A stretch of DNA of 64,000 nt from Candidatus Moraniibacteriota bacterium (GTDB taxonomy: Bacteria > Patescibacteriota > Minisyncoccia > Moranbacterales > DUUL01), in NCBI GenBank assembly GCA_041583775.1, contig JBFHFF010000001.1, positions 27,528 through 91,527 on the forward strand. The letters are read 5' to 3'. A model generated the notes under the pieces. It had not been told where the DNA came from, did no database searches, and was given only the letters and a program-made list of their open reading frames with translations. The translations under genes and the position numbers were made by a program. This document shows positions 1 through 64,000 of the stretch, one piece after another (the stretch's first letter is position 1; the number at the start of each line of letters is the position of its first letter).

Positions 1-271
1 CTTCTGTATTTGTATTTGTATTTGTATTTGTATTTGTGTTTTCGCTTGTCTGCTTCTTTGAGTTATTAATTGAAAATGATTGTGCTTTTTGAACTACACT
101 GATTTTATTTTCAGCCAAGGTATAAGAATTCAATTTTTGTTCCTTTTTCATTGAATCAAAATAGGGCTGTTCTTCATCAGTCTTTCTAATCTCTTTAGTT
201 TCTTGCTGTTTTAAATTTTTTTGAGGAATGAGGGATGCTAATCCTCTTCCTAGTCCACCCTGCTGAACCAT
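1..271 (-). CDS. parB: Chromosome partitioning protein ParB, N-terminal part (gene continues beyond window start)
   Basis: Minus-strand translation from ATG (rc at 269-271) gives MVQQGGLGRGLASLIP..., the canonical ParB N-terminal GLGRGLxALI motif; lies directly downstream of parA on the same strand; no stop before the window edge. Confidence 0.7.
   Translation of the reverse strand, partial: MVQQGGLGRGLASLIPQKNLKQQETKEIRKTDEEQPYFDSMKKEQKLNSYTLAENKISVVQKAQSFSINNSKKQTSENTNTNTNTNTNTE
5..40. repeat. Hexanucleotide tandem repeat (TGTATT)x5 plus one degenerate unit; encodes an in-frame (Asn-Thr)n stretch inside parB
   Basis: Direct reading of tgtatt tgtatt tgtatt tgtatt tgtatt tgtgtt. Confidence 0.9.
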
Positions 272-319
272 TTTTATTTGTGCTAATTTTATTATTTCTC
301 CTTTAGAGTAGTAATTTTA

Positions 320-1090
320 TTAAGACTGTTCACTTCTGCTAACGACTTCATTTGCAAATTGTTTATATGCTCTAGCACCCTTGTTGAATCTATCAAAATG
401 AAGTATTGATTTTCCAAAACTTGGAGCTTCTGCAAGCTTCACTGTCCTTGGGATTACCGCATCAAAAACCTTTCCTGGAAAATGTTTTCTTACTTCTTTT
501 ACTACTTGATGAGCAAGTCTATTCCTTCTATCAAACATCGTCATCACAATTCCACCTAACTGTAGTTTTGGTTGTAAATGATCCTGCACGAGGTCAACGG
601 TATTCAAAAGCTGCCCAAGACCTTCTAGTGCAAAATATTCGGTTTGAACTGGGATAATAACCTCATCAGAAGCAACTAAACCATTAATGGTTAAGAGCCC
701 TAGACTTGGTGGTGAGTCAATAATAATAAAATCATACCGAGAGCGTAATTGTTGCAAAACATTATATAAACGATATTCCCTATTCTCCATCCCAGTTAAC
801 TCAACTGAAGCAGCTGCTAAATCTTGGTTTGAAGTTATAATGTCATGACTTAAAAAATCAGCTCTCACAATAACATTGTCTGGATGTTCATCCAAAACAA
901 GCATATGATAAAGGTTTTTATCAACACTCTTCGGGTCAATTCCTAGACCACTCGAAGCGTTTGATTGTGGATCAAGATCCACCAACAAAACCCTCTTGCC
1001 TAAATCAGCAAGATAAGTAACAAGATTAATGGCAGTAGTAGTTTTTCCTACTCCACCTTTTTGATTTACTAGTGATATTATTTTTCCCAT
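320..1090 (-). CDS. parA: ParA/Soj family chromosome partitioning ATPase
   Basis: Deviant Walker A KGGVGKTT and LVDLDPQ motif; start moved to internal Met (MGKIISLVNQKGGVGKTT) because the upstream extension is unconserved. Confidence 0.9.
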   Translation of the reverse strand: MGKIISLVNQKGGVGKTTTAINLVTYLADLGKRVLLVDLDPQSNASSGLGIDPKSVDKNLYHMLVLDEHPDNVIVRADFLSHDIITSNQDLAAASVELTGMENREYRLYNVLQQLRSRYDFIIIDSPPSLGLLTINGLVASDEVIIPVQTEYFALEGLGQLLNTVDLVQDHLQPKLQLGGIVMTMFDRRNRLAHQVVKEVRKHFPGKVFDAVIPRTVKLAEAPSFGKSILHFDRFNKGARAYKQFANEVVSRSEQS

Positions 1091-1183
1091 ATGCCCAATT
1101 ATATCCGAAAAGCAAGAACTTCGCAAACCAGAGAGGATGATGAGATATTTAAGCCCTATCAAAACTAGTAAGGACCTTAAAAA

Positions 1184-1220
1184 ATAAAAACCCGCAGCAA
1201 AAGCTGCGGGTTTTTATTTT
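1184..1220 (-). terminator. Intrinsic terminator between rplL and parA (bidirectional hairpin)
   Basis: cccgcagc-aaaa-gctgcggg stem-loop flanked by an A-run upstream and a T-run downstream. Confidence 0.75.
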
Positions 1221-1249
1221 AGGATTTCTCCTTATTTGAAAAACGAAAA

Positions 1250-1672
1250 CTATTTCAATTCTACAGTAGCTCCAGCATCCTCAAGTTTCTTCTTCAACTC
1301 TTCAGCTTCCTCTTTAGCTACTTTTTCTTTAACAGCCTTTGGAGCTTCGTCTACAATAGCTTTAGCTTCTTTTAGACCAAGACCAGTAATTTCTTTCACA
1401 ACTTTGATAACATTGATTTTTGCATCACCAGCAGCAATCAAAACTACATCAAATTCTGATTTTTCATCAACAGCAGCTTCAGCACCACCAGCTACAGGAG
1501 CAGCCATTGCCATTGCAGGAGCAGCAGCAGTAACATTGAATTTATCTTCTAGAACTGTAACTAGCTCTGAAAGATCCAATACACTCATTTTTTCGATTTC
1601 TTCGATAATAGATTTGAATTTTGCAGGAACTTCAACTTCCTTTTTTTCTTCAACCTTTTTTTCTTCTGTCAT
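1250..1672 (-). CDS. rplL: 50S ribosomal protein L7/L12
   Basis: Ala-rich hinge and C-terminal [36 protein letters not shown], typical bL12. Confidence 0.95.
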
Positions 1673-1739
1673 AACTTTGTAAAATTATTATTGATAAATA
1701 TTATTAACTAAATTAATAAACTAACTTATGCTTATACAC

Positions 1740-2264
1740 TTATGAGTTCCCTTTTGACTCTTTAATTGCATTTAATGCATAAACGATATTCCTTAGGTTC
1801 CCATTAAGTGCACCCACAAAACTTGTGATAGGAGCTTTGATTGTTCCCACAACTTGTCCAAGTAATTGTTCTTTTGTTGGAAGTTGTGCAAGACTCGTAA
1901 TTTCTTCAACCGTAATAGCCTTTCCCTCTAATGACCCAGCCTTAATTGTGAAAGCTTTGTTTAACTTTGAAAAATCAAAAGCTGCTTTTGAGGAGCAAAC
2001 TTCATCATCCCCTCCATAAATCACTGCAATTTGACCATCAATTTTTCTAATATCTAGCTCAATCTTTGCATTGTCGAAAGCTATCTGCGCAAATGTCTTC
2101 TTTATGACTTTCATATTTGCATTTTTTTCTCGCAGCGCTCTTCTCAACTTGCTAATCTCAGAAACATTCAACCCTTTGTAATCACAAACAATGGCGGTTG
2201 TGGTTTCTTTGAGATTTTTTGTAAGATCATCTACTAGAACCTCCTTGTCTTGGCGTTTAAGCAT
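1740..2264 (-). CDS. rplJ: 50S ribosomal protein L10
   Basis: L10-like sequence immediately upstream of rplL; conserved rplJ-rplL order. Confidence 0.9.
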   Translation of the reverse strand: MLKRQDKEVLVDDLTKNLKETTTAIVCDYKGLNVSEISKLRRALREKNANMKVIKKTFAQIAFDNAKIELDIRKIDGQIAVIYGGDDEVCSSKAAFDFSKLNKAFTIKAGSLEGKAITVEEITSLAQLPTKEQLLGQVVGTIKAPITSFVGALNGNLRNIVYALNAIKESKGNS

Positions 2265-2468
2265 TTGTCTTATTTTAATCTTTAATTATCTCTTATAATA
2301 AACAAAAAACTACGCATAACGCAGTTTAAATAGAAGTAAACAACCCTTTTGGGATCTTGTTTTACTCCTACTTGGGGCTTACTTTTTCGCCCAAGGTCTG
2401 CGGAATACTTTTAAAATGTTATCACAATTTTAGAATTTGTCAACTAATCATTTTTGTTTTATAAGGAA

Positions 2469-3122
2469 TCAAAGATTTATCAATTCTAAAAGTCCAATAC
2501 CTATAATATAACGAGAGAGAAATCCAGCTGCTGAAAAAATTGCCAATGTTATTACATTTCTAGCCATAAACAAAAACACAACCAATATTACCAATGCATT
2601 TTTCTCTAATGTCTGTTTTGTATATTCTGAAATTGGTAAAAAAGCAAATAAAAGTTTTGAGCCGTCCAATGGCGGAACTGGAAATAGGTTGAAGACCATA
2701 AGCGCCGTATTAATAATAAATACAAGCGAAAGGGTGTGAGCTAAAAGTCCATCTGCAGTTCCAGAAACAAGTAATATTCGCAAAAAAATACCGCTCAATA
2801 TGATAAGTGCCAAATTCGACAAAGGGCCCGCAACACCCACAATCGCTGGTCCATATTTCTGATTCTTAAGATTATAAGGATTGTAAGGGACCGGCTTCGC
2901 CCAGCCAAAAACAAATCCTGCACCCGAGATTGTCAAAAATAAAGGCACTATAAATGATCCCCACAAATCCAAATGATTTAAAGGGTTTAGTGTCAATCTT
3001 CCAGCATATTTTGCGGTTGGATCCCCCAAACGATATGCAGCGAAACCATGAGAAACTTCATGAATCACTACGGAAAAAATTAAAACTGCAATTTGTAGAA
3101 ATATCCCAGTACTAGAATCCAT
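2469..3122 (-). CDS. Peptidase M50 (site-2 protease family) membrane metalloprotease
   Basis: HEVSHG zinc motif inside a hydrophobic segment, polytopic membrane protein, later LDG motif. Confidence 0.75.
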   Translation of the reverse strand: MDSSTGIFLQIAVLIFSVVIHEVSHGFAAYRLGDPTAKYAGRLTLNPLNHLDLWGSFIVPLFLTISGAGFVFGWAKPVPYNPYNLKNQKYGPAIVGVAGPLSNLALIILSGIFLRILLVSGTADGLLAHTLSLVFIINTALMVFNLFPVPPLDGSKLLFAFLPISEYTKQTLEKNALVILVVFLFMARNVITLAIFSAAGFLSRYIIGIGLLELINL

Positions 3123-3314
3123 AGATAATTATTTAAAACTTCTTATTATTTACATTATTGTTTATACAGAATAAACAAATTTATCTTCTTACGCAAGCTA
3201 AAATATAAATATAAAATAGCTATTTTATAAAAAAGATTGACAAAATGCCTTGATATTGGTATTCTGTTACTTGTTAAGTTTACAATACATTTTATAACTA
3301 TTCAAGGTAGATAT

Positions 3315-3488
3315 ATGGCACGTTGCAGCGCTTGCGGTAAGAAGACTATGTCAGGAAACTCACGTTCTCATTCAAATATCGCTACAAAAAGAACTTTCAA
3401 AGCCAACATTCAGACAAAGCACATTGATGGCAAAAAAGTCAAGATTTGCACAAAATGCATCAAGACTATGAATAAGGTTACTAAATAA
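3315..3488 (+). CDS. rpmB: 50S ribosomal protein L28
   Basis: MARCSACGKKTMSGNSRSHSNIATKRTF matches the bL28 N-terminal signature; track ORF trimmed to this Met. Confidence 0.85.
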   Translation: MARCSACGKKTMSGNSRSHSNIATKRTFKANIQTKHIDGKKVKICTKCIKTMNKVTK

Positions 3489-3605
3489 AGTTATTATTTC
3501 TTTATTTCACAAAATCACGAAAGCCACCAGTTTTCTGAGGGCTTTTTTGCTATTTATTGAAAAATTCCACAAATTTAGACATTCCACTTCCCTTAAAATA
3601 TATTA

Positions 3606-3633
3606 GAAAATAATCTTGACAAAAGACTTCATT
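3606..3633 (+). promoter_or_regulatory. Consensus sigma70-type promoter (TTGACA-16nt-TATAAT)
   Basis: ttgaca at 3606-3611, tataat at 3628-3633, 16 nt spacer. Confidence 0.6.
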
Positions 3634-3640
3634 TGACTAT

Positions 3641-3766
3641 AATTATTTTTGCGTGATGGATGAAATTGTTGTTTTTAGTTACTTCCGCCTAGCCGCAGAA
3701 AAAAACAAGGAAAACGACGATGTCTATCACCAACGCCTGGGTACATACATTTTTTGTACCCAGGCA
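3641..3766 (+). ncRNA. Candidate small RNA or cis-regulatory leader (about 125 nt) bracketed by consensus promoter and intrinsic terminator
   Basis: Predicted TSS about 7 nt after the -10; no SD-led ORF; ends in a strong terminator hairpin with U-run; internal gtgat/atcac pairing potential. Confidence 0.35.
3725..3766 (+). terminator. Intrinsic terminator
   Basis: gcctgggtaca ... tgtacccaggc 11 bp stem followed by atatttttt. Confidence 0.8.
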
Positions 3767-3898
3767 TATTTTTTAAATAAACAAACTCATTAATTTATTT
3801 TATTTTAAATTTTTTACAGATACATCTTTCTCTTGCCAGAAACCAGAAAAAGGTTTATTATAAATTATTTACTAATTCGCCAAATCATCAATAATGCC

Positions 3899-5191
3899 AT
3901 GAAAATTAACACAAAAGACCAACTCATCTTTGACATTGCCGTTATTGGTGGTGGAGCTTCTGGAATGATGGCTGCTATTTGGGCAGCTGAATCCGGTGCC
4001 AAAGTTGCACTCATTGAAAAAAATCAAAAATTGGGAAAAAAACTTCTGATAACAGGAAAGGGTCGCTGTAATATTACTCAAGAGAATTTCACAAAAGACA
4101 CTCTTTTGGAAAATATTGGAAGAAATGGAAAATTCCTCTTCTCTTCCTTTGCAAAGTTTAGCGTCGAAGATGCCAAAAAATTCTTCGAGGAAGAAGGAGT
4201 TGAACTAAAGATTGAAAGAGGTGGACGGATTTTTCCAAAATCAGATTCCGCAGAAGAAATTGTTACTGCACTTAGAAATCGTCTCGCAAAAAATAAGGTT
4301 GTTGCTATTCGTAATAATAAAATTGTTGCTATTCAAAACAAAGATGGTTTCATTACAGGACTTTCAACAAAAAAAGGAACTGTATTAGCAAAACAATTCA
4401 TTCTTTGTACTGGAGGAAAGTCTTATTCTGGAACTGGATCAACCGGTGATGGATATACTTGGGCAAAAGAAATGGGACATTCTGTTATCGAGCCCATGCC
4501 TGCACTAACTCCAATGAAAACTCGTGATAAATGGATTGAGATGGTGACTGGTCTTACTTTAAAAAATGTAGGATTGCAGGTAACGCAAAAAGGGATAAAA
4601 AAAGATGAAAGATTTGGTGATATGCTTTTTACACACTTTGGTGTTAGTGGCCCAATAGTTTTAGATATGAGCAAAAAAGTCGGTCAATTATTAAAAGAAG
4701 GTGAGGTTCAACTCTCCATTGATTTAAAACCAGCTCTGGATTTTGAAGCGCTTGATAAGAGAATACAACGAGACTTTCAAAAGTATCAAAACAAACAATT
4801 CAAAAACTCTCTTGAGGATCTTTTTCCTAAAAGATTGATTCCCGTGATGATTAGTCTTTCAAAGATTAATTCAGAAAAAAAGGTTAATAAAATTTCTAAA
4901 GAAGAAAGGCAAAATCTTGTAAAATTAACCAAAAATCTCCTCTTAAATGTTACTGAATTAGAAGGGTTTGGTCATGCCATCATCACAGCCGGAGGAATTA
5001 ATTTGAAAGAAGTTAATTCACAAACAATGAGGTCTAGAAAAATTGAAAATCTATATTTCGGAGGAGAAGTTCTCGACCTTGATGGTCCAACGGGGGGATA
5101 TAATCTTCAAATTTGCTGGAGCACTGGACATCTCGCTGGAATAAGCGCAGCAAAAGCAATCGAAACGCTTGAGAGCGAAATTGAAGAATAG
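3899..5191 (+). CDS. NAD(P)/FAD-dependent oxidoreductase, HI0933/BaiN-like flavoprotein family
   Basis: N-terminal FAD dinucleotide-binding motif DIAVIGGGASGMMAA, family-typical length and internal motifs; start set at MKINTK. Confidence 0.8.
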   Translation: MKINTKDQLIFDIAVIGGGASGMMAAIWAAESGAKVALIEKNQKLGKKLLITGKGRCNITQENFTKDTLLENIGRNGKFLFSSFAKFSVEDAKKFFEEEGVELKIERGGRIFPKSDSAEEIVTALRNRLAKNKVVAIRNNKIVAIQNKDGFITGLSTKKGTVLAKQFILCTGGKSYSGTGSTGDGYTWAKEMGHSVIEPMPALTPMKTRDKWIEMVTGLTLKNVGLQVTQKGIKKDERFGDMLFTHFGVSGPIVLDMSKKVGQLLKEGEVQLSIDLKPALDFEALDKRIQRDFQKYQNKQFKNSLEDLFPKRLIPVMISLSKINSEKKVNKISKEERQNLVKLTKNLLLNVTELEGFGHAIITAGGINLKEVNSQTMRSRKIENLYFGGEVLDLDGPTGGYNLQICWSTGHLAGISAAKAIETLESEIEE

Positions 5192-5357
5192 TTTTTAAAA
5201 AAACATTTTCAGTATTGCAAAAAATAAGAGTAGGTAATATTTTAATTACGGGTCACATTCTTTGTTAATTTAAAGAACTTTACCAACTAATAAAATACTA
5301 CCTACTTTTATTTTTAATTCGCAGTTAGCAATTTAAAGATTCCAATAGAAAATTAAA

Positions 5358-6014
5358 TTAAATGCTAAGAAGTTTTTTCACTATTGGACACTCTTCGTGT
5401 TTATGTTTTTTCGCTGGGCAAAATTTCCTTCCATAGTCAATTAGTCTGTGATTAAAATTAAGCCATTCTTTTTTAGGTACAATTTGAATTAAATCTTGTT
5501 CGATTTTTTCTGGATTTTTCTCCGTCGTTAATCCGTGTAAAATGGAAAGTCTTCTAACATGGGTGTCCACAGCAATTCCTTCGATCCTTCCGAATCCATC
5601 TCCTAGAACAATATTTGCGGTTTTCCTTGCAACCCCTGGCAGCGTGAGTAGTTCCTCCATTGAATCAGGGACTTTTCCTTTAAAATTTTTCTTAATTATT
5701 TTAGTTGTTGCAAGAATATTTTTTGCTTTATTTCGATAAAAACCAGTTGAATGGATATCTTGTTCAAACTCCCTTATATTCGCCTTTGAATAATCATCAA
5801 TTGTTTTGTATTTTTTAAAAAGCTTCTCGGTCACTTCATTAACTTTTTTATCAGTGCACTGGGCAGACAAAACAACAGCAATTAAAAGCTCCAATGTATT
5901 AGAAAAATTAAGCGCAATTTTTGACTTGGGAAAAAGTTCTTCTAATTCCTTGATTATGATTAGTGCTATTTTTTTTCTCTTATCAAGTTCTTTTTTTGAA
6001 ATTTCTTTTTTCAT
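5358..6014 (-). CDS. nth: Endonuclease III (HhH-GPD DNA glycosylase/AP lyase)
   Basis: HhH motif LPGVARKTANIVL, catalytic region; the C-terminal Fe-S Cys cluster looks reduced (only two Cys). Confidence 0.8.
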   Translation of the reverse strand: MKKEISKKELDKRKKIALIIIKELEELFPKSKIALNFSNTLELLIAVVLSAQCTDKKVNEVTEKLFKKYKTIDDYSKANIREFEQDIHSTGFYRNKAKNILATTKIIKKNFKGKVPDSMEELLTLPGVARKTANIVLGDGFGRIEGIAVDTHVRRLSILHGLTTEKNPEKIEQDLIQIVPKKEWLNFNHRLIDYGRKFCPAKKHKHEECPIVKKLLSI

Positions 6015-6679
6015 TTTGCTAGTTCTGATTTAAAAAGTTCCTCTGGAGAAACAGCATCTTCAATCCTAAAATCACCCACTCTTGTTCGCACTAACCGAGT
6101 CAAATAACCACCTGTTTTCAATTTCTCCCCAATTTCCCTTGCCAAAGATCTAATGTAAACACCTGGACCAGTAACAACTCGGAGTTGCAAAGTTGGCCAT
6201 TCATAAGCAAGAATATCGATTCTTTCAATATATACAAATCTTGGTGGTGGTGTAAATTTCTCTCCTCTCCTAGCCTTTTTATACCCTTCTTCCCCACCAC
6301 CAACTTTCGCAGCGCTATATACTGGAGTTGTTTGAATAATTTCTCCTGTAAATTCTTTTTTTAACTTCTCTATCTCTTTTATTGTTGGAATTTTTTCACA
6401 GGCGATTTCAGTTTTCTCACCCTCTTCATCATCAGTAACGCTTGTCATTCCAAGTTTTATATCAGCTAGATATTCTTTTTCTTTTGCCACAACCTCACTT
6501 ATCTGTTTGGTATATTCACGCCCCACTGCAACAACTAAAACTCCTTCTGCCAAAGGATCTAATGTGCCAGCATGCCCTATCTTCTCTTTTTTAGTGCCAC
6601 CAACTAAGCGTTTAATTTGTCCTACAATTGCATAAGAGGTTGGACCTTTAGGCTTATTAATTGCAAAAATTCCTTTCAT
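6011..6679 (-). CDS. truB: tRNA pseudouridine(55) synthase TruB
   Basis: GHAGTLDPLAEGVL catalytic Asp motif; 4 nt overlap with nth. Confidence 0.85.
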   Translation of the reverse strand: MKGIFAINKPKGPTSYAIVGQIKRLVGGTKKEKIGHAGTLDPLAEGVLVVAVGREYTKQISEVVAKEKEYLADIKLGMTSVTDDEEGEKTEIACEKIPTIKEIEKLKKEFTGEIIQTTPVYSAAKVGGGEEGYKKARRGEKFTPPPRFVYIERIDILAYEWPTLQLRVVTGPGVYIRSLAREIGEKLKTGGYLTRLVRTRVGDFRIEDAVSPEELFKSELAK

Positions 6680-6680
6680 T

Positions 6681-7289
6681 TTATAGTTTATATTTAATCT
6701 TAAACGATCCCTCTCTTAAAATATTCACTTTATTGTCTAAGATTTGAATTAAAGTTGATGTCTTGTTAACGATTTTTCCTCCATCAACATAGAATTCTAC
6801 TTTTCCTTTGAAATATTCCTTAGCCTCTACTATTGTATTTGCTTGTGATTCTCCCTGCGGATTAGCGCTGGTTGCAACAAGTGGACCAGTTTTTTTTAGA
6901 AAATTTAAAAATTTTCCTTCTCTTGGAAGACGAAAAGCAATAGACTGAAGACCTCTGTGTAAATACCTAAATCCTTCTTCTTCACACTTTAAGACAACAC
7001 TCACTTCACCTGGCCAAAAATTTTTAATTTTTTCCTCAACTGACTTTTCCAACTTTATTCCAAACAACTTAAGATCTGAAATTTTAGAAATTGTCACAAT
7101 AAATGGTTTATTTAATTCTCTTTTACAAATTGTATATACCCTCTCCACAGATTCAGGATTTGTTGCACTACAAACAATGCCATAAACTGTGTCTGTTGGG
7201 ATAACCCCTATTTCACCTTTTATAATTCGTTCAACCAACTCTTTTTCAAATTTTTTAAATTCACCAATTCTTTTCATCTGCCCTTCCAA
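6681..7289 (-). CDS. tsaC: L-threonylcarbamoyladenylate synthase (Sua5/YrdC/YwlC family)
   Basis: IPTDTVYGI and the family-typical central region. Confidence 0.8.
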   Translation of the reverse strand: MEGQMKRIGEFKKFEKELVERIIKGEIGVIPTDTVYGIVCSATNPESVERVYTICKRELNKPFIVTISKISDLKLFGIKLEKSVEEKIKNFWPGEVSVVLKCEEEGFRYLHRGLQSIAFRLPREGKFLNFLKKTGPLVATSANPQGESQANTIVEAKEYFKGKVEFYVDGGKIVNKTSTLIQILDNKVNILREGSFKIKYKL

Positions 7290-7384
7290 ATTGTTATTTT
7301 ATTTTTTAAGCTAAATGCAGAAAAATAATAACACAAAAAATTCAAAAAATCGATTTAAATACTACGATTTCAATACTTCTTCTG

Positions 7385-8653
7385 TTATAATCTTCCCCTA
7401 AACCTCATTATTTCTTCTACTTTTAAAATAGCTGTAGCAAAAGCTGCAGTGTGATAATCAACTTTGAGTTTATTTTTGGTTTTATGTAAATCAGCAAAAG
7501 CTTCTTTCATTTTATTTTCAATTTTTTGTAGAACTTTCTCAGAATTCCATCTGTCTCCGGAGTTATTCTGCACCCATTCGAAAAAACTTCCCACTACGCC
7601 TCCTGCATTTGCAAGAATTCCAGGAAGAATAACAGTTCCCTTTGAAAAAAGAATTTCATTGGCATCAAAAGTAACTGGCCCATTTGCAATTTCCAAAATA
7701 ATTTTAGCCTTTATTTTTTTTGCATTTTTTTTGTTGATTTGATTTTCCAATGCAGCTGGAACTAAAATATCAACTCCTAACTCCAGCAATGCTTCATTAG
7801 ATATTTTATCAAATTCTCCTTTTAAATTAGATATTGTTAGTTTTTTATTTTTTGACTTTTTCTTCTGATAAATATCTAAAATTTTATCAATATCCAAACC
7901 ATCATTTTTAAAAATTCCCCCTTTTGAATCTGAAATTGCCACAATTTTATACCCTTTTTTAACAAGAATTCTTGCTGCATTTGCTCCAGCATTACCAGCC
8001 CCCTGGATGGCAATTCTAATTTCAGAATTCTTTTTTCCAAGATTGTTCTTGGTCTTCAAAAACTCCTCCAGCACCACAATACCTCCAAATGCCGTTGCAA
8101 TGTCACGACCAGAACTTCCGCCAAAACTAAGTGGCTTACCCGTAAAAGAAGCTGGTAAATAATCATTGGAAAGGATATTGAATTGATCAGCCATCCAAGC
8201 CATAATTCTCCCATCAGTATTAATATCAGGTGCTGGAATATCTTTTTTTGGTCCTATTAAGCTAAAAACTCCATTAACATAGGCACGAGAGAGTCTTTCT
8301 AGTTCCCTTTCTGATAATTTTTTAGGATCCACATTAATTCCACCCTTGGCACCCCCATATGGCAAATTCACAATTGAATTTTTCAAAGTCATTAAAGTTG
8401 CTAATGCCTTTACTTCGTTTAAATAAGTGTCTGGATGAAACCTGATTCCGCCCTTAAAGGGACCTGGAGCATCATTGTGTTGCACTCGATATGCTTGATA
8501 TGTTTCAAGATCACCATTATCACGCTTTAAGATCAAAGAAAGTTGAATAGTTCTTTGTGGTCTCAAAATGGCATTTTTAATTTGTTCTGGTAACTTTATA
8601 ACACTACTAGCTTTCTCAAATCTTCGCATAACATCATTACAAAAACTTTCCAT
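7385..8653 (-). CDS. gdhA: Glutamate dehydrogenase (Glu/Leu/Phe/Val dehydrogenase family)
   Basis: GGAKGG catalytic lysine motif and Rossmann GAGNAG. Confidence 0.9.
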   Translation of the reverse strand: MESFCNDVMRRFEKASSVIKLPEQIKNAILRPQRTIQLSLILKRDNGDLETYQAYRVQHNDAPGPFKGGIRFHPDTYLNEVKALATLMTLKNSIVNLPYGGAKGGINVDPKKLSERELERLSRAYVNGVFSLIGPKKDIPAPDINTDGRIMAWMADQFNILSNDYLPASFTGKPLSFGGSSGRDIATAFGGIVVLEEFLKTKNNLGKKNSEIRIAIQGAGNAGANAARILVKKGYKIVAISDSKGGIFKNDGLDIDKILDIYQKKKSKNKKLTISNLKGEFDKISNEALLELGVDILVPAALENQINKKNAKKIKAKIILEIANGPVTFDANEILFSKGTVILPGILANAGGVVGSFFEWVQNNSGDRWNSEKVLQKIENKMKEAFADLHKTKNKLKVDYHTAAFATAILKVEEIMRFRGRL

Positions 8654-8715
8654 TTTTTTGTCTTATTTTTTATAAAAATCATTCTATTTTTTTAAAAAAA
8701 TTAAACAATTATGCT

Positions 8716-9363
8716 TTAAATTTTTTTATCTTGCGCCCGTAATGAATCTTCTTCCAAATCTCTTAAATCTTTTTCTAATTGATTTAAATTATTTTTTTGA
8801 TCATCATTCATCAACGAATCATCTTTTTCTATAATTCTTGAATCATAGGCGAATGCCCCTCCCACACTCTTAATTGTTGCTATATCAGAAATATCTTCTC
8901 TCATAAAACTCTCCGCATATGCTAAATACAGCATAGCAAAAACATTCACAAATGGAATAGCCGCAAGAACTCCTACCCATCTAGGTTTAGAAAGTTTTAT
9001 AGCTAACTGAATCCAAATCGTAATTCCAAACAAAAAACCCACAACTGGAATAAAAAATAAAAAAATTAAAGATTGTGATTTATTAACAATTTTCAAAAGC
9101 AAAGACAAGTTCAAAAGAGGAACCCAGGCATACCAATCGTTTGAAACTCTTGTTTTTTTTGCAATCTTTTGCAAAGAAATTGCCAAAATAAAATAAGTGA
9201 TGACACTCCCCGTTACAAAAAAGAAGAATAATGGGCCTTCAAATTTCATCATACCCCCCAAATTATAATAGAAAGGCAAATCAAAATCCTGATACATATC
9301 AATTTGAGAAGTGTAACTTTCAATATCTAACGGATCGCCATTATCCGAATAATTATTGCTCAT
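8716..9363 (-). CDS. Hypothetical membrane protein
   Basis: Several hydrophobic helices, AWVPLLN motif, acidic C-terminal tail. Confidence 0.55.
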   Translation of the reverse strand: MSNNYSDNGDPLDIESYTSQIDMYQDFDLPFYYNLGGMMKFEGPLFFFFVTGSVITYFILAISLQKIAKKTRVSNDWYAWVPLLNLSLLLKIVNKSQSLIFLFFIPVVGFLFGITIWIQLAIKLSKPRWVGVLAAIPFVNVFAMLYLAYAESFMREDISDIATIKSVGGAFAYDSRIIEKDDSLMNDDQKNNLNQLEKDLRDLEEDSLRAQDKKI

Positions 9364-9420
9364 TTTTTTATTTTAAACTTATGGACGACTATCACAATCG
9401 CCTTATCACAAAAACAATAC

Positions 9421-9494
9421 TGGTCGGGCCGCCGAGAGTCGAACTCGGGCTACACACACCCCATGCGCGCGTACTACCGTTATACTACGGCCCG
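9421..9494 (-). tRNA. tRNA-Pro (anticodon GGG), CCA encoded
   Basis: Cloverleaf folded by hand: acceptor CGGGCCG/CGGCCCG 7 bp, U8, D-arm GTAT/GTAC, anticodon stem CGCGC/GTGTG with loop ATGGGGT (GGG at 34-36, G37), T-arm CCGAG-TTCGACT-CTCGG, discriminator A, CCA. Confidence 0.9.
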
Positions 9495-9880
9495 TTTGTT
9501 AAAAATACTCTTTTGCTCTAAGTATGCTTTAAAAAATCCCAATTTTTCCTCTTTCGTTTATTTTTGAGATTTTTTTGTGCTTACACTTTTTTATTATACA
9601 CTTTTTTTATATTATTTTTAAATCTCTTCCGAACTAGTCTTTTCTAGACAAAGAATATGGAATTCAAGTTGTTGTTTGAAATCAAAAAACCCAATTCCAA
9701 AAATTAGGTTTCGTGATGCTACCACAAAATTGTCAAATTGTTTTAACAATTTTATGGAAATTTACTCCTAAAAAATTTAGCTATAAAAAGTTGCTTTTTT
9801 GAAAATCTGAGGGTTTGCAGGATAAGCAAACCCTCTAAACGAGTAAGATGAGGCGTTTTTTAATAAGCAAAAACCCTTGC

Positions 9881-10060
9881 TTATTTTCCCAAAAACTCCT
9901 TAATCCTAATTCTCTTCTTTTCTGTTAATCTTTTTCTTGCTTTGAGCTCTCTTGAAGAGAGCTCATTAGCAGCTAAGTGCCCTCCTCCTTTCAATGCGCA
10001 CATTTTTCTTTCTGCATTGGCAATTTTAATTTCCATCTTTCTTTTGGCCTTTCTGGACAT
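9881..10060 (-). CDS. Small, strongly basic hypothetical protein (59 aa), not in the ORF track
   Basis: ATG preceded by GGAGGG with 5 nt spacing; MSRKAKRKMEIKIANAERKMCALKGGGHLAANELSSRELKARKRLTEKKRIRIKEFLGK; two hairpins downstream; sits in a 1 kb non-coding island. Confidence 0.45.
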   Translation of the reverse strand: MSRKAKRKMEIKIANAERKMCALKGGGHLAANELSSRELKARKRLTEKKRIRIKEFLGK

Positions 10061-10451
10061 TGAACCCTCCTTTTTTTAAAAAAATCACCCTACTCGTTTT
10101 GACCTAATTGCAATTTTGCAATTTAAGCCAGGAAAAAAACGCAATTAACTTACGCTCTATTCCAGACTTAGGTCGTTTTTAAAAAACTAATCATTAAATC
10201 TACTAACACCACCAACCTTCCTTATCAAAAAGGTTACTACTTAGAAAAACACTACTTTGTCCACAATTATACAAATATGTCAATATTTGTCAACAAAATT
10301 TATCAAAAAAACAAATTTACTAGCCCAAATTTATTTTAAAAATGGAACACCTTTATTCATTTTTTAGCTCATTTTTAATAACAAAAGAAATCATTGAACT
10401 TCTATGTTTCAAAAAATAAAGCTATTTTTTTACTTTTTTGAGCATCAATAA

Positions 10452-10488
10452 ACAAAAAACCCACGCCGGTATGCAAACCAGCGTGGGT
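10452..10488 (-). terminator. Intrinsic terminator after the Cys-rich gene pair
   Basis: cccacgc ... gcgtggg stem followed by a U-run on the minus strand. Confidence 0.7.
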
Positions 10489-10515
10489 ATATTCAAGGTT
10501 GATAAATTCAGAGTT

Positions 10516-10773
10516 CTAAATTAAAGAACTAGGAGGCTCTGGATGAATAATCGCCCTCCTGCCAATTCCTAAAAAGTTTTTATCTTTCTTTGTTTCACTA
10601 ACAAAGAAGGTGCATCCAGGAAACTTACCTTTAGTCCTAGCTGCAATAACCGGGCAAGTTCCGTTCACTATCATTCCCTTACAATTGCCCTCACTCAATG
10701 CACTGTTTTGACAATCTGGTACTACGGCTATCTCAATTTTTACTTCCAACAATTGATCTTCTACCTTAGGCAT
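10516..10773 (-). CDS. Cys-rich hypothetical protein (85 aa), paralog of the upstream gene
   Basis: Start MPKVEDQ with AAGAGGA SD; four Cys spaced C-x9-C-x8-C(P)-x13-C including a GTCP motif. Confidence 0.65.
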   Translation of the reverse strand: MPKVEDQLLEVKIEIAVVPDCQNSALSEGNCKGMIVNGTCPVIAARTKGKFPGCTFFVSETKKDKNFLGIGRRAIIHPEPPSSLI

Positions 10774-10833
10774 AATTAATTTCCTCTTTTGATTTAAAAT
10801 AATAATGATTGGAATCAAAAACTCTAAAAAACG

Positions 10834-11352
10834 TTAATAAACATTCTCCTTTTCTCTTAATGAATCAATTCTCAAACCATCAATTTTTTTCTCTGCATTT
10901 AACCCAGCGAAAATATCGTAGTCCTTATATCTCTCAACTACAATGCCTTCCTTATCCAAATGATAAATAACGAAGACTAGCCCAAAAAGATTCTTTACTG
11001 TAGAGCATAGGCTGTCCAATAGGAATTCATCGGATTTTTTTTCATCAATCCTCTCAATATCACCAATGATAAGAAAATCACCTCCGATACTACCAACGAC
11101 AGCTCCAAAACCAATCGGAATTTTTTGGGAGAATTTTTGAGCAATCTCTTTAAGCTTGGAAAAATCAGGTTTATTCGTTTTTTTCACAACAGCCTCCTTC
11201 ATTTTAAAAATTCTAGACCGAACTGTTTTGCATCGATCTGTAGGTCTTACTATGCCAGCAGAAATAGGACAAGTTCCATCAAGGACAGAATCGAAACACT
11301 TTTCTGTTCCTTGCTCTTCAATAAATGGACAATTAACTACTAATTGCAACAT
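10834..11352 (-). CDS. Cys-rich hypothetical protein (172 aa): N-terminal 4-Cys domain plus about 120 aa C-terminal domain
   Basis: GGAGG SD 8 nt upstream; NCPF..C..DGTCP..C signature shared with the downstream paralog. Confidence 0.7.
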   Translation of the reverse strand: MLQLVVNCPFIEEQGTEKCFDSVLDGTCPISAGIVRPTDRCKTVRSRIFKMKEAVVKKTNKPDFSKLKEIAQKFSQKIPIGFGAVVGSIGGDFLIIGDIERIDEKKSDEFLLDSLCSTVKNLFGLVFVIYHLDKEGIVVERYKDYDIFAGLNAEKKIDGLRIDSLREKENVY

Positions 11353-11493
11353 AGCAAATTCCTCCCCAGAAATTAGATGTAATTAAGTGCTTTAAGTAAT
11401 TACACAGCGACTTGAAATACTTACAAAAATATTTTAACTATAAAGCTAAAATAAATAGACCCCTAAATCCCTTACCACCTTGAATTTCAAAGA

Positions 11494-11530
11494 ACAAAAA
11501 ACTGACCTCGTTTGGAGGTCAGTTTATTTT
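11494..11530. terminator. Bidirectional intrinsic terminator hairpin
   Basis: ctgacctc-gtttg-gaggtcag with an A-run before and a T-run after. Confidence 0.7.
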
Positions 11531-11545
11531 TATTGGTAAAGTTTC

Positions 11546-11650
11546 CTAATTCATCTTTTTACCCACAAAAACAAAACGACCTCCTGAAATCAGTAGGAGC
11601 AAGATGCTCAAAATCACAGCATAAATTGTTTTCACGGATTGTTTTTTCAT
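11546..11650 (-). CDS. Possible small hydrophobic peptide (34 aa)
   Basis: MKKQSVKTIYAVILSILLLLISGGRFVFVGKKMN; no SD; terminator follows; could be spurious. Confidence 0.2.
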   Translation of the reverse strand: MKKQSVKTIYAVILSILLLLISGGRFVFVGKKMN

Positions 11651-11697
11651 ATAAAATTATTTTATATCTTTTATTATTTTTGTCAACAGGCAAGACA

Positions 11698-11723
11698 TTG
11701 ACATATGCATTCAAATATATAAT
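11698..11723 (+). promoter_or_regulatory. Possible promoter for miaA
   Basis: ttgaca at 11698-11703 and tataat at 11718-11723, but the 14 nt spacer is suboptimal. Confidence 0.25.
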
Positions 11724-11765
11724 AGTTAGCTTAAATAATAAATCTATTTCTATAAAAATATCTCG

Positions 11766-12698
11766 ATGGAAAAACCAAAAGTTATTGTGATCCTAGGACC
11801 AACCTCTTCTGGAAAATCAGATATAGCAATTTCATTGGCAAAAGAGTTTGATGGTGAAGTCATTTCAGCAGACTCAAGGCAGATATATAGAGATATGAAT
11901 CTAGGAACGGGAAAAGTTGAGGGTGAATGGCGAATTGTAGCAGAAAATCCTACAAAAAAAGCATTCTATTCTGAAGAAATTCCACACCATTTATTAGACT
12001 TTCGCTCTCCGCGCGGAGAGTATAATATCTCTCATTTCAAAAAAGATTGCGAGGGGAAAATAAAAGAAATCTCATCCCGAGAAAAATTGCCGATTATTTG
12101 TGGTGGAACTGGATTCTGGATTGATGCGGTTGTTAATGGTATTGTTTTGCCCCAAGTCAAGCCCGATATTGTCTTGCGAAAAAAACTTGAAACTAAAACA
12201 ACTGGATTTTTAGTTAAAGAATTACAAAGATTGGATAGAAATAGAGCTAACCACATAGACCAGAAAAACAGAGTGCGTCTTATTAGAGCAATTGAAATTG
12301 CAACAAAATTAGGAAAAGTTCCAGTACTAAAAACTAAAACTACTTCCTGTTTCGAATTTTTGGAAATTGGAATTGATTGGCCACAAAAAAAATTAGATGA
12401 AAAAATAAAAAAACGCTTAACAAAGCGTTGGCAATCAGGGATGGTTGGTGAAGTTCAAAATTTAAAAAATAAATATAATCTCAGTTGGAAAAAAATCCAA
12501 TCATTTGGTCTTGGTTATTTTTGGATACCCCTTTTTATAAACCAAGAAATCACAGAGAAAGAACTGACAGAGCGTGTCTTTATCGCAGAAAGAGGCTATG
12601 CGAAAAGACAAAGAACTTGGCTTTCTAGAAACAAAAAAATTATCTGGGAAAATAACTTGGACAAAATCAAAGAACTTGTTGAAAATTTCTTAAAATAA
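11766..12698 (+). CDS. miaA: tRNA dimethylallyltransferase
   Basis: P-loop GPTSSGKS and SADSRQIYRDMNLGTGK. Confidence 0.9.
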   Translation: MEKPKVIVILGPTSSGKSDIAISLAKEFDGEVISADSRQIYRDMNLGTGKVEGEWRIVAENPTKKAFYSEEIPHHLLDFRSPRGEYNISHFKKDCEGKIKEISSREKLPIICGGTGFWIDAVVNGIVLPQVKPDIVLRKKLETKTTGFLVKELQRLDRNRANHIDQKNRVRLIRAIEIATKLGKVPVLKTKTTSCFEFLEIGIDWPQKKLDEKIKKRLTKRWQSGMVGEVQNLKNKYNLSWKKIQSFGLGYFWIPLFINQEITEKELTERVFIAERGYAKRQRTWLSRNKKIIWENNLDKIKELVENFLK

Positions 12699-12706
12699 AC
12701 AAAAAA

Positions 12707-12738
12707 ACACATCCTCGGGCAAGAGGATGTGTTTTTTA
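12707..12738 (+). terminator. Intrinsic terminator after miaA
   Basis: acacatcctc-gggcaa-gaggatgtgt followed by tttttt. Confidence 0.8.
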
Positions 12739-12940
12739 AAACCACCTTTTTACAAGCAGTTTGGGTTGTCTAAAGAACTATTAAAGTCGTCACCACATCT
12801 CTGTTTCTATTTAGAAATAAAAATTATTCAGAGATGTTTTTATTATAACAAAATAAGCCTGAAAATTTCATAAAATTTTTATGAAATTTTTATGAAATTA
12901 ACCTTTCTCCAATTTAAATTTCGTTTAGATTATTATCTAT

Positions 12941-12982
12941 ATAAAAAAGAAGTGGTCCAAGGAGAATCCCTCAAACCACTTT
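12941..12982 (-). terminator. Intrinsic terminator after the TA-like pair
   Basis: aagtggt ... accactt stem; A-run on plus equals U-run on minus. Confidence 0.5.
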
Positions 12983-13026
12983 TGAAAATTTTTCCCTACG
13001 GAAAGAAAAAGAACTCTCTAAAAATT

Positions 13027-13224
13027 TTAATTCACTTCCGTGACTAATTTAGTACAAGCATGCAATAAGTATCTTTTCTCTGTTTTTGTATGGCTATCAT
13101 TATTAAATCGAACCTTGATCATTTTATATTGAGGACCACAATAACCACCCTCTATTTCAACAACCACACCACCTTTAAATTTGTCCCCTATTTTTAACCC
13201 AAGAAATTTATCTTCATCAGTCAT
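13027..13224 (-). CDS. Small protein, putative DUF2283-like antitoxin partner
   Basis: 65 aa, immediately downstream (10 nt gap) of the DUF4258-like gene; assignment is by context plus weak similarity. Confidence 0.45.
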   Translation of the reverse strand: MTDEDKFLGLKIGDKFKGGVVVEIEGGYCGPQYKMIKVRFNNDSHTKTEKRYLLHACTKLVTEVN

Positions 13225-13234
13225 AAAACCTCCA

Positions 13235-13570
13235 TCAACTATTTTGGTGTTTATAAATTTCCATCCAAGCTTCTTCTGGAATAAAAATCTCTTTATTTTT
13301 TGGACTTTCTCCAGGGAAAATCCAAGTTGAAATTATTTTTTTCTTCCCTTTTTCAAATTGATACATCACCCAAGTTTCTTTTGTGCTAGATTTCCCTACT
13401 TTACGACGCATAGATGCTACAGTATTTTCAGCGATTCCTTCCTCCTTTCTGTCTGGGAAACGAATAACTCTCTTTATCACATTTGCACCGATTGAGTACT
13501 GAATCATCTTTCTTTTAGAGTGACTTGTCCAATAATAATTTCTATCATTCTTTGGGAATTTAAAATCCAT
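13235..13570 (-). CDS. DUF4258-family protein (putative toxin)
   Basis: YWTSHSKRKMIQYSI fits the DUF4258 signature W-x-x-H-A-x-x-R-M-x-x-R-x-I. Confidence 0.5.
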   Translation of the reverse strand: MDFKFPKNDRNYYWTSHSKRKMIQYSIGANVIKRVIRFPDRKEEGIAENTVASMRRKVGKSSTKETWVMYQFEKGKKKIISTWIFPGESPKNKEIFIPEEAWMEIYKHQNS

Positions 13571-13591
13571 TTTACAAATTTTAATATAAAA

Positions 13592-14068
13592 CTAATTACC
13601 AAAATCAATCAAATCCCCTATATTAATATTGTTTTTTCTAACCCAATCAGCATTAACCTCCAACACCTTGTCATATTCCATACCACCCTTTATTGAACCA
13701 TTATATCGATAGGAAACCCTTTTTGCAATATCAACAACCTTATTCCCTTCAATAAAAATAAAATCTAAATCAAATCTCATATTTCTCATAGAATAGCCAT
13801 GTTGAGCTGATTGTTCATGCACAAAAAGCATTCCCTCATCACTACCCATATGTTCTATATCACTCAAACCTTTAAATCTCGAGCTCTCATCAGAAGAAAC
13901 CTGAACTGTGAGTGGAACTTTATTAATCTTTATCAACTGAGACTCTCCTTTTTCATTTATTTTAGTACTATTGCTATCGGAATTATTTGAAACTTTCTGG
14001 ATCATAAAAAAAACAAACCCAACGATAACAAATACCAAAAAAATATAATCCTTAATTTTTAATTTCAT
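13592..14068 (-). CDS. DUF192 (COG1430) family protein with N-terminal TM anchor
   Basis: Family-like residues MLFV ... MRNMRFDLDFIFI ... VLEVNADW. Confidence 0.6.
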   Translation of the reverse strand: MKLKIKDYIFLVFVIVGFVFFMIQKVSNNSDSNSTKINEKGESQLIKINKVPLTVQVSSDESSRFKGLSDIEHMGSDEGMLFVHEQSAQHGYSMRNMRFDLDFIFIEGNKVVDIAKRVSYRYNGSIKGGMEYDKVLEVNADWVRKNNINIGDLIDFGN

Positions 14069-15077
14069 TTTTTTTATTTTTAGCTAATTTATTTGAAATA
14101 TTTTTAATAAAAAATACTAAACATAGAATTTCAATCAAAACAACTCCCAATTTCCAATTTCTTGATTCCATCATAAAAGAAAAACAAAGTGTTAATGAAA
14201 TAAATATAAAATAATAAGAAACTATTTTGACATCCGACCATCCACAAGCTCTCAACTTGTAATGTAAATGTCTTTTGTCTTTTTTTGTTATTGGCAGATT
14301 ATTTTGCCACCTCTCTATTACAACCCAAATAAAATCAACAAGTGGAATAATTAATACTATCAAAATTGTTGCAATTTTTGTGCCAGCCATTATAGCAGTT
14401 GTGGCTAAAAAAAATCCAATTGCATAGCTACCACTAGTCCCTGCCTCAATTTTTCCTTTTGGAAAATTATTCCACCAAAAACCAAGAATTGCTCCAATAA
14501 AAATAAGTGCCAAAATTGCAATTGCCGGTTGGTTCACATCCTGCGTCAAACTAATCCAAAATAAGGCAATCCCGCCTAAAAGTCCAACTACACCAGAAAG
14601 GCCATTTATTCCATCAGCCCAATTTACTGAATTTATAATCATCAAAAACCATACCAGTACAAAAATAAAACCAAAGAACGAAAAACGAAAATTCCAAATT
14701 TCAAATAAAATTGTATCAATCCGAAAAACCTTCTCAAAAGGACCAACAAAATAATCCACCGAAAAAGAAAACATTACCACCAAAAAAAGAACTAGGATAA
14801 CTTGAAATAACAATTGGTATTTCCAAGACAAATTTAAAATATCATCAAGAATGCCAAAGATTAGGATTGCTACTAATCCAAAAATCAAACCCTTAATTGC
14901 TATAGTAGTCTCTATTTGAGAACTGGCTAAAATAATTACTAACAAGGGAACAGCAACTGCAATTCCCCCAAATCTTCTAACAAAACCCATCCTTGTTTTG
15001 CTTTGGAAAAAGCTAATAGAAAAGGATATTCCCGCGCTCATCAAAACTGCACCTAAAAAATATATTGCCCAACCCAT
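14052..15077 (-). CDS. Glycosyltransferase family 4 (MraY/WecA-like polyprenyl-phosphate N-acetylhexosamine-1-phosphate transferase)
   Basis: Polytopic; DDxxN-like ILDDILNL and DGINGLSG motifs. Confidence 0.75.
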   Translation of the reverse strand: MGWAIYFLGAVLMSAGISFSISFFQSKTRMGFVRRFGGIAVAVPLLVIILASSQIETTIAIKGLIFGLVAILIFGILDDILNLSWKYQLLFQVILVLFLVVMFSFSVDYFVGPFEKVFRIDTILFEIWNFRFSFFGFIFVLVWFLMIINSVNWADGINGLSGVVGLLGGIALFWISLTQDVNQPAIAILALIFIGAILGFWWNNFPKGKIEAGTSGSYAIGFFLATTAIMAGTKIATILIVLIIPLVDFIWVVIERWQNNLPITKKDKRHLHYKLRACGWSDVKIVSYYFIFISLTLCFSFMMESRNWKLGVVLIEILCLVFFIKNISNKLAKNKKNEIKN

Positions 15078-15095
15078 TTATCTAAGATTGAATTT

Positions 15096-16835
15096 TTATT
15101 TACCCTCTTCTTTAACCTCTTTATCTTTCTTAATAATTTTTTCTGTAACCCAAAATTCACCCATATATTTTCCAAGCATAATCTTTGTTTGTGCGTGGAC
15201 TGCTGGTGCTGCACCTAAAAATGGCGCAATAACTGGTGCCAAAAACCACTGAAAAAACATATTTGCATAACGCTTTCTGGAATATCTTGCTGGTTTTGGT
15301 GGCATTAAAAGGAAGCTCAAAAACATAGAAACGACTAATCCTGTCATTGCCAATGTCATCAAATATCTAGTCACATATGGCAAGTTATGTGCCAGAGTTG
15401 TTTCGCTAAATCTTTCTCCTCCGAAAATTAAAGGCAACCAACCCAAAATAGCAAGAACAAAAGAAGCTGTTGCCCAACTATGATGCCCTTCCAACATCGT
15501 AAACATATGTTTAAATTTCTTACTAGTTTTAATTTTTTTATTTCTAATAAAAGCTCGTCCCAACAGGGGAAGGTTTTCAATTCCATATGCCCAACGATGT
15601 TTTTGTTTGTACTGATTTTTGATTGTGTGCCAATAATCATTTCCAAGCACAGCATCCAAAGAAACTGGCAAATAAATAGGCTTCACTTGATAGTCACCAT
15701 CAAAATAATCGTATGCCTTCCAATAAATAACGGAGTCTTCAGATATAACATTAACGGGCCAATAATCAACATCTACTATTGTTTTAAATGCTTCTGAATG
15801 CGAAGAAAAAGTTACCATATGATCTGGCCTCATTGATTCAACCATATGCCAAAATGATGATCCTGTAACAATAACTCTTACTGGGGCGATAGTATCCCAA
15901 AGATTATTGTGATACATCGGTAATGGTTGGTATGCAAAATTCAGCCTTCGTGGCTCAGTTACATATGCATAAGTTAAAGCCGCTAGATATTCTGGGTGAA
16001 TTTGTGTATCACAATCAAAATTAGATAAAACAACACTTTCCAATGGAATATTTTTCTTTTCTAAATATTTTTTCAATTCCTTTGCCGCATAAGTTGTATT
16101 CGCAGCTTTACACTTCATTTCATTACCTTTAACCTCGTGAACGGTAACAATAATATCCATAAAAGTGTCTTTGTACTTGTCTAATAATATTTTCTTTTTT
16201 TCCTCCCGCTTAGCCAAATCTTCTCGTTCCTCCATTGCAAGAAGAATAATAATCTTATCGGTTGGATAATTTGAATTTTTTACAGCTTCAACAGCAGGAA
16301 CAATAATTCCAGCCTCTTCATTGGCAGTTGGAAGCATAATAACATGATACACTTCCTCCCAAGGCAAAAAATGTTCCCTGTTTTTCAAATCAGCCTGTGC
16401 TCGTATAAGAAAATTACCTCTCTCAAGAATTTTCTGTTTCAGTTCTTTCCGCTCTTTTCGCTCCATTTTTCCCTCGCTGAGTTCTTTTTTTAATTTTTCA
16501 ATTTCAGCCTTTAACTCATCAACCAATGAATCTCCCTTGAAAATTGCCTCCAGTCTATGAAACCAATCGATTTTTTTCCAACGACTCAATTTCCTATATG
16601 CTATAATCGAATAAATTGAAATATAGATTGTTCTATAAATCCAATAGATATCAAAAAGAATAATAAAAATTGCTACCCAAACTGGAACAATCCAAGAAAA
16701 AATAAACATCCCTAGCAATGTAAACCAACAAAAAAATCCTGGCAAAATTTCAAAAAAGCGTTGCCATTTTCTTTCTTTTGGATTGGTGGTCTTTGGGTCT
16801 GGATATGCCCAGTTTTTTTTATAAACTTCACTCAT
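15096..16835 (-). CDS. Glycosyltransferase family 2, processive (cellulose/chitin synthase-like) with N-terminal TM and coiled-coil segment
   Basis: D,D,D35Q(R/Q)xRW-type motif KQKHRWAYG; TM helices at both ends. Confidence 0.75.
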   Translation of the reverse strand: MSEVYKKNWAYPDPKTTNPKERKWQRFFEILPGFFCWFTLLGMFIFSWIVPVWVAIFIILFDIYWIYRTIYISIYSIIAYRKLSRWKKIDWFHRLEAIFKGDSLVDELKAEIEKLKKELSEGKMERKERKELKQKILERGNFLIRAQADLKNREHFLPWEEVYHVIMLPTANEEAGIIVPAVEAVKNSNYPTDKIIILLAMEEREDLAKREEKKKILLDKYKDTFMDIIVTVHEVKGNEMKCKAANTTYAAKELKKYLEKKNIPLESVVLSNFDCDTQIHPEYLAALTYAYVTEPRRLNFAYQPLPMYHNNLWDTIAPVRVIVTGSSFWHMVESMRPDHMVTFSSHSEAFKTIVDVDYWPVNVISEDSVIYWKAYDYFDGDYQVKPIYLPVSLDAVLGNDYWHTIKNQYKQKHRWAYGIENLPLLGRAFIRNKKIKTSKKFKHMFTMLEGHHSWATASFVLAILGWLPLIFGGERFSETTLAHNLPYVTRYLMTLAMTGLVVSMFLSFLLMPPKPARYSRKRYANMFFQWFLAPVIAPFLGAAPAVHAQTKIMLGKYMGEFWVTEKIIKKDKEVKEEGK

Positions 16836-16843
16836 AAATAAAA

Positions 16844-17317
16844 TTAGTTAACAAATAATATCGCTAATGAATAAACAAAAATTGCTACTTGTGTCAAAAA
16901 ACCTCCAACTACAATCAAATTGCTCCCCAATAAATTAGCATCTATCGATGCCAATGACTCTTCGTGTTTTTCTGCATCTTTTATATCAATTGGAGTTGAT
17001 AAATACAAAAGAATTCCTGCCAGAAAAATGTCTAAAACTAAAACCCCTATACCACCCACAGGAACTAAAAACAGATCAGGATAAAGCCCTTCCGTAGCAT
17101 TTAACATTAAATCTATTCCGAGATATGCATTATAATGAAGAATGATAATTTCTTGATTAAGTTTTGTTAATTGCCATAAGACAATCCAAGATATAGCATT
17201 CAATAATATCCCACCATAAATGAAAAAAGCCGAAAATTTCCTACCCCAAAACAACTTTAAAAAAATATCTTTACAGTCTTCTTTTATTTCCCCTATTTTA
17301 GCAAAAAAATCTTTCAT
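16844..17317 (-). CDS. Hypothetical membrane protein
   Basis: Four predicted TM helices; no recognisable motif. Confidence 0.5.
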   Translation of the reverse strand: MKDFFAKIGEIKEDCKDIFLKLFWGRKFSAFFIYGGILLNAISWIVLWQLTKLNQEIIILHYNAYLGIDLMLNATEGLYPDLFLVPVGGIGVLVLDIFLAGILLYLSTPIDIKDAEKHEESLASIDANLLGSNLIVVGGFLTQVAIFVYSLAILFVN

Positions 17318-17344
17318 TAAAATTTATTCAACAATCTAACCATT

Positions 17345-17968
17345 TTAAGATTTTTTATTACGCTTCATTTGAAGGACTTCTTTTTGCATATTATTCAAAA
17401 TAATTTCATGTGGTGCCTCCAAAAGCTCAGTGATAAATTTATCAAACATATTCACCCTGTACTTAAATTCAGATGTACTCATCAAAGAATAGTTGATCTC
17501 TCTACCCATCTCGGCCTCTAAATCTTCTAATAAATGTTTTAATTTAGCCTTTGAGATTAAATCTCCAACCACCAAAAGATCTGTCTTGGATTTTGAATTA
17601 TCAACAAAAACACCAGATATTAAACTAAGCTGAACCTCTCCTAGACTTTGAATCTTCCCTAAACTTTCACATTGAGGATAAAGATTTGATTTAATTACAA
17701 CTGTTTTCAATTCATGCACAAAAGAGAATTTCTTATTCAAAAAATAAAGCTTCTTAGCTTCTTTTCCCTCTTTGCTTTGAGTGCTTAAAAAACCAGCCTT
17801 AACCAATTGAGCTAAGATTCCCGCAATCTTTCTGCCATCAACCTTATTCCTTAGTGCCACCTCACTGTTTGTGAACTTCTCTTCGGAATTAAGTAAAAAC
17901 ATCTTAATCAAACGCCATCTCTCCCTCGAACCGAACAGAGCTTCTAGTGAATTTTTCATCGTAACCAT
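17345..17968 (-). CDS. Winged-helix plus minimal nucleotidyltransferase-fold protein
   Basis: GS..G..(x)..SKTDLLVVGD matches the MNT-fold hG[GS]...D.DLLV signature; N-terminal wHTH-like region. Confidence 0.5.
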   Translation of the reverse strand: MVTMKNSLEALFGSRERWRLIKMFLLNSEEKFTNSEVALRNKVDGRKIAGILAQLVKAGFLSTQSKEGKEAKKLYFLNKKFSFVHELKTVVIKSNLYPQCESLGKIQSLGEVQLSLISGVFVDNSKSKTDLLVVGDLISKAKLKHLLEDLEAEMGREINYSLMSTSEFKYRVNMFDKFITELLEAPHEIILNNMQKEVLQMKRNKKS

Positions 17969-18026
17969 TGTATCAATAAATAATTTATATCATATCATTA
18001 AAACATTTAAAATACACTCTTGTCAA

Positions 18027-18407
18027 TCAAAAACGGATATATTTAATATGTTTGATGTGCGTTCTCTCTTTGTATGAATCAATAATAACTGAAATCGCAT
18101 CAATTCTCCAGTTAACATCCCATTTCTTTTCCCTAGACAGAAACCAATTTATAGCTTTATTTATACGCTCTATCTTTTTCTTTGTAATATTCTCTTCCGG
18201 AACAACATATTCTTTATTACCTTTTCTTGTTTTCACTTCCACAAAAACTAACTGATCATTTTTCACATCTTTAGCAATAATATCAATCTCACCTATACAA
18301 TATCCTTTTTTATTAAAATAATTCAATGCAATAATTTCAAATCCTTGGGCAACCAGATAGTTAGCAGCAATTTTTTCACCAATTTCTCCAATGCCACCAC
18401 TTTTCAT
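18027..18407 (-). CDS. YraN family (UPF0102) endonuclease
   Basis: GEIDIIA..(x)..VFVEVKTR pattern of the PD-(D/E)xK YraN family. Confidence 0.8.
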   Translation of the reverse strand: MKSGGIGEIGEKIAANYLVAQGFEIIALNYFNKKGYCIGEIDIIAKDVKNDQLVFVEVKTRKGNKEYVVPEENITKKKIERINKAINWFLSREKKWDVNWRIDAISVIIDSYKERTHIKHIKYIRF

Positions 18408-18444
18408 TATTTTTGATTTGAAAAATTAAAGGATAAATTCCACA

Positions 18445-19884
18445 TTATTTCAATTCCATTGCTAAAGCTATATTTAAAAGCTCTTGCTCATTCCACCATT
18501 TTGTAATCAATTGAAGTCCAACTGGCATTTTTTTACCATCCCTCTCAACCATCCCTGCTGGAATTGAAATTGCTGGAACCATTGCAACATTAGCAGATAC
18601 AGTATAAACATCTTCTAAATACATAGCTAGTGGGTCCGAAATTCTTTCGCCAATTTTAAAAGCGATATCTGGTGAAGTCGGTGTCAAAATAACATCAACA
18701 TTCTCAAAAACATCATTCATTTCCCGTTTAATCACTTCTCTCACTTGTTGGGCTTTTTTATAAAAAGCATCATAATAACCAGCACTTAATGCATATGTTC
18801 CGAGAATTATTCTTCTCTTAACTTCAGCCCCAAAACCATCCTCTCTTGAATTTTTATAAATATCCAAAATAGTTTTATTCTCAGGACCATTTTCAATTGC
18901 ATCGCAAAAGCCAAACCTCATTCCATCTAGTCTAGCCATATTAGAGCTAACCTCTGAAGGAACCATTAAATAATAAACTGACATTGAATATTTCAAATGA
19001 GGTAGCTCAATTTCCACAATTTCAGCACCTTGTTCTTTTGCGAACTCAATTCTCTCCTCAATCACTTTTCGAACTTCTTTATTCAATCCTTCAGAGAACA
19101 TTTCTTTTATAATACCAATCTTCTTGCCGCTAAGTTCTGATTTTAAGTTTTTAAAAAAACTTCCATCTTTTCTATCCATTGTTGTATTATCCTTTTCATC
19201 CTTCCCAGCAATTGCATCAAAAACAATCGCAGCATCTTCAACGGTTTTTGTTATTGGACCAATTTGATCATAGCTAGAAGCCATTGCGATTAAACCATAA
19301 CGAGAAACCCTTCCATATGTTGGCTTGAAACCAACTGTTCCACAAAAAGAAGATGGTTGCCTAATTGAACCACCAGTATCAGAACCAAGAGCCCAAACAG
19401 CCATATCAGCCGCAACTGCTGCAGTTGAACCACCAGATGAACCTCCTGCTACCCGATTCTCATCATATGGATTTTTTGTTACTCCAAAAGCAGAATTTTC
19501 AGTTGAAGCTCCCATAGCGAATTCATCCAGATTTGCCCTTCCCAGCAAAACCATTCCTTCGCCTCTTAGTTTATCAACTACTGTTGCATCATAGGGCGCA
19601 TTATAATTTTTTAACATCTTAGAAGCAGATGAAGTTACCTTCCCTTTCACACACATATTATCCTTTAAAACTCCCGGGATTCCAGATAACATCGAAATTT
19701 TTTTTCCATTTTTCACCTCATCATCTACTCTCTTTGCTGCCTTTAAAGCATCCCCTTTATACACTTCCAAAAGAGCATTGATATTTTCGTTCTTTTGATC
19801 AATTATTTTTATGTATTTCTTTGTCAATTCAAGAGAAGACAATTCTCCGCTTTGAATTTTTTCATGAAGTTCTTTTATCATCAA
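18445..19884 (-). CDS. gatA: Glutamyl-tRNA(Gln)/aspartyl-tRNA(Asn) amidotransferase subunit A
   Basis: Amidase signature GGSSGGSTAAVAA..GSDTGGSIRQP. Confidence 0.9.
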   Translation of the reverse strand: MMIKELHEKIQSGELSSLELTKKYIKIIDQKNENINALLEVYKGDALKAAKRVDDEVKNGKKISMLSGIPGVLKDNMCVKGKVTSSASKMLKNYNAPYDATVVDKLRGEGMVLLGRANLDEFAMGASTENSAFGVTKNPYDENRVAGGSSGGSTAAVAADMAVWALGSDTGGSIRQPSSFCGTVGFKPTYGRVSRYGLIAMASSYDQIGPITKTVEDAAIVFDAIAGKDEKDNTTMDRKDGSFFKNLKSELSGKKIGIIKEMFSEGLNKEVRKVIEERIEFAKEQGAEIVEIELPHLKYSMSVYYLMVPSEVSSNMARLDGMRFGFCDAIENGPENKTILDIYKNSREDGFGAEVKRRIILGTYALSAGYYDAFYKKAQQVREVIKREMNDVFENVDVILTPTSPDIAFKIGERISDPLAMYLEDVYTVSANVAMVPAISIPAGMVERDGKKMPVGLQLITKWWNEQELLNIALAMELK

Positions 19885-19925
19885 TCTTTTTTTAAAATTT
19901 GAAATAATAGTTTATCAGTAGATTA

Positions 19926-20240
19926 TCAATTCCCACTACCCAAAGTCTCTTTCACTTTCAAGCTATCCCCTTCTCTATTAGGAAATAAATTTCTAATAGC
20001 ATCCTTCCTTTCATCACTAATTTCGTTTAATTCATCTTTCCTGAATTGATTTCCCTTCAGATTATAGTGATCAAAACGCTCATAATTATCAATTACTACC
20101 TCCTCGATTTCTTTTACATAGCCCAAAATAGCGTTTAACTCTTCCGTAAATTGATTTTTCTCACTTTCTGAAAGTGCTAATCTTGCAAGGTCAGCAACAT
20201 GCTGTACATCAGTTTTTGAAATTAATTTTCCATCATTCAT
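19926..20240 (-). CDS. gatC: Glu/Asp-tRNA amidotransferase subunit C
   Basis: VQHVADLARLALSESEKNQFTEELNAILGYV, upstream of gatA. Confidence 0.85.
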   Translation of the reverse strand: MNDGKLISKTDVQHVADLARLALSESEKNQFTEELNAILGYVKEIEEVVIDNYERFDHYNLKGNQFRKDELNEISDERKDAIRNLFPNREGDSLKVKETLGSGN

Positions 20241-20259
20241 ATCATTATCTTAAAGTTAT

Positions 20260-23672
<3,413 letters not shown>

Positions 23673-23742
23673 TTCTAATCTTTATAAAATCGGTTTTTAA
23701 AAATAAAATACAAACTAAAATTGATATTTTTATTTTAAACAA

Positions 23743-24255
23743 TTATTTTTCTGCCTCAAAAATCTTTATATAATTTTGCGGTCTATTGTTTATGTTTAAT
23801 TGCCATATTGGATCTTCTTTCGTATAGTATTTTCCAGCTTTCACTGAATTCTGATTAATATCGGAACCCATATTATAACGAATGCCCCCCCTTCTTGTTA
23901 TAACATAGTAATCAATCTGATATTTTTCCAAATCAATTTTTTGATCCGTTATGCACTTTCCTTTAAAAAACTCACAAACACCATAATAGTCAGTCCAAAC
24001 AGTTATTTTGTCTGCATCGTCAAACTTATTTAAATATTCTGCGGCCTCATATCCTCCATATCCCCAAGCTCCAACGATAATTTTATCTCTGGGAAGAAGA
24101 AAATTTGTATAATTAAAATAATAAGGCTTTGCCAAGAAAAGACTAACCATAGAAACTGCAATTAAAAAAATAGATACTAGAACTCGCACTGCAAATTTTT
24201 TAGAAAAAACACTAATTAAATCATAAAGTCCAATCGCCGCCAAAAAACTAACCAT
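23743..24255 (-). CDS. Hypothetical protein with N-terminal TM anchor; possibly the detached C-terminal domain of the upstream GT-C glycosyltransferase
   Basis: Starts 32 nt after the GT-C stop, in a different frame. Confidence 0.45.
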   Translation of the reverse strand: MVSFLAAIGLYDLISVFSKKFAVRVLVSIFLIAVSMVSLFLAKPYYFNYTNFLLPRDKIIVGAWGYGGYEAAEYLNKFDDADKITVWTDYYGVCEFFKGKCITDQKIDLEKYQIDYYVITRRGGIRYNMGSDINQNSVKAGKYYTKEDPIWQLNINNRPQNYIKIFEAEK

Positions 24256-24287
24256 TGGGTATAAAATTATATTATACCTTATAGTAT

Positions 24288-25616
24288 TTAAAACACCTGC
24301 CTTAATAGATGCGACCGCATATACAAGAATAAAAAAGCAAAGGAAATAATATAAAACTCAAATCTAACTGACTTTTTAATCACACATTTAATCCAAATAT
24401 ACAACGACAAGAATAGAACTATTGGGGTAACAGAAAAAACAAAAGTATTAAGCTCTAATAGCATTTTTTCTAAAAAATTTGGAAAGTAATTAAGTTTTTC
24501 AATAGAGCTTAAATTTTTAATATCAAAAGGTATAACTTCAAATAACTGCCAATTCAAAAAAAAGTTTCTACCTATTATCAAAACTAAAATCAATGCCAGT
24601 ATTAATATTGTTGGCAATTTAAAGAAAATATAATACTTTGTAAAAAATTTCTTAATCTCAATTAATAACAAATTTTTCAAAACAAATGTATCAAAGACAA
24701 GAAAGAGTAAAGATGCTAGAACTAAAAACCACAAAATTTTTGTATCAGAAAAACCAATAGTTAAGCGATAAAGATAAACAGGTTTCACAAAAATTGCTGG
24801 GAGGAAAAATATGATTGTGAAAATGGCTCCCGCCACAACTGCAAGAAACCCTAAAATATTAATCTTAAAATATTTACCAGCGACAATTCTAGAAATATCT
24901 TTAAATTCTATAATATAATACAAGATTGATAGGAATATATAGAAGGGAAATAAGATATTCGCTGTATACTTCGACAAAATTGCTAACCCAGTAAAAATAG
25001 CTGCAAAAAATGCATACCACAATTTTTGTTTCTTCAAGAAAACACAATAAAAAAAAACTGCGGCGATAGAAAAAAGCCACAACATTGAATCTGGATTAAT
25101 AATTTGAGAAATACCTAAAAGCACTGGCGAAAGAGCCATAAAAATAATACTCCAAAGAGCTATCCATTGATTGGTGTTTTTACTAATAATCCAAAAAATG
25201 AGAAATAAGAAAAAGCCACTAAAGAGCAAAACTGGAAATCGATATGCAAAATATATATTCGGAGATCGGTCTATATCATATTTTGTTAAATTTGCATCAA
25301 TTTCCACCTGGTGAGTTTCTGGATTTTTTTCGAAAAACAATCCAATTCCAGAAATCAAAGCTACTGTAACACCAGGCTTATCATTAATAAGAGTCTTTTT
25401 GAGATTGTGCTCTTTAATGGCCTTCCAATATTGTGGAACTCGTTCATAAATCCAATAATGTTCATCTGCCGTGACAAACTTAGTCAAATGATAAAACCCA
25501 AAACTCAAAAATACAAAAAAAGTTATAAGTAAAATTATTTTTATTACAACAGACTCCTTTTTCTTTGTATTCCGTTCTTTAAAAAGAATATTTTTTACTA
25601 TTCCGCTCAAAAACAT
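24288..25616 (-). CDS. GT-C fold glycosyltransferase (ArnT/PMT family 39/83-like)
   Basis: About 11 TM helices; DEHYW motif near the N-terminus, typical of ArnT/PMT_2. Confidence 0.65.
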   Translation of the reverse strand: MFLSGIVKNILFKERNTKKKESVVIKIILLITFFVFLSFGFYHLTKFVTADEHYWIYERVPQYWKAIKEHNLKKTLINDKPGVTVALISGIGLFFEKNPETHQVEIDANLTKYDIDRSPNIYFAYRFPVLLFSGFFLFLIFWIISKNTNQWIALWSIIFMALSPVLLGISQIINPDSMLWLFSIAAVFFYCVFLKKQKLWYAFFAAIFTGLAILSKYTANILFPFYIFLSILYYIIEFKDISRIVAGKYFKINILGFLAVVAGAIFTIIFFLPAIFVKPVYLYRLTIGFSDTKILWFLVLASLLFLVFDTFVLKNLLLIEIKKFFTKYYIFFKLPTILILALILVLIIGRNFFLNWQLFEVIPFDIKNLSSIEKLNYFPNFLEKMLLELNTFVFSVTPIVLFLSLYIWIKCVIKKSVRFEFYIISFAFLFLYMRSHLLRQVF

Positions 25617-25618
25617 TG

Positions 25619-25825
25619 CTAAATTTTATTACATCTAAAATCAATAACCCCATTCCAGTCATCCTCACTTTCTTTTTCTATATGAAACATTTTCAATTTT
25701 ATATCACCCTTATTTAGAGTCAACTCAAAACAAGAACTAGGATGTAAATTACTTTTTTCAGTTCCTCTTAAAGAATGATGCTCAATGTCATTTTTCCTCA
25801 TAAAGCTTGGTTTCAATATATTCAT
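25619..25825 (-). CDS. Small hypothetical protein
   Basis: 68 aa ORF ending 3 nt before the GT-C start; no motif. Confidence 0.3.
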   Translation of the reverse strand: MNILKPSFMRKNDIEHHSLRGTEKSNLHPSSCFELTLNKGDIKLKMFHIEKESEDDWNGVIDFRCNKI

Positions 25826-25884
25826 TGAAAATTGCTTCTGCGTTGCACTTCCTCAAAAACATCCTTGAGTCAAGCATAATATAT

Positions 25885-25936
25885 TTATAAAAATACCACA
25901 CAATAATACATCCCTGGAAAATAAAACTAGGGATGA
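25885..25936 (-). terminator. Probable terminator after the hydrogenase operon
   Basis: catccct ... agggatg stem, U-rich tract on minus. Confidence 0.4.
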
Positions 25937-26019
25937 TGACCATAAAATCAAAAAATTTAAAACCTTGACCGTGCTTACATGCTAAATTTAAGCGTTTAAA
26001 TTAAATTGTAAACTTAGAC

Positions 26020-27813
26020 TCACTTTTTTCTGTTAAAATATTTTGTGTGTAATAATTCCTCTGATTTTTCTCCTCCTGGCTCTTTTAAAAATTCCTCATA
26101 TAATTTTTTCACTGCTGGATTTTTGTGCGATTTTCGAATTGGCAATTTAGAATCTTTTCGATAAATTACCTCTCTTCGCTCCCTTCTAATCTCTGCATTA
26201 GTCGGGATTGGCTGTCCTCCTCCTCCGAGACAACCACTAGGACATGCCATTATTTCAACAAAATGAAACTCACACTCACCTTTTCGCATCATTTCCAAAA
26301 TTTTCTTGGCGTTTCTAATTTCATGAGCAACTGCAACTTTTATTCTCAATTCTTCAACATTACATTTTCCTTTGGGAATTACAATTTCAGCAGTTTTAAT
26401 CCCCGCCTCCCCTCTTATAGCTTTAAAATCTAACGAAGGCAACTCCTCACGGGTTAATGTTTCATAAGCAGTTCGCAGTGCGGCCTCCATAACACCACCA
26501 GTTGAACCAAAAATTATACCAGCACCAGAATATGTGCCAAGAGCTTGATCGAAGTTTTGATCCTCTAGTTTCAAAAAATCAATTTTCTTTTTTTTCAAAA
26601 ATCTTGCCAACTCTCTTGTGGTTATAACCAAATCAACATCCCGCAAACCGTTTCTTCCCATTTCTTTGCGACCAGCCTCAAACTTCTTTGATGTACAAGG
26701 CATTATAGAAATACTAGCAATATTTTTTTCACTAATTTTCTGTTTTTGAGAATGATATGTTTTTATCATTGCTCCCAACATCTGTTGTGGAGATTTTGCA
26801 GTAGAAAGATGTTCTTTGTATTCTGGCCAATATTTTTCTAAATATAAAACCCAAGAAGGACAACAACTTGTAAACATAGGAAATTTAACATCCTTATCCC
26901 CTTTAAGAAATTTTGTGATTCTCTCAATAAGCTCATGAGCTTCTTCAATAATTGTTAAGTCCGCTGAAAATGTTGTATCGAAAACTAAATCAGCACCAAT
27001 TTTCCTTAAAGCTGTTGGAATTTTTTCCTCAACAAAATTTCCTGGCTCCAACCCAAATTCTTCACCAAGAGTAAAACGCACAGAAGGAGCTACTTGAAAA
27101 ATTTTAATTTTTGACTTATCTTCCATAAGCTCTTCTAGTTTCAAAACCTCATCCTTTTCTGTTATTGCCGCAGTTGGACAAACATTTGCACATTGTCCGC
27201 ACAAAATACAGTCCATGGGCACATTACATGCAGTTCCAACGCTTGTTTGAATTGAACGACCACTCATTGAATATTCTCCTATTGTTTGAATTTGTGTACA
27301 AACCCTAATACACCTTCCACATTCAATACAATATTGATTATCCCTTGCTATTGAAGGATTTCCATTATCCACTATTCTACCTTTTAAACTTTCCTTTAGG
27401 GCTCTTAATTTTTGTTCTTCATCAAACTTTTTGATTTCTGGAACAAAATCAAAAACATCAAGCTTATATTCTTTTGCTAAATTTTGTAATTCACAATTTC
27501 CATTTTTTAAACAATGCGCACATTTTCCCGCATGATCAGCCCAAAGCAATTCAAGATTTATTTTCCTTGCCTTTTCTATATCGTCATCCTCTGTAACTAT
27601 TTCTAGTCCATCAGCAACAGTCAGTTGACAAGAAGTTGTTAACTGACTATGGTCTTTAACCTTAACTAAACACAGACGACAAACTCCACCCGAGGATAAT
27701 AAATCATCATGATTACAAAGCGTTGGAATTCTAATGCCATTCCTTTGACAAACTGCTAAAACGGTTTCGCCTTCTTGGCAATCGTAAATTTTATCGTTTA
27801 TTTTAATTTGCAC
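26020..27813 (-). CDS. hydA: [FeFe]-hydrogenase catalytic subunit HydA (N-terminal 2Fe-2S and 4Fe-4S domains plus H-cluster domain)
   Basis: H-cluster motifs L1 TSCCPSW, L2 MPCTSKKFE, L3 EIMACPSGCLGGGGQP. Confidence 0.9.
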   Translation of the reverse strand: MQIKINDKIYDCQEGETVLAVCQRNGIRIPTLCNHDDLLSSGGVCRLCLVKVKDHSQLTTSCQLTVADGLEIVTEDDDIEKARKINLELLWADHAGKCAHCLKNGNCELQNLAKEYKLDVFDFVPEIKKFDEEQKLRALKESLKGRIVDNGNPSIARDNQYCIECGRCIRVCTQIQTIGEYSMSGRSIQTSVGTACNVPMDCILCGQCANVCPTAAITEKDEVLKLEELMEDKSKIKIFQVAPSVRFTLGEEFGLEPGNFVEEKIPTALRKIGADLVFDTTFSADLTIIEEAHELIERITKFLKGDKDVKFPMFTSCCPSWVLYLEKYWPEYKEHLSTAKSPQQMLGAMIKTYHSQKQKISEKNIASISIMPCTSKKFEAGRKEMGRNGLRDVDLVITTRELARFLKKKKIDFLKLEDQNFDQALGTYSGAGIIFGSTGGVMEAALRTAYETLTREELPSLDFKAIRGEAGIKTAEIVIPKGKCNVEELRIKVAVAHEIRNAKKILEMMRKGECEFHFVEIMACPSGCLGGGGQPIPTNAEIRRERREVIYRKDSKLPIRKSHKNPAVKKLYEEFLKEPGGEKSEELLHTKYFNRKK

Positions 27814-27836
27814 ATCTTCAATTTTATAAATTATTT

Positions 27837-29069
27837 CTATTTCAATTCATCACAAAACCCATAACGAAGAACATCTTTTAATGCGATGACGGAAAATTTG
27901 CCCAAAGCACATAATGTCGTGTTATCAAGAGTCCACACCAAATTTTTAAAATCCTCCCTATCATTTTCTGAAAAAGTTCCTTCATTCAATCGCTCTATAA
28001 TACTTTTCAATCTAAATGTTCCCTCTCTACAAGGAACGCATTGGCCACAAGATTCTCTGTGAAAAAAATTTATCCAACTAAGCATAAGTCTTTTGATGTC
28101 TTGGTTTTTACTTATAACTAAAATAGCACCAGAGCCCATTGGAACATAAGAACTTCGAGGGTATGCAGGGACTGCTCCAAAAGATCCAAAAGGAATCAGA
28201 ACCCCTGCAGAACCACCTACTTGAGCAAACCAAGGCTCGTCACCATCTACAATACCTCCAGCATATTTATATACTATATCGTTTATACTTGACCCCATAG
28301 GCGCCTCATATGCACCAGGATTTTTAACAATCCCATCTACACAAAATATTTTTGTTCCAACTTCTCCATTGCCACCAATTTGTGAATATCTAGTCCCACC
28401 ATACTCCATTATCCAGGGAATACTAGATAGAGTCTCTGTGTTATTAACAACTGTTGGTTTATTAAATAAGCCTTTTTCACTCGTATATGGTGGTCTTTTC
28501 CTTGGTTCCCCTCTTTTACCCTCAAGTGAATTAATAAGAGCAGTCTCTTCTCCGCAAATATAAGCCCCCGCACCAACAAATAATTCTAATTCCAAACTAA
28601 AATCACTTCCCATTATATTTTCTCCCAAAAAATTGTTTTCATATGCTTGAGAAATTGCTCTCTCCAATAAAAAATGAGCTAGATGAAAATTTCCATTTGC
28701 ATAAACATAAGCCTTGCTAGCACCAACTGCATACGCACCAATAATAATACCTTCGATAAGTTGGTGAGGGTCATTTTCTGCAATTAATCTATCTTTATAA
28801 GTTCCTGGCTCAGACTCATCTAAATTACAAATAAAGTATTTCTCTTTCTCATCAGAGGCAGTAACAATTTCCCATTTTTTTCCAGTAGGAAATCCTCCAC
28901 CTCCTCGCCCTTTCAATCCAGAATTTACAACTTCATTGACAACAGCCTGTGGCTTCATTTGTAAAACTTTTTGCAAAATTTGATAACCACCAATTTTACG
29001 ATAACTGGTTATTTCCTTTGGGTCAATCTTCCCCCAATTTCTAGTTAAAACTTTTTGATCCTCTTCCAT
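27837..29069 (-). CDS. hydB: NuoF-like NAD(P)H/flavin subunit of bifurcating hydrogenase (HydB/HndC)
   Basis: GRGGGGFPTG FMN/NADH motif and C-terminal ESCGQCVPCREG 4Fe-4S. Confidence 0.9.
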   Translation of the reverse strand: MEEDQKVLTRNWGKIDPKEITSYRKIGGYQILQKVLQMKPQAVVNEVVNSGLKGRGGGGFPTGKKWEIVTASDEKEKYFICNLDESEPGTYKDRLIAENDPHQLIEGIIIGAYAVGASKAYVYANGNFHLAHFLLERAISQAYENNFLGENIMGSDFSLELELFVGAGAYICGEETALINSLEGKRGEPRKRPPYTSEKGLFNKPTVVNNTETLSSIPWIMEYGGTRYSQIGGNGEVGTKIFCVDGIVKNPGAYEAPMGSSINDIVYKYAGGIVDGDEPWFAQVGGSAGVLIPFGSFGAVPAYPRSSYVPMGSGAILVISKNQDIKRLMLSWINFFHRESCGQCVPCREGTFRLKSIIERLNEGTFSENDREDFKNLVWTLDNTTLCALGKFSVIALKDVLRYGFCDELK

Positions 29070-29113
29070 TTGTTTTTATTTTTGCTTGAAATATAAACTA
29101 ACCTATTCCATTT

Positions 29114-29563
29114 CTATTCAAATTCCGTATAACCCCTCAAAATGTCATCTACCATCTCTGGCGTAACCTTCTCATACATTACATCATTTACAACCATGAT
29201 GGGGCCTTGTGAACAAAAACCGAAACAACTCACTCTTTCAATTTTAATTTTATGATTAAAGTTGTCGTCAACTTTCTGTCCAAAAAATCTCTCAATTTCT
29301 CGAATAATCTTATCTGAATTTTTTGTACAACAATTCGCTCCATCGCAAATTTTCACAACAATACTAAATTTTTCCGCAGTATTTATCTGATCATAAAAAC
29401 TTGCTGCACTGAAAACAGCTGCTGGTTTCATTTTAAAATATTTAGCAATTTGATCAATAGCCTGCGCATCAACTATGCCAAAATTTTTTTGAACATCCTT
29501 AATAACCCTTAAAAGATTCTCAGGTCTAACTTCATATTGCATTAAAATGTTTTGGATTGTCAT
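29114..29563 (-). CDS. hydC: NuoE-like thioredoxin-fold 2Fe-2S subunit (HydC/HndA)
   Basis: CDGANCC ... CFGFCSQGP cysteine pattern of NuoE. Confidence 0.85.
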   Translation of the reverse strand: MTIQNILMQYEVRPENLLRVIKDVQKNFGIVDAQAIDQIAKYFKMKPAAVFSAASFYDQINTAEKFSIVVKICDGANCCTKNSDKIIREIERFFGQKVDDNFNHKIKIERVSCFGFCSQGPIMVVNDVMYEKVTPEMVDDILRGYTEFE

Positions 29564-29597
29564 TTTTTATTTTTATACAACTTTTACCACTATAAAA

Positions 29598-29607
29598 ATA
29601 TTATACA
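29598..29607 (-). promoter_or_regulatory. Extended -10 (TGnTATAAT) promoter element for the hydrogenase operon
   Basis: rc reads ttgtataat about 35 nt upstream of the hydC ATG. Confidence 0.4.
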
Positions 29608-29665
29608 ATAAAAGGATATTTTATGCTACAATTCAAACAAGCTTAACCGTTAAATAATTTATCAA

Positions 29666-29944
29666 ATGGATCAAAATAAACAACCCAAAAAACATCTTGC
29701 CACCATCTCAATTCTATTAAAGGATAGGGAAGATCAAGCTCCTCTTGTTAATAAAGTCTTAACAGATAATGGACATCTAATCATAGCCAGATTGGGTGTC
29801 AATGTTCAGCGTTATTGCGTAGAACATTGCAAAGCAATTATTACCATTGTCGTGGAAGGAACAGCAAAGGAAATTTCAATTTTCAATACAGAACTGGATG
29901 AAATATATGGCGTTGTAGCAAAAACAAATACTTTAACAAATTAA
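29666..29944 (+). CDS. Small ACT-like protein; possibly a TM1266-like [FeFe]-hydrogenase system regulator
   Basis: 92 aa, beta-alpha-beta-beta-alpha-beta pattern, divergent from hydCBA; family assignment from context and fold-like pattern only. Confidence 0.4.
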   Translation: MDQNKQPKKHLATISILLKDREDQAPLVNKVLTDNGHLIIARLGVNVQRYCVEHCKAIITIVVEGTAKEISIFNTELDEIYGVVAKTNTLTN

Positions 29945-29953
29945 AAAAATAAA

Positions 29954-30472
29954 ATGCAAACTACTAAAATAGAAACGGGAAGGATAATATCCCTTTCAAA
30001 AAAAGACTTACTCTGGACTACCAGTCTAATGATTTCTGCTGTTATAGTTCCTGCTGTTCTGGCGCACACACCTCATAACCAATGGATAACTGGAACAATT
30101 GTAAATGCAGTTCTATTTATTGCCGCATGGAAACTAGGAATTATAAACGCAGCATTTATAGCAATCCTACCATCTTCAATAGCGCTTATGCGAGGATTAC
30201 TGCTTCCACCACAAGCAATGATAATTCCTTTTATTATAGTCTCAAACATTCTGTTAATAGGAATTTTTACAGCCCTTAAAAGACAACTTTTCTTTGGTGT
30301 TTTTATAGCGAGTTCTTTGAAGTTTTTATTCCTAGCCGGAATAACATCTCTTTTTTTTGCGGAAAAAATCCCAACAACCCTATTGCAAATGATGCAATGG
30401 CCACAACTAATAACAGCTTTGGCTGGTGGATTTATTGCAATAGCTTTTATTAATAAATTTCTCAAAAACTAA
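29954..30472 (+). CDS. Membrane protein, 5-6 TM, possibly ECF-transporter S-component-like
   Basis: Hydrophobicity pattern; co-oriented with and 10 nt after the ACT-like gene. Confidence 0.45.
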   Translation: MQTTKIETGRIISLSKKDLLWTTSLMISAVIVPAVLAHTPHNQWITGTIVNAVLFIAAWKLGIINAAFIAILPSSIALMRGLLLPPQAMIIPFIIVSNILLIGIFTALKRQLFFGVFIASSLKFLFLAGITSLFFAEKIPTTLLQMMQWPQLITALAGGFIAIAFINKFLKN

Positions 30473-30503
30473 TTTATCAAAAAATTTAGATAATATTACC
30501 TAA

Positions 30504-30538
30504 TAAAAAAATACCAATGATTATTGGTATTTTTTTAT
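30504..30538. terminator. Bidirectional intrinsic terminator
   Basis: ataccaat-gatt-attggtat with flanking A-run and T-run. Confidence 0.75.
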
Positions 30539-30553
30539 TAGATATCTTTTTTA

Positions 30554-30901
30554 TTAATATTGCCGTTCTCTTCTCTCTTCTCGCTGAGCCCTCTGCTCCC
30601 TTGCCTCTACATCTCTCAATTCAGCAAAAAGTCTATCCAATTTCTTATCCAAAGAACCTTTCTCTTCATGCAACATCCTAATTTTATCCTCTTCCTTTAC
30701 TCTATTTGCCTCGAGAGCCTCTAAGTCAATCCTTGCCCTAGCAATAGTTTTTTTCAAACGACGCTGCTCAATTTCAAAATTAGGAAATTCTCTTTCTATC
30801 CTTCTACTCTCAGACTCCAAACCAGCAATCTCAGACCTAACAGAATTGATATTATTATTTAAAGATCTCTTTTCTGACTGCAATAAATCTAAACTTTCCA
30901 T
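30554..30901 (-). CDS. Coiled-coil hypothetical protein
   Basis: Heptad-rich, charged, Arg/Glu-rich C-terminus. Confidence 0.45.
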   Translation of the reverse strand: MESLDLLQSEKRSLNNNINSVRSEIAGLESESRRIEREFPNFEIEQRRLKKTIARARIDLEALEANRVKEEDKIRMLHEEKGSLDKKLDRLFAELRDVEAREQRAQREERRERQY

Positions 30902-30963
30902 TTTTTTTTATTTTAGAATTAATTTATTTTTTAATTATAACAAAAACAAACAATTAACCAACC

Positions 30964-32010
30964 CTAGTGCGTAGAAAAAATTACTCCACCACCTTTAACC
31001 AAATCCTTTTCAAAAATTACCAATGATTGTCCCGGGGCTACCGCCCACTGAGGATCCTCTAGTTGCGCCTCGAAAAATCCTTTTTTTAATTCTATTATCT
31101 TCGCCTTTGATTCTTTTGTTTGATATCTTGTTTTTATTGAATAATCAGTATTTTCTTTCGGAAGACCACCTATCCAATTCGTATCCTTAAAAACAATTTT
31201 TCTGGGAAATAACTTTTCAGAATCTCTGTTTTTTGTAACCACTATTCTGTTTAATGAAATGTCCTTATCAGTTACATAAAATGGACCTCCGTTAATATTC
31301 AAACCTCTTCTTTGGCCTATTGTACAAAAAATCGCACCATCGTGAAATCCTATACATTTACCTTCTTCAGAAATAATATCCCCTTTATTGCTCTCAACCT
31401 TCAAAGTTAAAAAATCTTTTAACTTATTTTCATTTTTCATAAAACAAACATCTTGCGATTCACTGTTCGGAATTTTTAACCCTGCTTTTTTTGCTATTTC
31501 CTTTACTTTTATTTTTTCAATTGTACCAAGTGGGAATATTATTCTGGAAATTTCAGTCTCATCTAATCTATAAAGAAAATATGATTGATCCTTCTTTTTA
31601 TCCTTAGCTTTTGAAATACACAAAACTCCTTTTTCCTTTTTAATACGAGCATAATGTCCTGTAGCAACAAGTTTAATTCCCAGCTCATCAGCAACTCGCA
31701 ATAAATGTTTAAACTTAATTTCTTTATTGCAAAGTATGCAAGGATTTGGAGTTCTTCCTGCTTGATACTCCCAAATAAAATTATTCAGAATTTTATTTTC
31801 AAAATCCCGTGAAATATCCTCCTCCTTTAATTCAATTCCCAATTGTTTTGCAATATCTCTCGCATCAGCTAGTTCTGCGTTTTTACCTGCAAGCATTAAA
31901 AAATAAACACCGATCACTTCAAATCCTTGTTTTTGCAACTCTAAAACAGCAACAGCTGAATCAACGCCACCGCTCAGTGCAACTAAAATTTTCTTACGCA
32001 ATTGAATCAT
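30964..32010 (-). CDS. mnmA: tRNA-specific 2-thiouridylase
   Basis: PP-loop SGGVDSAVA and catalytic Cys region. Confidence 0.9.
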   Translation of the reverse strand: MIQLRKKILVALSGGVDSAVAVLELQKQGFEVIGVYFLMLAGKNAELADARDIAKQLGIELKEEDISRDFENKILNNFIWEYQAGRTPNPCILCNKEIKFKHLLRVADELGIKLVATGHYARIKKEKGVLCISKAKDKKKDQSYFLYRLDETEISRIIFPLGTIEKIKVKEIAKKAGLKIPNSESQDVCFMKNENKLKDFLTLKVESNKGDIISEEGKCIGFHDGAIFCTIGQRRGLNINGGPFYVTDKDISLNRIVVTKNRDSEKLFPRKIVFKDTNWIGGLPKENTDYSIKTRYQTKESKAKIIELKKGFFEAQLEDPQWAVAPGQSLVIFEKDLVKGGGVIFSTH

Positions 32011-32065
32011 TTATTTATTACAAATTCATCAAACATCTTTCATATTATAACAAATCAAACTAATT

Positions 32066-32111
32066 TATAAAAAAATTAGCGGTAAGTTTGTGTTATACAC
32101 GAACTTACCGC
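32066..32111 (-). terminator. Intrinsic terminator ending the TrmB-containing operon
   Basis: gcggtaagtt ... aacttaccgc 10 bp stem, U-run on minus. Confidence 0.75.
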
Positions 32112-32298
32112 TTCGGATAGGTTTTAGGGAGCCGTGATTGGCTCATTTTTTCCTCCTCTGACATCTTTTCTGCTTGAAGCTCTTTCACAGGTCCATAGCT
32201 CCTCCTTTAATCTCTTTTAGAGTTTTACCTAGCCAAATTAAAATTCATCAAAAAAATACAAATATTAATTTAGATAGACAATAAAACTATTTTAAATC

Positions 32299-33057
32299 TT
32301 ATCTTTTATCCCAAATAATTCTAAAAATATTTTTAAACATTTCTGCCAATGTTTTATTTTCAATTACTACACCACCCAACTTTCCTAAATAATCTATCAT
32401 AAATATCCTATTTCCATATATATTCATGCCTCCTCTAAAGGGATATTTCTCAAAAGGAACGAATAAATGTTCTTGCATCCTTCTTTTTCCAGCAATCTCA
32501 TAGTCAATTTTCCTTCCCTCTCTAGATGTATAAATAACTTTAGCATTAATCTTCTTTGCCATCCTTCGCTCCCTAACACCCTTCCATTTACTTTGCAAAG
32601 CTGAGTTCCTGAATTCATCATACGGGAGAAATGTATATACTTCTTCACCTTCCTCTAGATTGTTTACATAGTTATCATAAACAGCCTTCAGTCCTTCCGT
32701 TCCTTCAAAATATCTAATCTTAGGTTTATCACTAAAATCATTATATAGCAAATTCAATTCAGGAACAATTTTCTTTAATTTCTCAATTTTCTTATGAATT
32801 TCTTCCTCTTTTTGAGAAAAATGTTCAATTAATTGATATGGCTTTTCTGCTACATAAAATGTTTTTTTTCCTTCATCATAAGTTGACATCAATCCCATTT
32901 CCATCAAACTTTCGATGATTACATAGGTTGTTGCTCTATTTACCTTTGATTTCTGAGAAATTTTTTGTACAGATGATGGACCAGTTTGTATAGCAGCCAA
33001 ATAAACGCTTGCTTCTTTTTCAGAAAGACCTAATTTTTCTAATTCCTTATTCAACAT
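32299..33057 (-). CDS. TrmB-family transcriptional regulator
   Basis: N-terminal wHTH LSEKEASVYLAAIQTGPSSVQKISQKSKVNRATTYVIIESLMEMGL typical of TrmB. Confidence 0.75.
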   Translation of the reverse strand: MLNKELEKLGLSEKEASVYLAAIQTGPSSVQKISQKSKVNRATTYVIIESLMEMGLMSTYDEGKKTFYVAEKPYQLIEHFSQKEEEIHKKIEKLKKIVPELNLLYNDFSDKPKIRYFEGTEGLKAVYDNYVNNLEEGEEVYTFLPYDEFRNSALQSKWKGVRERRMAKKINAKVIYTSREGRKIDYEIAGKRRMQEHLFVPFEKYPFRGGMNIYGNRIFMIDYLGKLGGVVIENKTLAEMFKNIFRIIWDKR

Positions 33058-33168
33058 AAAACCAAATTATCTCTTTAGAATCTTATCTTTCAATAAAAAC
33101 AGCCGTTTCATCTTGTATAGCATACCTTTTACATTTTGTCCAGCCCTAATAAGTATTTAAGGGTGTTT

Positions 33169-35031
33169 CTATTTTTTATCTTTCAATGCGCTTGTTATCA
33201 TATCTCTTAAACCTCTTGTATCAATTTGTTTCTTTTCTGGTTCTTCTCCACCCACATTATTTAATGTTTTTTCTTCTTTTACTAATTGTTCAAAGGCTTT
33301 AGCAAAAGGTTTTTCGGTTCTTGAAGATTGATTCTTTTTTTCAACTTCTTCCCCTCTTTGAACCTCTGTCTTTTCCAAAACTGGTTTTACTGGCAAAGAA
33401 ACATCTTTACCATCTTTTGATTGCAACTGTAATTTAGATTGTTCTCTGCGATAATTTTTCAAACAATCCTTACAAAATATAGGCCTCTTGCCATCAGGCT
33501 TAAAAGGAATCTTAGTATCAACACCACATCCCCAACATTTTGTTGAAAACATCTCCCTATCATCATTCGCTGTCTCCGAGACATTCTCATCACTTTTTAT
33601 CTCAGACCTAATTTCTTTTTTATGAATATTTGCAGCGCTGTTCATTCCTTGACTTGTATTTGATGAATTTTTTTGTTCTCTTTGCGAATTCATTTCTTTT
33701 CCTTGGGCCAAGGCAGAAATTCTACTCTTAACTTCTGGCTTCACCATACCACTCCATTTCATAATCTTATCTTCAACAACATCTCTTTCCGAAGAATACC
33801 TCTCCCTGGAAGCTTGAATGATTTTATCTAAATTTTTTGAAGTCACTTCCATTTCAATCGGCTCTAAAGAGGCAGCAGAGAAAGGATCTGTTGCAACTCC
33901 ATTAATCATCAACTTTAAATACATGGTGTATTTATTCAAATTAACTAAATCATTAGCCATAAAAATTGGCTCAAATTCCTTCTCCAAAGTCTCAGAATCC
34001 ATTGCACCAATTCTAAATGAAGCAATTGTTCCAACATTTCCGAATACAGCATCTCTAACAGTTTCCTCTAATTGTGCAATATATTGATGTGCTAAAATAA
34101 GATTTAAACGATATTTTCGAGCTTCCGATAGAATGCCCGCAAAAGATTCTGTCGCAAAGTTTTGAAACTCATCCACATAGAGATAGAAATCCTTTCTTTC
34201 ACTCTCTGGAATGTCCACTCTAGACATAGCCGCAAGTTGAATTTTTGTGATCATCATAGCCCCTAAAAGTGCACTGTTATCCTCTCCAATTCTACCCTTT
34301 GAAAGATTCATAATTAAAATTTTCTCACTATCCATCGCCTCTCGAACATCAAAAGCTGATTTTGTTTGACCAACTATATTTCGGATAAGTGTTGTTGAAA
34401 GAAATTGCCCTACCTTATTTTGGATCGGAGAAATTGCTTCAGTTAACATTCTGTCATTATATTTTGAAAATTCATCCTCCCAAAAAGCCCTAACCAAAGG
34501 ATCAGTTACATGCTCCATAACTCTTGCTCGATACTCTTTGTCAATTAAAATCCTTGTTACACCCAAAAGTGTTGAGTCTGGATCCTCTAAAAGCGCCAAA
34601 ATTGCATTTCTTAAGATATATTCCAATCTTGGACCCCAAGAATCAGCCCAAATTTTCTTAAAAACACCAACAAGCCCAGATGCAATTAAGTGTCTAAATT
34701 CCTGATCTTGACATTCAAGTACATTCAGAGCAACTGGATGTTTTAAATCCGAAGGATTAAAATAAATCACATCATTGATTCGATGAGCTGGAACTGCCTT
34801 CAAACACTCTTCAGCAAACTCACCATGAGGATCAATAACAGCCATACCCTTACCATTTCTAATATCCTGAATGGCCATGTTTTGTATCATGGTTGTTTTT
34901 CCCATTCCTGTTTTACCAATAACATACATATGCCTTCGCCTGTCATCAGTCTTGATTCCAAAAGCACTTTGTTTATTTCTGTAATTAGTCTTTGCGAAAA
35001 AGTTTATTTCTTGGTTTTCAAATTTATTCAT
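33169..35031 (-). CDS. VirD4/TraG/TrwB-like (type IV coupling protein family) P-loop ATPase without N-terminal TM, with C-terminal CxxC..CxxC zinc ribbon
   Basis: Walker A GKTGMGKTT, Walker B LYVDEFQNF, LILAHQYIAQLE motif resembling the T4CP Q-rich region, C-terminal CWGCG...CKDC. Confidence 0.7.
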   Translation of the reverse strand: MNKFENQEINFFAKTNYRNKQSAFGIKTDDRRRHMYVIGKTGMGKTTMIQNMAIQDIRNGKGMAVIDPHGEFAEECLKAVPAHRINDVIYFNPSDLKHPVALNVLECQDQEFRHLIASGLVGVFKKIWADSWGPRLEYILRNAILALLEDPDSTLLGVTRILIDKEYRARVMEHVTDPLVRAFWEDEFSKYNDRMLTEAISPIQNKVGQFLSTTLIRNIVGQTKSAFDVREAMDSEKILIMNLSKGRIGEDNSALLGAMMITKIQLAAMSRVDIPESERKDFYLYVDEFQNFATESFAGILSEARKYRLNLILAHQYIAQLEETVRDAVFGNVGTIASFRIGAMDSETLEKEFEPIFMANDLVNLNKYTMYLKLMINGVATDPFSAASLEPIEMEVTSKNLDKIIQASRERYSSERDVVEDKIMKWSGMVKPEVKSRISALAQGKEMNSQREQKNSSNTSQGMNSAANIHKKEIRSEIKSDENVSETANDDREMFSTKCWGCGVDTKIPFKPDGKRPIFCKDCLKNYRREQSKLQLQSKDGKDVSLPVKPVLEKTEVQRGEEVEKKNQSSRTEKPFAKAFEQLVKEEKTLNNVGGEEPEKKQIDTRGLRDMITSALKDKK

Positions 35032-35081
35032 CTTGTTTTTTGCTTGATTTTCTTGACTTTTCTAAAAAAATACATTGTGCA

Positions 35082-35110
35082 ATTATAATACATTCATCTT
35101 GTTATTGCAA
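35082..35110 (-). promoter_or_regulatory. Possible internal promoter in front of the ATPase gene
   Basis: On minus, TTGCAA-17nt-TATAAT. Confidence 0.4.
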
Positions 35111-36502
35111 TGATTCTTCAAATTCTATCGGGAGATTAGCTGGGGCACTACCCTTCTTGGCATGAATCCTTGAAACATTAGGAGATTGAACGGAAATGTC
35201 AGGGAAATGAAATACTGTTGCCAGCTCTTCAATATTAAAAACAAAGCCACCATGCGAAAAACTTCTATCTCTAAAATTCTGAACAATCCTTCTTTGTCTA
35301 AAAGTTAACCTAGATCCTATGAAATGATACAGTGCAAAAGTCTTAGATCTTGGATCTGGCATAAATGAATTAAGATTTGTGTCTCCAAATTGTTTTATAG
35401 CGCCCATAACACCAGCAACTCCAAGTGCCTTATTAAAATTCTCCCTTCTTCCAATATACACAAAGCGCAATGTTGTTTTAAAGGCAATTTTTGCGATGTT
35501 CTCATAAACAGCTTTCACTTTTTCCTGCTCATCTGGAGACAACCTATTGATATTAAAATCCTCTTTTACAATTTCTTCTGCTGAACTCCCCTCTGGTGAC
35601 ACTAATTCGGCCTCAGAAACAAACATTCCGCGAAGAACATTTCCGGGTAAAACAAAAAGTTCTCCAAGATACCCAAAAATACTCTTTTTGGGCTTCGCAC
35701 CATCGCCTTTTCCAATCATCTTGTTTATATATTCAACACTTTGAGGATGCCACTGACTCTCTGAAATTGGAGTAAATACTAATTGCAACCAAACATTTTG
35801 ATTTTTCCCAAGAGCACTCATAACTTCAGTAAGAGATGATAATGGATCAATCATAAGTCCCGATATCTCTTCTTTAAACTGTTTGTGTGTTCTAATGGGC
35901 AGTTGATCCTCCTTGACCAACTGTAATGTTGTGCCCCAAACATCCCATTCTGCATTAGGAAGATTTTTTGGGGTGTGTGTCCAAACATAATCATCCACTT
36001 CAAAGACCTCTGTATCAGGATATTGAGCATATATCTGTGCCTCAACATTATTCCTAGCCATAGCAGGACATCTTATGTAAAAATGAACACTTCCAGAGTG
36101 AGAGGCAATTTCGAAAGAAAATTTATCTTGATTAGTTCTCCAACCACAATATTTCTCAAATTTATTAATTCCTGAATATGTATGTAGCCCATGAAATACC
36201 TGTTCCATTATTTTTGGACCTTTTTCAGTATCAGCGGGTGGGATAATTTCCAAAACAATATTTTTAGTCCCCATGGCCCACATTAAATCAATATACTCCT
36301 CCCAAACTAAAAGAAAGAGTTTCCAAATTGGTACTGGCAAGACAACCCACCAAATATTTTTAAACAGATCTTTCAGGATTATAAAAAAAACAATATCACC
36401 ATTAGCAATCATCATCACAATCACCAAAAACAAAAGCAGAATAACTATGCCGCCTAGAATTATTGTTGATCTATTTTTCGAATTTATATTTTTAAATAGC
36501 AT
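35102..36502 (-). CDS. Membrane-anchored hypothetical protein (two N-terminal TM helices plus about 400 aa soluble domain)
   Basis: Hydrophobic N-terminus; no recognisable motif; upstream of and co-oriented with the T4CP-like ATPase. Confidence 0.6.
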   Translation of the reverse strand: MLFKNINSKNRSTIILGGIVILLLFLVIVMMIANGDIVFFIILKDLFKNIWWVVLPVPIWKLFLLVWEEYIDLMWAMGTKNIVLEIIPPADTEKGPKIMEQVFHGLHTYSGINKFEKYCGWRTNQDKFSFEIASHSGSVHFYIRCPAMARNNVEAQIYAQYPDTEVFEVDDYVWTHTPKNLPNAEWDVWGTTLQLVKEDQLPIRTHKQFKEEISGLMIDPLSSLTEVMSALGKNQNVWLQLVFTPISESQWHPQSVEYINKMIGKGDGAKPKKSIFGYLGELFVLPGNVLRGMFVSEAELVSPEGSSAEEIVKEDFNINRLSPDEQEKVKAVYENIAKIAFKTTLRFVYIGRRENFNKALGVAGVMGAIKQFGDTNLNSFMPDPRSKTFALYHFIGSRLTFRQRRIVQNFRDRSFSHGGFVFNIEELATVFHFPDISVQSPNVSRIHAKKGSAPANLPIEFEESLQ

Positions 36503-36552
36503 TTGTTTTTATTTCCAATGCATAAACTTCAAGAGACATTGCCTTTCTAACC

Positions 36553-37632
36553 TTAAACGATTTGTTTCTTTAAAGTAAATTTTCCATCATTAGTTTTATG
36601 AAAAATATTTCTATCAGCCAAAGTAACTTTAACAGTAGTTTCTTTGACTTGTTTTTTTGAAAGCACATACTCTATTATCAATTCTCTGTCTAATGGTTTT
36701 TCTTGTTTATTCAGAAAAGAAAAGATTACTTCTTTAACAGTTCCTTCTGGAAATCCCCAGTTATTCAAACCATAGATACCTCTCCCTACCAAAACAAATC
36801 TATCATCCTTAATCAATTCATTATGAACTGTTTGTGGAAGAGCCTCTTTTTTATTTACCCAATAAGTATTTATGTGCTTTGTTATTTTTCTAAAATGCAA
36901 TGGTGTGTCGTGTTTTTTAAGAACCAAGAAAGCCTTCTCTCTTGCGCCTCGCTCAGAAATTATTTTCCAATTTTTCATCCCCCACTCTTCAAGAATATTT
37001 TTATTTACAAACCTGCTCATCTCTAAAATCATCCTCAATCGCTTAGAACCAGTTTCTCCTGCAAAAAAATCTGCATATTCTGAATTTCTAAATTCCAAAA
37101 GTATATCCTGAAAAAGACTTGGGACCTTGTTTGCCTTAATGAACCTAACAACTGCATTGTGAGCCTTTAAAACTTCCCTATCTATCTTGTCACCCCTCAG
37201 AAACCAGAAACCTCTCATGCTCAGCTTTCCCTTCTTAAAACTCAATTTTTTTGAACTATTTAAAATAAACATAACCTGATTTCGCTCTTTTTTAGTTATA
37301 TTCTCTTTTAAAGTTTCTTTTAATTTTCTTTTTTCACAAAAACCACCATTCTCTTCGATTGTTTTAATAGCAATACCTACCAAAACATTAAAATCATCAT
37401 CTTTTTTAACAGCTTGGAGCTTTTTAAAACTATCGCCTTCAATCTGCCTCACTCTTTCTCTGGTAATTTTAAATTCATCACCAATTTTACCTAAAACTTT
37501 TGGATCTTTTCCATCCAATCCAAATCTTTTAATAATAATCTCACGAGGTCTTTCTTTTAAATTGTCTAAAAGTTTTTTCGTAATCTTATTCAGTGCGAGA
37601 CTTGACATCACCTCTTTGCCCATACAACCCAA
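36553..37632 (-). CDS. Sigma-70 region 4 domain protein with about 280 aa C-terminal extension
   Basis: ERPREIIIKRFGLDGKDPKVLGKIGDEFKITRERVRQIE is a close match to the RpoD region 4.2 HTH. Confidence 0.65.
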   Translation of the reverse strand: MGCMGKEVMSSLALNKITKKLLDNLKERPREIIIKRFGLDGKDPKVLGKIGDEFKITRERVRQIEGDSFKKLQAVKKDDDFNVLVGIAIKTIEENGGFCEKRKLKETLKENITKKERNQVMFILNSSKKLSFKKGKLSMRGFWFLRGDKIDREVLKAHNAVVRFIKANKVPSLFQDILLEFRNSEYADFFAGETGSKRLRMILEMSRFVNKNILEEWGMKNWKIISERGAREKAFLVLKKHDTPLHFRKITKHINTYWVNKKEALPQTVHNELIKDDRFVLVGRGIYGLNNWGFPEGTVKEVIFSFLNKQEKPLDRELIIEYVLSKKQVKETTVKVTLADRNIFHKTNDGKFTLKKQIV

Positions 37633-37701
37633 AATTAGTAATTATCTTTTAAATAAAGCATTTTTTTGCACAAAATAATATGCCATTCAATACTTTGGCG
37701 T

Positions 37702-37730
37702 ATAATAACACAATAACCAAAAATTGTCAA
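37702..37730 (-). promoter_or_regulatory. Consensus sigma70 promoter with extended -10, driving the sigma-r4/membrane/ATPase operon
   Basis: On minus, TTGACA-17nt-TGtTATTAT. Confidence 0.55.
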
Positions 37731-37758
37731 ATGTTTAATTCTACCACTATCCAGCTAC

Positions 37759-38199
37759 CTAAACCCCCATAATCTGCACATAAAAATCTCTCGTTCTAGC
37801 TCCATCCAGTTCTACAAAAAAAACACTCTGTTGTTCTCCGAGTAACATCCTTCCTTTCTCTATCGGAATTGATTCACTAGAGCCTAAAAGCATCACTTTA
37901 CAATGACTATGTCCATTACTCCTACCATCGGATGTTCTTTTATTTGTAAGTTCAAACATGTCATGCGCATATCTTTCGTCAACCGGAACCAATCTATATA
38001 ATATACGAACCAAATCTTGTTTCAACATCTCTTCATTGTGATTTATCATCACAGAAGCTGTTGTGTGCGGAGAGAAAACATTAACAACGCCATCCTTAAT
38101 CCCAGAAAGTTCTATAAATTCCTCGATTTGTTCTGTTACATCTAAAAAATCAACCTGTTTTTCGGTTGAAAATTCAATTCTCTTGATTCTTATTTTCAT
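37759..38199 (-). CDS. YjbQ (UPF0047) family secondary thiamine-phosphate synthase-like protein
   Basis: SPHTTASVMINHNEE and the family-typical core. Confidence 0.75.
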   Translation of the reverse strand: MKIRIKRIEFSTEKQVDFLDVTEQIEEFIELSGIKDGVVNVFSPHTTASVMINHNEEMLKQDLVRILYRLVPVDERYAHDMFELTNKRTSDGRSNGHSHCKVMLLGSSESIPIEKGRMLLGEQQSVFFVELDGARTRDFYVQIMGV

Positions 38200-38349
38200 T
38201 TTATTTTTGCTGTAAAGTTTATCTTTTAATTTTATTATACTGCAATTACATAGATATGTAAAACATTAAAAAACAATGCAAAAAAACCAGCAACTTAACA
38301 AAAAATTCATTTTCCAATAGAAATAAACTCTCGATTCACAACTACAAAA

Positions 38350-38380
38350 CAAACAAAACCGCCCAAAAGGCGGTTTTGTT
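38350..38380. terminator. Bidirectional intrinsic terminator after hup
   Basis: aaaaccgcc-caaaa-ggcggtttt. Confidence 0.75.
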
Positions 38381-38399
38381 TTAAAGTGGATAAAGAAGA

Positions 38400-38675
38400 T
38401 TACCCCCTAACTGAATCTTTAAGACCTTTTCCAGCCTTAAACTTTGGTACCTTAACTGCAGGAATTTGAATTTTTTCTCTTGTTGCAGGATTAATTCCTT
38501 CTCTTGCTGCTCTGTGAGAAACTGAGAAAGTTCCGAATCCCGTGAAAGCTACTACGTCTTCTTTTTGAAGTGAGTCCTTAATTACATCCAAAACTGCTTC
38601 GATTACCATTTCTGTATCTTTTTTGCTTTGTCCAGTTTTTGCTGCGACTGCATCTACTACTGCGCTTTTGTTCAT
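38400..38675 (-). CDS. hup: DNA-binding protein HU
   Basis: MNKSAVVDAVAAKTG...GFGTF..R.AR.GINP signature. Confidence 0.9.
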   Translation of the reverse strand: MNKSAVVDAVAAKTGQSKKDTEMVIEAVLDVIKDSLQKEDVVAFTGFGTFSVSHRAAREGINPATREKIQIPAVKVPKFKAGKGLKDSVRG

Positions 38676-38799
38676 AGTATCACCTCCGTTCTAGTTATTA
38701 ATTATTTTTATTTAAATTTAACATTTTTTTGTTATCTTTAGACATTCTACATCATTTCCCCTAGTTTAGGCAATAGTAAGAAAAAAATCAAATATTTTT

Positions 38800-40317
38800 T
38801 TATCTAGCATATTCAACCGACCTTGTCTCTCTTAGAACATTAACCTTAATTTCTCCAGGATAATTTAAATCTTCTTCTATTTTTTGTGCTATTTTTTTGG
38901 CCAGTTTAAGCGAATCTAGATCTCCAATTTTATCAGGATTTACAAAAACACGAATTTCTCTTCCTGCTTGAATAGCGTAACATTTATCAACCTCTCCAAA
39001 AGACAACACTACCTCTTCTAATTCTCTTAATCTCTTTAGATAATTTTCCAGAGTATCTTTTCTCGCTCCTGGTCGTGATGCACTTAAGGCGTCTGCTGCT
39101 GCAATAATGAATCCATAGTTATCTCTAAATGGATAATCTTCATGGTGTGACTTAACTGCATCAATAATCTTTTTTGGCTGATTGAATTTCTCTAAAATAC
39201 TAACACCAATCTCCACATGTGTCCCTTGTACCTCATGGTCAACTGACTTTCCAATATCATGAAGCAATCCAGCTTTTTTTGCAATTGCTGAGTCTAATCC
39301 CAGCTCTGAAGCCAACATCCCTGATATATGAGCAACTTCCAAAGAATGCAATAAAACATTTTGCCCATAACTAGTTCTATATTTTAAACGCCCCAATAAT
39401 TGAGATAGTTTATTATCAAGACCTGGAATTCCAACATCATAAACGGCTGCTTCACCAGCTTCCTTAATTCTCCTATTAAGCTCTTCCCGAGCTTTTTCAA
39501 CAGATTCTTCTATTTTTGATGGATGAATTCTTCCATCTTCAATAAGCCTCTCAAGTGCAATTTTAGCAGTTTCTCTACGAATTGGATCAAAACCAGAAAT
39601 CACAATAGCCTCTGGTGTATCATCCACAATCACTTCCGCGCCTGTCAACCGCTCAAGAGCCTTGATATTACGACCTTCTCTACCAATAATCCTTCCTTTC
39701 ATTTCATCAGAAGGAATTGACACTGTTGTTGTTGTTGTGTCTGTGGCATGTGAACCCGCATAACGCTGCATTGCGGTCGCCATCATATTCTTTGCTTCCT
39801 TTTCCACCTCTTCTTTCTTGTCTCTTTCTAGAGAACTGATTTTTTTAAGAATTTCATCTTTACTGTCTTTTTCTGCAATTGAAATTAACACTTTTTTTGC
39901 ATCTTCCTTTTTCATTTCTGCAATCTTTTCAAGACGCTCAACTTGTTGCTCTTTAACACGCAAAACTTCTTCTCTAACTTTTCTAATGTCATTTGCTTTG
40001 TTTTGCAAAACATTTCTTTCTTTCTCAAGTTGAGAAATTCTGTTGTCAATTTTTTGTTCCTTAGCCTCCAAACGATTTTCCGCATTCTGTAAATTCTCCC
40101 TTCTTTCTTTTTCTTCTTTTTTAACTTCCTCCAAAACTTCAACAGCTTTATTTTTCGCATCAACTAACTGTTGCTTAACTTTAATTTCAGCATCCTCAAG
40201 AATTCTAGTAGCTTTTGCTTCAGCTGTTCCAGCTTGATTTTTTGCAATCACTTTCCTCGCAAAATAACCACCAGAAGAACCCACCAAAAGGGCCACCAGA
40301 CCAATCACGATTTCCAT
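38800..40317 (-). CDS. rny: Ribonuclease Y
   Basis: N-terminal TM and coiled coil, KH domain GRIIGREGRNI, HD domain LLHDIGK. Confidence 0.9.
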   Translation of the reverse strand: MEIVIGLVALLVGSSGGYFARKVIAKNQAGTAEAKATRILEDAEIKVKQQLVDAKNKAVEVLEEVKKEEKERRENLQNAENRLEAKEQKIDNRISQLEKERNVLQNKANDIRKVREEVLRVKEQQVERLEKIAEMKKEDAKKVLISIAEKDSKDEILKKISSLERDKKEEVEKEAKNMMATAMQRYAGSHATDTTTTTVSIPSDEMKGRIIGREGRNIKALERLTGAEVIVDDTPEAIVISGFDPIRRETAKIALERLIEDGRIHPSKIEESVEKAREELNRRIKEAGEAAVYDVGIPGLDNKLSQLLGRLKYRTSYGQNVLLHSLEVAHISGMLASELGLDSAIAKKAGLLHDIGKSVDHEVQGTHVEIGVSILEKFNQPKKIIDAVKSHHEDYPFRDNYGFIIAAADALSASRPGARKDTLENYLKRLRELEEVVLSFGEVDKCYAIQAGREIRVFVNPDKIGDLDSLKLAKKIAQKIEEDLNYPGEIKVNVLRETRSVEYAR

Positions 40318-40603
40318 AATTTTTTACATGAATCGCTGCAAAACTAAAAATTACCGCTCATTTATTGAGCATTTTTTTATAAAAAGATTTTTAATAAGCG
40401 TAATATAACTTCTATTATTCATTTTTATCTTCCATAATTTCTCTAGATTGCAACTATTCCTCGTACTTTATCTAGTTAACTTTCAAATGAAAAAACTTAC
40501 TTTTTCATTACCTAATACTACCTTTTTTCACCAAAGAAGTCAAAGTATAAGCAATTAACTTTGACTTTTGGCTCTAAAAAAGTTCTCCTAAAAAACAATT
40601 TCG

Positions 40604-41452
40604 CTACTTTCCCTTGAACATTTTTATTTTCTCTTGCACAACCAGTTGAACTTTATCTCTTGCCAAACCCAATAGTTTTCTAGGATCAGACACATCACAT
40701 CCAGAAACAGTTTCTTGACAAATCGTGGTCAAAAAAGCCACTCTTATATCCGTATCCACATTAAAACAACAAATTCCACCCTCAATTGCTTTCTTCACAT
40801 TTTCAGCTTGCCAATCAGAAGCTCCATGCATAATCAGTGGTGTATTGGGAATTAATCTACGGATTTCAGCCAAACGATCCCAATCAGGAATATCTCTCTC
40901 CTTAAAAAATCCATGGGCATTGCCAATACCAACTGCCAAAGCATCTATCTCAGTTTTCTCAACCAATTCCTTCGCTTGTATTGGATTTGTCATCACGGAA
41001 TCCCAATCAATTTCCTGATCCTCTCTTCCAAGATATGGAACAGCGCCAAGTTCGGCCTGAACAGTAACTCCATGTCTGTGAGCATAATCAACGACCTGCT
41101 TTGTTACTTTGATGTTATCTTCAAATGATTTTATTGACGCATCAATCATAACTGAATCGGCCCCAGCTTCAATTGCACTAACAACATCATCAAAATTTTT
41201 TCCATGATCTAAATGAAAACCAATTTTAGCACTTTCAGATTCACATTCAATAACACTTGAGACTAACTTTCCCATCACATTTGAATTTGCATACTTAAAG
41301 CCACTTGTTGTAACTTGAACAACACAAGGCCCTTCTTCTTTTGCTGCACGCACTATTGCTTGCGTTAATTCAAGATTTGAAGTGTTAAAAGCACCAACTG
41401 CATAATTTCCTCTCATGGCATCCCGAAGAATTTCAATCGTTTTACCTCTCAT
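40604..41452 (-). CDS. fba: Class II fructose-bisphosphate aldolase
   Basis: HLDHG, zinc-ligand histidines and NVDTD motif. Confidence 0.9.
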   Translation of the reverse strand: MRGKTIEILRDAMRGNYAVGAFNTSNLELTQAIVRAAKEEGPCVVQVTTSGFKYANSNVMGKLVSSVIECESESAKIGFHLDHGKNFDDVVSAIEAGADSVMIDASIKSFEDNIKVTKQVVDYAHRHGVTVQAELGAVPYLGREDQEIDWDSVMTNPIQAKELVEKTEIDALAVGIGNAHGFFKERDIPDWDRLAEIRRLIPNTPLIMHGASDWQAENVKKAIEGGICCFNVDTDIRVAFLTTICQETVSGCDVSDPRKLLGLARDKVQLVVQEKIKMFKGK

Positions 41453-41463
41453 TTTTTCTTAAT

Positions 41464-42255
41464 TTAATTTTGATTATCTATAACTTTGGCAATTCTGACT
41501 AAATCATACGGCAATAGACTAGCACTACCAATTAATGCACCATCCATTCCCGAATTTACACACACTTCTTTTACATTATCACCCTTCACACTACCTCCGT
41601 ATAAAATTCTTATCTTATTCGCAACAGCTTCTCCGTACATTTTCATTACAAGTCTTTTGATTAACAATCTTGCTTCCATAATTTCGTTTGAATTTGGTAG
41701 GTGGTCTGGATTATTTGCGCTAATCGCCCAAACTGGCTCATAGCAAAGAATTAGGCTATCCATTTTTGCAGAAGAAATATCCATCAAACACTCTTTGAAT
41801 TGTTTTTTAATAACTTCCAATGTCTCATCATTTGCTTTTTCTTCAGCACTTTCACCCATACAAAGAATTGGTGTTAATCCAGACTTCAAAGCAGCTTTCA
41901 CTTTCAAATTAATCATATTATTGGTTTCTCCAAAATATTTTCGTCTTTCGGAATGACCCAAAATAACATATTTACCACCAACACTTTTTATCATTGCAGG
42001 GCTATCCTCACCAGTAAAAGCACCTTTTTGCTCCCAAAAACAATTTTGTGCGCCAAAACTAACATCTTCATGATCTATTTTGCCAGTAAATTGGCTAAGC
42101 AAAGCAATTGGAGGACACAAAACTATTTCTCCCCTCTTGAGATCTAAATTTTCAGTTGCTTTTTCAAAATTATCAATCCAACTATTAAATTCAAAGGTCA
42201 TATTTAGACTCATTTTAAAATTCGCAACTGTTATTTTTTTTCTATTACTTATCAT
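41464..42255 (-). CDS. tpiA: Triose-phosphate isomerase
   Basis: ILGHSERR, YEPVWAI and YGGSV motifs. Confidence 0.9.
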   Translation of the reverse strand: MISNRKKITVANFKMSLNMTFEFNSWIDNFEKATENLDLKRGEIVLCPPIALLSQFTGKIDHEDVSFGAQNCFWEQKGAFTGEDSPAMIKSVGGKYVILGHSERRKYFGETNNMINLKVKAALKSGLTPILCMGESAEEKANDETLEVIKKQFKECLMDISSAKMDSLILCYEPVWAISANNPDHLPNSNEIMEARLLIKRLVMKMYGEAVANKIRILYGGSVKGDNVKEVCVNSGMDGALIGSASLLPYDLVRIAKVIDNQN

Positions 42256-42301
42256 CTCTTAATAATTCAAACATTTAAAAATAAACGATACACCCCATTT
42301 T

Positions 42302-42799
42302 TTACAATTTTATAACTCCCATTGTTAATAATAAAACAATAATCCCTGCGATCATTATTCCTAAAGAGATAATAAACACTGCTTTTGTTTTATTAATTCC
42401 AAATAAAAATGCTGCAAGTGCCCCAGTCCAACCACCGGTTACTGGTAAGGGAATCGCTACCAAAAAAAACAAACCCCAGTCACCATATTTTTCAATTTGC
42501 TTATGAACTTTTTTTCTTGTTCTAGCAAATAACCAATCGAAAAACTTTCTCCAAAATTCAAACCTTTCTATTAGAAAAGAAGTCACTTTTTCCAAAAACA
42601 TAACCAAAATAACCATTGGTATAATATTCCCAAAAACAGACCAAAAATAAGCTAAAGCCGGATTCATACCGAAAACAGTAATCGCAACAGGAATTGAACC
42701 CCTTAACTCAAAAACTGGGGTCATTGCTATTATCATTGTAGAAATCTCATCAGGAACTCCATTAAGCAATTCTACTACCTTTGTTACCTCTATCAACAT
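42302..42799 (-). CDS. Membrane protein, putative small multidrug export family (COG2426-like)
   Basis: ELRGSIP motif, 4 TM. Confidence 0.45.
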   Translation of the reverse strand: MLIEVTKVVELLNGVPDEISTMIIAMTPVFELRGSIPVAITVFGMNPALAYFWSVFGNIIPMVILVMFLEKVTSFLIERFEFWRKFFDWLFARTRKKVHKQIEKYGDWGLFFLVAIPLPVTGGWTGALAAFLFGINKTKAVFIISLGIMIAGIIVLLLTMGVIKL

Positions 42800-42843
42800 T
42801 TTTATTCAATTATTTTTATTTCCACAATTATTCTTCTCTTAAA

Positions 42844-43944
42844 TTATGCTTTGCGCAAATACTCAGCCGCAATCTCTGGCTCAATTGCAGTTATATCTGT
42901 ACCACTAGATAATTCAAATCCTGCCCAAGTAGATGTTCGTGGCAAAATTTCAATATGCCAATGATAGTGCTGGTAATCCTTCCCGTCACAAGGAGCAGTA
43001 TCTATATAAAAATTAAAAGAAACTCCTTCTATCACTGTCGTTAACTTTCTTATAGCTTCATGCAAGGCTTCACCAGCCGCAATCTTTTCTTCGTCACTCA
43101 TTCTTTCAAAATATGGCATATGTTTTTTAGGAATTACTTTCATCTCAAAAGCCATTCTTGAGACAAAAGGACAATAAACAACAAAAAGTTCATTTTCAAA
43201 AACTAACCGCTTTCCAAAGTCCATCTCCCACTCAAGCATTGTACAAAAAACACATTTTTTATTTGCACGAAAATAATTTTCAGCACCATTTAATTCCTGG
43301 ATAGTAAATGGTGAAATAACAGGAACCGCAATTAATTGTGAATGTGGATGTTTAATTGACGCTCCAGCCTTCTTGCCATGATTATGAAAAATTTCAATAT
43401 ATCTAACTGATTTTTTACTCATCAAATCAAGATATCTAGTCTGATAAGCATCAATTAATTCGGCCACCATAATAGGGTCCATTTTTCCAATATGTTTATA
43501 ATGATCCCTTGTCACAACGACTTCATGATAACCAACACCATCCATCATAAAATAAGGACCTTCCTCTTCGTGAGAAATTTTTCCACCCTTAGGTCTTGCT
43601 AGCGCTGGAAATTTATTAGGAAAAACTCTTAAAGTCCAATCATCTTCATTGGTCTTGTAAATAAGAATATCTTTTTCTTGACCAGAGGCTATAGGATCAC
43701 AGAATAAACAATTTTCAACTTCATCTTTATCATTTTCAGATCCCTCTCCAGAGAAAAAATCATCTGGACGCTTATTTCTGCCTGTGGCAATAACAACCCA
43801 TTCATCAGTCACTAAGTTATGTCTTAGTTGAGATATTTGCTTTGCTGTTTTATTAATGACTTTAAGCCCTTCTTTTTGCTTCCTCGGACTCTCTTTTTTT
43901 ACCACAAGCTTCTTCTTATTTGTTTTATTTTTTACACCACTCAT
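42844..43944 (-). CDS. galT: Galactose-1-phosphate uridylyltransferase family (HIT superfamily, GalT type)
   Basis: CLFCD zinc site and HPHSQ active-site motif. Confidence 0.8.
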   Translation of the reverse strand: MSGVKNKTNKKKLVVKKESPRKQKEGLKVINKTAKQISQLRHNLVTDEWVVIATGRNKRPDDFFSGEGSENDKDEVENCLFCDPIASGQEKDILIYKTNEDDWTLRVFPNKFPALARPKGGKISHEEEGPYFMMDGVGYHEVVVTRDHYKHIGKMDPIMVAELIDAYQTRYLDLMSKKSVRYIEIFHNHGKKAGASIKHPHSQLIAVPVISPFTIQELNGAENYFRANKKCVFCTMLEWEMDFGKRLVFENELFVVYCPFVSRMAFEMKVIPKKHMPYFERMSDEEKIAAGEALHEAIRKLTTVIEGVSFNFYIDTAPCDGKDYQHYHWHIEILPRTSTWAGFELSSGTDITAIEPEIAAEYLRKA

Positions 43945-44018
43945 TTTGTTTTTATTTTTGAAGATTTTTTAGCTTTAAGATTTCTGAATCTGAAAATTAA
44001 AAGTTCCCTAACCCCAAT

Positions 44019-44864
44019 TTAATCAATCTTTTTTGTTTCTTGTTCTTGATTCTGTGCTAAATTCAATTCAGCCATTTCCTGTTCCTCTCTGTTTCTAAGT
44101 TCAGCAACTTTCCTTTTTAACTTATAAGTGCCCTTCAACATATTCATTTTAACTTTAAATAAATCCTTAAATGTTGAAAAATAACCACTAATTCCGACCA
44201 AACTCTCACCTTTGTCCACCCAATCAATTGGGACTTCTTTAATTTTATATCCAAGTTTTTTACTAATCATCAAAATCTCGAAATCGATTCCCCAACGATT
44301 AACTGTTGTCCGTGGTAAAACATCTTTTGTAGCTTGCTCAGTAAAAGCCTTAAATCCACATTGAGTATCTTTTACTCCCCACAAACCAGTTCCAGCCTGA
44401 ATTAAAAAATTTCCTAAATCACCGAGTAATTCCTTCCATTTTGGTTGATGAACTCTAACTTCTGATTCTTGCAAATCTCTTGATCCTATAACAACATCAG
44501 CACCTTCTTGAAATTTTGGAATAAAACGATCCAACATTTCAATTGGAGTTGCACCATCCATATCCGTAAAAAGTCGAATATGCCCTTCGGATGCCAAAAG
44601 TCCTTCACGAAGTGAATATCCTTTTCCCATGTTTTGAGTTCGATCTATAATTCTAACATTTTCAATATTTTTAGTAATCTCCCTAACTAACTCTCCAGTT
44701 CCATCCGTTGGTCCATCTAAAACAATAACAATTTCCCTTGATTGACCTATGTTTTTAAAATATTCATCGATTGAATTTAAATGATTTCTCATCTCCTCTG
44801 TCTTTGTGGACTCATTGAAAGTAGGAATAACAACTGAATATGTCGGTCTGTTTTCTTGTTGCAT
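44019..44864 (-). CDS. Glycosyltransferase family 2 (Dpm1/GtrB-like polyprenyl-phosphate glycosyltransferase)
   Basis: YSVVIPTFNE ... VLDGPTDGT and DxD region. Confidence 0.8.
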   Translation of the reverse strand: MQQENRPTYSVVIPTFNESTKTEEMRNHLNSIDEYFKNIGQSREIVIVLDGPTDGTGELVREITKNIENVRIIDRTQNMGKGYSLREGLLASEGHIRLFTDMDGATPIEMLDRFIPKFQEGADVVIGSRDLQESEVRVHQPKWKELLGDLGNFLIQAGTGLWGVKDTQCGFKAFTEQATKDVLPRTTVNRWGIDFEILMISKKLGYKIKEVPIDWVDKGESLVGISGYFSTFKDLFKVKMNMLKGTYKLKRKVAELRNREEQEMAELNLAQNQEQETKKID

Positions 44865-45013
44865 AATTTCTGTTTTAATTAGGTTACTACGACTTCCAAA
44901 AACACATAATTTATTTTAATAAAGGTGTTTTATTTATAAAAAAATGAATCTGAAAAAACAAATTAAATTTTCTTTATAAAAAAAGAAAAGTTATTTACTT
45001 TATTTTAACAAAA

Positions 45014-45418
45014 CTATACCTTTCTGTCTAACCATCCTTGTAAAAGAATTCTCGCAGACTCAGCGTTATCATTTTTAGAGATTCCCTTTTTCCTAAATTC
45101 AGCCAAATTTGATTGAGCAACTTTAGTTGAAAAAAACTCTTCTTCAATCTCAACATCAAATCCCCGTTCTTCAAGCTTTACTATAAAATTATCAATAATT
45201 TTTTCATTAGCGGTAAATTGTTCTTTCTGGTTGCCAGTTTTCCCCACAATAATTTTTTCAAAAGGAAATTCCTCTGCTAATTGATTGATTTTTTCAAAAA
45301 TTTTTCTTGTATCAACTTCACAATATGCGTTAGCAATTCTAGTTTCCGCATCAGCTATCGCAATACCACAAAAAGACCTCCCCCAATCAATTGCCAAATA
45401 ATAAATTTCCTCTACCAT
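45014..45418 (-). CDS. ruvX: Holliday junction resolvase-like RuvX/YqgF
   Basis: YLAIDWGRSFCGIAIAD N-terminal RNase H-like motif. Confidence 0.85.
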   Translation of the reverse strand: MVEEIYYLAIDWGRSFCGIAIADAETRIANAYCEVDTRKIFEKINQLAEEFPFEKIIVGKTGNQKEQFTANEKIIDNFIVKLEERGFDVEIEEEFFSTKVAQSNLAEFRKKGISKNDNAESARILLQGWLDRKV

Positions 45419-45429
45419 TCTTCTATAAA

Positions 45430-46218
45430 TTAAACCTTAATGCCACCAGTAACGACCTCGCAGCCCTTTTTAGTAACAACAACTGTATGCTCGAAATGAG
45501 CTGACAAACTTCCGTTATATGTAACAAAAGCAAACTCATCTTCCCCCAAAGCGATTCTATCATCACCCACAGCCAACATTGGCTCTAGTGCCAAAACCAT
45601 ATTTTCTTTTATCTTTAAACCTGTATTTTTTTCTCCATAATTTGGAATTTGTGGTGCTTCATGAACAGCATGACCAACTCCATGCCCAACCAACCCCTTT
45701 ATTGTAACAAAGCCATTTTTAGTGGCATATTCGTCTACAGCAAAACCATAGTCACCTAACCTCGCACCATCACAAATCTTAGCAATTCCCGCACTTAAAC
45801 TTTTCTTAGTTGCTTCTGTTATCTTTCTGGCTTGCTCACTAACTTCTCCGATCATAACTGTGGTAGCAGCATCTGTATACATCCCTTTATACTCAACTCC
45901 CAAATCTAAAGAAACTAAATCACCTTCCTTTATAATCCTATCTTTTTTTGGTATCCCATGCACAATCTCATCATTAATTGAAACGCAAAGAGAAGCTGGA
46001 AATGGCTCGCCATCTCCATCAAAATAATGTAAAAAGGCAGGAGTGCCTCCCTTATCTCTAATATATTTTTCAACAATTTCATCAAGTTCCATTGTTGTTA
46101 CTTTTTCGTTAACAGCTTTTTTAGCCCTTTCAATTGCCAAATTCATAGCATCTGCTAAAATTTTTCCGCTCTCTCTCAACAGTTCTATTTCCTGCTTTGT
46201 TTTCAACCTTACCTTCAT
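45430..46218 (-). CDS. map: Methionine aminopeptidase type I
   Basis: Metal ligands in DLVSLD ... HGVGHAVHE ... LALEP. Confidence 0.9.
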   Translation of the reverse strand: MKVRLKTKQEIELLRESGKILADAMNLAIERAKKAVNEKVTTMELDEIVEKYIRDKGGTPAFLHYFDGDGEPFPASLCVSINDEIVHGIPKKDRIIKEGDLVSLDLGVEYKGMYTDAATTVMIGEVSEQARKITEATKKSLSAGIAKICDGARLGDYGFAVDEYATKNGFVTIKGLVGHGVGHAVHEAPQIPNYGEKNTGLKIKENMVLALEPMLAVGDDRIALGEDEFAFVTYNGSLSAHFEHTVVVTKKGCEVVTGGIKV

Positions 46219-46426
46219 AAACTTAAATTATTTATATCCTTTATATAGAAACAAGCAATAAGTATTGCATTTATATAGATATTATAGAAAACACCTATCT
46301 AAAGTCAAACCACTCTTTTTTAAGCACACTTAAACAATAACTAACTTGTAAAAATTTGCCTTAAAAAATACCCCCGAAACAAATTTTGCTCCAGGGATAT
46401 ACTTAATCGAAAGCTCTGTATTTATA

Positions 46427-46945
46427 TCAGAGCTTCCGCTTAGAAAGTTCATACAGTTTCTGCAAGCTTCGCATAAACCTTCCTTCGACCTTATATTTTG
46501 GCCAGTCTCTATTCAGAGGTTGAACAGACCGGCCATTCTTGTCGATACACTCAACAATCTTTGCATAGAAACCATCAAACCATTCCTCTACTGATAAAGA
46601 CGAATGATTACTGATTTCGTTTCCTAAGCGAGAATAACTCGTTCTCACTGTTAGAGGAAACCTCGTTCCACGAGGAAATTGAATTCCCGTGCCAAGACTT
46701 GGTTCCTCTATTTTTGTGATAGAGTTTGCAAAATCAATTACTCCATCTCCCCTTCCCTCCACAATGACATCGGCAAGCCTGTAAGTAATGTCTCCCACAG
46801 GAACCGTAATTAGAATATAATAAGTCTTACTTTTCGGGAAATTATTATCTCTATAACCTCTTTGAACTGCAGAAGCACTGGTTACCATTAGAGAAAAAAA
46901 TATTACCACCAAGAAAACAATTGACATTCTCAATACATTACTCAT
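46427..46945 (-). CDS. Secreted hypothetical protein (signal peptide), elevated GC, strong SD
   Basis: N-terminal signal peptide MSNVLRMSIVFLVVIFFSLMVTSASA; AAGGAG SD 6 nt upstream; local GC about 41 percent versus about 30 percent background. Confidence 0.6.
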   Translation of the reverse strand: MSNVLRMSIVFLVVIFFSLMVTSASAVQRGYRDNNFPKSKTYYILITVPVGDITYRLADVIVEGRGDGVIDFANSITKIEEPSLGTGIQFPRGTRFPLTVRTSYSRLGNEISNHSSLSVEEWFDGFYAKIVECIDKNGRSVQPLNRDWPKYKVEGRFMRSLQKLYELSKRKL

Positions 46946-47039
46946 AGTCTACTCCTTTTTTGTGTGTTTAATACGCGGTGTGAAATAATTTCACTAAATC
47001 TTCACTTTTAAAAAATAAAGGTACTTGTTTATAATTTTA

Positions 47040-47068
47040 ATTATACACTATATTCTAACTTTTGTAAA
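47040..47068 (-). promoter_or_regulatory. Sigma70 promoter with extended -10 for the secreted-protein gene
   Basis: On minus, TTTACA-17nt-TGTATAAT, about 90 nt upstream of the ATG. Confidence 0.5.
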
Positions 47069-47217
47069 GGAACATGCGAAATCTTTATTAAACATCGCCT
47101 TATTTCTATTGACTTTTTCAAAATAATATGTCATCCTAGGCATATTGATAAAGCCCTGGGCGTTTCCGCCTTTCTTTTATGAAAGGACTAGAAAAGCCAA
47201 CCTCCACCAATGGGTGG

Positions 47218-47246
47218 GTTTTATTTGTACTTAAATATGGTATAAT
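47218..47246 (+). promoter_or_regulatory. Extended -10 promoter for the rpsF-ssb-rpsR operon
   Basis: TGGTATAAT at 47238-47246, AT-rich -35 region. Confidence 0.45.
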
Positions 47247-47268
47247 TAATTAGTAAAATCTTATCCAA

Positions 47269-47865
47269 ATGGAATATGAGATTAATTTTCTTGTGTTACA
47301 ATCAAACACAGAAACTATTGATGCAATCCGGGACAAAGTAAAGTCCCTGATCAAAGATCACAAGGGTTCAGTTATCGATGAACTTGTCTATAAAAAAAGA
47401 AGACTGGCTTATGAAATCAAGCACGAAATGTATGGTTTTTTCACAGTATTAAGATTCACTCTTGAAAACAACCCAGATATCATTGATTTAAAAAGAGAAT
47501 TGAACTTGGTTCAAGATATCGCTCGCTATATTATTGTTCAAGCCAATCAACTTCCTAAACTCAGTCAAGAAATTCTTTCAATGGAAAGACGAGAAAAAAC
47601 AACTGTAAAACAAGAAGATGTTGAAAAAATAATTGCTAAATCAGAACAAAGCAAGGAATCAAAAGAGGTAAAGAAGGAGGAAGAGAAAAAAGTGAAAGAA
47701 AAAACTGAAAACGAGGACTCAAAAAAAGAAGTTAAAGTTGAAGATAAAAAAGAAGAAGTGAAAAAAGAGGAAGTGAAGGAGGAATCAAAGGAAGATAAAG
47801 ATTCTAATGACAGATCTTCCCTAGAAGATTTAGATAAAAAATTAGACGAGATTTTGAGCATATAA
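47269..47865 (+). CDS. rpsF: 30S ribosomal protein S6 with long Lys/Glu-rich C-terminal tail
   Basis: N-terminal bS6 fold sequence MEYEINFLVL ... RRLAYEI; about 100 aa charged low-complexity extension. Confidence 0.85.
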   Translation: MEYEINFLVLQSNTETIDAIRDKVKSLIKDHKGSVIDELVYKKRRLAYEIKHEMYGFFTVLRFTLENNPDIIDLKRELNLVQDIARYIIVQANQLPKLSQEILSMERREKTTVKQEDVEKIIAKSEQSKESKEVKKEEEKKVKEKTENEDSKKEVKVEDKKEEVKKEEVKEESKEDKDSNDRSSLEDLDKKLDEILSI

Positions 47866-47883
47866 AAACTAAATTCAAACCCT

Positions 47884-48381
47884 ATGGACCTCAACAAAGC
47901 GATGCTAATTGGCAACATTGTAAATGACCCAGAGATGCGAACAACTCCAAATGGACAAAATGTTACATCTTTCAGGGTTGCCACAAACAGGCGATGGAAA
48001 AATCAAGCCACTGGTGAATACAATGAGGATTCTCAATTTCATTCAATTGTCGCTTGGGGGAAACTTGCAGAAATTTGTTCTCAGTATATGAGCAAAGGAC
48101 AAAAAGTTTATATTGAAGGTAGAATCACAACAAGATCTTGGGATGATCCCCAATCAGGGCAAAAGAAGTATATGACTGAAGTTGTAGCAGAAAATGCAAT
48201 AATGTTAAGTCAAAAAAGAGATGGTAACACTGGTGCAAATTATGCAGGACAACCTGCGCCAAACCAAGCACCAACAAATGCGCCTCAGAAAAATAATGTC
48301 TCCATTCCATCACCTGAACAAATTCCTACAATAGATGTAAATGATCAGGATGAAATAAGAGTGGAAGATATACCGTTTTAA
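47884..48381 (+). CDS. ssb: Single-stranded DNA-binding protein
   Basis: OB-fold sequence and C-terminal acidic DIPF tip. Confidence 0.9.
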   Translation: MDLNKAMLIGNIVNDPEMRTTPNGQNVTSFRVATNRRWKNQATGEYNEDSQFHSIVAWGKLAEICSQYMSKGQKVYIEGRITTRSWDDPQSGQKKYMTEVVAENAIMLSQKRDGNTGANYAGQPAPNQAPTNAPQKNNVSIPSPEQIPTIDVNDQDEIRVEDIPF

Positions 48382-48402
48382 ATTTAAACAAACTCTAGAC
48401 CT

Positions 48403-48642
48403 ATGATGAATAGAAATAACCGAAACACTATAAAGGTGGAAAGCAAAAATTGTTATTTTTGCGCAAACAATATCAAAGAATTAGACTACAAGGATGTCAT
48501 CCTTCTACGAAAATTTATCAATACTGTTGGAAAAATAATTCCAACAAGAAGAACAGGTACTTGTGCTAAACATCAAAGAGCACTTTCAAAGGCAATTAAG
48601 CGAGCAAGAATTCTTGCACTTCTTCCTTTTGTAGCTAAATAA
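48403..48642 (+). CDS. rpsR: 30S ribosomal protein S18
   Basis: CYFC ... ILLRKFIN ... [10 protein letters not shown] ... [14 protein letters not shown]. Confidence 0.85.
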
Positions 48643-48653
48643 AAAATAAAAAA

Positions 48654-48683
48654 GGAACGGGGTTAACGCCTCGTTCTTTTTTC
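48654..48683 (+). terminator. Intrinsic terminator after rpsR
   Basis: ggaacgggg-ttaa-cgcctcgttc followed by a T-run. Confidence 0.55.
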
Positions 48684-48699
48684 TTTACAAACAAACACT

Positions 48700-49260
48700 A
48701 TGCTAACATTATCAGGAATTAAGGTTGGAAAAAAAATTATTATTGAAAGTGAGCCTTTTGTGGTTCTTTTTGCACAACACTCAAAAATGGGTCGTGCCGG
48801 TGCTGTTCTTAGAACAAAACTAAAAAATCTTGTGACTGGAGCAACAATAAACAAGACTTTTCAAGGAGCTGACAAGATACCACCTGCTGAGATAACAACC
48901 CAGAAAGCTCAATATTTATACTCGGACGAACAAAATCATTATTTTATGAATGGTGAGTCTTATGAACAATTTGAAATTTCAGCCAAGGTTATTGGCGACA
49001 ATAGTAAATTCCTAACAGAAGGAACGGAAATTGATGTTTTGTATTTTGGGGATTCAGCAATTAATATTGAACTTCCAATCAAGATGGATTTTGAGGTTGT
49101 TGAAGCTCCCCCAGCAGTTAAGGGCAACACCGCTGATGGTGGCTCAAAACAAGTAACAATTGAAACTGGGGTAAAAGTAAATGTCCCTCTTTTTATTAAG
49201 ACTGGCGACAGAATTAGAGTAAATACCCAAACAGGGGAATACTCTGAACGAGCAAATTAA
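48700..49260 (+). CDS. efp: Elongation factor P (Arg at the conserved loop-tip position)
   Basis: Three-domain EF-P; loop HSKMGRAGAVLRTKLKNL aligns R with Lys34 of E. coli EF-P (KPGKGQA). Confidence 0.9.
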   Translation: MLTLSGIKVGKKIIIESEPFVVLFAQHSKMGRAGAVLRTKLKNLVTGATINKTFQGADKIPPAEITTQKAQYLYSDEQNHYFMNGESYEQFEISAKVIGDNSKFLTEGTEIDVLYFGDSAINIELPIKMDFEVVEAPPAVKGNTADGGSKQVTIETGVKVNVPLFIKTGDRIRVNTQTGEYSERAN

Positions 49261-49283
49261 TTTTATTTCGATATTTTTCAATT

Positions 49284-49316
49284 AAAAAACAGCCCTCTAT
49301 TTGCGGCTGTTTTTTA
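49284..49316. terminator. Bidirectional terminator between efp and ndk
   Basis: acagcc ... ggctgt stem flanked by A-run and T-run. Confidence 0.65.
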
Positions 49317-49339
49317 ATATATATAATAAAGTTGAAAAT

Positions 49340-49954
49340 CTATTCTTTTGTGCCATCAAGATTTACATCATAAAGAATTTCTTCTTGTACCAAGCGATAC
49401 TCAATTAACTCCTTTTCATCAAACCAATGTGGAATTTCCATTTGAGCCTCTTCGACTGATCCGGAAGCATGAACAAGATTTCTGATTGCTCGTCCATCCC
49501 TATCTGACATTTCATATGAATCCATAACATAGTCACCTCGAATTGTTCCCACATCAGATGTGAGCGGTTCCGTTCCACCAACAATTTTTCTTACCATCTT
49601 AACAACATGTGCTCCTTGCCAAACCATCGCTACCACAGGACCACTTGCCATATATTTCTTCAACCCCTTTAGAATGTTATCAGTAATTTCAAAAGGATCA
49701 TTTGAAGGAGGTGTCATTCCCTTACTTTTGTAACCAGCAATTGTTTTCTCTCCAGTTATTCTTCTCCATTCTGGATCAAGTGTATAATGAGCTTCAATAT
49801 GTTCCGCTGTTGGAACAACTGTTTTCATTGCAACAAGTTTAAATCCTAAATTCTCATGTCGTTTGATAATTTCACCAATAAGGCCTCTTTGAACACCATC
49901 TGGTTTTACCATCACAAGAGTTCGCTCTTTTGAAAAATGTTGTTTTTCAGTCAT
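49340..49954 (-). CDS. ndk: Nucleoside diphosphate kinase with C-terminal extension
   Basis: LVMVKPDGVQRGLIGEII and active-site NLVHASGS region. Confidence 0.85.
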   Translation of the reverse strand: MTEKQHFSKERTLVMVKPDGVQRGLIGEIIKRHENLGFKLVAMKTVVPTAEHIEAHYTLDPEWRRITGEKTIAGYKSKGMTPPSNDPFEITDNILKGLKKYMASGPVVAMVWQGAHVVKMVRKIVGGTEPLTSDVGTIRGDYVMDSYEMSDRDGRAIRNLVHASGSVEEAQMEIPHWFDEKELIEYRLVQEEILYDVNLDGTKE

Positions 49955-50070
49955 AGTTTTCCTATTTTTTAATTAAAAAACCCACAAAAATATATATGGA
50001 GGTTTGTATAAACTTATCTTAGCATTTCTATTTGTTTTATCAAGAACCAACATTGTAATGCGTATTTAAA

Positions 50071-50940
50071 TTACCTCAAAACACATTCTTCGTTGGGAAT
50101 TCTACAAAATACTTCTATTGTTCCATTCTCGTCAGTTCTTAAAATCGGTACACCTACTTTTCCTATCAACTCCAAAACTTCAACTGCTGGATGTTTGTAT
50201 TTGTTTCTAGCTCCAACGGAAATAATTGTGAACTTTGGAGAGGTTGCTACCAAAAACTCTTCTGTTGTTGAATGTTTTGAACCATGGTGTCCGATTTTTA
50301 ACCAATCAACATCAATATTCTCTCCATCAGTTATCATATCTTTTTCAATATCACCAGTAGCATCTCCCGTAAATAAAAAAGAATTTATTCCAAAATCCAT
50401 TCTCAAAACTATTGAATTCTCATTTCTGTCTTTACTTTCAAGCGTCGCATCATCTGGATTAAAAATTTCAAAATTTAGATTATTACCAATTGAAATTTTT
50501 GAATCTTCTGTTAGAATTTCTTTTTCAATATTTTTTTCCAATAAAACACTTTCCAATTCTTCAAAAATTTGAGTATCCGCACTAGCCCCATTACCCAAAA
50601 AAACTCCTACTTCATAATTCTTCACGACATCAATCAATCCTGCGAGATGATCGAAATCGGGGTGTGTTAAAATTACTATTTCAATTTTTTTGTCCATTAT
50701 GGGCATCTGTTTGCCAAGCTCTTCTAATAATTTCCTACCACTCGGTCCCCCATCAATTAATATTTGATATTTACCAAGATAGCTAATCAAAGTAGCATCG
50801 CCCTGTCCGATATCCAAATAGGAGACTTCGAGAATATCATTTTGTTTATTCCCAAATGAAACTACCTCAAAAACAACAAGAACTAAAAACAAAACTCCGA
50901 TAATAAAAACTAAAAATTTTCTTTTTTCAAATTCAGACAT
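50071..50940 (-). CDS. ComEC-type metallo-beta-lactamase domain protein (separate ORF with its own TM anchor)
   Basis: HPDFDHLAGL MBL motif; 8 nt after the channel-domain ORF. Confidence 0.75.
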   Translation of the reverse strand: MSEFEKRKFLVFIIGVLFLVLVVFEVVSFGNKQNDILEVSYLDIGQGDATLISYLGKYQILIDGGPSGRKLLEELGKQMPIMDKKIEIVILTHPDFDHLAGLIDVVKNYEVGVFLGNGASADTQIFEELESVLLEKNIEKEILTEDSKISIGNNLNFEIFNPDDATLESKDRNENSIVLRMDFGINSFLFTGDATGDIEKDMITDGENIDVDWLKIGHHGSKHSTTEEFLVATSPKFTIISVGARNKYKHPAVEVLELIGKVGVPILRTDENGTIEVFCRIPNEECVLR

Positions 50941-50948
50941 CTAAATTT

Positions 50949-52430
50949 TTATTTATTTCTAACTTCTTTCAATTTAAACACAACTCCAATAAAAAACAAA
51001 TAATACCCAATTACCCACCAAACGCCAACATCACCAATTTCAATATTCGCAAAAGGAAACTTTGCTAATTCTCCAATTGCAAAAATTTCAAAATGCAGAA
51101 AAAACCAAACTATTAAAGAAAATATTTTAGCAGCAAAAAGAGAAAAGAAACTGAGGATAATCGACATAAACCCTAACAACATAATGATTGGGATAAGTGG
51201 TAAAATGATAATGTTGGCAAGTAAAGAGATTAAGGAAAAAGATTCAAAAACATAAACCAAAAGACCTAAAACTCCTAGTTGTGCAGAAATTGTAACTAAA
51301 ATTATCGATTTAAGCTCTAGGAAATCATCCTTAATTTCCATCAATAATGACAATGGTGCATAAATTAAAATAATTCCAAGTGTCGCCAGAAATGACAATT
51401 GAAATCCAACATCATATAATAATATAAAAGGGGAGAAAAAAACCATCCCGGTCGCTGCGAAAACTGCAACACGCACAGAATTAGCTAAACGGCCTTTTTG
51501 CATCGCCCAAAGCATAAGAATTCCCATTATCGCAGCCCTTGTTGCGGATGACGGAGCACCTATCATAATAACAAAGAGGATAATTCCAAAAACAGCTAAC
51601 AAAAAAGCTTGTTTTCTCCAAAATCCCAAGCCAATCCCAAGCCACATTAGAATATTGGCAATGATTGTAATATTATAACCAGAAACAGCCACTGTGTGAG
51701 TTGTGCCTGTAATACGAAAATTTTCTGCCACACTAGTAGGCAAACGGTCATCACCTCCTAGCAATAGTCCTGCCAAATAAGCTCCCTCTGGTTCTGGCAA
51801 TAAGATACCGATTTTCTCTTCAAATTTTTCCCTTAACTGGAAAATTCTTCCCATAAAAAAACTTCTCTGAGTTTTTGTAAGCTTTTTTATTTTTGCAGAA
51901 GAGCAAATATAAAAAACTCTTTCACTAGCCAAAAATCTTTTATAATTAAATTTTTCATACTTATTTTCAGGAATTTTCATTTTACACGAAACTTGCAAGT
52001 AATCCCCAAAATTTATTGTTGGCTTTGGTTCTGCAAAAATTAAAACATTTTCTACAAATCTATTTTCCAACCCTTCAATCTCAGCACTAACAACAATTTT
52101 TTGATATTCTTCATTAATTTCAGGAGCTCTTTTCACTACAACTTCCCCATTAAAATCAAATTCTTCTTTCAGTGAGTCTAGTCTTAAAATTTCACCGTTT
52201 ATTTGCCAAACTCCTATCAAAAACCCCAAAGACAAAAAAAGTAGACGCCCGATACGCCTACTTTTCCATACAACCATACTCACAAAAAACAAAAATATGC
52301 CCACTCCTATTAACCAAAACTGCACCTCAATAAATGCTCTTATCGCAACACCAACCAAAAAACCAAATGCTATTAAAATTGAAATTTGTGAAATAGAAAA
52401 AAAATTTTCAAAAAAATTTTTTATACTCAT
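50949..52430 (-). CDS. comEC: ComEC/Rec2 DNA-uptake channel protein (DUF4131 plus competence domain)
   Basis: Polytopic, typical ComEC competence-domain architecture; MBL domain encoded separately downstream. Confidence 0.8.
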   Translation of the reverse strand: MSIKNFFENFFSISQISILIAFGFLVGVAIRAFIEVQFWLIGVGIFLFFVSMVVWKSRRIGRLLFLSLGFLIGVWQINGEILRLDSLKEEFDFNGEVVVKRAPEINEEYQKIVVSAEIEGLENRFVENVLIFAEPKPTINFGDYLQVSCKMKIPENKYEKFNYKRFLASERVFYICSSAKIKKLTKTQRSFFMGRIFQLREKFEEKIGILLPEPEGAYLAGLLLGGDDRLPTSVAENFRITGTTHTVAVSGYNITIIANILMWLGIGLGFWRKQAFLLAVFGIILFVIMIGAPSSATRAAIMGILMLWAMQKGRLANSVRVAVFAATGMVFFSPFILLYDVGFQLSFLATLGIILIYAPLSLLMEIKDDFLELKSIILVTISAQLGVLGLLVYVFESFSLISLLANIIILPLIPIIMLLGFMSIILSFFSLFAAKIFSLIVWFFLHFEIFAIGELAKFPFANIEIGDVGVWWVIGYYLFFIGVVFKLKEVRNK

Positions 52431-52453
52431 GCAAGCCTAGAAAAATAAAAATT

Positions 52454-52768
52454 TTAATGTGTCATTTTAAATGATATTTTTAATTCAAAATGATCAACAT
52501 CTTCCTCAAGTTTTCGACGAATATCGTTCAAACTATTGTAAACATCTCTGTCCTGAACACTCAATTGATCTTCTTGGGACAAAAACTTATTTAACTGAGA
52601 AACAAATTCTAAATCAAATCGCTGTGCTCTAATTCTGTTTCTAAAATCAAATTCATTAGAACCTCCCGTTGTGATTCTAAAAGAGGTATTCCCTATTTTC
52701 TCAATCTTAATTTTCTCACCATTATAATTCCCTTCGACCCTCCTTGTAAATTTCAAAATCTCACTCAT
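52454..52768 (-). CDS. Hypothetical protein
   Basis: 104 aa, no motif. Confidence 0.4.
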   Translation of the reverse strand: MSEILKFTRRVEGNYNGEKIKIEKIGNTSFRITTGGSNEFDFRNRIRAQRFDLEFVSQLNKFLSQEDQLSVQDRDVYNSLNDIRRKLEEDVDHFELKISFKMTH

Positions 52769-52779
52769 ATTTTTTTAAA

Positions 52780-53007
52780 TTAAACATTAATATCTATATC
52801 TACAATTTTTTCTCTTGCCGTCTTCCCTCCTACAATAACAATATTACTCTTTGCCGTCTTAAAGTGCTTTGAAAGCAATTTTATAACCGCCTCATTTGCC
52901 TCTCCTTTTGCAGGAAGTGCCGTAGTACGAACCTCAAATTGTTTTTTTGCAATTTCCACGACTTGATTTCTACCGCTTTTTGGAAATACTTTAATGTAAA
53001 TTCTCAT
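52780..53007 (-). CDS. DUF167 (YggU/UPF0235) family protein
   Basis: MRIYIKVFPKSGRNQVV ... VIKLLSKHFK ... VIVGGKTAREKIV fits the family. Confidence 0.6.
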   Translation of the reverse strand: MRIYIKVFPKSGRNQVVEIAKKQFEVRTTALPAKGEANEAVIKLLSKHFKTAKSNIVIVGGKTAREKIVDIDINV

Positions 53008-53318
53008 CTATTAAGATTATCTCTACCATGAAATCTTAAAGTCAGCTTATCTTTTCCTTCATCAATTTGATTTTTTAAATACCTTGCATTAATTCTTTTT
53101 TCAGAATCTGATAAATTCAAATTTTCATCTTCATCAACCCTGTCAATAAAATCACCAATCTCCTCATTAAATTTATCTGAATACATACTATCCCTTTTAC
53201 TGTTCAAATCAGCTTCACCGGTGTGCAATTGATATGCACCTTGTTTAATTTTATTAAAAAGCATTTGATTACCTCTAAACCTTTCTATCTTTCTTTTAAT
53301 TTCTATTGTTGTGGCCAT
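53004..53318 (-). CDS. Hypothetical protein
   Basis: 104 aa; 4 nt overlap with the downstream gene. Confidence 0.4.
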   Translation of the reverse strand: MATTIEIKRKIERFRGNQMLFNKIKQGAYQLHTGEADLNSKRDSMYSDKFNEEIGDFIDRVDEDENLNLSDSEKRINARYLKNQIDEGKDKLTLRFHGRDNLNR

Positions 53319-53328
53319 TATTTTATTT

Positions 53329-54027
53329 TTATCTTATTACAACTTTCTTAAAATATTTTTGCAATATTTTTTCTATTTTCACCAAGTCAATTTCTTTGCC
53401 CTTTGCCCTATCTCTTAATTTTTCATCCAAAATTTTTCCTTCATCACGATATTTCTGAAGTGCAAAGCTATCAATTCCCTCCAACCATTCACCAATCATT
53501 TCAAAATCTTTCACAGTATGAATTCCTGGCACAACTGTTGTGCGAAATTCATATAAAACATTTGAGTTCTTAATTAATTCAACACTTTTTTTTATATTTT
53601 TTAAATTAACAACAGCGCCACAAGTTTTCTCATAATTTTCTAAACAATTTTTAATATCCATTGCAATAAAATCAATTAATTTCTCTGAAAATGCTTTTTT
53701 TAAAATTTCAGGATTAGTTCCATTTGAATCAAGTTTAACCAAAAATCCCAAATTTTTAATTTTTCTTAAAAAATCCAAGATATCAATTTGCACTGTTGGC
53801 TCTCCACCAGTTACACAAATTCCCTCCAGTTTACCTTTTCTTTTTTCAAGAAAAGCAAAAAAATCACTCTCTTTCACAAAACCTCTTTCAAATTTATCTA
53901 CAACAACGACTAATTCTGGATTATGACAAAATGGACAACGAAAATTACAACCAGCCGTAAAAACTGTTGCAGCAATTTTCCCCGGATAATCAATTAGCGT
54001 TAGTTTTTGTAAACCTCCAAGAATCAT
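53329..54027 (-). CDS. nrdG: Radical SAM activase, anaerobic ribonucleotide reductase activating protein-like (NrdG type)
   Basis: IDYPGKIAATVFTAGCNFRCPFCHNPEL contains the CxxxCxxC radical SAM motif, matching the roughly 230 aa NrdG class. Confidence 0.65.
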   Translation of the reverse strand: MILGGLQKLTLIDYPGKIAATVFTAGCNFRCPFCHNPELVVVVDKFERGFVKESDFFAFLEKRKGKLEGICVTGGEPTVQIDILDFLRKIKNLGFLVKLDSNGTNPEILKKAFSEKLIDFIAMDIKNCLENYEKTCGAVVNLKNIKKSVELIKNSNVLYEFRTTVVPGIHTVKDFEMIGEWLEGIDSFALQKYRDEGKILDEKLRDRAKGKEIDLVKIEKILQKYFKKVVIR

Positions 54028-54090
54028 ACCTATAAATTATATTTATTAAACCCCTCTTTTCATATAAAACATTCTCTCCCTTGAAGCAAG

Positions 54091-56394
54091 TTATGCTGAC
54101 CATTTTTCACGCCTAGACTGATCATTTTCTGAATCTTCATATTTAGTTGAACCTTCTCCTACGGTCGAGCCATCTATTAAAACATCTCTTGCTCTTGAAC
54201 CATCTGGTGGTCCAATAACTCCATTTTCTTCCAAAAGATCAATAATCCTTCCCGCTCTTGAAAATCCAATTCTTAATTTTCTTTGTAACATTGAAGCAGA
54301 AGCTTTTCCAGCATCAACAACAATTTCTTTCGCTTTTTCATACAATTCATCGTCTGGTTCACCTCCAGTACCCTCGCTTGCAAAGACTCCAGTCGCACTG
54401 GACAATTGTTCTTCCAAAGATTGGGAGAGATCCTCCCCATCATCATATTTAATTTTATCAGCCTGCTTTTTAACAGCACTAACAACTCGCTTCACTTCAT
54501 TTTCTGAAACAAAAACACCCTGAATTCTCATTGGCTGAATTGAGTCAGCGCTTTTATATAGCATATCACCATTGCCAATTAGTTTTTCTGCACCACCTTG
54601 ATCCAAAATTGTTCTTGAATCAATTTGTGTTGCCACTTTAAAAGCAATTCTTGTTGTAATGTTAGCCTTAATTAGGCCAGTAATAACTTCTACTGATGGT
54701 CTTTGTGTTGAAACAACGAGATGGATTCCAATGGCACGAGCTTTTTGCGCTAAACGCACAATAAGTCCCTCTACCTCTTTTCCATGAGTCGCCATTAGAT
54801 CAGCTAACTCATCAATCACAATCAAAATATATGGCAGCTTTTCTAAATATTCCTCAGTAACTTCACCTGTTTCTTTGTCTATTATTTGCTTCTTCTCTCC
54901 TTCTTCCACCTTTTGATTAAAAGAAAGAATGTCTCTTGAACCAACTTCCTGCAACAACCCAAATCTTCTTTCCATTTCCCCAATTGCCCATTTTAAAGCA
55001 TTTACTACTTTTTGTGAGTCCACAATAACTGGTGTTAAAAGATGTGGAATTCCCCCATACAAAGACAACTCTACTCTTTTAGGATCAACTAAAATCATTC
55101 TCAATTCTTCAGGGGAATTTTCAAATAACAAAGTCGTTAAAAGCACATTAACACAAACACTCTTTCCTGTTCCTGTAGAACCAGCAATCATTAGATGTGG
55201 CATTTTTTCAATATTTGCCAAAACTGGTTTTCCACTAACATTCTCCCCCCAAATAATACTTAGGTTTGACTTTCTGTTTTCAAATTCAGAACTCTCAAGC
55301 ATCGTTCTCATTTTTACAAAAGATTTCTTTTTATTTGGCACTTCAATTCCCACCAATGACCTTCCTGGAATTGGAGCTTCAATCCTAATTGAACTTGCCG
55401 CCAAAGCTAAAGAGAGATTATCCTGTAAAGACAAAATTCTACTCAACTTTACTCCAACGGCTGGACTAAAGGTGTACTGAGTTACTGTTGGTCCAACCGA
55501 ATATTCTCCAGGGATTACTTCAATTCCAAAATTATGCAAAGTCTGTTTAATTATGTCGATTATTTCTTTATGATTAGAACTTGCTGCTCTTTTTTCATTT
55601 TTTTCAACCAAATTAAACGATGGTGGTCGCCAATTTATTCCACTATACACATTTTGTTTTATATGACCTCCTCCGACTTTTTTTTGAGGAGACTCTATTA
55701 CATCATCGGAAATATCATTTTTTGGACCCTCAACAAACTCAAGTGATTTAATATTATTTTTCAACTCTTCTGCTCCAATTTCTTTCTCGACACCTTTTTC
55801 AACAACTTCAGAATTATCATCCTCACCCTCTAAGGCATCTGTGTTTTTATTTTTTCCAATCCTTGGAATAGTAACATTCCCCTTGATTCTATCTATTAAA
55901 GAAAAAATTGAAGCATTAAAAAGCAAAATCAATCCTATAAGAGAAAAGCCTGATAAAATTATTACCGCTGCTATCTTACCTAGAAATTTTGCCAAAGGAT
56001 ACGCAAATGCAAATCCTAAATATCCTCCTGCTTGGCCGACCTTAGCAAGTTCAAGCATTTCTTTAGGATCGTGAAAAATATGTACCAACCCCAAAAGCAT
56101 ACTGTATAACAAAACTGCTCCAAATGCAGCCAGTGTGTAACGAATTGGTTTCATTTTCCTGAAATAAAGAACTCCTAGAATAAACATTATTAGAGGTAAA
56201 AAATATCTTCCTGCTCCAAATAAAAAAGCAAGCCCTTTGTCAATATACTCGCCAGCTACGCCAGCTTTTCCAAACAAACTTAAGAGAAAAATCAAACTAA
56301 TCATTATCAAAAAAACAGCAATTATATGTTTTTTTGCACCTCCATCCAAAACCGTTTCTTTTTTAGTTTCTTCTTTTTTCGGTTTTTTTCCCAT
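54091..56394 (-). CDS. ftsK: DNA translocase FtsK
   Basis: N-terminal TM domain, Walker A AGSTGTGKS, C-terminal gamma wHTH. Confidence 0.9.
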   Translation of the reverse strand: MGKKPKKEETKKETVLDGGAKKHIIAVFLIMISLIFLLSLFGKAGVAGEYIDKGLAFLFGAGRYFLPLIMFILGVLYFRKMKPIRYTLAAFGAVLLYSMLLGLVHIFHDPKEMLELAKVGQAGGYLGFAFAYPLAKFLGKIAAVIILSGFSLIGLILLFNASIFSLIDRIKGNVTIPRIGKNKNTDALEGEDDNSEVVEKGVEKEIGAEELKNNIKSLEFVEGPKNDISDDVIESPQKKVGGGHIKQNVYSGINWRPPSFNLVEKNEKRAASSNHKEIIDIIKQTLHNFGIEVIPGEYSVGPTVTQYTFSPAVGVKLSRILSLQDNLSLALAASSIRIEAPIPGRSLVGIEVPNKKKSFVKMRTMLESSEFENRKSNLSIIWGENVSGKPVLANIEKMPHLMIAGSTGTGKSVCVNVLLTTLLFENSPEELRMILVDPKRVELSLYGGIPHLLTPVIVDSQKVVNALKWAIGEMERRFGLLQEVGSRDILSFNQKVEEGEKKQIIDKETGEVTEEYLEKLPYILIVIDELADLMATHGKEVEGLIVRLAQKARAIGIHLVVSTQRPSVEVITGLIKANITTRIAFKVATQIDSRTILDQGGAEKLIGNGDMLYKSADSIQPMRIQGVFVSENEVKRVVSAVKKQADKIKYDDGEDLSQSLEEQLSSATGVFASEGTGGEPDDELYEKAKEIVVDAGKASASMLQRKLRIGFSRAGRIIDLLEENGVIGPPDGSRARDVLIDGSTVGEGSTKYEDSENDQSRREKWSA

Positions 56395-56495
56395 TTTATT
56401 ATTTTAATTCAAACCTTTTTTATTTTAAATATAACACAAAAATCATCTTTAGATTAACATGTAAAAAAAATTATCACAATTATTTCAATACACAA

Positions 56496-59171
56496 TCATA
56501 CTTTTACTGTTCGATGTTTTCTTAAGAAATATATCTTACTAGCCTCAATGATTATGGTTTCGAAAATCGTTAATCCTATGATTACAACCCAGTCTTTTGG
56601 ATAAATAGCAACCGTTCCAAGTAGGTTTTGAAAAGTTGGCACATAAATACCAATCAATAGAAGAATAAATCCAACAAGAACTGCCCAGTTCAAAAATTTA
56701 TTAGAAAAAATATCTCTTCTGAAAACCGTTTTTTTAAATGATCTAACAGAATAAGCGAAAGTTAAAGAATCAAAAACCATCAATGAAAAAACTAGAGTTC
56801 TAATCCTATCAACATCATCGAGCGTTTGACATAGATAATAAAAAAATAAGAAAGTTAAAACTCCATTGATCAAAAAAATTGTCAAAATCCATTCCTTAAT
56901 TTGTAAACTCAAAATTGGCTCTTTGGGATCCCTGGGTGGTTCTTGCATCACCCCCTCAGTTTCTTGTTCACTTGTTAGCGCCATATTAGGCAATGTATCT
57001 TCAGCTAAATTTATCCACAAAATCTGTGCTGCTATCAATGGAAGAGGTAGCCCAAAAGCCATTGCACCTAAAAACAAAAGAATTTCCGTAAAATCATCTG
57101 CAATTAAATATATCAAAACCTTTCTAATATTAGAAAAGGCGACCCTTCCTTGCTCAATTGCTTTCACGATTGTTTTAAAATTATCATCCAGCAAAATAAC
57201 ATCTGCAACTTCCTTTGCAACATCCGTTCCACTTCCCACAGCAACGGAGATATCTGAAGCCTTTAATGCTGGAGCATCATTCACTCCATCCCCAAACATT
57301 GCCACCACTTCACCATTTTGATGCAAAGCTTCAATAATTTTCAATTTATGCTCAGGAAGTGATCTCGCGAAAATCACAACTTTCTTAACTTTTTTTGCCA
57401 GACTCGCAATATTCATTTTCTCAACATCTTTACCCTCTAAAATTTGATTATCTTTAACCTTTAAACCAACCTCCTCAGCAACTGCTTTTGCTGTTAATTT
57501 ATGATCCCCTGTAATAATAATTGGATGAATACCAGCACCTTGAATCTCCTCCATTGCAGACCTAACATCAGCTCGCACAGGATCTTTAATTGCAATAAAA
57601 CCAACGAGAGTCAGGTCTTTCACTAAATCAGAAATTTGTTTATATTTTTCTTTATCGATATCTCGATACGCACAAGCAACGACTCGCAATCCTTTCTTCG
57701 TCAAACTATTAAGCTTCCTGAGCATTTTTTTGGATTGAGAACTTTCAAGTCCCAATTTTTTTCCATTGAAATCAATTTGTTTCGTCCTAGCAATCAGCTC
57801 CTCTGGAGCACCAACTACTAGCAATTTATTTTTTCCCTCAACTTCTCGCAAAGAAGCAGAAAATCTCAAATGCGAACTAAAACTAACTTTATCAATTAAT
57901 TTCCATTTCTTTTCTAATGCCTGAACATCAATTCCTGCTTGTAACCCAGATTTCAAAAGAGCTTTGTCTGTAAAAAATCCACGGACTATCCAATCATGTA
58001 GTTCATCTTTGGGGTTTTCAATGTAAGCATCGTTTGTTAATGTTGCTATTTTAATTGCCAAAACATCTGACTGAGCACTCTCAAGACTAAGTTCTCCCGT
58101 AAAAGAACTTCCCTTACTCAAGAGTTCTTTTGTACTAGTTATAACATGACTTACTTGCATATTTCCCTCAGTCAAAGTCCCTGTTTTGTCTGTACAAATA
58201 ACAGTCACACTTCCCAGTCCCTCTGCTGCAGAAAGTCTCTTAACAACTCCTTTATTTTTCAAAATTCGACGCATTGCTAAAACTAAAATAACTGTAATCG
58301 CTGGCAACAATCCTTCTGGAATCGCAGAAACGACAAGTGCTAGTGCAGCAATAAACATTTCGATTGGATCTTTCCCTCGCCAAACTCCTTCAGCAATAAT
58401 CACAACTCCTAAAAATAGAATAAAAACTCCAACCAATCTTGAGAGCTTTATCATCGCTTTTTGGAATGGAGTTTTTGGCTCTTTTGTTCCAGAAACCAAA
58501 GAAACTATTTTTCCGAATTCACTATGCAAACCTATAGCAACAACGACTGCTGTTGCTTCGCCAGAATCAACAGAGGTTCCCATAAAAACCATATTAACCC
58601 TATCTCCAATAATTGAATCTTTTGGCAACTGCATACTCTTTTTTTCCACCGATAACCACTCTCCTGTTAAAGAAGCTTCGTTGACCTTCAATGCATTACT
58701 TTCAATCACACGACAATCAGCAGGAACTTTGTCTCCAGCACTCAAAAAAATTATATCCCCCTGCACCAAATTTTCTGAATCAATTTCAATTTTATTCCCA
58801 TCCCGCAAAACCTTTGTTTTTATTTTTACCATTTTCTTCAAAGCCTCCAATGAGTTATTTACTTTGTTTTCTTGATAAAAACCAACAATAGTATTTGCAA
58901 AAACCACCACCAAAATGAAAATTGAATCTGAAATATGCCCAAGCAAAAAAGACACAACCACTGTTGTCAAAAGAATATACATCAAAGGACTATTGAATTG
59001 TGCTAGGAATAATTTAGTTTTCGAAAGAGCTTTTTTTTGTGGTAAGGAATTTTTTCCATCTCTTTCCATTTTCTTCTTGACCACTTTTGAAGAAAGTCCG
59101 CTTCTTGTCGTTACGATGTTTTTTAGTACATTATCAACAGAGTGTGCATGCCAATTTGTATATTGAGACAT
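56496..59171 (-). CDS. P-type cation-transporting ATPase (type IIA, Ca2+/Mg2+-like)
   Basis: ICTDKTGTLT phosphorylation motif, GDGVNDAPAL, 10 TM. Confidence 0.9.
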   Translation of the reverse strand: MSQYTNWHAHSVDNVLKNIVTTRSGLSSKVVKKKMERDGKNSLPQKKALSKTKLFLAQFNSPLMYILLTTVVVSFLLGHISDSIFILVVVFANTIVGFYQENKVNNSLEALKKMVKIKTKVLRDGNKIEIDSENLVQGDIIFLSAGDKVPADCRVIESNALKVNEASLTGEWLSVEKKSMQLPKDSIIGDRVNMVFMGTSVDSGEATAVVVAIGLHSEFGKIVSLVSGTKEPKTPFQKAMIKLSRLVGVFILFLGVVIIAEGVWRGKDPIEMFIAALALVVSAIPEGLLPAITVILVLAMRRILKNKGVVKRLSAAEGLGSVTVICTDKTGTLTEGNMQVSHVITSTKELLSKGSSFTGELSLESAQSDVLAIKIATLTNDAYIENPKDELHDWIVRGFFTDKALLKSGLQAGIDVQALEKKWKLIDKVSFSSHLRFSASLREVEGKNKLLVVGAPEELIARTKQIDFNGKKLGLESSQSKKMLRKLNSLTKKGLRVVACAYRDIDKEKYKQISDLVKDLTLVGFIAIKDPVRADVRSAMEEIQGAGIHPIIITGDHKLTAKAVAEEVGLKVKDNQILEGKDVEKMNIASLAKKVKKVVIFARSLPEHKLKIIEALHQNGEVVAMFGDGVNDAPALKASDISVAVGSGTDVAKEVADVILLDDNFKTIVKAIEQGRVAFSNIRKVLIYLIADDFTEILLFLGAMAFGLPLPLIAAQILWINLAEDTLPNMALTSEQETEGVMQEPPRDPKEPILSLQIKEWILTIFLINGVLTFLFFYYLCQTLDDVDRIRTLVFSLMVFDSLTFAYSVRSFKKTVFRRDIFSNKFLNWAVLVGFILLLIGIYVPTFQNLLGTVAIYPKDWVVIIGLTIFETIIIEASKIYFLRKHRTVKV

Positions 59172-59308
59172 TGTTATTTGTTTTTATTTTTACCTTAATT
59201 TTGTTTTTATTATAGCACTTTAAGAAAGTTGGGACAATGTAATTTATCATCTCTTTATTTATTATGGGTGTAATTATTTTCTATTCATATATTCTTTCTT
59301 TTTTCAAT

Positions 59309-59806
59309 TTACAATTCAACCTTCCTCACTTCACTTCCCGCCCACTCCAAAAATTTGAATAGGTCTTCTTTAGAAATCTGCACTGTAGCAGTATTGCGAT
59401 TTGGGTGAAAATTTAGTTTTTCATCAACAAGAATATCCCTATCCAAAATGACAATTACTTCTCGCTTTTCATCATTAATAATACCAAATGGCGAAACTGA
59501 GCCAGATACAAGCTTCAAATATTTCTCCAACCGCTCATTCGATGCAAATCCAAGTTTTCGCTCACCAGTCACATTGGAAAGTTTTTTAAGATCAACTGAT
59601 TTAAAAGCACTTGTAATAAAAAGAAAGTGTTTGTCTCCTTTTTTATTTCGTAAAAATAGATTCTTGATTTTCACACCATCAAGATAACCTTTGTGTAATT
59701 CTGCCTCTTCCACTGTGAAAACAGCTGGATGTTCATGTTCCAAAAATTCTATTTCCAACTTGCGAAAAATCTCATAAATATCTGTCATTATCATCTTCTC
59801 CAACAA
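59309..59806 (-). CDS. YbaK/ProX-like aminoacyl-tRNA deacylase domain protein
   Basis: KNLFL ... HFLF ... SGSVSPFG pattern. Confidence 0.7.
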   Translation of the reverse strand: MLEKMIMTDIYEIFRKLEIEFLEHEHPAVFTVEEAELHKGYLDGVKIKNLFLRNKKGDKHFLFITSAFKSVDLKKLSNVTGERKLGFASNERLEKYLKLVSGSVSPFGIINDEKREVIVILDRDILVDEKLNFHPNRNTATVQISKEDLFKFLEWAGSEVRKVEL

Positions 59807-59905
59807 TTAAAGTCTTCTTTCTTTCTGTTTTTTCAACAATAGCAACTTTTTAAAAATCTTTCCAGTCTCTTTTTTGCTCTTAATAAAAATCATCCATATG
59901 CTAGT

Positions 59906-60514
59906 ATGATAAATATTATGAAAAAACTAACTCAACCATTTTTCAATAGATCAGCACAAATAGTTGCTCAGGAATTACTGGGTAAGATTTTAGTTTATAA
60001 AAATAAAAATCATTTCTATTCAGGAATCATTGTTGAAACCGAAGCCTATGTCGGACCAGAAGACAAGGCTAGCCATGCTTCTCGTGGAAAAACTCCCCGC
60101 AACAGCCCAATGTTTGAAGAAGCAGGAATTTGGTATATCTATTTAATTTATGGATTTTACAACTGTCTCAATATAGTTACTGGAGAGAAAAACTTCCCCG
60201 CAGCTGTTTTGATTAGGGCCATTGAACCAATCGATGGAATTGAAGAAATGAAAGTTAATCGCCGTTGTGAAAAATTAGAAAATCTCACAAGCGGTCCGGG
60301 AAAACTTTGCCAGGCTTTTGAGATTGATAAAAATCTGAACCACTTTTCTGCAACAAACAAAAAATCTCCCTTGTTTATAGGAGATATGGGGACAAAAATT
60401 TCAAAAAATAAAATCATAAAAGCCAAAAGAATTGGCGTTGACTATGCTGGAAAATGGAAAAATAGATTACTGAGATTCTATCTCAAGGACAATGTTTTTA
60501 TTTCGAAGAAATAA
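59906..60514 (+). CDS. DNA-3-methyladenine glycosylase (MPG/AAG family)
   Basis: AQELLGKIL ... GIIVETEAY..PED.ASHA ... G..YIY.IYG. Confidence 0.8.
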   Translation: MINIMKKLTQPFFNRSAQIVAQELLGKILVYKNKNHFYSGIIVETEAYVGPEDKASHASRGKTPRNSPMFEEAGIWYIYLIYGFYNCLNIVTGEKNFPAAVLIRAIEPIDGIEEMKVNRRCEKLENLTSGPGKLCQAFEIDKNLNHFSATNKKSPLFIGDMGTKISKNKIIKAKRIGVDYAGKWKNRLLRFYLKDNVFISKK

Positions 60515-60551
60515 AAATGAAAACATATTGCGTTGTGCTGAAAAATTTGCT

Positions 60552-61058
60552 TCAAAAAAAATCTCCTGCCTCTCTTTTCCAAATCAACCAATTCTTACTC
60601 TTTTGCATTCCCTTTTTGTTAATGTCTTTTTTATCAAAATCTTTTACTAACATCATTTGATAACGGCCCTTCAACTTCTCCCCTAAAAGATTAAATGATA
60701 TTCTGCCATCAACTAGATTTCCTTTCATAAGTCCCCACACACCCTTATCCCAAATTTCAACCTTTCCTGCCCCATAACTTCCCTCAGGAACCGCTCCTTC
60801 AAAACCAATGTGTTCTAAGTTTCGATTTTCAACTCTAATAGCTAAGCGTTTTTCTTCTGCAACCATTGGAAGATTTTTTGGAACTGCCCAAGAAACTAAA
60901 GTCAGTTCACCAGTCTCCGAATCCTCCATTTTTAAACGAAAATCATAGTGTGGATGAGAAGTTGAATGCTTTTGAATCACGAATAATTGCTCGGGCAAAT
61001 TCTTGCTCGAGTTATCTTTTAAGCTCTCATCAAAATTGTTTGATTTATCTGCCTTCAT
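60552..61058 (-). CDS. Stand-alone LigD 3-prime-phosphoesterase (PE) domain protein
   Basis: FVIQKHSTSHPHYDFRLKM ... LVSWAVPKN matches the LigD_N/PE signature. Confidence 0.7.
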   Translation of the reverse strand: MKADKSNNFDESLKDNSSKNLPEQLFVIQKHSTSHPHYDFRLKMEDSETGELTLVSWAVPKNLPMVAEEKRLAIRVENRNLEHIGFEGAVPEGSYGAGKVEIWDKGVWGLMKGNLVDGRISFNLLGEKLKGRYQMMLVKDFDKKDINKKGMQKSKNWLIWKREAGDFF

Positions 61059-61204
61059 CTTAGCTATATTTTAACATCTTTTAGCTTAAACATCAATTAT
61101 TATTACTGTTTTTAGAACACATAAATACTTCTATTTCCAATTCCAAAAAATATTTCTTTAAAACAAAAAACAGAAATTAAAAATAAAAAATCATACCAAA
61201 TACT

Positions 61205-61233
61205 TTGACATTCGTCGCTTTTTCTGTTATTAT
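61205..61233 (+). promoter_or_regulatory. Sigma70-like promoter (TTGACA-17nt-TATTAT) with about 190 nt leader before the next gene
   Basis: ttgaca 61205-61210, tattat 61228-61233. Confidence 0.45.
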
Positions 61234-61430
61234 TATAAATCAACAAGGAAACAAGCGACTAACAACTAACTAGCTTTATTTTTTCAGATTATTTATTAGT
61301 GACACAAAATACCAAGTTACTAGACAATTAGATTAAACTTGCACAAAGACCATTCGTGATTTATACTTATTTTAGTACATGGTGTAAAAGCGTGAAAAAC
61401 AAAAATAAATAATCGAAAAAACAAAATAAA

Positions 61431-62225
61431 ATGTCAAAAGAGAATTCTTCCAACCGAAGAGACGATCAATCTACTGATGAAAAAATTCAGTCACTTTATG
61501 CAATGATTGCAACAGCAGAACAAACAATTCTTTCTGCAAAGCAAATGCTTTCAACTATGGATGCACCAATGCCTAACAATCCTTCTTCTCGAATGGATGT
61601 TACCGGTGGACAAGTTATCCATGGCGCATTTGATGGTCAAATAATGGTAGGTGAAGACGGGAAACAATACCCAGTTCCAGCAAACTATGCCTCAAAATCA
61701 AAACTCGTTGAGGGGGATGTCTTAAAACTAACCATATCACCTCAAGGAACTTTTATGTACAAGCAAATTGGACCAATTGAAAGAAAATTTCTCATTGGAA
61801 CAGTGAAGCAAGATGAAAGAGGAAATTTCATCATAAACACAGAAGAAAAGGACTATAAAGTTTTACTTGCGGCTGCAACATATTTCAAAATTGAACTTGA
61901 TGATGAAGTGACTATTGTCATTCCAAGAGACAAAGAAGCTGTTTGGAGTGCAATTGAAAATGTTGTAAGAAAAGCTTCTGACCCCATCACCTCTCGCATT
62001 GTCTACAAAAAACCAGAAAAAGATTTTTTTGATGAGGATGCTTTTGAAAATGAGATTGAAGAAGATAAACCAAAAAGACTCTCTGCTGTTGAAAAATTAC
62101 AACAAGAAATTGATGAGGAAAGAAAAAGACATACAACAAAAGAGGAACTTCTAAATGAATGGTCTCCTGAAGCAAGTGAAATAGAAAAAGAGGCAAAGCA
62201 AGAAGTTGAGTTAGAAGAAAAATAG
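61431..62225 (+). CDS. Hypothetical protein with acidic C-terminal tail
   Basis: 264 aa ORF, no recognised motif. Confidence 0.5.
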   Translation: MSKENSSNRRDDQSTDEKIQSLYAMIATAEQTILSAKQMLSTMDAPMPNNPSSRMDVTGGQVIHGAFDGQIMVGEDGKQYPVPANYASKSKLVEGDVLKLTISPQGTFMYKQIGPIERKFLIGTVKQDERGNFIINTEEKDYKVLLAAATYFKIELDDEVTIVIPRDKEAVWSAIENVVRKASDPITSRIVYKKPEKDFFDEDAFENEIEEDKPKRLSAVEKLQQEIDEERKRHTTKEELLNEWSPEASEIEKEAKQEVELEEK

Positions 62226-62269
62226 TGTTAGACTGAAATTCACAAACTTATTTAAACAAACTAGAATAG

Positions 62270-62734
62270 ATGTTGAGAAATATATTAAATAAATATCCAG
62301 CGATTGGACAATTTGTTCGTTTTGGATTGATTGGAGGACTAAATACTGGGGTTGATCTTATAATTTTAAATATTCTGATGTTTTCCACTGGACTTTTTGT
62401 TGGTACTCCCTATACTTTTTTCAAGTCGATATCCTTCATTTTTGCAGCTACATTTAGTTATTTTATGAACAAACAGTGGGCGTTTAAAGATAGCTCCAAG
62501 GAAAAAGCTGTTCAAAAATTTTCTCAATTTTTTGCCGTCTCTTTAATTGGAATGATTGTAAATGTTTCAGTTGCATCTCTTGTCGTTACTTATTTACAAC
62601 CATTCATCGCTACACAAATTACATTCCTTACTATTGATCAAAAAATTTGGGGTTCAATAGGTGCTTTATTTGGAACAGCGATTGGTCTAATTTGGAACTT
62701 TATTGGATACAAGTTTTTCGTTTTCAAAAAATAA
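62270..62734 (+). CDS. GtrA family membrane protein (polyprenyl-linked sugar translocase-like)
   Basis: 4 TM and GtrA-like N-terminus FVRFGLIGGLNTGVDL. Confidence 0.7.
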   Translation: MLRNILNKYPAIGQFVRFGLIGGLNTGVDLIILNILMFSTGLFVGTPYTFFKSISFIFAATFSYFMNKQWAFKDSSKEKAVQKFSQFFAVSLIGMIVNVSVASLVVTYLQPFIATQITFLTIDQKIWGSIGALFGTAIGLIWNFIGYKFFVFKK

Positions 62735-62765
62735 ATCCCTCTCTTTTTAGTTGGGGATTTTTTTA
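62733..62765 (+). terminator. Intrinsic terminator after the gtrA-like gene
   Basis: aaatccc ... gggattt stem followed by tttt. Confidence 0.6.
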
Positions 62766-63077
62766 ATCCCAATTTATCAAAAAAAGCAAACTAACAACTT
62801 TCCAGAAATTGACCTCTCCTTAAACATTTTAAAGATTATTTGGTATATAAATCAAATAATGTTATACTTTACTTTGTTATTTTAGTTAAAAACAAAAATC
62901 ATTCTAAATCGATATAATCTCGGTGTTTTTTTGTTTTCCACAAGTTATCAACACTCAAAAGAAAATAATAAATCAAAATCCTTTGATAAAAAAGATTCTC
63001 TTTGACTTTTATTCCTCACTTACTATACTTAAAAATATCTAAAGATTTCTAAAACTATAATATCGGCAAATTAAAAG

Positions 63078-64000
63078 ATGTTAGCATTATATCAAAAATA
63101 CAGACCAAAAAAATTCTCTGAGGTAGCAGGTCAAGAACATGTAATCAAGACATTAACAAACGCAATTTCCAACAATCGCATTGGTCATGCATATCTGCTT
63201 ACTGGTCCTCGCGGAACCGGAAAAACAACCCTTGCTAGAATATTTGCCAAAACTATAAACTGTCTAAATCCGGTCACTCCAAAAAAATCATCAGTTGCAA
63301 AAATCGAACCTTGTGACAAATGTGATAATTGCAAACTAATTTTAGAAAACAGAGCTCTTGACTTCATTGAGATTGATGCAGCTTCTCATACGGGAGTTGA
63401 TAATATTCGCCAATTAAGAGAAACTGTCCCCCTACCACCATCAGCTTTAAAATATAAAGTATATTTAATTGACGAAGTTCATATGCTCTCAATAGGAGCT
63501 TTTAATGCACTTTTAAAAACCTTAGAAGAACCACCTGCGCATGCAATTTTTATTCTTGCAACAACAGAACTTCACAAGGTACCAGAAACTATCATTTCTC
63601 GTTGTCAGCGTTTTGATATTTCGCTACTAACTCAACCCCAAATTGTTGATTACTTGTCTTATATTTCCAAAAAGGAAAAGGTTCAAATCGAAACAGAAGC
63701 TCTTGAAACAATCGCACTCGAAGCTGAAGGTGGGATGCGGGATGCACAATCAATTCTGGGACAAATTCTTTCATTGGAAGACGAGAAAATAACAGCAAAA
63801 GAAGTAAATGACATTCTTGGAACATCTTCTAAAAAAGCAGTAATTGATTTTGTAGAATTTCTTTCCAATAGAAACTTGCGGGATTCTTTAGATAGAATCG
63901 AAAAATTACAACAAGAAGGAATCAATTTAAGAAATTTCAATAAAAATATTTTATCATTCTTGCGAACAATTTTATTATTAAAAACTAGCAACGAAGCTGG
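63078..64000 (+). CDS. dnaX: DNA polymerase III subunit gamma/tau, N-terminal part (continues beyond window end)
   Basis: YRPKKFSEVAGQEHV, GPRGTGKTT Walker A, Zn module C..C..C..C, DEVHMLS Walker B, SRCQRF sensor 2. Confidence 0.85.
   Translation, partial: MLALYQKYRPKKFSEVAGQEHVIKTLTNAISNNRIGHAYLLTGPRGTGKTTLARIFAKTINCLNPVTPKKSSVAKIEPCDKCDNCKLILENRALDFIEIDAASHTGVDNIRQLRETVPLPPSALKYKVYLIDEVHMLSIGAFNALLKTLEEPPAHAIFILATTELHKVPETIISRCQRFDISLLTQPQIVDYLSYISKKEKVQIETEALETIALEAEGGMRDAQSILGQILSLEDEKITAKEVNDILGTSSKKAVIDFVEFLSNRNLRDSLDRIEKLQQEGINLRNFNKNILSFLRTILLLKTSNEA

Follow-up and report, generated by a model that had tools for sequence, protein, structure and literature searches.

The window (the whole 64,000-nt stretch of DNA that was analysed) contains, between the ribosomal protein gene rpmB and a gene for an HI0933-like flavoprotein, a short unit bracketed by its own predicted promoter and terminator. 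The features of the locus are as follows.

3315..3488, + strand: rpmB (ribosomal protein L28), the upstream neighbour, identified with Pfam and given for context only
3519..3549, + strand: intrinsic terminator of rpmB, a hairpin followed by a U-run
3616..3643, + strand: predicted small RNA promoter, with -35 TTGACA (3616-3621), a 16-nt spacer and -10 TATAAT (3638-3643)
3651..3774, + strand: predicted small RNA transcript of about 124 nt, with predicted ends, based on the fold (z = -6.9) and homologues
3653..3730, + strand: long imperfect hairpin domain, from the minimum-free-energy (MFE) fold and covariation
3656..3793, + strand: 45-codon ORF, called on a public contig and judged not to be a gene
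3735..3774, + strand: intrinsic terminator of the small RNA, stem 3735-3745 with 3755-3765, 9-nt loop and tail AUAUUUUUU
3833..3861, + strand: predicted promoter of the flavoprotein gene itself, TTGCCA, 17-nt spacer, TATTAT, 10/12 consensus positions, with a predicted transcription start at about 3868
3899..5191, + strand: HI0933-like/TIGR00275 FAD flavoprotein gene, 430 aa (Pfam, NCBIfam)

The 57-aa product of rpmB matched Pfam PF00830 (Ribosomal_L28) with an E value of 1.4e-15. The region 3500-3560 behind it folded at -14.5 kcal/mol (z = -3.4), and both rpmB and its terminator sequence were kept in the relatives L004 and L002. Because of this terminator (3519-3549), the small RNA unit is isolated from upstream transcription. 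On the other side, the flavoprotein matched Pfam PF03486 (E 1e-84), a PF22780 barrel/H2TH domain and NCBIfam TIGR00275 (462 bits). Its closest solved structures were 2i0z (Bacillus-type, 291 bits) and the aminoacetone/L-amino-acid oxidase 4cnj (244 bits), and HI0933 itself (2gqf) scored lower at 168 bits. The gene starts at ATG 3899, not at TTG 3833. This start lies 125 nt past the U-run, in agreement with an earlier estimate of about 130 nt after the terminator.

The promoter of the unit, a sequence prediction, matched 12 of 12 consensus positions (TTGACA-16-TATAAT), which bears out the near-perfect sigma70 promoter proposed in the first-pass annotation. Perfect TTGACA/TATAAT-type sites occurred twice in the 64 kb on both strands, compared with 0.09 expected from shuffles. 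The terminator arms, GCCTGGGTACA (3735-3745) and TGTACCCAGGC (3755-3765), form 11 bp with 100% complementarity and are followed by ATATTTTTT (3766-3774); the hairpin contributes about -21 kcal/mol. These arms account for the strong 11-bp terminator with a U-run that had been described before. The unit had been given the range 3606-3766, which captured a real element and left out its U-tail to 3774. The predicted 5' end at 3651 was taken from a conserved GCGU beginning 6-8 nt past the -10 element, and the 3' end from the U-run.

Three other Patescibacteria lineages carry homologues of the element directly in front of their copy of this HI0933-family flavoprotein gene (L011:2233-2357; L006:3751-3871; L091:1-92, truncated). 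Their flavoproteins share 80, 74 and 73% identity with that of the window. A covariance model built on the window and L011 copies reached 47 bits (E 1.5e-8) for L006 and 32 bits for L091. The loci scanned were the best 80 loci with a flavoprotein relative from a contig search, plus 37 from a metagenome pattern scan. Over these approximately 0.9 Mb of Patescibacteria loci, an nhmmer profile and a second covariance model recovered exactly four variants and none other. Over the same loci, the two covariance models and nhmmer place the family boundary at a flavoprotein identity of between 73% and 60%. Closer inspection of L063 and L107 led to their rejection as members. This distribution indicates that the RNA is inherited within one narrow, Moraniibacteriota-like clade of Patescibacteria. 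Most likely, a few closely related members of the CPR/Patescibacteria, which are ultra-small bacteria, are its only hosts. The element was absent at this site in L002, L004 and L005, whose flavoproteins are 89, 88 and 77% identical and which kept both the gene and its promoter. To judge from these relatives, the element is dispensable at this site.

The rpmB-flavoprotein slot is a hot spot for turnover of gene content. In relatives it holds ArsB/CitMHS, CBS or HAD genes, or a different RNA-like unit; the latter, in one non-carrier relative, is unrelated to the element. The L004 unit at the same slot was considered as a homologue and discarded, since only its flanks align. In all four carriers, the element adjoins the flavoprotein gene in the same orientation, with rpmB, CBS or HAD genes as upstream neighbours.

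The signals around the RNA were maintained in the homologues. Their promoters matched 11 of 12 consensus positions (TTGACA-16-TACAAT in L011 and TTGACA-16-TATATT in L006). The -35 element is extended to TTGACAAA in the window, L011 and L006, and the distance from the promoter to the GCGU 5' end is equal in these three. GC-rich terminator stems of 11-14 bp followed by U-runs were present in all four variants, with the U-run setting in 1-5 nt past the stem. A simple terminator scanner flagged the homologous terminators of L006 and L091 and missed that of the window because its loop is longer than 8 nt and its T-run lies 3 nt past the stem.

Folding of the whole unit (3650-3778) gave -46.9 kcal/mol with z = -6.9 relative to shuffles. 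The hairpin alone (3650-3733) gave -25.3 kcal/mol and z = -4.4, with 0 of 200 shuffles equal or better and the MFE identical to the centroid. The homologues folded with z = -5.0 (L011) and -6.6 (L006). The hairpin of the window is built from the following elements.

3653-3661 with 3722-3730, + strand: P1, 9 bp
3662-3664, + strand: GAA bulge between P1 and P2
3665-3676 with 3710-3721, + strand: P2, 12 bp
3678-3680/3704-3706, 3683-3685/3698-3700 and 3687-3688/3695-3696, + strand: apical helices
3689..3694, + strand: apical loop CUAGCC, the sole conserved unpaired segment

Pairing between GTGAT and ATCAC had been noted from the sequence before. The pairing is real, and the positions given for it (3647-3651 with 3714-3718) were wrong: GTGAT lies at 3653-3657 and ATCAC at 3726-3730, where they form merely the base of the 9-bp plus 12-bp helix. 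The comparative alignment for covariation that had been suggested along with it found the structure conserved and covarying in the three other lineages. In the best alignment, which was fitted by hand to four variants with one of them truncated, the proposed pairing was kept in 96.3% of 136 cells, and in P1-P4 92-100% of cells were paired across the variants. Changes on both sides were seen in 23 of 43 pairs, 12 of them in P1-P4 and 11 in the terminator stem (14 aligned pairs). Controls in which the pairing was slid reached only 36-45% pairing and 0-3 pairs changed on both sides. MAFFT and RNAalifold, run without hand curation, recovered P1, P2 and the terminator again, and 14 of the 30 pairs were compensatory. 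The covariation statistics are weak in number because they come from only four sequence variants, one of which is truncated. The RNA is only 54-59% identical in primary sequence. That promoter, fold and terminator are kept at this identity via compensatory changes points to purifying selection on an RNA.

In L011 and L006 the sequence of the apical loop is CCAGCCA, in L091 it is CCAGCCC, and the invariant loop columns are C43, C44, A46, G47, C48 and C49 (alignment A6). The sequence 5'-GGCUGG-3' can pair with all four loop versions, the window copy using one G.U pair. The window has the most diverged apical domain, with a 6-nt loop that does not carry the AAUUCGA segment common to the other three. 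Bulges and internal loops vary in length and sequence among the four variants (GAA, A, UAAGUU). A resemblance of the apical loop to the 5' arm of the terminator was set aside; its register had been chosen post hoc, and folding gave it no support.

We asked what else this conserved unit could be. As the first-pass annotation had reported, no ORF led by a Shine-Dalgarno (SD) sequence lies within the transcript. The only frame runs from GTG 3653 or ATG 3656 to 3793 (45-46 codons), has no SD, crosses the terminator and ends past the U-run. This frame is annotated as a gene on the Logan contig SRR29257461_27395. With its ATG some 5 nt from where transcription is predicted to begin, the mRNA would be almost leaderless. 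The missing SD counts against a small protein gene at 3656-3793, given that this genome uses strong SDs, such as AAGGAGG before a 59-aa ORF at 10060. A search of the 45-aa product against 5.8 billion protein clusters returned the self-match only, and Pfam gave no match. In addition, the ATG frame of L011 stops after 10 codons, L006 has no ORF longer than 28 aa, and the substitutions compensate base pairs and are not synonymous. Translation of the 45-codon frame is thus largely refuted, and we consider a protein gene here scarcely credible. The "hypothetical protein" of 45 aa on the public contig should be corrected to an RNA gene.

A resemblance to the ZTP (pfl) riboswitch (RF01750) had also been raised, with an Rfam cmscan as the way to check it. 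At Rfam 15 gathering scores, cmscan of the whole window reported only a tRNA. At E <= 10 with permissive filters, region 3480-3920 gave 14 chance-level matches with no ZTP among them; the best were eukaryotic snoRNA and miRNA models. RF01750 was therefore unmatched at either setting. The loci of L004, L002, L005 and the carrier L006 likewise contained no Rfam family match for the element. SRP RNA, 6S RNA and known sRNAs were considered and dropped, as no Rfam covariance model of these matched. The strings CGUGAUGG (3652-3659) and CGCCUGGG (3734-3741) are indeed present, and the loose likeness to the ZTP consensus blocks is that proposed in the first-pass annotation. The block said to lie just before the terminator, CGCCTGGG (3734-3741), is the terminator's own 5' arm. 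Where the window has CGCCUGGG, the homologous arms read CGCCCGGG, GCGUCCAGCG and GCACCCAGUG, and the 3' arm compensates. A sequence-conserved 3' pseudoknot element resembling CCGCCUGGGC was not encountered. ZTP riboswitches are associated with genes of purine or folate (one-carbon) metabolism, and the gene downstream here encodes an HI0933/TIGR00275 flavoprotein. The chance that this is a diverged ZTP riboswitch or another known RNA family is close to nil, and a false riboswitch lead is removed. The small RNA lies outside every Rfam family, and we regard it as a new family, though one of a familiar sort.

The unit could still serve in cis, as a leader or attenuator. In such an arrangement, the strong promoter would feed the flavoprotein gene only if the terminator were overridden by a ligand or protein, as a conditional input on top of the weaker promoter of the gene itself. 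The same-orientation adjacency in all four carriers, despite differing upstream neighbours, agrees with this, and the offset of the U-runs by 1-5 nt from the terminator stems could make termination leaky, so that transcription might in part continue into the flavoprotein gene. Against it stands a second promoter, of the type TTGCCA-17-TATTAT, which follows the terminator and precedes the ATG by about 38 nt. The carriers L011, L006 and L091 have it at the same place, and it is also present in the non-carriers L004, L002 and L005, which lack the element. Its consensus match and conservation suggest that it is active. The remainder of the 120-145 nt between terminator and ATG is poorly conserved, with 33-55% identity and 11-21 gap columns. 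An antiterminator was sought by folding the transcripts of the window, L011 and L006 without the 3' arm of the terminator; the 5' arm stayed unpaired, and none was found. Forcing the terminator open in the same three cost 20-26 kcal/mol, with no compensating structure. Furthermore, each homologue has its own internal loops and bulges, which leaves no conserved pocket for a ligand, and no Rfam riboswitch matched. Pairing of the RNA with the translation-initiation region of the flavoprotein gene was unremarkable, ranking 58 of 77 in the window and 6 of 6 (last) in L011. In view of the intervening promoter, the lack of an antiterminator and the variable junctions and bulges, the riboswitch or attenuator option of the first-pass annotation is not supported, and we consider a cis-acting leader unlikely.

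Given the turnover of the slot between rpmB and the flavoprotein gene, and the three close relatives in which the site is empty of the element, we considered a non-functional relic or mobile insert. This could be a palindrome of the MITE type, or what remained of a cassette after its deletion, with promoter- and terminator-like sequence arising by chance. The element is present in a single copy in the window with no repeat family, and convincing terminal inverted repeats or target duplications were not seen. Searches of a phage database and viral contigs found nothing similar. Derivation from the genes that occupy the slot elsewhere was rejected, as blastn of 3550-3830 against the loci of relatives returned chance 10-19-mers only. 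Moreover, the joint maintenance of promoter, fold and terminator through many compensatory changes points to selection on an RNA. A relic or mobile insert is highly improbable.

The persistent adjacency to the flavoprotein gene is left unexplained by an unlinked trans-acting RNA. A functional tie to the downstream flavoprotein is in our estimate distinctly unlikely; the RNA could then be its substrate, serve as its decoy or regulator, or allow conditional read-through. In one form of such a tie, the neighbouring gene would encode an RNA-modifying flavoenzyme with the RNA as its partner, be it as a mimic of the substrate, as a decoy, as a regulator or as the substrate itself. E. coli YhiN (RdsA), the synthase of dihydrouridine 2449 in 23S rRNA, belongs to the HI0933/PF03486 family, some members of which are linked to RNA-modification genes (PMC11317573). 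A partner role would be in keeping with this rRNA-modifying relative (PMC11317573), with the PF22780 barrel/H2TH domain of the flavoprotein and with a neighbourhood in the window rich in translation and RNA-modification genes (rpmB, L10, L7/L12, truB and Sua5). The adjacency across three upstream contexts is the only positive hint. However, PF03486 is not isofunctional (PMC11317573), the flavoprotein is closer to 2i0z and 4cnj than to HI0933 (2gqf), and the enzyme persists in three relatives that have no such RNA at this site.

Comparisons with 23S rRNA used the E. coli molecule as a proxy for that of the host. Similarity of the RNA to positions 2431-2470 equalled that of shuffles (fraction at least as good, 0.41-1.0), and complementarity showed no preference for the area near U2449, where the rRNA windows of the peptidyl transferase centre (PTC) ranked 88-330 of 575 by duplex energy. 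GGCUG occurs 9 times in E. coli 23S rRNA. The rRNA-mimic and attenuator tests were thus both negative, and protein binding is compatible with both outcomes. Taken together, an RNA partner of the flavoprotein is very unlikely. The wider functional tie, if true, would make this the first RNA partner or regulator described for the HI0933/YhiN enzyme family, and among the first regulatory RNAs given a role in CPR bacteria.

We favour, with a probability of roughly 0.55, an autonomous gene whose product is a structured RNA about 124 nt long. This RNA would be independently transcribed, restricted to its lineage and active in trans. The stand-alone sRNA, one of the two options in the first-pass annotation, is supported by its own consensus promoter and strong terminator, by a structure that covaries in three other lineages and by the lack of a conserved ORF. 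A sigma-70-type RNA polymerase would start at or just before G3651 from the perfect consensus promoter. The transcript would fold into a single long irregular hairpin, P1 to P4, and transcription would halt at the very stable intrinsic terminator 2 nt past the hairpin. The long covarying stem would display the C-rich apical loop C(C/U)AGCC as the functional site. As a seed, this loop may pair with a GGCUGG-like site on a target RNA from another part of the genome; alternatively, it may bind a protein. Complements of the loop near neighbouring genes were not found in the L011 and L006 loci; those in the window were at chance level, with none at a start codon. Crude duplex scans favoured no target.

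Patescibacteria (CPR) combine tiny genomes with a scarcity of recognisable regulators. They are not known to encode Hfq or ProQ, which counts against the sRNA reading. Our literature search found no sRNA described for CPR/Patescibacteria and nothing joining HI0933 and a riboswitch. A clean sRNA candidate provides an object for asking whether Patescibacteria use RNA-based regulation at all, and its linkage to a HI0933/YhiN-family flavoprotein is a cheap, testable hint on an enzyme family that is still poorly understood and of which one member was recently shown to modify 23S rRNA. The RNA family itself is small, and the importance of the finding is moderate.

The RNA can be compared with several known systems. 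Like ribosomal-protein leaders, which mimic rRNA sites, it is a structured RNA beside a gene, here of a family with an rRNA-binding enzyme (RdsA/YhiN; PMC11317573). Unlike them, it lies outside the mRNA of the gene and has no likeness or complementarity to the U2449 region of 23S rRNA beyond chance, and an RNA-related enzyme function is unproven for this flavoprotein subgroup. The Rfam L20_leader model gave a chance-level 16.5 bits, compared with its gathering score of 58.7. With attenuating leaders and riboswitches, the element shares the series of promoter, structured RNA and terminator, as well as its place directly upstream of a gene in the same orientation with conserved synteny. It differs from these in the second conserved promoter before the gene, in having no mutually exclusive fold and no conserved junction nucleotides, and in the relatives that keep the gene without the element. 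A ZTP riboswitch would likewise lie upstream of a gene, end in an intrinsic terminator and contain short block-like strings; here, however, both the pseudoknotted two-domain architecture and an antiterminator are missing, and a promoter separates the element from the gene.

RsaE/RoxS of Firmicutes are stand-alone, intrinsically terminated sRNAs that act via a C-rich loop. Our RNA differs from sRNAs of this type in that it has no sequence or covariance-model likeness to any Rfam sRNA, forms one long hairpin instead of several short ones, and carries the loop C(C/U)AGCC instead of an SD-complementary C-run. The overall design of RsaE/RoxS is shared. It comprises a length of about 100-125 nt, an own sigma-70-type promoter, a Rho-independent terminator as the 3' domain, covarying stems, no coding capacity and a short conserved C-rich single-stranded loop.

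We found a compact unit on the + strand, predicted to encode a small RNA of ~124 nt (3651-3774), with rpmB on one side and an HI0933-family flavoprotein gene on the other. The G+C content of the window is 33%. The features of the region are as follows.

3315-3488, rpmB (L28; Pfam PF00830)
3519-3549, rpmB's own terminator
3616-3643, + strand, promoter of the small RNA (TTGACA 3616-3621, 16-nt spacer, TATAAT 3638-3643)
from ~3651, + strand, long imperfect hairpin of the small RNA, by RNA folding
3653-3661 with 3722-3730, + strand, helix P1, then a GAA bulge, by folding
3665-3676 with 3710-3721, + strand, helix P2, by folding
3689-3694, + strand, loop CUAGCC, reached through three short apical helices, by folding
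3735-3745 with 3755-3765, + strand, terminator stem with a 9-nt loop, then AUAUUUUUU, by complementarity and folding
3833-3861, promoter-like site of the flavoprotein gene (TTGCCA-17-TATTAT), ~38 nt before the ATG
3899-5191, + strand, HI0933-family flavoprotein gene (PF03486/PF22780, TIGR00275), ATG at 3899

The first-pass annotation had noted a promoter- and terminator-bracketed non-coding unit here, and the overall observation was correct. The promoter matches the consensus at 12/12 positions, and two perfect TTGACA-N16-TATAAT sites occur in the 64-kb window vs 0.09 expected. The hairpin is long, the 11-bp terminator stem is perfect, and two nucleotides separate them. The folding energy was far from chance for both 3650-3778 (z = -6.9) and the hairpin alone (z = -4.4). 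Two details needed correction: the internal-pairing coordinates were 6-12 nt off, and CGCCUGGG, read as a block ahead of the terminator, is the terminator arm itself.

The only other perfect promoter, at 10266-10293 (- strand), is followed by a structured ~200-nt leader (fold z = -3.1; hairpin and U-run around 10150-10128) and then by a 59-aa Lys/Arg-rich ORF (9881-10060, - strand) with a strong AAGGAGG Shine-Dalgarno (SD) sequence and no Pfam match. Possible readings of the 10266-9881 unit are a further small RNA, a leader, and a gene for a small basic protein.

The flavoprotein's closest public relatives are in Patescibacteria/CPR metagenome-assembled genomes (MAGs; best 80 loci), with identities of 89% to 'Candidatus Moraniibacteriota bacterium' and 73% to 'Patescibacteria group bacterium UBA2772'. 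Among the public loci compared (L numbers), clear homologues of the small RNA were found in three other lineages, each lying immediately 5' of the flavoprotein gene and co-oriented with it.

L011, 2233-2357, flavoprotein identity 80%, MAG SI034_bin78; identical copies in L090, L110 and L113
L006, 3751-3871, flavoprotein identity 73%, UBA2772; also in L007, L008, L012 and L105
L091, 1-92, flavoprotein identity 74%, 5' end cut by the contig end

When a covariance model was trained on the window and L011 copies, L006 scored 47 bits (E about 1e-8) and L091 scored 32. A second covariance model and an nhmmer profile recovered exactly the four variants and no further homologues in the best 80 Patescibacteria flavoprotein loci, 37 metagenome loci selected by motif pattern, and two viral loci. 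Therefore, the family is real but narrow; in the searched loci, it vanishes between 73% and 60% flavoprotein identity.

Primary identity across the small RNA is only 54-59%, but the fold is kept. In a hand-curated alignment of the four variants, comprising P1 (9 bp), P2 (12), P3 (5), P4 (3) and the terminator (14), standard pairs filled 96.3% of 136 cells. In this comparison with relatives, which the first-pass annotation had proposed, 23/43 pairs changed on both sides (P1 4, P2 4, P3 2, P4 2, terminator 11). When the 3' partners were slid by 1-3 columns as a control, pairing fell to 36-45% and compensatory pairs to 0-3. Since this alignment was fitted to the structure, plain MAFFT and RNAalifold were also run on the three full-length copies; P1, the P2 core and the terminator were recovered, with 14/30 pairs compensatory. 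Promoter conservation covers TTGACAAA and the 16-nt spacer, with TATAAT, TACAAT or TATATT as the -10 element, and the predicted start of the RNA carries a conserved GCGU. Each lineage has its own bulges and internal loops; among unpaired elements, conservation is confined to the apical loop, which reads CCAGCCA (L011, L006), CCAGCCC (L091) and CUAGCC (window). Taken together, a real conserved structured RNA transcription unit is very probable.

In one common register, chosen post hoc, the apical region also agrees with the terminator's 5' arm at 5-6/9 positions across the four variants (CGCCUAGCC at 3686-3694 vs CGCCUGGGU at 3734-3742 in the window; AACCCAGCC vs CACCCAGUG in L091). Energy folding supported no pairing for this resemblance.

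A gene caller had annotated a 45-codon frame (3656-3793) on a public contig, which we rejected as a protein gene. The frame is without an SD, whereas the genome uses strong SDs elsewhere, and it passes through the terminator. It is not conserved in L011 or L006, and its product found only its own sequence in a set of 5.8 billion protein clusters and had no Pfam match. The unit thus lacks coding capacity. At gathering scores, Rfam 15 returned a single match across the 64-kb window, a tRNA-Pro (GGG; 9421-9494, - strand), which is also the window's sole tRNA. At E <= 10, the region 3480-3920 gave only chance-level matches, none to ZTP, and the homologue-bearing L006 locus gave no match. The suggested likeness to the ZTP riboswitch was rejected on this result and on the covariation of the supposed block as a terminator arm.

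The first-pass annotation had proposed either a stand-alone small RNA or an attenuating riboswitch. The former agrees with the unit's own signals and covarying fold. Four results argue against a riboswitch or attenuator acting in cis on the flavoprotein gene. First, a promoter belonging to that gene lies downstream of the terminator and ahead of the ATG, and it is conserved alike in carriers (window, L011, L006, L091) and non-carriers (L004, L002, L005); the rest of the 120-145-nt terminator-to-ATG spacer is poorly conserved. Second, there is no expression platform: when nascent transcripts were folded without the terminator 3' arm, the long hairpin persisted and the 5' arm stayed unpaired, and blocking the terminator cost 20-26 kcal/mol and yielded no alternative structure. 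Third, the variants have no conserved junction or pocket. Finally, relatives without the element at this site retain the flavoprotein gene and its promoter. We therefore favour an independent small RNA. Two observations speak for cis regulation. The element stayed beside the flavoprotein gene while its upstream neighbour changed from rpmB to CBS to HAD, a poor fit to an independent small RNA, and the U-runs are offset 1-5 nt from the terminator stems, so some read-through is possible.

In L001/L002 (flavoprotein 89%), ArsB/CitMHS and CBS genes occupy the slot, and in L005 (77%) HAD, CBS and ArsB genes do; the small RNA is absent from the slot in both. L004 (same contig as L010; 88-89%) has an unrelated ~270-nt promoter-and-terminator-bracketed unit there, bounded by the terminator of rpmB and the promoter of the flavoprotein gene (L004:3594-3885 = L010:2094-2390; Candidatus Moraniibacteriota MAG JBFHIG010000007.1). 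Its features are a TTGACA promoter, a stem that closes the 5' and 3' ends, and a strong terminator (fold z = -3.5); no ORF exceeds 37 aa, Rfam gave no match, and none of the other loci compared carries a copy. This unit may be a small RNA gene of a second, distinct type that has taken the place of the one in the window. In the clade, gene content is especially changeable between rpmB (or its equivalent) and the flavoprotein gene (window 3480-3900 vs L001/L002, L004, L005, L006 and L011): by lineage, this hot spot holds ArsB/CitMHS transporter, CBS-domain or HAD-hydrolase genes, the small RNA, or a different RNA-like unit. Its flanks are collinear (M50 peptidase, L10 and L7/L12; nth, truB, Sua5, DUF5684 and GDH). 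The public JGI call for the L001-L003 flavoprotein orthologue (504 aa) reaches too far at its N-terminal end. No recognisable SD precedes the flavoprotein ATG in the window (3862-3901), L011, L006 or L091, unlike other window genes, which have strong ones.

E. coli YhiN (RdsA), the synthase that depends on FAD/NADH to make dihydrouridine 2449 in 23S rRNA, belongs to the HI0933/PF03486 family, which is explicitly non-isofunctional (PMC11317573). For this reason, mimicry of and complementarity to the U2449 region were assessed with E. coli rrlH as proxy; similarity did not exceed shuffles and no duplex was preferential. GGCUG occurs nine times in E. coli 23S rRNA. HI0933 itself is more distant from the flavoprotein than are the Bacillus-type (2i0z) and aminoacetone-oxidase (4cnj) members. 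Duplex predictions against nearby translation-initiation regions did not single it out (58th/77 in the window, last of 6 in L011). A small RNA serving as flavoprotein partner or rRNA mimic is only a low-probability lead. The flavoprotein gene lies among translation and RNA-modification genes (L7/L12, L10, L28, truB, Sua5/YrdC; 1250-2264, 3315-3488, 6011-7289), and an RNA-modification role in a metabolically minimal CPR genome seems plausible, although its sequence is closer to 2i0z and 4cnj.

We infer that the unit encodes a lineage-restricted small RNA of ~124 nt, independently transcribed, whose long covarying stem would present the conserved C-rich loop C(C/U)AGCC. The loop is the most likely site of action, whether through base pairing to an RNA target encoded elsewhere or through protein binding. 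GGCUGG can pair with all four loop versions, with the window copy through a G.U pair; it is absent from neighbouring genes in L011 and L006, and its occurrences in the window all lie within coding regions or well away from start codons. We give this full reading, including action through the loop, a probability of roughly 0.55.

As a first concrete small RNA candidate in Patescibacteria, the unit has some value, and it may provide a handle on the HI0933-family flavoprotein. It is not described in the Rfam families, papers or database entries searched and is therefore a new RNA family. Its kind is familiar: a promoter-to-terminator bacterial sRNA, here with a tiny known membership.

What the first reader, a model, noticed from the sequence alone, without database searches (positions are those of the whole stretch)
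10452..11660. Tandem paralogous Cys-rich proteins sharing an unrecognised C-x9/10-C-x8-C(P)-x12/13-C signature
Two adjacent minus-strand genes (85 aa and 172 aa) both have strong SDs (AAGAGGA, GGAGG). They share an N-terminal module with four cysteines at conserved spacing: VVPDC..GNC..NGTCPV..PGC in one, VVNCPF..EKC..DGTCPI..DRC in the other. The longer one adds a Gly-rich C-terminal domain (IPIGFGAVVGSIGGDFLIIGDIER). The signature does not match ferredoxin, rubredoxin, zinc-ribbon, BFD or radical-SAM patterns that I can recall, so it is probably a novel metal (Fe-S or Zn) binding module. The pair is insulated by intrinsic terminators on both sides, and an optional hydrophobic 34-codon ORF lies upstream. 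It sits about 15 kb from the [FeFe] hydrogenase operon and may be a redox or metallochaperone accessory.
Basis: seen in the sequence. Interest (0 to 1): 0.55.

Follow-up and report, generated by a model that had tools for sequence, protein, structure and literature searches.

The report
Attenuator-controlled four-cysteine protein operon
The two adjacent cysteine-rich genes are real and belong to a very rare, unannotated protein family found so far only in a few ultra-small (CPR/Moranbacteria-type) bacteria. The "upstream terminator plus optional tiny ORF" is in fact a conserved leader-peptide switch that most likely turns the operon on and off.

Summary
Observation confirmed. Both minus-strand genes (172 aa, 10834..11352; 85 aa, 10516..10773) carry C-x9/10-C-x8-C-P-x12/13-C. 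This pattern occurs nowhere else among the 960 six-frame ORF segments of the window (0.02 expected).

No Pfam, NCBIfam, PHROGs, PADLOC, PDB-sequence or fold-search match was found. Relatives are extremely rare: 6 distinct proteins among 1.84 billion representatives, one of them from Candidatus Moranbacteria.

In every related locus, a ~95-aa alpha/beta-domain gene is followed directly by a 65-82-aa four-Cys gene. The four Cys and the Pro are invariant in the six aligned copies. The module occurs free or fused to the alpha/beta domain, so the two probably work together.

The "insulating" upstream terminator and "optional" 34-codon ORF are one conserved ~160-nt leader (11490..11651). It has a strong promoter and an apparently leaderless ORF kept open in all 10 copies. 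Three mutually exclusive helices (1:2, 2:3, 3:4 plus U-run) are each supported by compensatory changes. That is the anatomy of a leader-peptide transcription attenuator.

Metal binding (Zn or Fe-S) is plausible but untested. The proposed hydrogenase link is not supported. The function remains unknown.

The parts
11659..11686 (-). Sigma-70-type promoter of the unit (TTGACA, 16-nt spacer, TAAAAT). The -10 hexamer ends 8 nt before the leader ATG.
   Evidence: One search gives an 11/12 match. Equivalent 11/12 promoters stand at the same place in L004, L014 and L018. The 8-nt distance from the -10 hexamer to the ATG is identical in all type-a leaders.
11490..11651 (-). Conserved leader RNA, a candidate transcription attenuator. 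It is the only copy in the 64-kb window.
   Evidence: The covariance model R1 scores it at 150.6 bits, E 6e-27. No other copy is found in the window, while copies stand upstream of every related cassette. MFE is -44.6 kcal/mol with z -4.2 against shuffles. No Rfam family matches.
11546..11650 (-). Leader ORF of 34 codons (MKKQSVKTIYAVILSILLLLISGGRFVFVGKKMN). It is probably leaderless, and its stop codon lies in the apical loop of the 2:3 hairpin.
   Evidence: An ORF of 26-34 codons from the same ATG is kept in all 10 leader copies. The other two frames carry 38 and 19 stops over the same spans.
11626..11637 (-). Region 1 of the leader (CCGUGAAAACAA). It can pair with region 2 at 11563..11574, acting as an anti-antiterminator.
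   Evidence: 12 pairs, 90.8% of cells paired against 43-60% when the partner is slid, and two pairs with changes on both sides (CG to UA, UG/CG to AU).
11558..11584 (-). Region 2, the 5' arm of the long antiterminator hairpin (GGAGGUCGUUUUGUUUUUGUGGGUAAA). It lies inside the leader ORF.
   Evidence: the 25-pair helix is 94% paired, with 9 pairs changed on both sides.
11514..11540 (-). Region 3, the 3' arm of the antiterminator hairpin. Its last 9 nt (CUGACCUCC, 11522..11514) are also the 5' arm of the terminator.
11496..11525 (-). Intrinsic terminator of the leader (regions 3:4 plus a U-run).
   Evidence: 11 pairs followed by TTTTTT.: -14.7 kcal/mol; the terminator core is 97.8% paired across copies, with compensatory changes.
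11361..11367 (-). Shine-Dalgarno sequence GGGGAGG of the 172-aa gene.
10834..11352 (-). 172-aa gene: an N-terminal four-Cys module fused to an alpha/beta domain.
11230..11331 (-). Fused four-Cys module (aa 8-41, CPFIEEQGTEKCFDSVLDGTCPISAGIVRPTDRC).
   Evidence: The same module is at the N-terminus of P0004.
10882..11160 (-). Alpha/beta domain (aa 65-157) with motifs GxGAV and FxLDxxC. The predicted order is helix-strand-strand-helix-strand-strand-helix.
   Evidence: 6 relatives; invariant G83 F110 L112 D113 C116 F148; pLDDT 63-80 per 10-residue block over aa 61-150.
10782..10788 (-). Shine-Dalgarno sequence AAGAGGA of the 85-aa gene.
10516..10773 (-). 85-aa stand-alone four-Cys protein.
   Evidence: A profile of four independent orthologues hits it at E 4.5e-21.
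10612..10713 (-). Four-Cys module of the 85-aa protein (aa 21-54, CQNSALSEGNCKGMIVNGTCPVIAARTKGKFPGC).
10459..10488 (-). Intrinsic terminator that ends the operon.
   Evidence: 12 pairs, 8 of them G-C, followed by TTTTTT. Equivalent terminators follow the Cys gene in L004, L014 and L018.

Best explanation
The region is one self-contained transcription unit, in this order: promoter, ~160-nt leader (short ORF plus conditional terminator), 172-aa gene, 85-aa gene, terminator.

**Proteins.** There are two new building blocks.
- A ~35-40-residue four-Cys module, C-x7-10-C-x8-C-P-x12-14-C. It occurs free as a basic 65-85-aa protein, or fused to the second block.
- A ~95-aa alpha/beta domain with an invariant (L/I)(D/N)xxC. 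It occurs as two paralogue types in related genomes.

My reading is that the four invariant cysteines hold one metal centre (structural Zn or an Fe-S cluster) that folds the mini-domain. I also infer that the mini-domain docks on the alpha/beta domain to form a small complex. This is inferred from the gene fusions and from the strict gene adjacency.

**Control.** The unit is most likely gated by ribosome-mediated transcription attenuation.
- With no ribosome, region 1 pairs with region 2, and regions 3:4 form the terminator.
- A ribosome that runs to the stop codon in the apical loop melts region 2. The terminator again forms.
- A ribosome stalled early on the hydrophobic leader ORF covers region 1 only. 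Regions 2:3 then form and RNA polymerase reads into the genes.

**Shown:** the genes, the signature and its conservation, the synteny, the fusions, the leader's conservation, its ORF, and three covarying alternative helices.

**Inferred:** metal binding, complex formation, that the ribosome (rather than a ligand or a protein) is the trigger, and the signal sensed. The cellular role is unknown.
For: **Signature and family**
- the four Cys and the Pro are invariant.
- only 2 hits in 62 kaa, against 0.0185 expected.
- in the related loci, only cassette proteins match the pattern. One match is a C-terminal copy in a 113-aa protein of L018.

**Synteny**
- in L004, L010, L011, L014 and L018 the domain gene, or in L018 a different 113-aa gene in its place, is followed directly by a small Cys-module gene.

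**Fusion**
- P0004 and the window protein carry module plus domain. Other members carry the domain alone.

**Domain paralogy**
- hhalign 96%, E 1.3e-9.

**Domain model**
- block-mean pLDDT 63-80 over aa 61-150, order a-b-b-a-b-b-a.

**Leader**
- first sign of conservation.
- alignment and fold.
- 10 copies at 74-169 bits, only upstream of cassette genes, and one copy in the window.
- ORF kept open, with a constant 8-nt distance from the -10 hexamer to the ATG.
- three mutually exclusive helices, each 91-98% paired against 0-60% in slid controls, all with changes on both sides.
- a strong promoter stands before the leader, none is detected between the leader terminator and the first gene, and a separate terminator follows the last gene.
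Against: AlphaFold gives pLDDT below 45 for both Cys modules, so no Cys4 geometry could be checked.

**Unusual spacing.** All-long Cys spacing, with no CxxC, is unusual for Zn or Fe-S sites.

**Weak module homology.** Homology between the free and fused modules is statistically weak.

**Narrow sample.** The family is known from only about nine distinct domain sequences and five or six loci.

**Attenuator caveats**
- The leader peptide has no clean run of one regulatory codon. Part of its "conservation" is forced by RNA pairing.
- The long hairpin can also close with a 1b:4 helix next to the U-run, so the read-through state is inferred, not seen.
- The alignment used for the 2:3 counts was fitted to that structure.
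Confidence: 0.55

Rival explanations
1. The cysteines are redox-active thiols rather than metal ligands. They would form a disulfide or persulfide relay between the small protein, the fused module and the invariant LDxxC cysteine of the alpha/beta domain.
For: There is no CxxC or His ligand pattern, and all Cys are far apart. The alpha/beta domain has its own invariant Cys at the start of a helix, preceded by Asp. P0004 carries 10 Cys.
Against: Exactly four Cys are invariant, in Gly/Pro-rich loops, which is typical of a single metal centre. No thioredoxin-like, rhodanese or TusA (CPxP) signature or Pfam hit was found. The proteins have no signal peptide, and stable disulfides are not expected in the cytoplasm of an organism that is probably anaerobic (an [FeFe] hydrogenase is encoded).
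Confidence: 0.2
2. The leader is not ribosome-sensing. It is either a riboswitch or protein-dependent antiterminator (possibly autoregulated by the basic Cys protein), or an independent small gene for a hydrophobic membrane peptide (type I-toxin-like) with its own terminator.
For: Much of the "peptide" conservation follows RNA pairing. Where the stem changes, the peptide changes too: GGQFVFAGK becomes SERAYFWG in L018b. The peptide looks like a single membrane helix with basic ends. The stand-alone Cys proteins are basic, pI 8.4-9.3. The leader is multi-copy: 3 copies in L018.
Against: The ORF is intact in 10 of 10 copies, from a conserved ATG at a fixed 8 nt from the -10 hexamer, and always stops in the apical loop. 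Every copy is co-oriented with, and directly upstream of, genes that lack their own strong promoter. The 1:2 / 2:3 / 3:4 layout is the classical attenuator layout. No Rfam riboswitch matches. No antisense RNA gene is evident.
Confidence: 0.2
3. The two window modules are not homologous. The shared spacing is convergence or coincidence, and the 172-aa N-terminus is a lineage-specific extension.
For: The sequence statistics are weak: BLASTP over 15 residues, the stand-alone profile hits the 172-aa ORF only at E 0.24, and hhalign probability is 17%.
Against: The pattern is expected 0.02 times per window yet occurs twice, in adjacent genes. The 172-aa ORF is still the second-best of 960 ORFs. The C-x8-C-P core and the final Cys align in all six copies. 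A third architecture, the C-terminal module of the L018 113-aa protein, sits in the same cassette.
Confidence: 0.1
4. One reading: the pair is a redox or metallochaperone accessory of the nearby [FeFe] hydrogenase or of Fe-S assembly.
For: A three-gene [FeFe]-hydrogenase cluster is present 15 kb away. The proteins are Cys-rich.
Against: About 15 unrelated genes, on separate transcription units, lie between them. In the annotated related loci the cassette sits next to NrdDG, ribosomal protein L9 and CTP synthase, with no hydrogenase or Fe-S-assembly Pfam hit. By reading of ORF translations only, the L014 neighbours look like a UMP-kinase-like gene, HrcA and GrpE, and L018 has an NrdG-like gene. 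There is no similarity to HydE/F/G or to Isc/Suf/Nif proteins.
Confidence: 0.04
5. The cassette is a selfish or defence module (toxin-antitoxin, anti-phage) that moves between genomes.
For: Small genes, patchy and very rare distribution, variable gene content (fused versus split; the middle gene is swapped between L011 and L018), and a small hydrophobic peptide upstream.
Against: There are no PADLOC or PHROGs hits. The Cys-protein DNA motif was not found in viral contigs. Local base composition is the same as the rest of the window. No integrase, repeat or tRNA-adjacent insertion signature flanks the cassette.
Confidence: 0.07

Closest known systems
Leader-peptide transcription attenuators of amino-acid operons (trpL, leuL, ilvL/ivbL, pheL; from my own knowledge of these systems)
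   Same: A promoter-proximal short ORF is followed by an intrinsic terminator before the first structural gene. There are four RNA segments with mutually exclusive 1:2, 2:3 and 3:4 pairings. The leader peptide is hydrophobic and rich in Ile/Leu/Val, or in Phe in the type-c copies, like ilvL, leuL and pheL.
   Different: - The ORF appears leaderless (-10 hexamer 8 nt before the ATG).
- There is no clean run of one regulatory codon.
- The ORF runs through the whole 5' arm of the antiterminator and stops in its loop.
- The downstream genes are not biosynthetic.
- Several copies form a small regulon.
- The related loci, where named, are from CPR-type bacteria. I found no such attenuator described for them in the paper library.
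Ribosome-stalling attenuators of resistance and translation-stress genes (ermK, bmrB-bmrCD, vmlR leaders; from my own knowledge)
   Same: A short, often hydrophobic leader ORF whose stalled ribosome selects antiterminator over terminator. The downstream genes are not amino-acid biosynthesis genes.
   Different: No resistance or ABC-F gene lies downstream. No known arrest motif is present. Nothing here tests a drug response.
Cys4 metal modules: ferredoxin CxxCxxCxxxCP, rubredoxin and zinc-ribbon CxxC...CxxC
   Same: Four invariant Cys in about 35 residues, Gly-rich loops, and a Pro directly after one Cys (as in the ferredoxin C-P).
   Different: No CxxC knuckle is present, and all spacings are 7-14 residues. 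There are no Pfam or PDB hits. The fold could not be predicted.
Twin Cx9C (CHCH) proteins of mitochondria
   Same: A C-x9-C spacing occurs in the first Cys pair of the stand-alone proteins.
   Different: The second pair is C-x12-14-C, and an x8 linker ends in C-P. No helix-turn-helix pair is predicted. CHCH proteins are eukaryotic and disulfide-based. No sequence similarity was detected.
Small two-layer alpha/beta sandwich domains (profilin-like / ADF-cofilin, longin/roadblock, PAS/GAF, RuBisCO small subunit)
   Same: The same order of secondary structure elements (a-b-b-a-b-b-a) and the same size. Such domains usually dimerise or bind small partners.
Type I toxin peptides (Hok, TisB, Ldr, Ibs, Fst; from my own knowledge)
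   Same: An ORF of about 30 codons encoding one hydrophobic helix with basic ends, a highly structured mRNA, and several copies per genome.
   Different: The ORF is always directly upstream of, and co-oriented with, the cassette genes. Its terminator is part of a three-way alternative structure. No antisense partner was seen.

Membership tests
4Fe-4S ferredoxin (Fer4) | CxxCxxCxxxCP motif and a Pfam Fer4 match | tested here: not met
   No CxxC is present in either protein. No Fer4 hit appears even at E up to 10.
Rubredoxin / zinc ribbon / DksA-type C4 | Two CxxC (or CxxH) knuckles | tested here: not met
   Spacings are x9-10, x8 and x12-13. There are no Pfam, NCBIfam or PDB hits. The only Pfam line is Zf_WRKY19 at E 0.17, 12 bits against a cut-off of 27.
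Radical SAM | CxxxCxxC and a Radical_SAM domain | tested here: not met
   The motif is absent, and there is no Pfam hit.
BFD-like [2Fe-2S] | A Fer2_BFD profile match (C-x-C ... C-xx-C) | tested here: not met
   No Pfam hit, and neither C-x-C nor C-xx-C is present.
TusA / SirA sulfur carrier | A single catalytic Cys in a CPxP motif on a ~80-aa alpha/beta fold | tested here: not met
   The C-P is followed by V/I/L/A-x, not x-P. There is no Pfam hit.
[FeFe]-hydrogenase maturases or Fe-S assembly proteins (HydE/F/G, Isc/Suf/Nfu) | Sequence membership, and linkage to hydrogenase or Fe-S assembly genes across genomes | tested here: not met
   There are no family hits. The hydrogenase is 15 kb away, behind unrelated genes. 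No hydrogenase or Fe-S-assembly gene lies beside the cassette in the related loci (ORF reading only).
Leader-peptide transcription attenuator | A short translated ORF between the promoter and the first structural gene | tested here: met
   A 26-34-codon ORF starts from a conserved ATG in 10 of 10 copies. Translation itself was not tested.
Leader-peptide transcription attenuator | An intrinsic terminator downstream of the ORF and upstream of the genes, with no separate promoter for the genes | tested here: met
Leader-peptide transcription attenuator | Mutually exclusive 1:2, 2:3 and 3:4 helices kept by compensatory change | tested here: met
   Caveat: there are only 10 copies, and the alignment was fitted to the 2:3 helix.
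Leader-peptide transcription attenuator | A run of codons for the sensed amino acid, placed so that a stalled ribosome masks region 1 only | tested here: inconclusive
   Ile/Leu/Val-rich (type a) or Phe/Trp-rich (type c) stretches lie between regions 1 and 2. They are not clean runs, and RNA pairing partly forces them.
Leader-peptide transcription attenuator | Termination or read-through that depends on ribosome position | not testable with these tools
   This needs in vitro or in vivo transcription assays, or Term-seq.
Known riboswitch or cis-regulatory RNA (Rfam 15) | A covariance-model match at or near the gathering score | tested here: not met
   Only the tRNA passes the gathering score in the window. 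In E-value mode, the best hits in the leader are terminator look-alikes far below their cut-offs.
Roadblock/LC7, longin, profilin-like alpha/beta domains | Significant fold or profile similarity | tested here: inconclusive
Anti-phage defence or phage protein families | A PADLOC or PHROGs profile match, or presence on viral contigs | tested here: not met

The most novel reading that the evidence does not exclude
A regulon private to CPR bacteria. Several transcription units of small, unannotated proteins would each be gated by copies of one leaderless leader-peptide attenuator that reports on translation or on the supply of hydrophobic amino acids. Its core would be a new metal-binding mini-fold (Cys4 with no CxxC knuckle) docking on a new alpha/beta domain. 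As far as I could find, that would be the first attenuation system described in these reduced, host-dependent bacteria, and also a new metalloprotein family.
Probability: 0.3. Interest if true: 0.7.

Novelty: new variant of a known kind. Interest (0 to 1): 0.5.

Why it matters
CPR/Patescibacteria make up a large part of bacterial diversity, yet almost nothing is known about how they regulate genes or what their many private small proteins do.

This locus offers a compact, testable case.
- It carries a conserved RNA switch with the full anatomy of a classical attenuator. The switch can be tested with reporter fusions, in vitro transcription, or by mapping existing metatranscriptome reads.
- It controls a conserved pair of protein modules with a clear biochemical hypothesis: one metal centre held by four invariant Cys, bound to a partner domain.

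If confirmed, it would add a new Cys4 module type and show that translation-coupled attenuation operates in these organisms.

If the proteins turn out to be ordinary Zn-stabilised adaptors, the find is still a clean new family and a new RNA motif, but of modest reach.

Tried and rejected
**Family and sequence searches with no result**
- Single-sequence scans of both window proteins, and of all cassette proteins from related loci, against Pfam, NCBIfam, PHROGs and PADLOC found nothing.
- PDB sequence searches with single proteins and with a profile found nothing.

**Homologue searches**
- The word-indexed search of 5.8 billion proteins returned only the query for each protein.
- With a profile it returned only 4 members.
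- Exhaustive phmmer against 1.84 billion representatives found 6 relatives, all through the C-terminal domain.
- The scan of GTDB species-representative genomes found one locus, a Moranbacteria genome already in hand.
- A degenerate DNA motif for GNCxGMxxxGTCP found nothing in viral contigs. In metagenomes it found 6 contigs, two of them new (L014, L018).

**Structure**
- The 172-aa model is usable only for aa 63-153. The 85-aa model is useless, with pLDDT 42.

**Technical dead ends**
- MAFFT kept mis-aligning the 85-aa protein onto the alpha/beta domain, so I ignored that alignment.
- A first regex for the leader was wrong and found only noise. The covariance model replaced it.

**Other checks**
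- Taxonomy of the window organism could not be established: cluster look-ups carry no names.
- Two literature searches (CPR plus leader peptide plus attenuation; Moranbacteria plus cysteine-rich) found nothing.
- A search for cassette paralogues elsewhere in the window (A-type domain, and the 66-, 68- and 122-aa genes) found none.
Full report
**1.

The minus strand carries a 172-aa ORF (10834..11352) and an 85-aa ORF (ATG at 10773, stop at 10516). Their Shine-Dalgarno sequences are GGGGAGG and AAGAGGA, each 8 nt before the ATG. Gene callers on three independent assemblies made the same two calls.

The cysteine spacings are:
- C8-x10-C19-x8-C28-P-x11-C41 in the 172-aa protein;
- C21-x9-C31-x8-C40-P-x12-C54 in the 85-aa protein.

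The pattern C.{7,11}C.{8}CP.{11,14}C matches only these two neighbouring ORFs among the window's 960 six-frame ORF segments. Residue shuffles predict 0.0185 matches.

Hairpin-plus-U-run terminators lie at 11525..11499 and 10488..10459. The hydrophobic 34-codon ORF is at 11546..11650. A three-gene [FeFe]-hydrogenase cluster (HydA large-subunit protein, NuoF-like and NuoE-like proteins) is at 26020..29563. Base composition is uniform at about 33% GC, with no island signal.

**2. No known family matches, and relatives are extremely rare.**

The following searches gave nothing for either protein:
- Pfam and NCBIfam;
- PHROGs;
- PADLOC;
- PDB sequences.

The word-indexed search of 5.8 billion proteins returned only the queries. 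Exhaustive phmmer against 1.84 billion representatives found six relatives of the 172-aa protein. All match residues ~65-157.

This is a separate ~95-aa domain, with invariant G83, F110, L112, D113, C116 and F148 (motifs GxGAV ... FxLDxxC ... IF). Only P0004 (183 aa) also has the N-terminal Cys module. Aligned with the window module, it keeps all four Cys, C-P-I, S-V-x-D and G.

One relative, P0008, is annotated as a hypothetical protein of Candidatus Moranbacteria. The window's own organism could not be named. I treat "CPR-like" as an inference from the shared cassette.

**3. The genomic context turns two orphan genes into a conserved cassette.**

In every locus that holds a relative of the domain, the next gene downstream is a small Cys protein of 65-82 aa. 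In four loci it is clearly orthologous to the window's 85-aa protein:

| Locus | Cys-protein core |
|---|---|
| L004 (Moranbacteria) | ...CPNSTPGGGNCKGMIKSGTCPLSRGFAGKYDKC... |
| L011 | ...CHNVGVGEGNCSGMVMYGTCPAVRLGSERGKFPEC... |
| L014 | ...CFNSGVGEGNCRGMVKHGTCPVVSTNSSGRFPGC... |
| L018 | ...CFNGGVGEGNCLGMIKHGTCPALRSDSKRGKFPEC... |

L010 has a more divergent version.

A profile of the four non-window orthologues finds the window ORF at E 4.5e-21. Sixteen columns are invariant, including all four Cys, G-N-C-x-G-M and G-T-C-P.

Aligning four stand-alone proteins (window, L004, L011, L010) with the two fused modules leaves exactly five invariant columns: C, C, C, P, C.

In L004, L011, L014 and L018 an extra gene of 101-130 aa sits upstream. 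It is a second paralogue type of the alpha/beta domain (hhalign 96%, E 1.3e-9).

The architectures are therefore:
- [A][B][Cys] in the "split" loci (L004, L011, L014);
- [Cys~B][Cys] in the window and in L010;
- [A][113-aa protein ending in a Cys module][Cys] in L018.

Fusion of the module to either end of a partner, together with invariable adjacency, is the main argument that the module and the alpha/beta domain act together.

No further paralogues exist in the window. The neighbours of the cassette differ between loci. NrdDG, ribosomal protein L9 and CTP synthase carry Pfam hits. A UMP-kinase-like gene, HrcA and GrpE in L014, and an NrdG-like gene in L018, are my reading of ORF translations. 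In the window the neighbours are miaA and tRNA-Pro. The cassette is thus self-contained, and no hydrogenase or Fe-S-assembly gene was seen beside it.

**4. Are the two window modules paralogues?**

The sequence statistics are weak:
- BLASTP aligns 15 residues.
- The stand-alone profile ranks the 172-aa ORF second of 960, but at E 0.24.
- hhalign gives E 1.4e-3 with probability 17%.

The rarity of the pattern, its double occurrence in adjacent genes, the aligned C-x8-C-P core, and its recurrence in three architectures within one cassette make common origin the better reading. I put this at about 0.8-0.9, not as proven.

**5. Structure.**

AlphaFold2 with the four admissible sequences gave a moderately confident model for the alpha/beta domain. 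Block-mean pLDDT is 63-80 over aa 61-150, and the order is helix-strand-strand-helix-strand-strand-helix. The Cys module scored pLDDT below 40. The 85-aa protein scored pLDDT 42.

- Foldseek against the PDB and against viral models gave nothing below E 0.05. The weak list holds ADF/cofilin, LOV/GAF and longin domains.

The domain is a small two-layer alpha/beta sandwich of a generic kind, and no family can be assigned.

**6. The upstream "terminator plus optional ORF" is a conserved leader.**

A tblastn of the 34-aa peptide against all loci showed it upstream of every cassette. It also showed a similar "peptide" on the opposite strand just downstream. That is the signature of nucleotide-level conservation with an inverted repeat.

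Five copies align at 71% mean column identity. A covariance model built from them finds:
- exactly one copy in the 64-kb window (11490..11651, 150.6 bits);
- five further copies not used for training, at 74-127 bits.

Every copy is co-oriented with, and directly upstream of, a cassette gene. In the Moranbacteria-type loci, extra copies precede a 66-aa gene and a 121/122-aa gene. No Rfam family matches.

Each unit has an 11/12-match promoter right before the leader. No comparable promoter lies between the leader terminator and the first gene. A separate terminator follows the Cys gene.

**7. Anatomy of the leader.**

(a) *The ORF.* All ten copies keep an ORF of 26-34 codons from the same ATG. 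It runs through the 5' arm of a long hairpin and stops in or at its apical loop. Over the same spans, the other two frames hold 38 and 19 stops. In the type-a copies the -10 hexamer always ends 8 nt before the ATG, so the ORF is probably leaderless.

(b) *Three mutually exclusive helices are supported across the ten copies.*

| Helix | Window coordinates | Cells paired | Slid controls | Pairs changed on both sides |
|---|---|---|---|---|
| 1:2 | 11626-11637 with 11563-11574 | 90.8% | 43-60% | 2 |
| 2:3 (long antiterminator) | 11558-11584 with 11514-11540 | 94% | not reported for this helix alone | 9 |
| 3:4 (terminator core) | 11518-11522 with 11502-11506 | 97.8% | 0-54% | 2 |

For the full stored structure that contains helix 2:3 (33 pairs), 92.5% of cells pair, against 37-53% when the partner is slid.

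Region 3 covaries with both of its partners. CUGACCUCC / GGAGGUCAG / GGGUCAG becomes GCCGGCCUCU / AGAGGUCG / GAGGUCGG, and then GCCAGCUC / GAGCGGGC / GUUGGC.

(c) *An additional closure.* RNAfold also lets region 4 pair with a region-3 look-alike, "1b" (CUGAUUUC), just 5' of region 2. This closes one very long hairpin next to the U-run.

This is the layout of a classical ribosome-mediated attenuator:
- With no ribosome, 1:2 forms (or 1b:4 plus 2:3) and transcription terminates.
- A ribosome that has reached the stop codon melts region 2, so 3:4 forms and transcription terminates.
- A ribosome stalled early masks region 1 and 1b, so 2:3 forms with region 4 left unpaired, and transcription reads through.

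The leader peptides are hydrophobic. Type a is rich in Ile/Leu/Val, and type c in Phe/Trp. From my own knowledge, this resembles ilvL, leuL and pheL.

There is no clean codon run, however, and part of the peptide "conservation" is dictated by RNA pairing. Where the stem changes, the peptide changes too (L018b). The trigger is therefore inferred. It could be aminoacyl-tRNA supply, general translation stress, or something else.

Caveats: there are only ten copies from a few lineages, and the alignment was fitted to the 2:3 structure.

**8. What the proteins most likely do.**

Four invariant Cys sit in Gly/Pro-rich loops of a ~35-residue module that AlphaFold cannot fold. The stand-alone forms have no signal peptide and are basic, with pI 8.4-9.3. 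The genome encodes an [FeFe] hydrogenase, so the organism is probably anaerobic. Together these point most simply to one tetrahedral metal centre (Zn or Fe-S) that organises a docking mini-domain.

The all-long spacing, with no CxxC, is unusual. That is why a thiol or persulfide relay involving the invariant LDxxC cysteine of the partner domain is kept as the main rival.

Nothing here links the cassette to hydrogenase maturation, to phage defence or to mobile elements.

**9. Verdict.**

It is a rare, conserved, self-contained operon of two new protein modules under a new attenuator-type leader. The related loci, where named, are from CPR-type bacteria.

By kind it is not exotic: it combines a Cys4 mini-domain, a small alpha/beta partner and a leader-peptide attenuator. 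Each piece, however, is a new variant with no detectable relative in the curated libraries. The function is unknown.

I score interest at 0.5. The more novel reading is a CPR-private regulon that senses translation and is built around a new metalloprotein fold. I give it about 0.3 probability.

Noticed in passing
L004 6748-6898; L018 10970-11121 and 11543-11692; L011 1873-2002: Extra copies of the same leader (74-127 bits) stand upstream of other small unannotated genes in the Moranbacteria-type loci: a 66-aa gene and a 121/122-aa gene (MGKILL..PKRIFLTATDKRNRFSCL...). The leader therefore seems to define a small regulon, not just one operon. Type-c leader peptides are rich in Phe/Trp rather than in Ile/Leu/Val.
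   Followed up: partly
L018 10272-10613 versus L011 596-973: Two closely related loci share nearly identical A-type and Cys genes, but their middle genes differ. L011 has a normal 125-aa B-type domain protein. L018 has an unrelated 113-aa protein whose C-terminus carries a Cys module (CNRVKGTSRCMNKISNGNCPKRKGIPCRC).
   Followed up: partly
window 10516-10590 (C-terminal tail of the 85-aa protein); tails of P0005-P0008: Several B-type domain proteins end in a short shared motif, G-(I/L)-x-(F/Y/H)-(I/V) (ERGLNFIGRR, ERGIHYVSSR, NEGISYIGQ, DAGISHIER). The window's 85-aa protein has a similar stretch (KNFLGIGRRAII) in a tail that the Moranbacteria orthologues lack. It may be a short docking motif.
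   Followed up: no
window 10266-10293 (-) and 9881-10060 (-): A perfect consensus promoter (TTGACA, 16-nt spacer, TATAAT; 12/12) lies just downstream of the operon terminator. It precedes a very basic 59-aa ORF (MSRKAKRKMEIKIANAERKM...) that gene callers also predict in L002 and L003. The ORF has no Pfam match.
   Followed up: partly
window 9421-9494 (-): tRNA-Pro(GGG) is the only tRNA, and the only Rfam gathering-score hit, in the 64-kb window.
   Followed up: yes
window 26020-29563 (-): A three-gene [FeFe]-hydrogenase cluster: a 597-aa HydA with an N-terminal 2Fe-2S and 4Fe-4S ferredoxin region, a NuoF-like 410-aa protein and a NuoE-like 149-aa protein. By my knowledge this is the layout of a bifurcating-type enzyme. 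It is notable in a small, low-GC genome that may be CPR-like.
   Followed up: partly
L004 785-3481: The anaerobic ribonucleotide reductase NrdD appears split into two called genes (698 aa and 104 aa, both hitting PF13597) separated by about 285 nt. This could be a frameshift, an intervening element or a true split.
   Followed up: no
window 1-64000: GC skew is negative in almost every 2-kb bin, and cumulative skew falls nearly monotonically. Most of the genes listed in the first 30 kb are on the minus strand. The window therefore probably lies within one replichore, with no origin or terminus.
   Followed up: no
window 13027-13570 (-): Two more small genes (65 aa and 111 aa) have no Pfam match. 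They sit between miaA and a DUF192 gene and are called as genes in L001 and L002.
   Followed up: partly

What the first reader, a model, noticed from the sequence alone, without database searches (positions are those of the whole stretch)
32066..37730. Operon: sigma70-region-4 protein, large membrane protein, TM-less VirD4/TraG-like ATPase with zinc ribbon, TrmB regulator
A single minus-strand transcription unit is delimited by a consensus extended -10 sigma70 promoter (37702-37730) and a strong terminator (32066-32111). It encodes (i) a protein whose N-terminus is an almost textbook sigma70 region 4.2 HTH (RERVRQIE) fused to about 280 aa of unknown function; (ii) a 466 aa protein with two N-terminal TM helices and a large uncharacterised soluble domain; (iii) a 620 aa P-loop ATPase with Walker A GKTGMGKTT, Walker B LYVDEFQNF and LILAHQYIAQLE, i.e. 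type IV coupling protein (VirD4/TraG/TrwB)-like, which unusually lacks the N-terminal membrane anchor and ends in a CxxC...CxxC zinc ribbon; (iv) a TrmB-family regulator; and (v) a 13-codon ORF with a perfect GAGGAGG SD. There is no relaxase, VirB4, integrase or other conjugation or mobile-element gene in the window, so this does not look like a classical conjugative element. The membrane partner and the ATPase could together form a split coupling-protein-like DNA or protein translocation device with its own sigma-like and TrmB regulators. This may be an undescribed system of a small-genome bacterium.
Basis: partly seen in the sequence, partly recalled or inferred. Interest (0 to 1): 0.7.

Follow-up and report, generated by a model that had tools for sequence, protein, structure and literature searches.

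The report
Split VirB4/VirD4-like membrane motor operon
A three-gene operon found across the ultra-small Patescibacteria encodes a type-IV-secretion-style ATPase motor split into a membrane half and a soluble half, next to a DNA-binding partner; it sits among housekeeping genes, is very strongly conserved, and its job is unknown.

Summary
The conserved unit, however, is three genes, not five. They are a sigma-region-4 protein with four winged helices, a membrane protein (Pfam DUF8128), and a transmembrane-less TrwB/VirD4-type ATPase with a zinc ribbon.

This order recurs in about 74-75 of 82 loci from different Patescibacteria species, beside housekeeping genes (secDF, mnmA, alaS) and never beside mobile-element genes. 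TrmB occurs only in the closest relatives, and the 13-codon ORF is not conserved.

The ATPase core is about 59% identical across genomes where MnmA is 37%, so it looks like a core function. A canonical FtsK lies in the same window, so this is not its replacement.

I read it as a chromosomally fixed, membrane-tethered translocation motor, probably for DNA. Substrate and direction are inferred, not shown. It accounts for at least part of the "orphan T4CPs" catalogued in Patescibacteria in 2025.

The parts
37702..37730 (-). Sigma-70-type promoter TTGACA-17-TATTAT with extended -10 TG
   Evidence: Scan. Nearly invariant (one substitution) in L089 and L090, while upstream DNA is unalignable.
37624..37701 (-). 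5' untranslated leader of about 78 nt, conserved in sequence
   Evidence: About 80% identical in three genomes. No covariation supports an RNA structure.
36553..37623 (-). Gene 1: sigma-70 region 4 HTH followed by four winged-helix domains, the third being the HARE-HTH (356 aa from the ATG at 37623)
35102..36502 (-). Gene 2: DUF8128 membrane protein, with one or two N-terminal TM helices and a cytoplasmic VirB4-N-terminal-domain-like region
33169..35031 (-). Gene 3: soluble TrwB/VirD4-type P-loop ATPase (Walker A residues 39-47, Walker B 284-292) with a low-complexity tail
   Evidence: Pfam and NCBIfam. hhalign against TrwB 95.5% (E 1.5e-8), against VirB4 1.5%, against the window's FtsK 4.4%. 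No TM segment. Median 59% identity across species.
33463..33537 (-). CxxC-x17-CxxC treble-clef zinc ribbon in the ATPase tail (residues 499-523)
   Evidence: zf_Tbcl_2 2.6e-13 and TIGR04272 1e-14. Present in 44 of 72 full-length orthologues.
32299..33057 (-). TrmB-family winged-helix regulator: a lineage-specific addition, not part of the core
   Evidence: Pfam TrmB 9e-14. Found only in L001, L007, L089 and L090 among the loci examined.
32185..32207 (-). Conserved AAGGAGG Shine-Dalgarno plus a 3-4 codon mini-ORF (MDL*)
   Evidence: Kept as MDL*, MDGD* and MDGL* in three genomes. Function unknown.
32105..32146 (-).
   Evidence: Region deleted in L090 and changed in L089.
32068..32112 (-). Intrinsic terminator ending the unit
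   Evidence: -20.7 kcal/mol, z -6.8. The stem is kept with changes on both arms in relatives.

Best explanation
The core is a three-gene operon conserved across Patescibacteria.

The parts. DUF8128 sits in the membrane through one or two N-terminal helices. It presents a cytoplasmic domain with the fold of the VirB4 N-terminal domain. The next gene encodes a soluble ATPase of the TrwB/VirD4 (type IV coupling protein) type. Together the two proteins reproduce the VirB4 architecture (N-terminal docking domain plus RecA-like motor), cut at the domain boundary.

How it works. By analogy with VirB4 and TrwB, the ATPase would assemble as a ring held against the membrane by DUF8128. It would use ATP to move a polymer, most likely DNA or a nucleoprotein. 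The first gene encodes a sigma-A region 4 domain plus four winged helices. It is the likely nucleic-acid or RNA-polymerase adaptor that brings the substrate, or else the operon's regulator. The zinc ribbon on the ATPase's flexible tail would be a second nucleic-acid or partner contact.

Status. The module is chromosomal, single-copy and under housekeeping-level selection, so it is a domesticated core function rather than a conjugative element.

Shown: gene content, conservation, synteny, folds, fusion homologues.
Inferred: complex formation, ring assembly, substrate, direction of transport.
For: - Gene order sigma4-HARE, DUF8128, ATPase on one strand in 74-75 of 82 loci from different species, with median gaps of 44 and 17 nt.
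- ATPase profile against TrwB: 95.5%, E 1.5e-8, spanning Walker A to Walker B.
- Rosetta-stone fusions. phrog_5156 is matched by DUF8128 at profile positions 26-274 (2e-14) and by the ATPase at 400-814 (6e-65). Single genes carry both halves in Bacillus phages CP-51 gp91 and G gp156, and in a Halorubrum megaplasmid; a Pontibacillus megaplasmid carries a decayed copy. In the Pontibacillus ORF the ATPase N-terminus follows DUF8128 within 8 residues.
- ATPase core 59% identical where MnmA is 37% in the same 22 genomes.
- Neighbours are SecD/SecF (40 loci), MnmA (24) and AlaRS (22).
- No relative found in 2.9 million viral contigs. Base composition is uniform.
- VirD4-type homologues occur in 2,918 of 3,035 Patescibacteria genomes, and only 148 of 5,713 lie near virB4 (PMC12102498).
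Against: - There is no sequence-level signal between DUF8128 and TrwK, TrsD or TrsE. The VirB4 link rests on a predicted model (pLDDT 75) with high rmsd (about 10 A) and low TM-scores.
- No multimer prediction or experiment shows that the proteins bind each other.
- The sigma4-HARE gene is absent from at least five loci that keep the other two genes. It may be only a syntenic RNA-polymerase factor.
- The zinc ribbon is missing in 28 of 72 orthologues.
- A t4cp homologue was dispensable for epibiotic growth of Southlakia (PMC12102498). I could not verify that it belongs to this family.
- Nothing identifies the substrate or a channel.
Confidence: 0.6

Rival explanations
1. It is simply the canonical coupling protein of the Patescibacteria type IV secretion system encoded elsewhere in the genome. 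It would deliver DNA or protein substrates to the VirB4/VirB6/pilin machine, with DUF8128 replacing the usual N-terminal membrane domain.
For: - TrwB_AAD_bind and TraG-D_C score above Pfam cut-offs.
- T4SS genes are widespread in the phylum (PMC12102498).
- In one relative (L003) two T4SS_pilin-domain genes directly follow the ATPase.
Against: - Only 148 of 5,713 homologues lie near virB4, and relaxases are rare.
- The pilin link is seen in 1 of 82 loci.
- The Southlakia T4SS is essential while its t4cp is not.
- The ATPase has no membrane domain.
- The N-terminal partner has the VirB4 fold, not a T4CP fold.
Confidence: 0.2
2. It is an anti-phage defence system built on a HerA/FtsK-type DNA pump with a HARE-HTH/sigma-like sensor.
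For: PADLOC hits to mad8 (3e-16), HerA and MzaA (4e-8). HARE-HTH and sigma-like domains occur in defence systems.
Against: - Present in a fixed housekeeping context in more than 70 species.
- Extremely conserved in sequence.
- No nuclease, methylase or other effector is linked to it.
- Defence systems are typically patchy and sit in variable islands.
Confidence: 0.04
3. It is a remnant of an integrated phage or plasmid (a partition or DNA-transfer module).
For: Fused homologues lie in Bacillus phages next to an actin-like ALP and a Replic_Relax protein, and on megaplasmids.
Against: - No integrase, relaxase, or capsid or tail gene appears among the neighbours examined in the window.
- GC content is uniform.
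- Synteny with secDF, mnmA and alaS holds across classes.
- No viral-contig relatives.
Confidence: 0.04
4. The three genes are neighbours only by inherited synteny. The sigma4-HARE protein would be a general RNA-polymerase accessory factor (delta-like), unrelated in function to the ATPase pair.
For: - JGI names some orthologues RNAP delta subunit.
- Five loci lack this gene but keep the other two.
Against: - Its adjacency (74 of 82 loci; most misses are at contig ends, five are true absences) far exceeds that of the other syntenic neighbours (29-49%).
- The intergenic gap is short.
- Phage homologues also carry an adjacent DNA-binding gene.
Confidence: 0.25
5. It is a split substitute for the FtsK chromosome-segregation translocase.
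For: It has a membrane part, an FtsK-superfamily motor and a winged-helix DNA reader, which resembles FtsK's N, alpha-beta and gamma domains.
Against: A complete canonical FtsK (4TM, alpha, motor, gamma) is encoded at 54091-56394 in the same window. The ATPase profile matches it at only 4.4%.
Confidence: 0.02

Closest known systems
Type IV coupling proteins (TrwB of R388, VirD4, TraD)
   Same: The nucleotide-binding domain is of the same family. Pfam TrwB_AAD_bind and TraG-D_C score above their cut-offs. hhalign gives 95.5% against TrwB from Walker A through Walker B.
   Different: It has no N-terminal transmembrane domain. It is not linked to virB4 or a relaxase. It is chromosomal, in conserved housekeeping synteny. 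It is paired with a separate protein of VirB4-N-terminal fold and carries a C-terminal zinc ribbon.
VirB4 (TrwK of R388), including VirB3-VirB4 fusions
   Different: It is split into two genes. No sequence similarity is detectable. The motor half is VirD4-like rather than VirB4-like.
phrog_5156 proteins (Bacillus phage CP-51 gp91, phage G gp156) and haloarchaeal or Bacillaceae megaplasmid homologues
   Same: They are true sequence homologues of both halves, in the same order.
   Different: They are fused into one polypeptide, lack the N-terminal membrane helices, and sit on mobile elements. Their function is also unknown.
EccE of mycobacterial type VII secretion
   Different: The structural match is much weaker, there is no sequence similarity, and the machine is different.
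RNA polymerase sigma-A region 4 and delta subunit (RpoE)
   Same: The gene 1 N-terminus is 35% identical in structure alignment to SigA region 4 and keeps the TRERVRQIE recognition helix. Its HARE-HTH domain resembles the delta N-terminal domain.
   Different: It lacks sigma regions 1-3, so it cannot act as a sigma factor. It carries four winged helices and is linked to a translocase operon.

Membership tests
Type IV coupling protein (VirD4/TrwB) | Nucleotide-binding domain of the TrwB/VirD4 family with Walker A and B | tested here: met
   TrwB_AAD_bind 65.1 bits (cut-off 20.5), TraG-D_C 24.3 (cut-off 22). hhalign 95.5% against TrwB. Motifs are visible in the translation.
Type IV coupling protein (VirD4/TrwB) | N-terminal transmembrane domain | tested here: not met
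   No 19-residue window reaches mean hydropathy above 1.6. Only 3 of 72 orthologues have any such window.
Type IV coupling protein (VirD4/TrwB) | All-alpha domain inserted between Walker A and B | tested here: inconclusive
   About 235 residues separate the motifs. The hhalign alignment runs through TrwB 118-393, but with low local confidence in that region. The ATPase was not modelled.
Type IV coupling protein (VirD4/TrwB) | Genetic association with a T4SS (virB4) and/or a relaxase | tested here: not met
   None found among the window genes examined or in 82 related loci, apart from pilin-like genes in L003. The literature reports 148 of 5,713 near virB4.
Type IV coupling protein (VirD4/TrwB) | Recruits substrates to a secretion channel | not testable with these tools
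   Requires genetics or biochemistry.
VirB4 | N-terminal domain of VirB4 fold | tested here: met
   [not shown]
VirB4 | C-terminal ATPase of the VirB4 sequence family | tested here: not met
   hhalign 1.5% against TrwK. The NCBIfam VirB4 hit covers only the P-loop.
VirB4 | Both domains in one polypeptide | tested here: not met
   Two genes in all Patescibacteria loci. No fusion appears among the 150 best family representatives. Fusions occur only in phage and plasmid homologues.
Pfam DUF8128 (PF26449) | Match to the family model | tested here: met
   The identical protein P0001 and nearly all listed homologues (all but two) carry PF26449 in the precomputed annotation. My local Pfam copy lacks the model.
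Sigma-70 family sigma factor | Region 2 (-10 recognition and core binding) in addition to region 4 | tested here: not met
   Only region 4 is matched. The model shows winged helices after residue 70.
FtsK/SpoIIIE | FtsK_SpoIIIE motor with alpha and gamma domains | tested here: not met
   hhalign 4.4%. The true FtsK lies at 54091-56394.
TrmB family regulator (gene 4) | N-terminal TrmB winged helix | tested here: met
   PF01978 51.5 bits (cut-off 25.6). All NCBIfam equivalogs score far below their cut-offs.

The most novel reading that the evidence does not exclude
This would be a third, previously unrecognised lineage of VirB4/VirD4-type motors. It combines a VirB4-type docking domain with a VirD4-type engine. 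Patescibacteria fixed it as a core, phylum-wide machine, and it survives in fused form on Bacillus phages and archaeal megaplasmids. With its sigma-4/winged-helix adaptor it would select promoter-like DNA or transcribing RNA polymerase and move nucleic acid across or along the membrane. That would be an essential part of how these nucleotide-auxotrophic epibionts handle or exchange DNA with their hosts, independent of the known T4SS and ComEC routes.
Probability: 0.25. Interest if true: 0.85.

Novelty: new variant of a known kind. Interest (0 to 1): 0.66.

Why it matters
Patescibacteria make up a large share of bacterial diversity, yet few of their conserved genes have known roles.

A 2025 survey found VirD4-like "coupling proteins" in 96% of their genomes. 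Almost none lay near a secretion system, and their role was left open.

This analysis gives at least part of that class a defined context:
- an obligate membrane partner with the VirB4 N-terminal fold;
- a sigma-4/winged-helix partner;
- housekeeping-level conservation.

It also links VirB4 and VirD4 architectures in one system, which bears on how the two signature type IV secretion ATPases diverged. The hypothesis can be tested directly in the genetically tractable Southlakia and Nanosynbacter systems.

Tried and rejected
- **FtsK replacement.** Rejected, because a full FtsK is in the window.
- **Sequence-level link of DUF8128 to VirB4 or TrsD.** hhalign against R388 TrwK and pSK41 TrsD and TrsE gave nothing. 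A profile search of PDB sequences gave nothing either.
- **General link to T4SS pilins.** jackhmmer with the L003 pilin-like proteins found no others in 82 loci.
- **Phage or mobile origin of the window copy.** No relatives in IMG/VR by pattern scan. No mobile-element genes among the neighbours.
- **RNA element in the 5' leader or in the TrmB-MnmA spacer.** No Rfam match near gathering score. No covariation in the leader.
- **The 13-codon ORF as a gene.** Not conserved.
- **Fusions inside the family.** None among the top 150 representatives. Fusions were found only through PHROGs and tblastn.


Full report
**1. What is in the window**

The window is low-GC (about 33%) with uniform composition. 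Its genes match Patescibacteria, with the closest named relatives labelled Moranbacteria.

Four ORFs lie head to tail on the minus strand:
- 36553-37632
- 35102-36502
- 33169-35031
- 32299-33057

- Gene 1 has Sigma70_r4 (9e-11) and HARE-HTH (2e-10).
- Gene 3 has TrwB_AAD_bind (7e-18, 65 bits against a cut-off of 20.5), DUF87, TraG-D_C and the zinc finger zf_Tbcl_2 / TIGR04272 CxxC-x17-CxxC.
- Gene 4 has TrmB.
- Gene 2 has no hit in my Pfam copy. The identical database protein and nearly all listed homologues (all but two) carry PF26449, DUF8128.

The ATPase has no hydrophobic segment, while DUF8128 has a hydrophobic N-terminus.

The promoter is TTGACA-17-(TG)TATTAT at 37730-37702. Such matches occur at chance frequency in this AT-rich DNA. 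This one, however, is nearly invariant (one substitution in one of the two) in two relatives of about 80% protein identity, while the DNA upstream cannot even be aligned. The same alignment places the start codon at the ATG at 37623.

The terminator (stem 32078-32112, then a U run) folds at -20.7 kcal/mol with z -6.8. Relatives keep it with changes on both arms.

The 13-codon ORF is deleted in one relative and altered in the other. A 3-4 codon mini-ORF behind AAGGAGG is conserved instead.

**2. The conserved unit is three genes**

A scan of one genome per species found at least 585 genomes with a DUF8128 relative. The 80 best were kept. Where the records carry informative names they belong to Patescibacteria lineages: Moran-, Kerfeld-, Buchanan-, Uhr-, Magasanik-, Yanofsky-, Terry- and Portnoy-bacteria, and Paceibacterota. 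A minority of records carry other automatically assigned names, which I take to be misassignments.

I called ORFs in these loci and searched them with the window proteins.
- The order sigma4-HARE, DUF8128, ATPase on one strand holds in 74 and 75 of 82 loci respectively.
- Most misses are at contig ends.
- Profile searches confirm true absence of the sigma4-HARE gene in five loci and of the ATPase in two.
- Median intergenic gaps are 44 and 17 nt.

TrmB is found only in the window's closest relatives.

Clustering all neighbours shows which other genes recur:
- SecD and SecF directly upstream in 40 loci
- SecA further upstream in 9
- MnmA downstream in 24
- AlaRS downstream in 22

No integrase, relaxase or VirB4 recurs. 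A pattern scan of 2.9 million viral contigs found no relative.

In the 22 genomes that have all four genes, the ATPase core is 59% identical to the window's. MnmA is 37%, DUF8128 36% and sigma4-HARE 33%. This is the signature of a core, strongly constrained function.

**3. What DUF8128 is**

An AlphaFold2 model built from 30 homologues (pLDDT 75, pTM 0.67) was compared with solved structures.
- Foldseek independently ranks 13 TrwK chains first (E 5e-5 to 2e-3).

The similarity is structural only. Profile-to-sequence comparisons with TrwK and with pSK41 TrsD and TrsE are negative.

**4. What the ATPase is**

A profile of 20 orthologues was compared with several ATPases.

| Compared with | hhalign probability |
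|---|---|
| TrwB (E 1.5e-8, residues 27-323 against 118-393) | 95.5% |
| pSK41 TrsK | 14.5% |
| The window's own FtsK | 4.4% |
| TrwK/VirB4 | 1.5% |

The closest solved structures by sequence are TrwB and DotL. The motor is therefore VirD4-like, but it lacks the membrane domain that conjugative coupling proteins normally need (PMC7431656).

**5. The two genes are halves of one protein**

PHROGs family phrog_5156 has 824 profile positions and no known function. DUF8128 matches positions 26-274 (2e-14) and the ATPase matches positions 400-814 (6e-65).

tblastn and profile searches found single genes that carry both halves, in the same order:
- Bacillus phages CP-51 (gp91, 911 aa), JL, Shanette and S4-1
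- Phage G (gp156, 825 aa)
- A 2,407-aa protein on a Halorubrum megaplasmid
- A decayed copy on a Pontibacillus megaplasmid

In the Pontibacillus ORF, the ATPase's N-terminus follows DUF8128 within eight residues. The Patescibacteria split therefore falls exactly at the domain boundary. The fused forms lack the N-terminal membrane helices.

In CP-51 the gene overlaps a downstream Replic_Relax winged-helix gene. It also lies near an actin-like ALP and a weak T4SS_pilin hit. In phage G it follows a VirB4-type ATPase.

**6. The sigma-like protein**

It lacks sigma regions 1-3, so it cannot be a sigma factor. It could bind -35-like DNA, RNA polymerase, or both. Whether it is an adaptor, a regulator or merely a syntenic neighbour is not resolved.

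**7. Mechanism**

Shown:
- A conserved operon.
- A membrane protein with the VirB4 docking fold.
- A soluble VirD4-type motor.
- Fusion homologues.
- Housekeeping context and conservation.

Inferred: DUF8128 tethers a ring of the ATPase to the membrane, and the ring moves DNA or nucleoprotein. The sigma4/winged-helix protein and the zinc ribbon contribute nucleic-acid or partner recognition.

Direction, substrate and channel are unknown. ComEC (50949-52430) and FtsK (54091-56394) are both in the window. The module therefore replaces neither.

**8. Relation to the literature**

Quinonero-Coronel et al. 2025 (PMC12102498) counted 5,713 VirD4-type homologues in 2,918 of 3,035 Patescibacteria genomes. 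Only 148 lay near virB4. They suggested the genes might have been exapted. They describe TrsD as a VirB4-N-terminal-like protein next to virB4. They do not mention sigma or zinc, and a DUF8128 partner of the T4CP did not come up in the passages read.

Wang et al. 2023 state that the Southlakia T4SS lacks a recognisable coupling protein. "DUF8128" occurs in no paper of the library.

**9. Verdict**

The system is a new variant of a known kind: a split, chromosomally fixed VirB4/VirD4-hybrid motor with a distinctive partner, widespread in a major bacterial radiation. Its function remains to be shown.

Noticed in passing
window 54091-56394 (-): Complete canonical FtsK (FtsK_4TM, alpha, FtsK_SpoIIIE motor, gamma). 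It shows that the T4CP-like module is additional to the normal chromosome translocase.
   Followed up: yes
window 50949-52430 (-): ComEC (Competence plus DUF4131 domains), the DNA-uptake channel, about 16 kb from the operon.
   Followed up: partly
window 32185-32298 (-): Between TrmB and the terminator lie an AT-rich hairpin after the TrmB stop and a conserved AAGGAGG plus 3-4 codon mini-ORF (MDL*, MDGD*, MDGL*). The hairpin arms change together in relatives. No Rfam family matches. It could be a leader or small regulatory element.
   Followed up: partly
window 32044-32071 (-): Directly after the terminator is a conserved extended -10 promoter (TG-TATAAT) for mnmA. The terminator and the next promoter are back to back.
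   Followed up: partly
window 26020-29563 (-): A NuoE-like, NuoF-like and [FeFe]-hydrogenase-like gene cluster (2Fe-2S_thioredx, Complex1_51K, Fe_hyd_lg_C), according to the Pfam annotation of the identical contig L001.
   Followed up: no
window 15096-16835 (-) and 22479-23672 (+): Two long ORFs (579 and 397 aa) with no Pfam family at E 1e-5.
   Followed up: no
L048 5563-6999, L079 8253-9701, L065 42-1163: Some Patescibacteria carry a second, shorter paralogue of the T4CP-like ATPase (about 480 aa) next to or near the operon. This fits the figure of about two T4CP homologues per genome reported in PMC12102498.
   Followed up: no
L003 11327-14095: In a Moranbacteria genome (GCA_034522495.1), two 440-458 aa proteins with an N-terminal T4SS_pilin domain directly follow the ATPase. 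This was seen in only this one locus.
   Followed up: yes
L091 (Bacillus phage CP-51) 2551-8526: A plasmid-like module: a weak T4SS_pilin hit (gp97), an actin-like ALP (gp96), four small ORFs, the fused DUF8128-ATPase (gp91) and an overlapping Replic_Relax gene (gp90). Its function in the phage is unknown.
   Followed up: partly
L093 (Halorubrum salinarum pHAR01) 6941-14164: A 2,407-aa archaeal protein with a DUF8128-like N-terminus, the T4CP-like ATPase at about residues 735-1130, and a very long C-terminal extension.
   Followed up: partly
[not shown]
   Followed up: no
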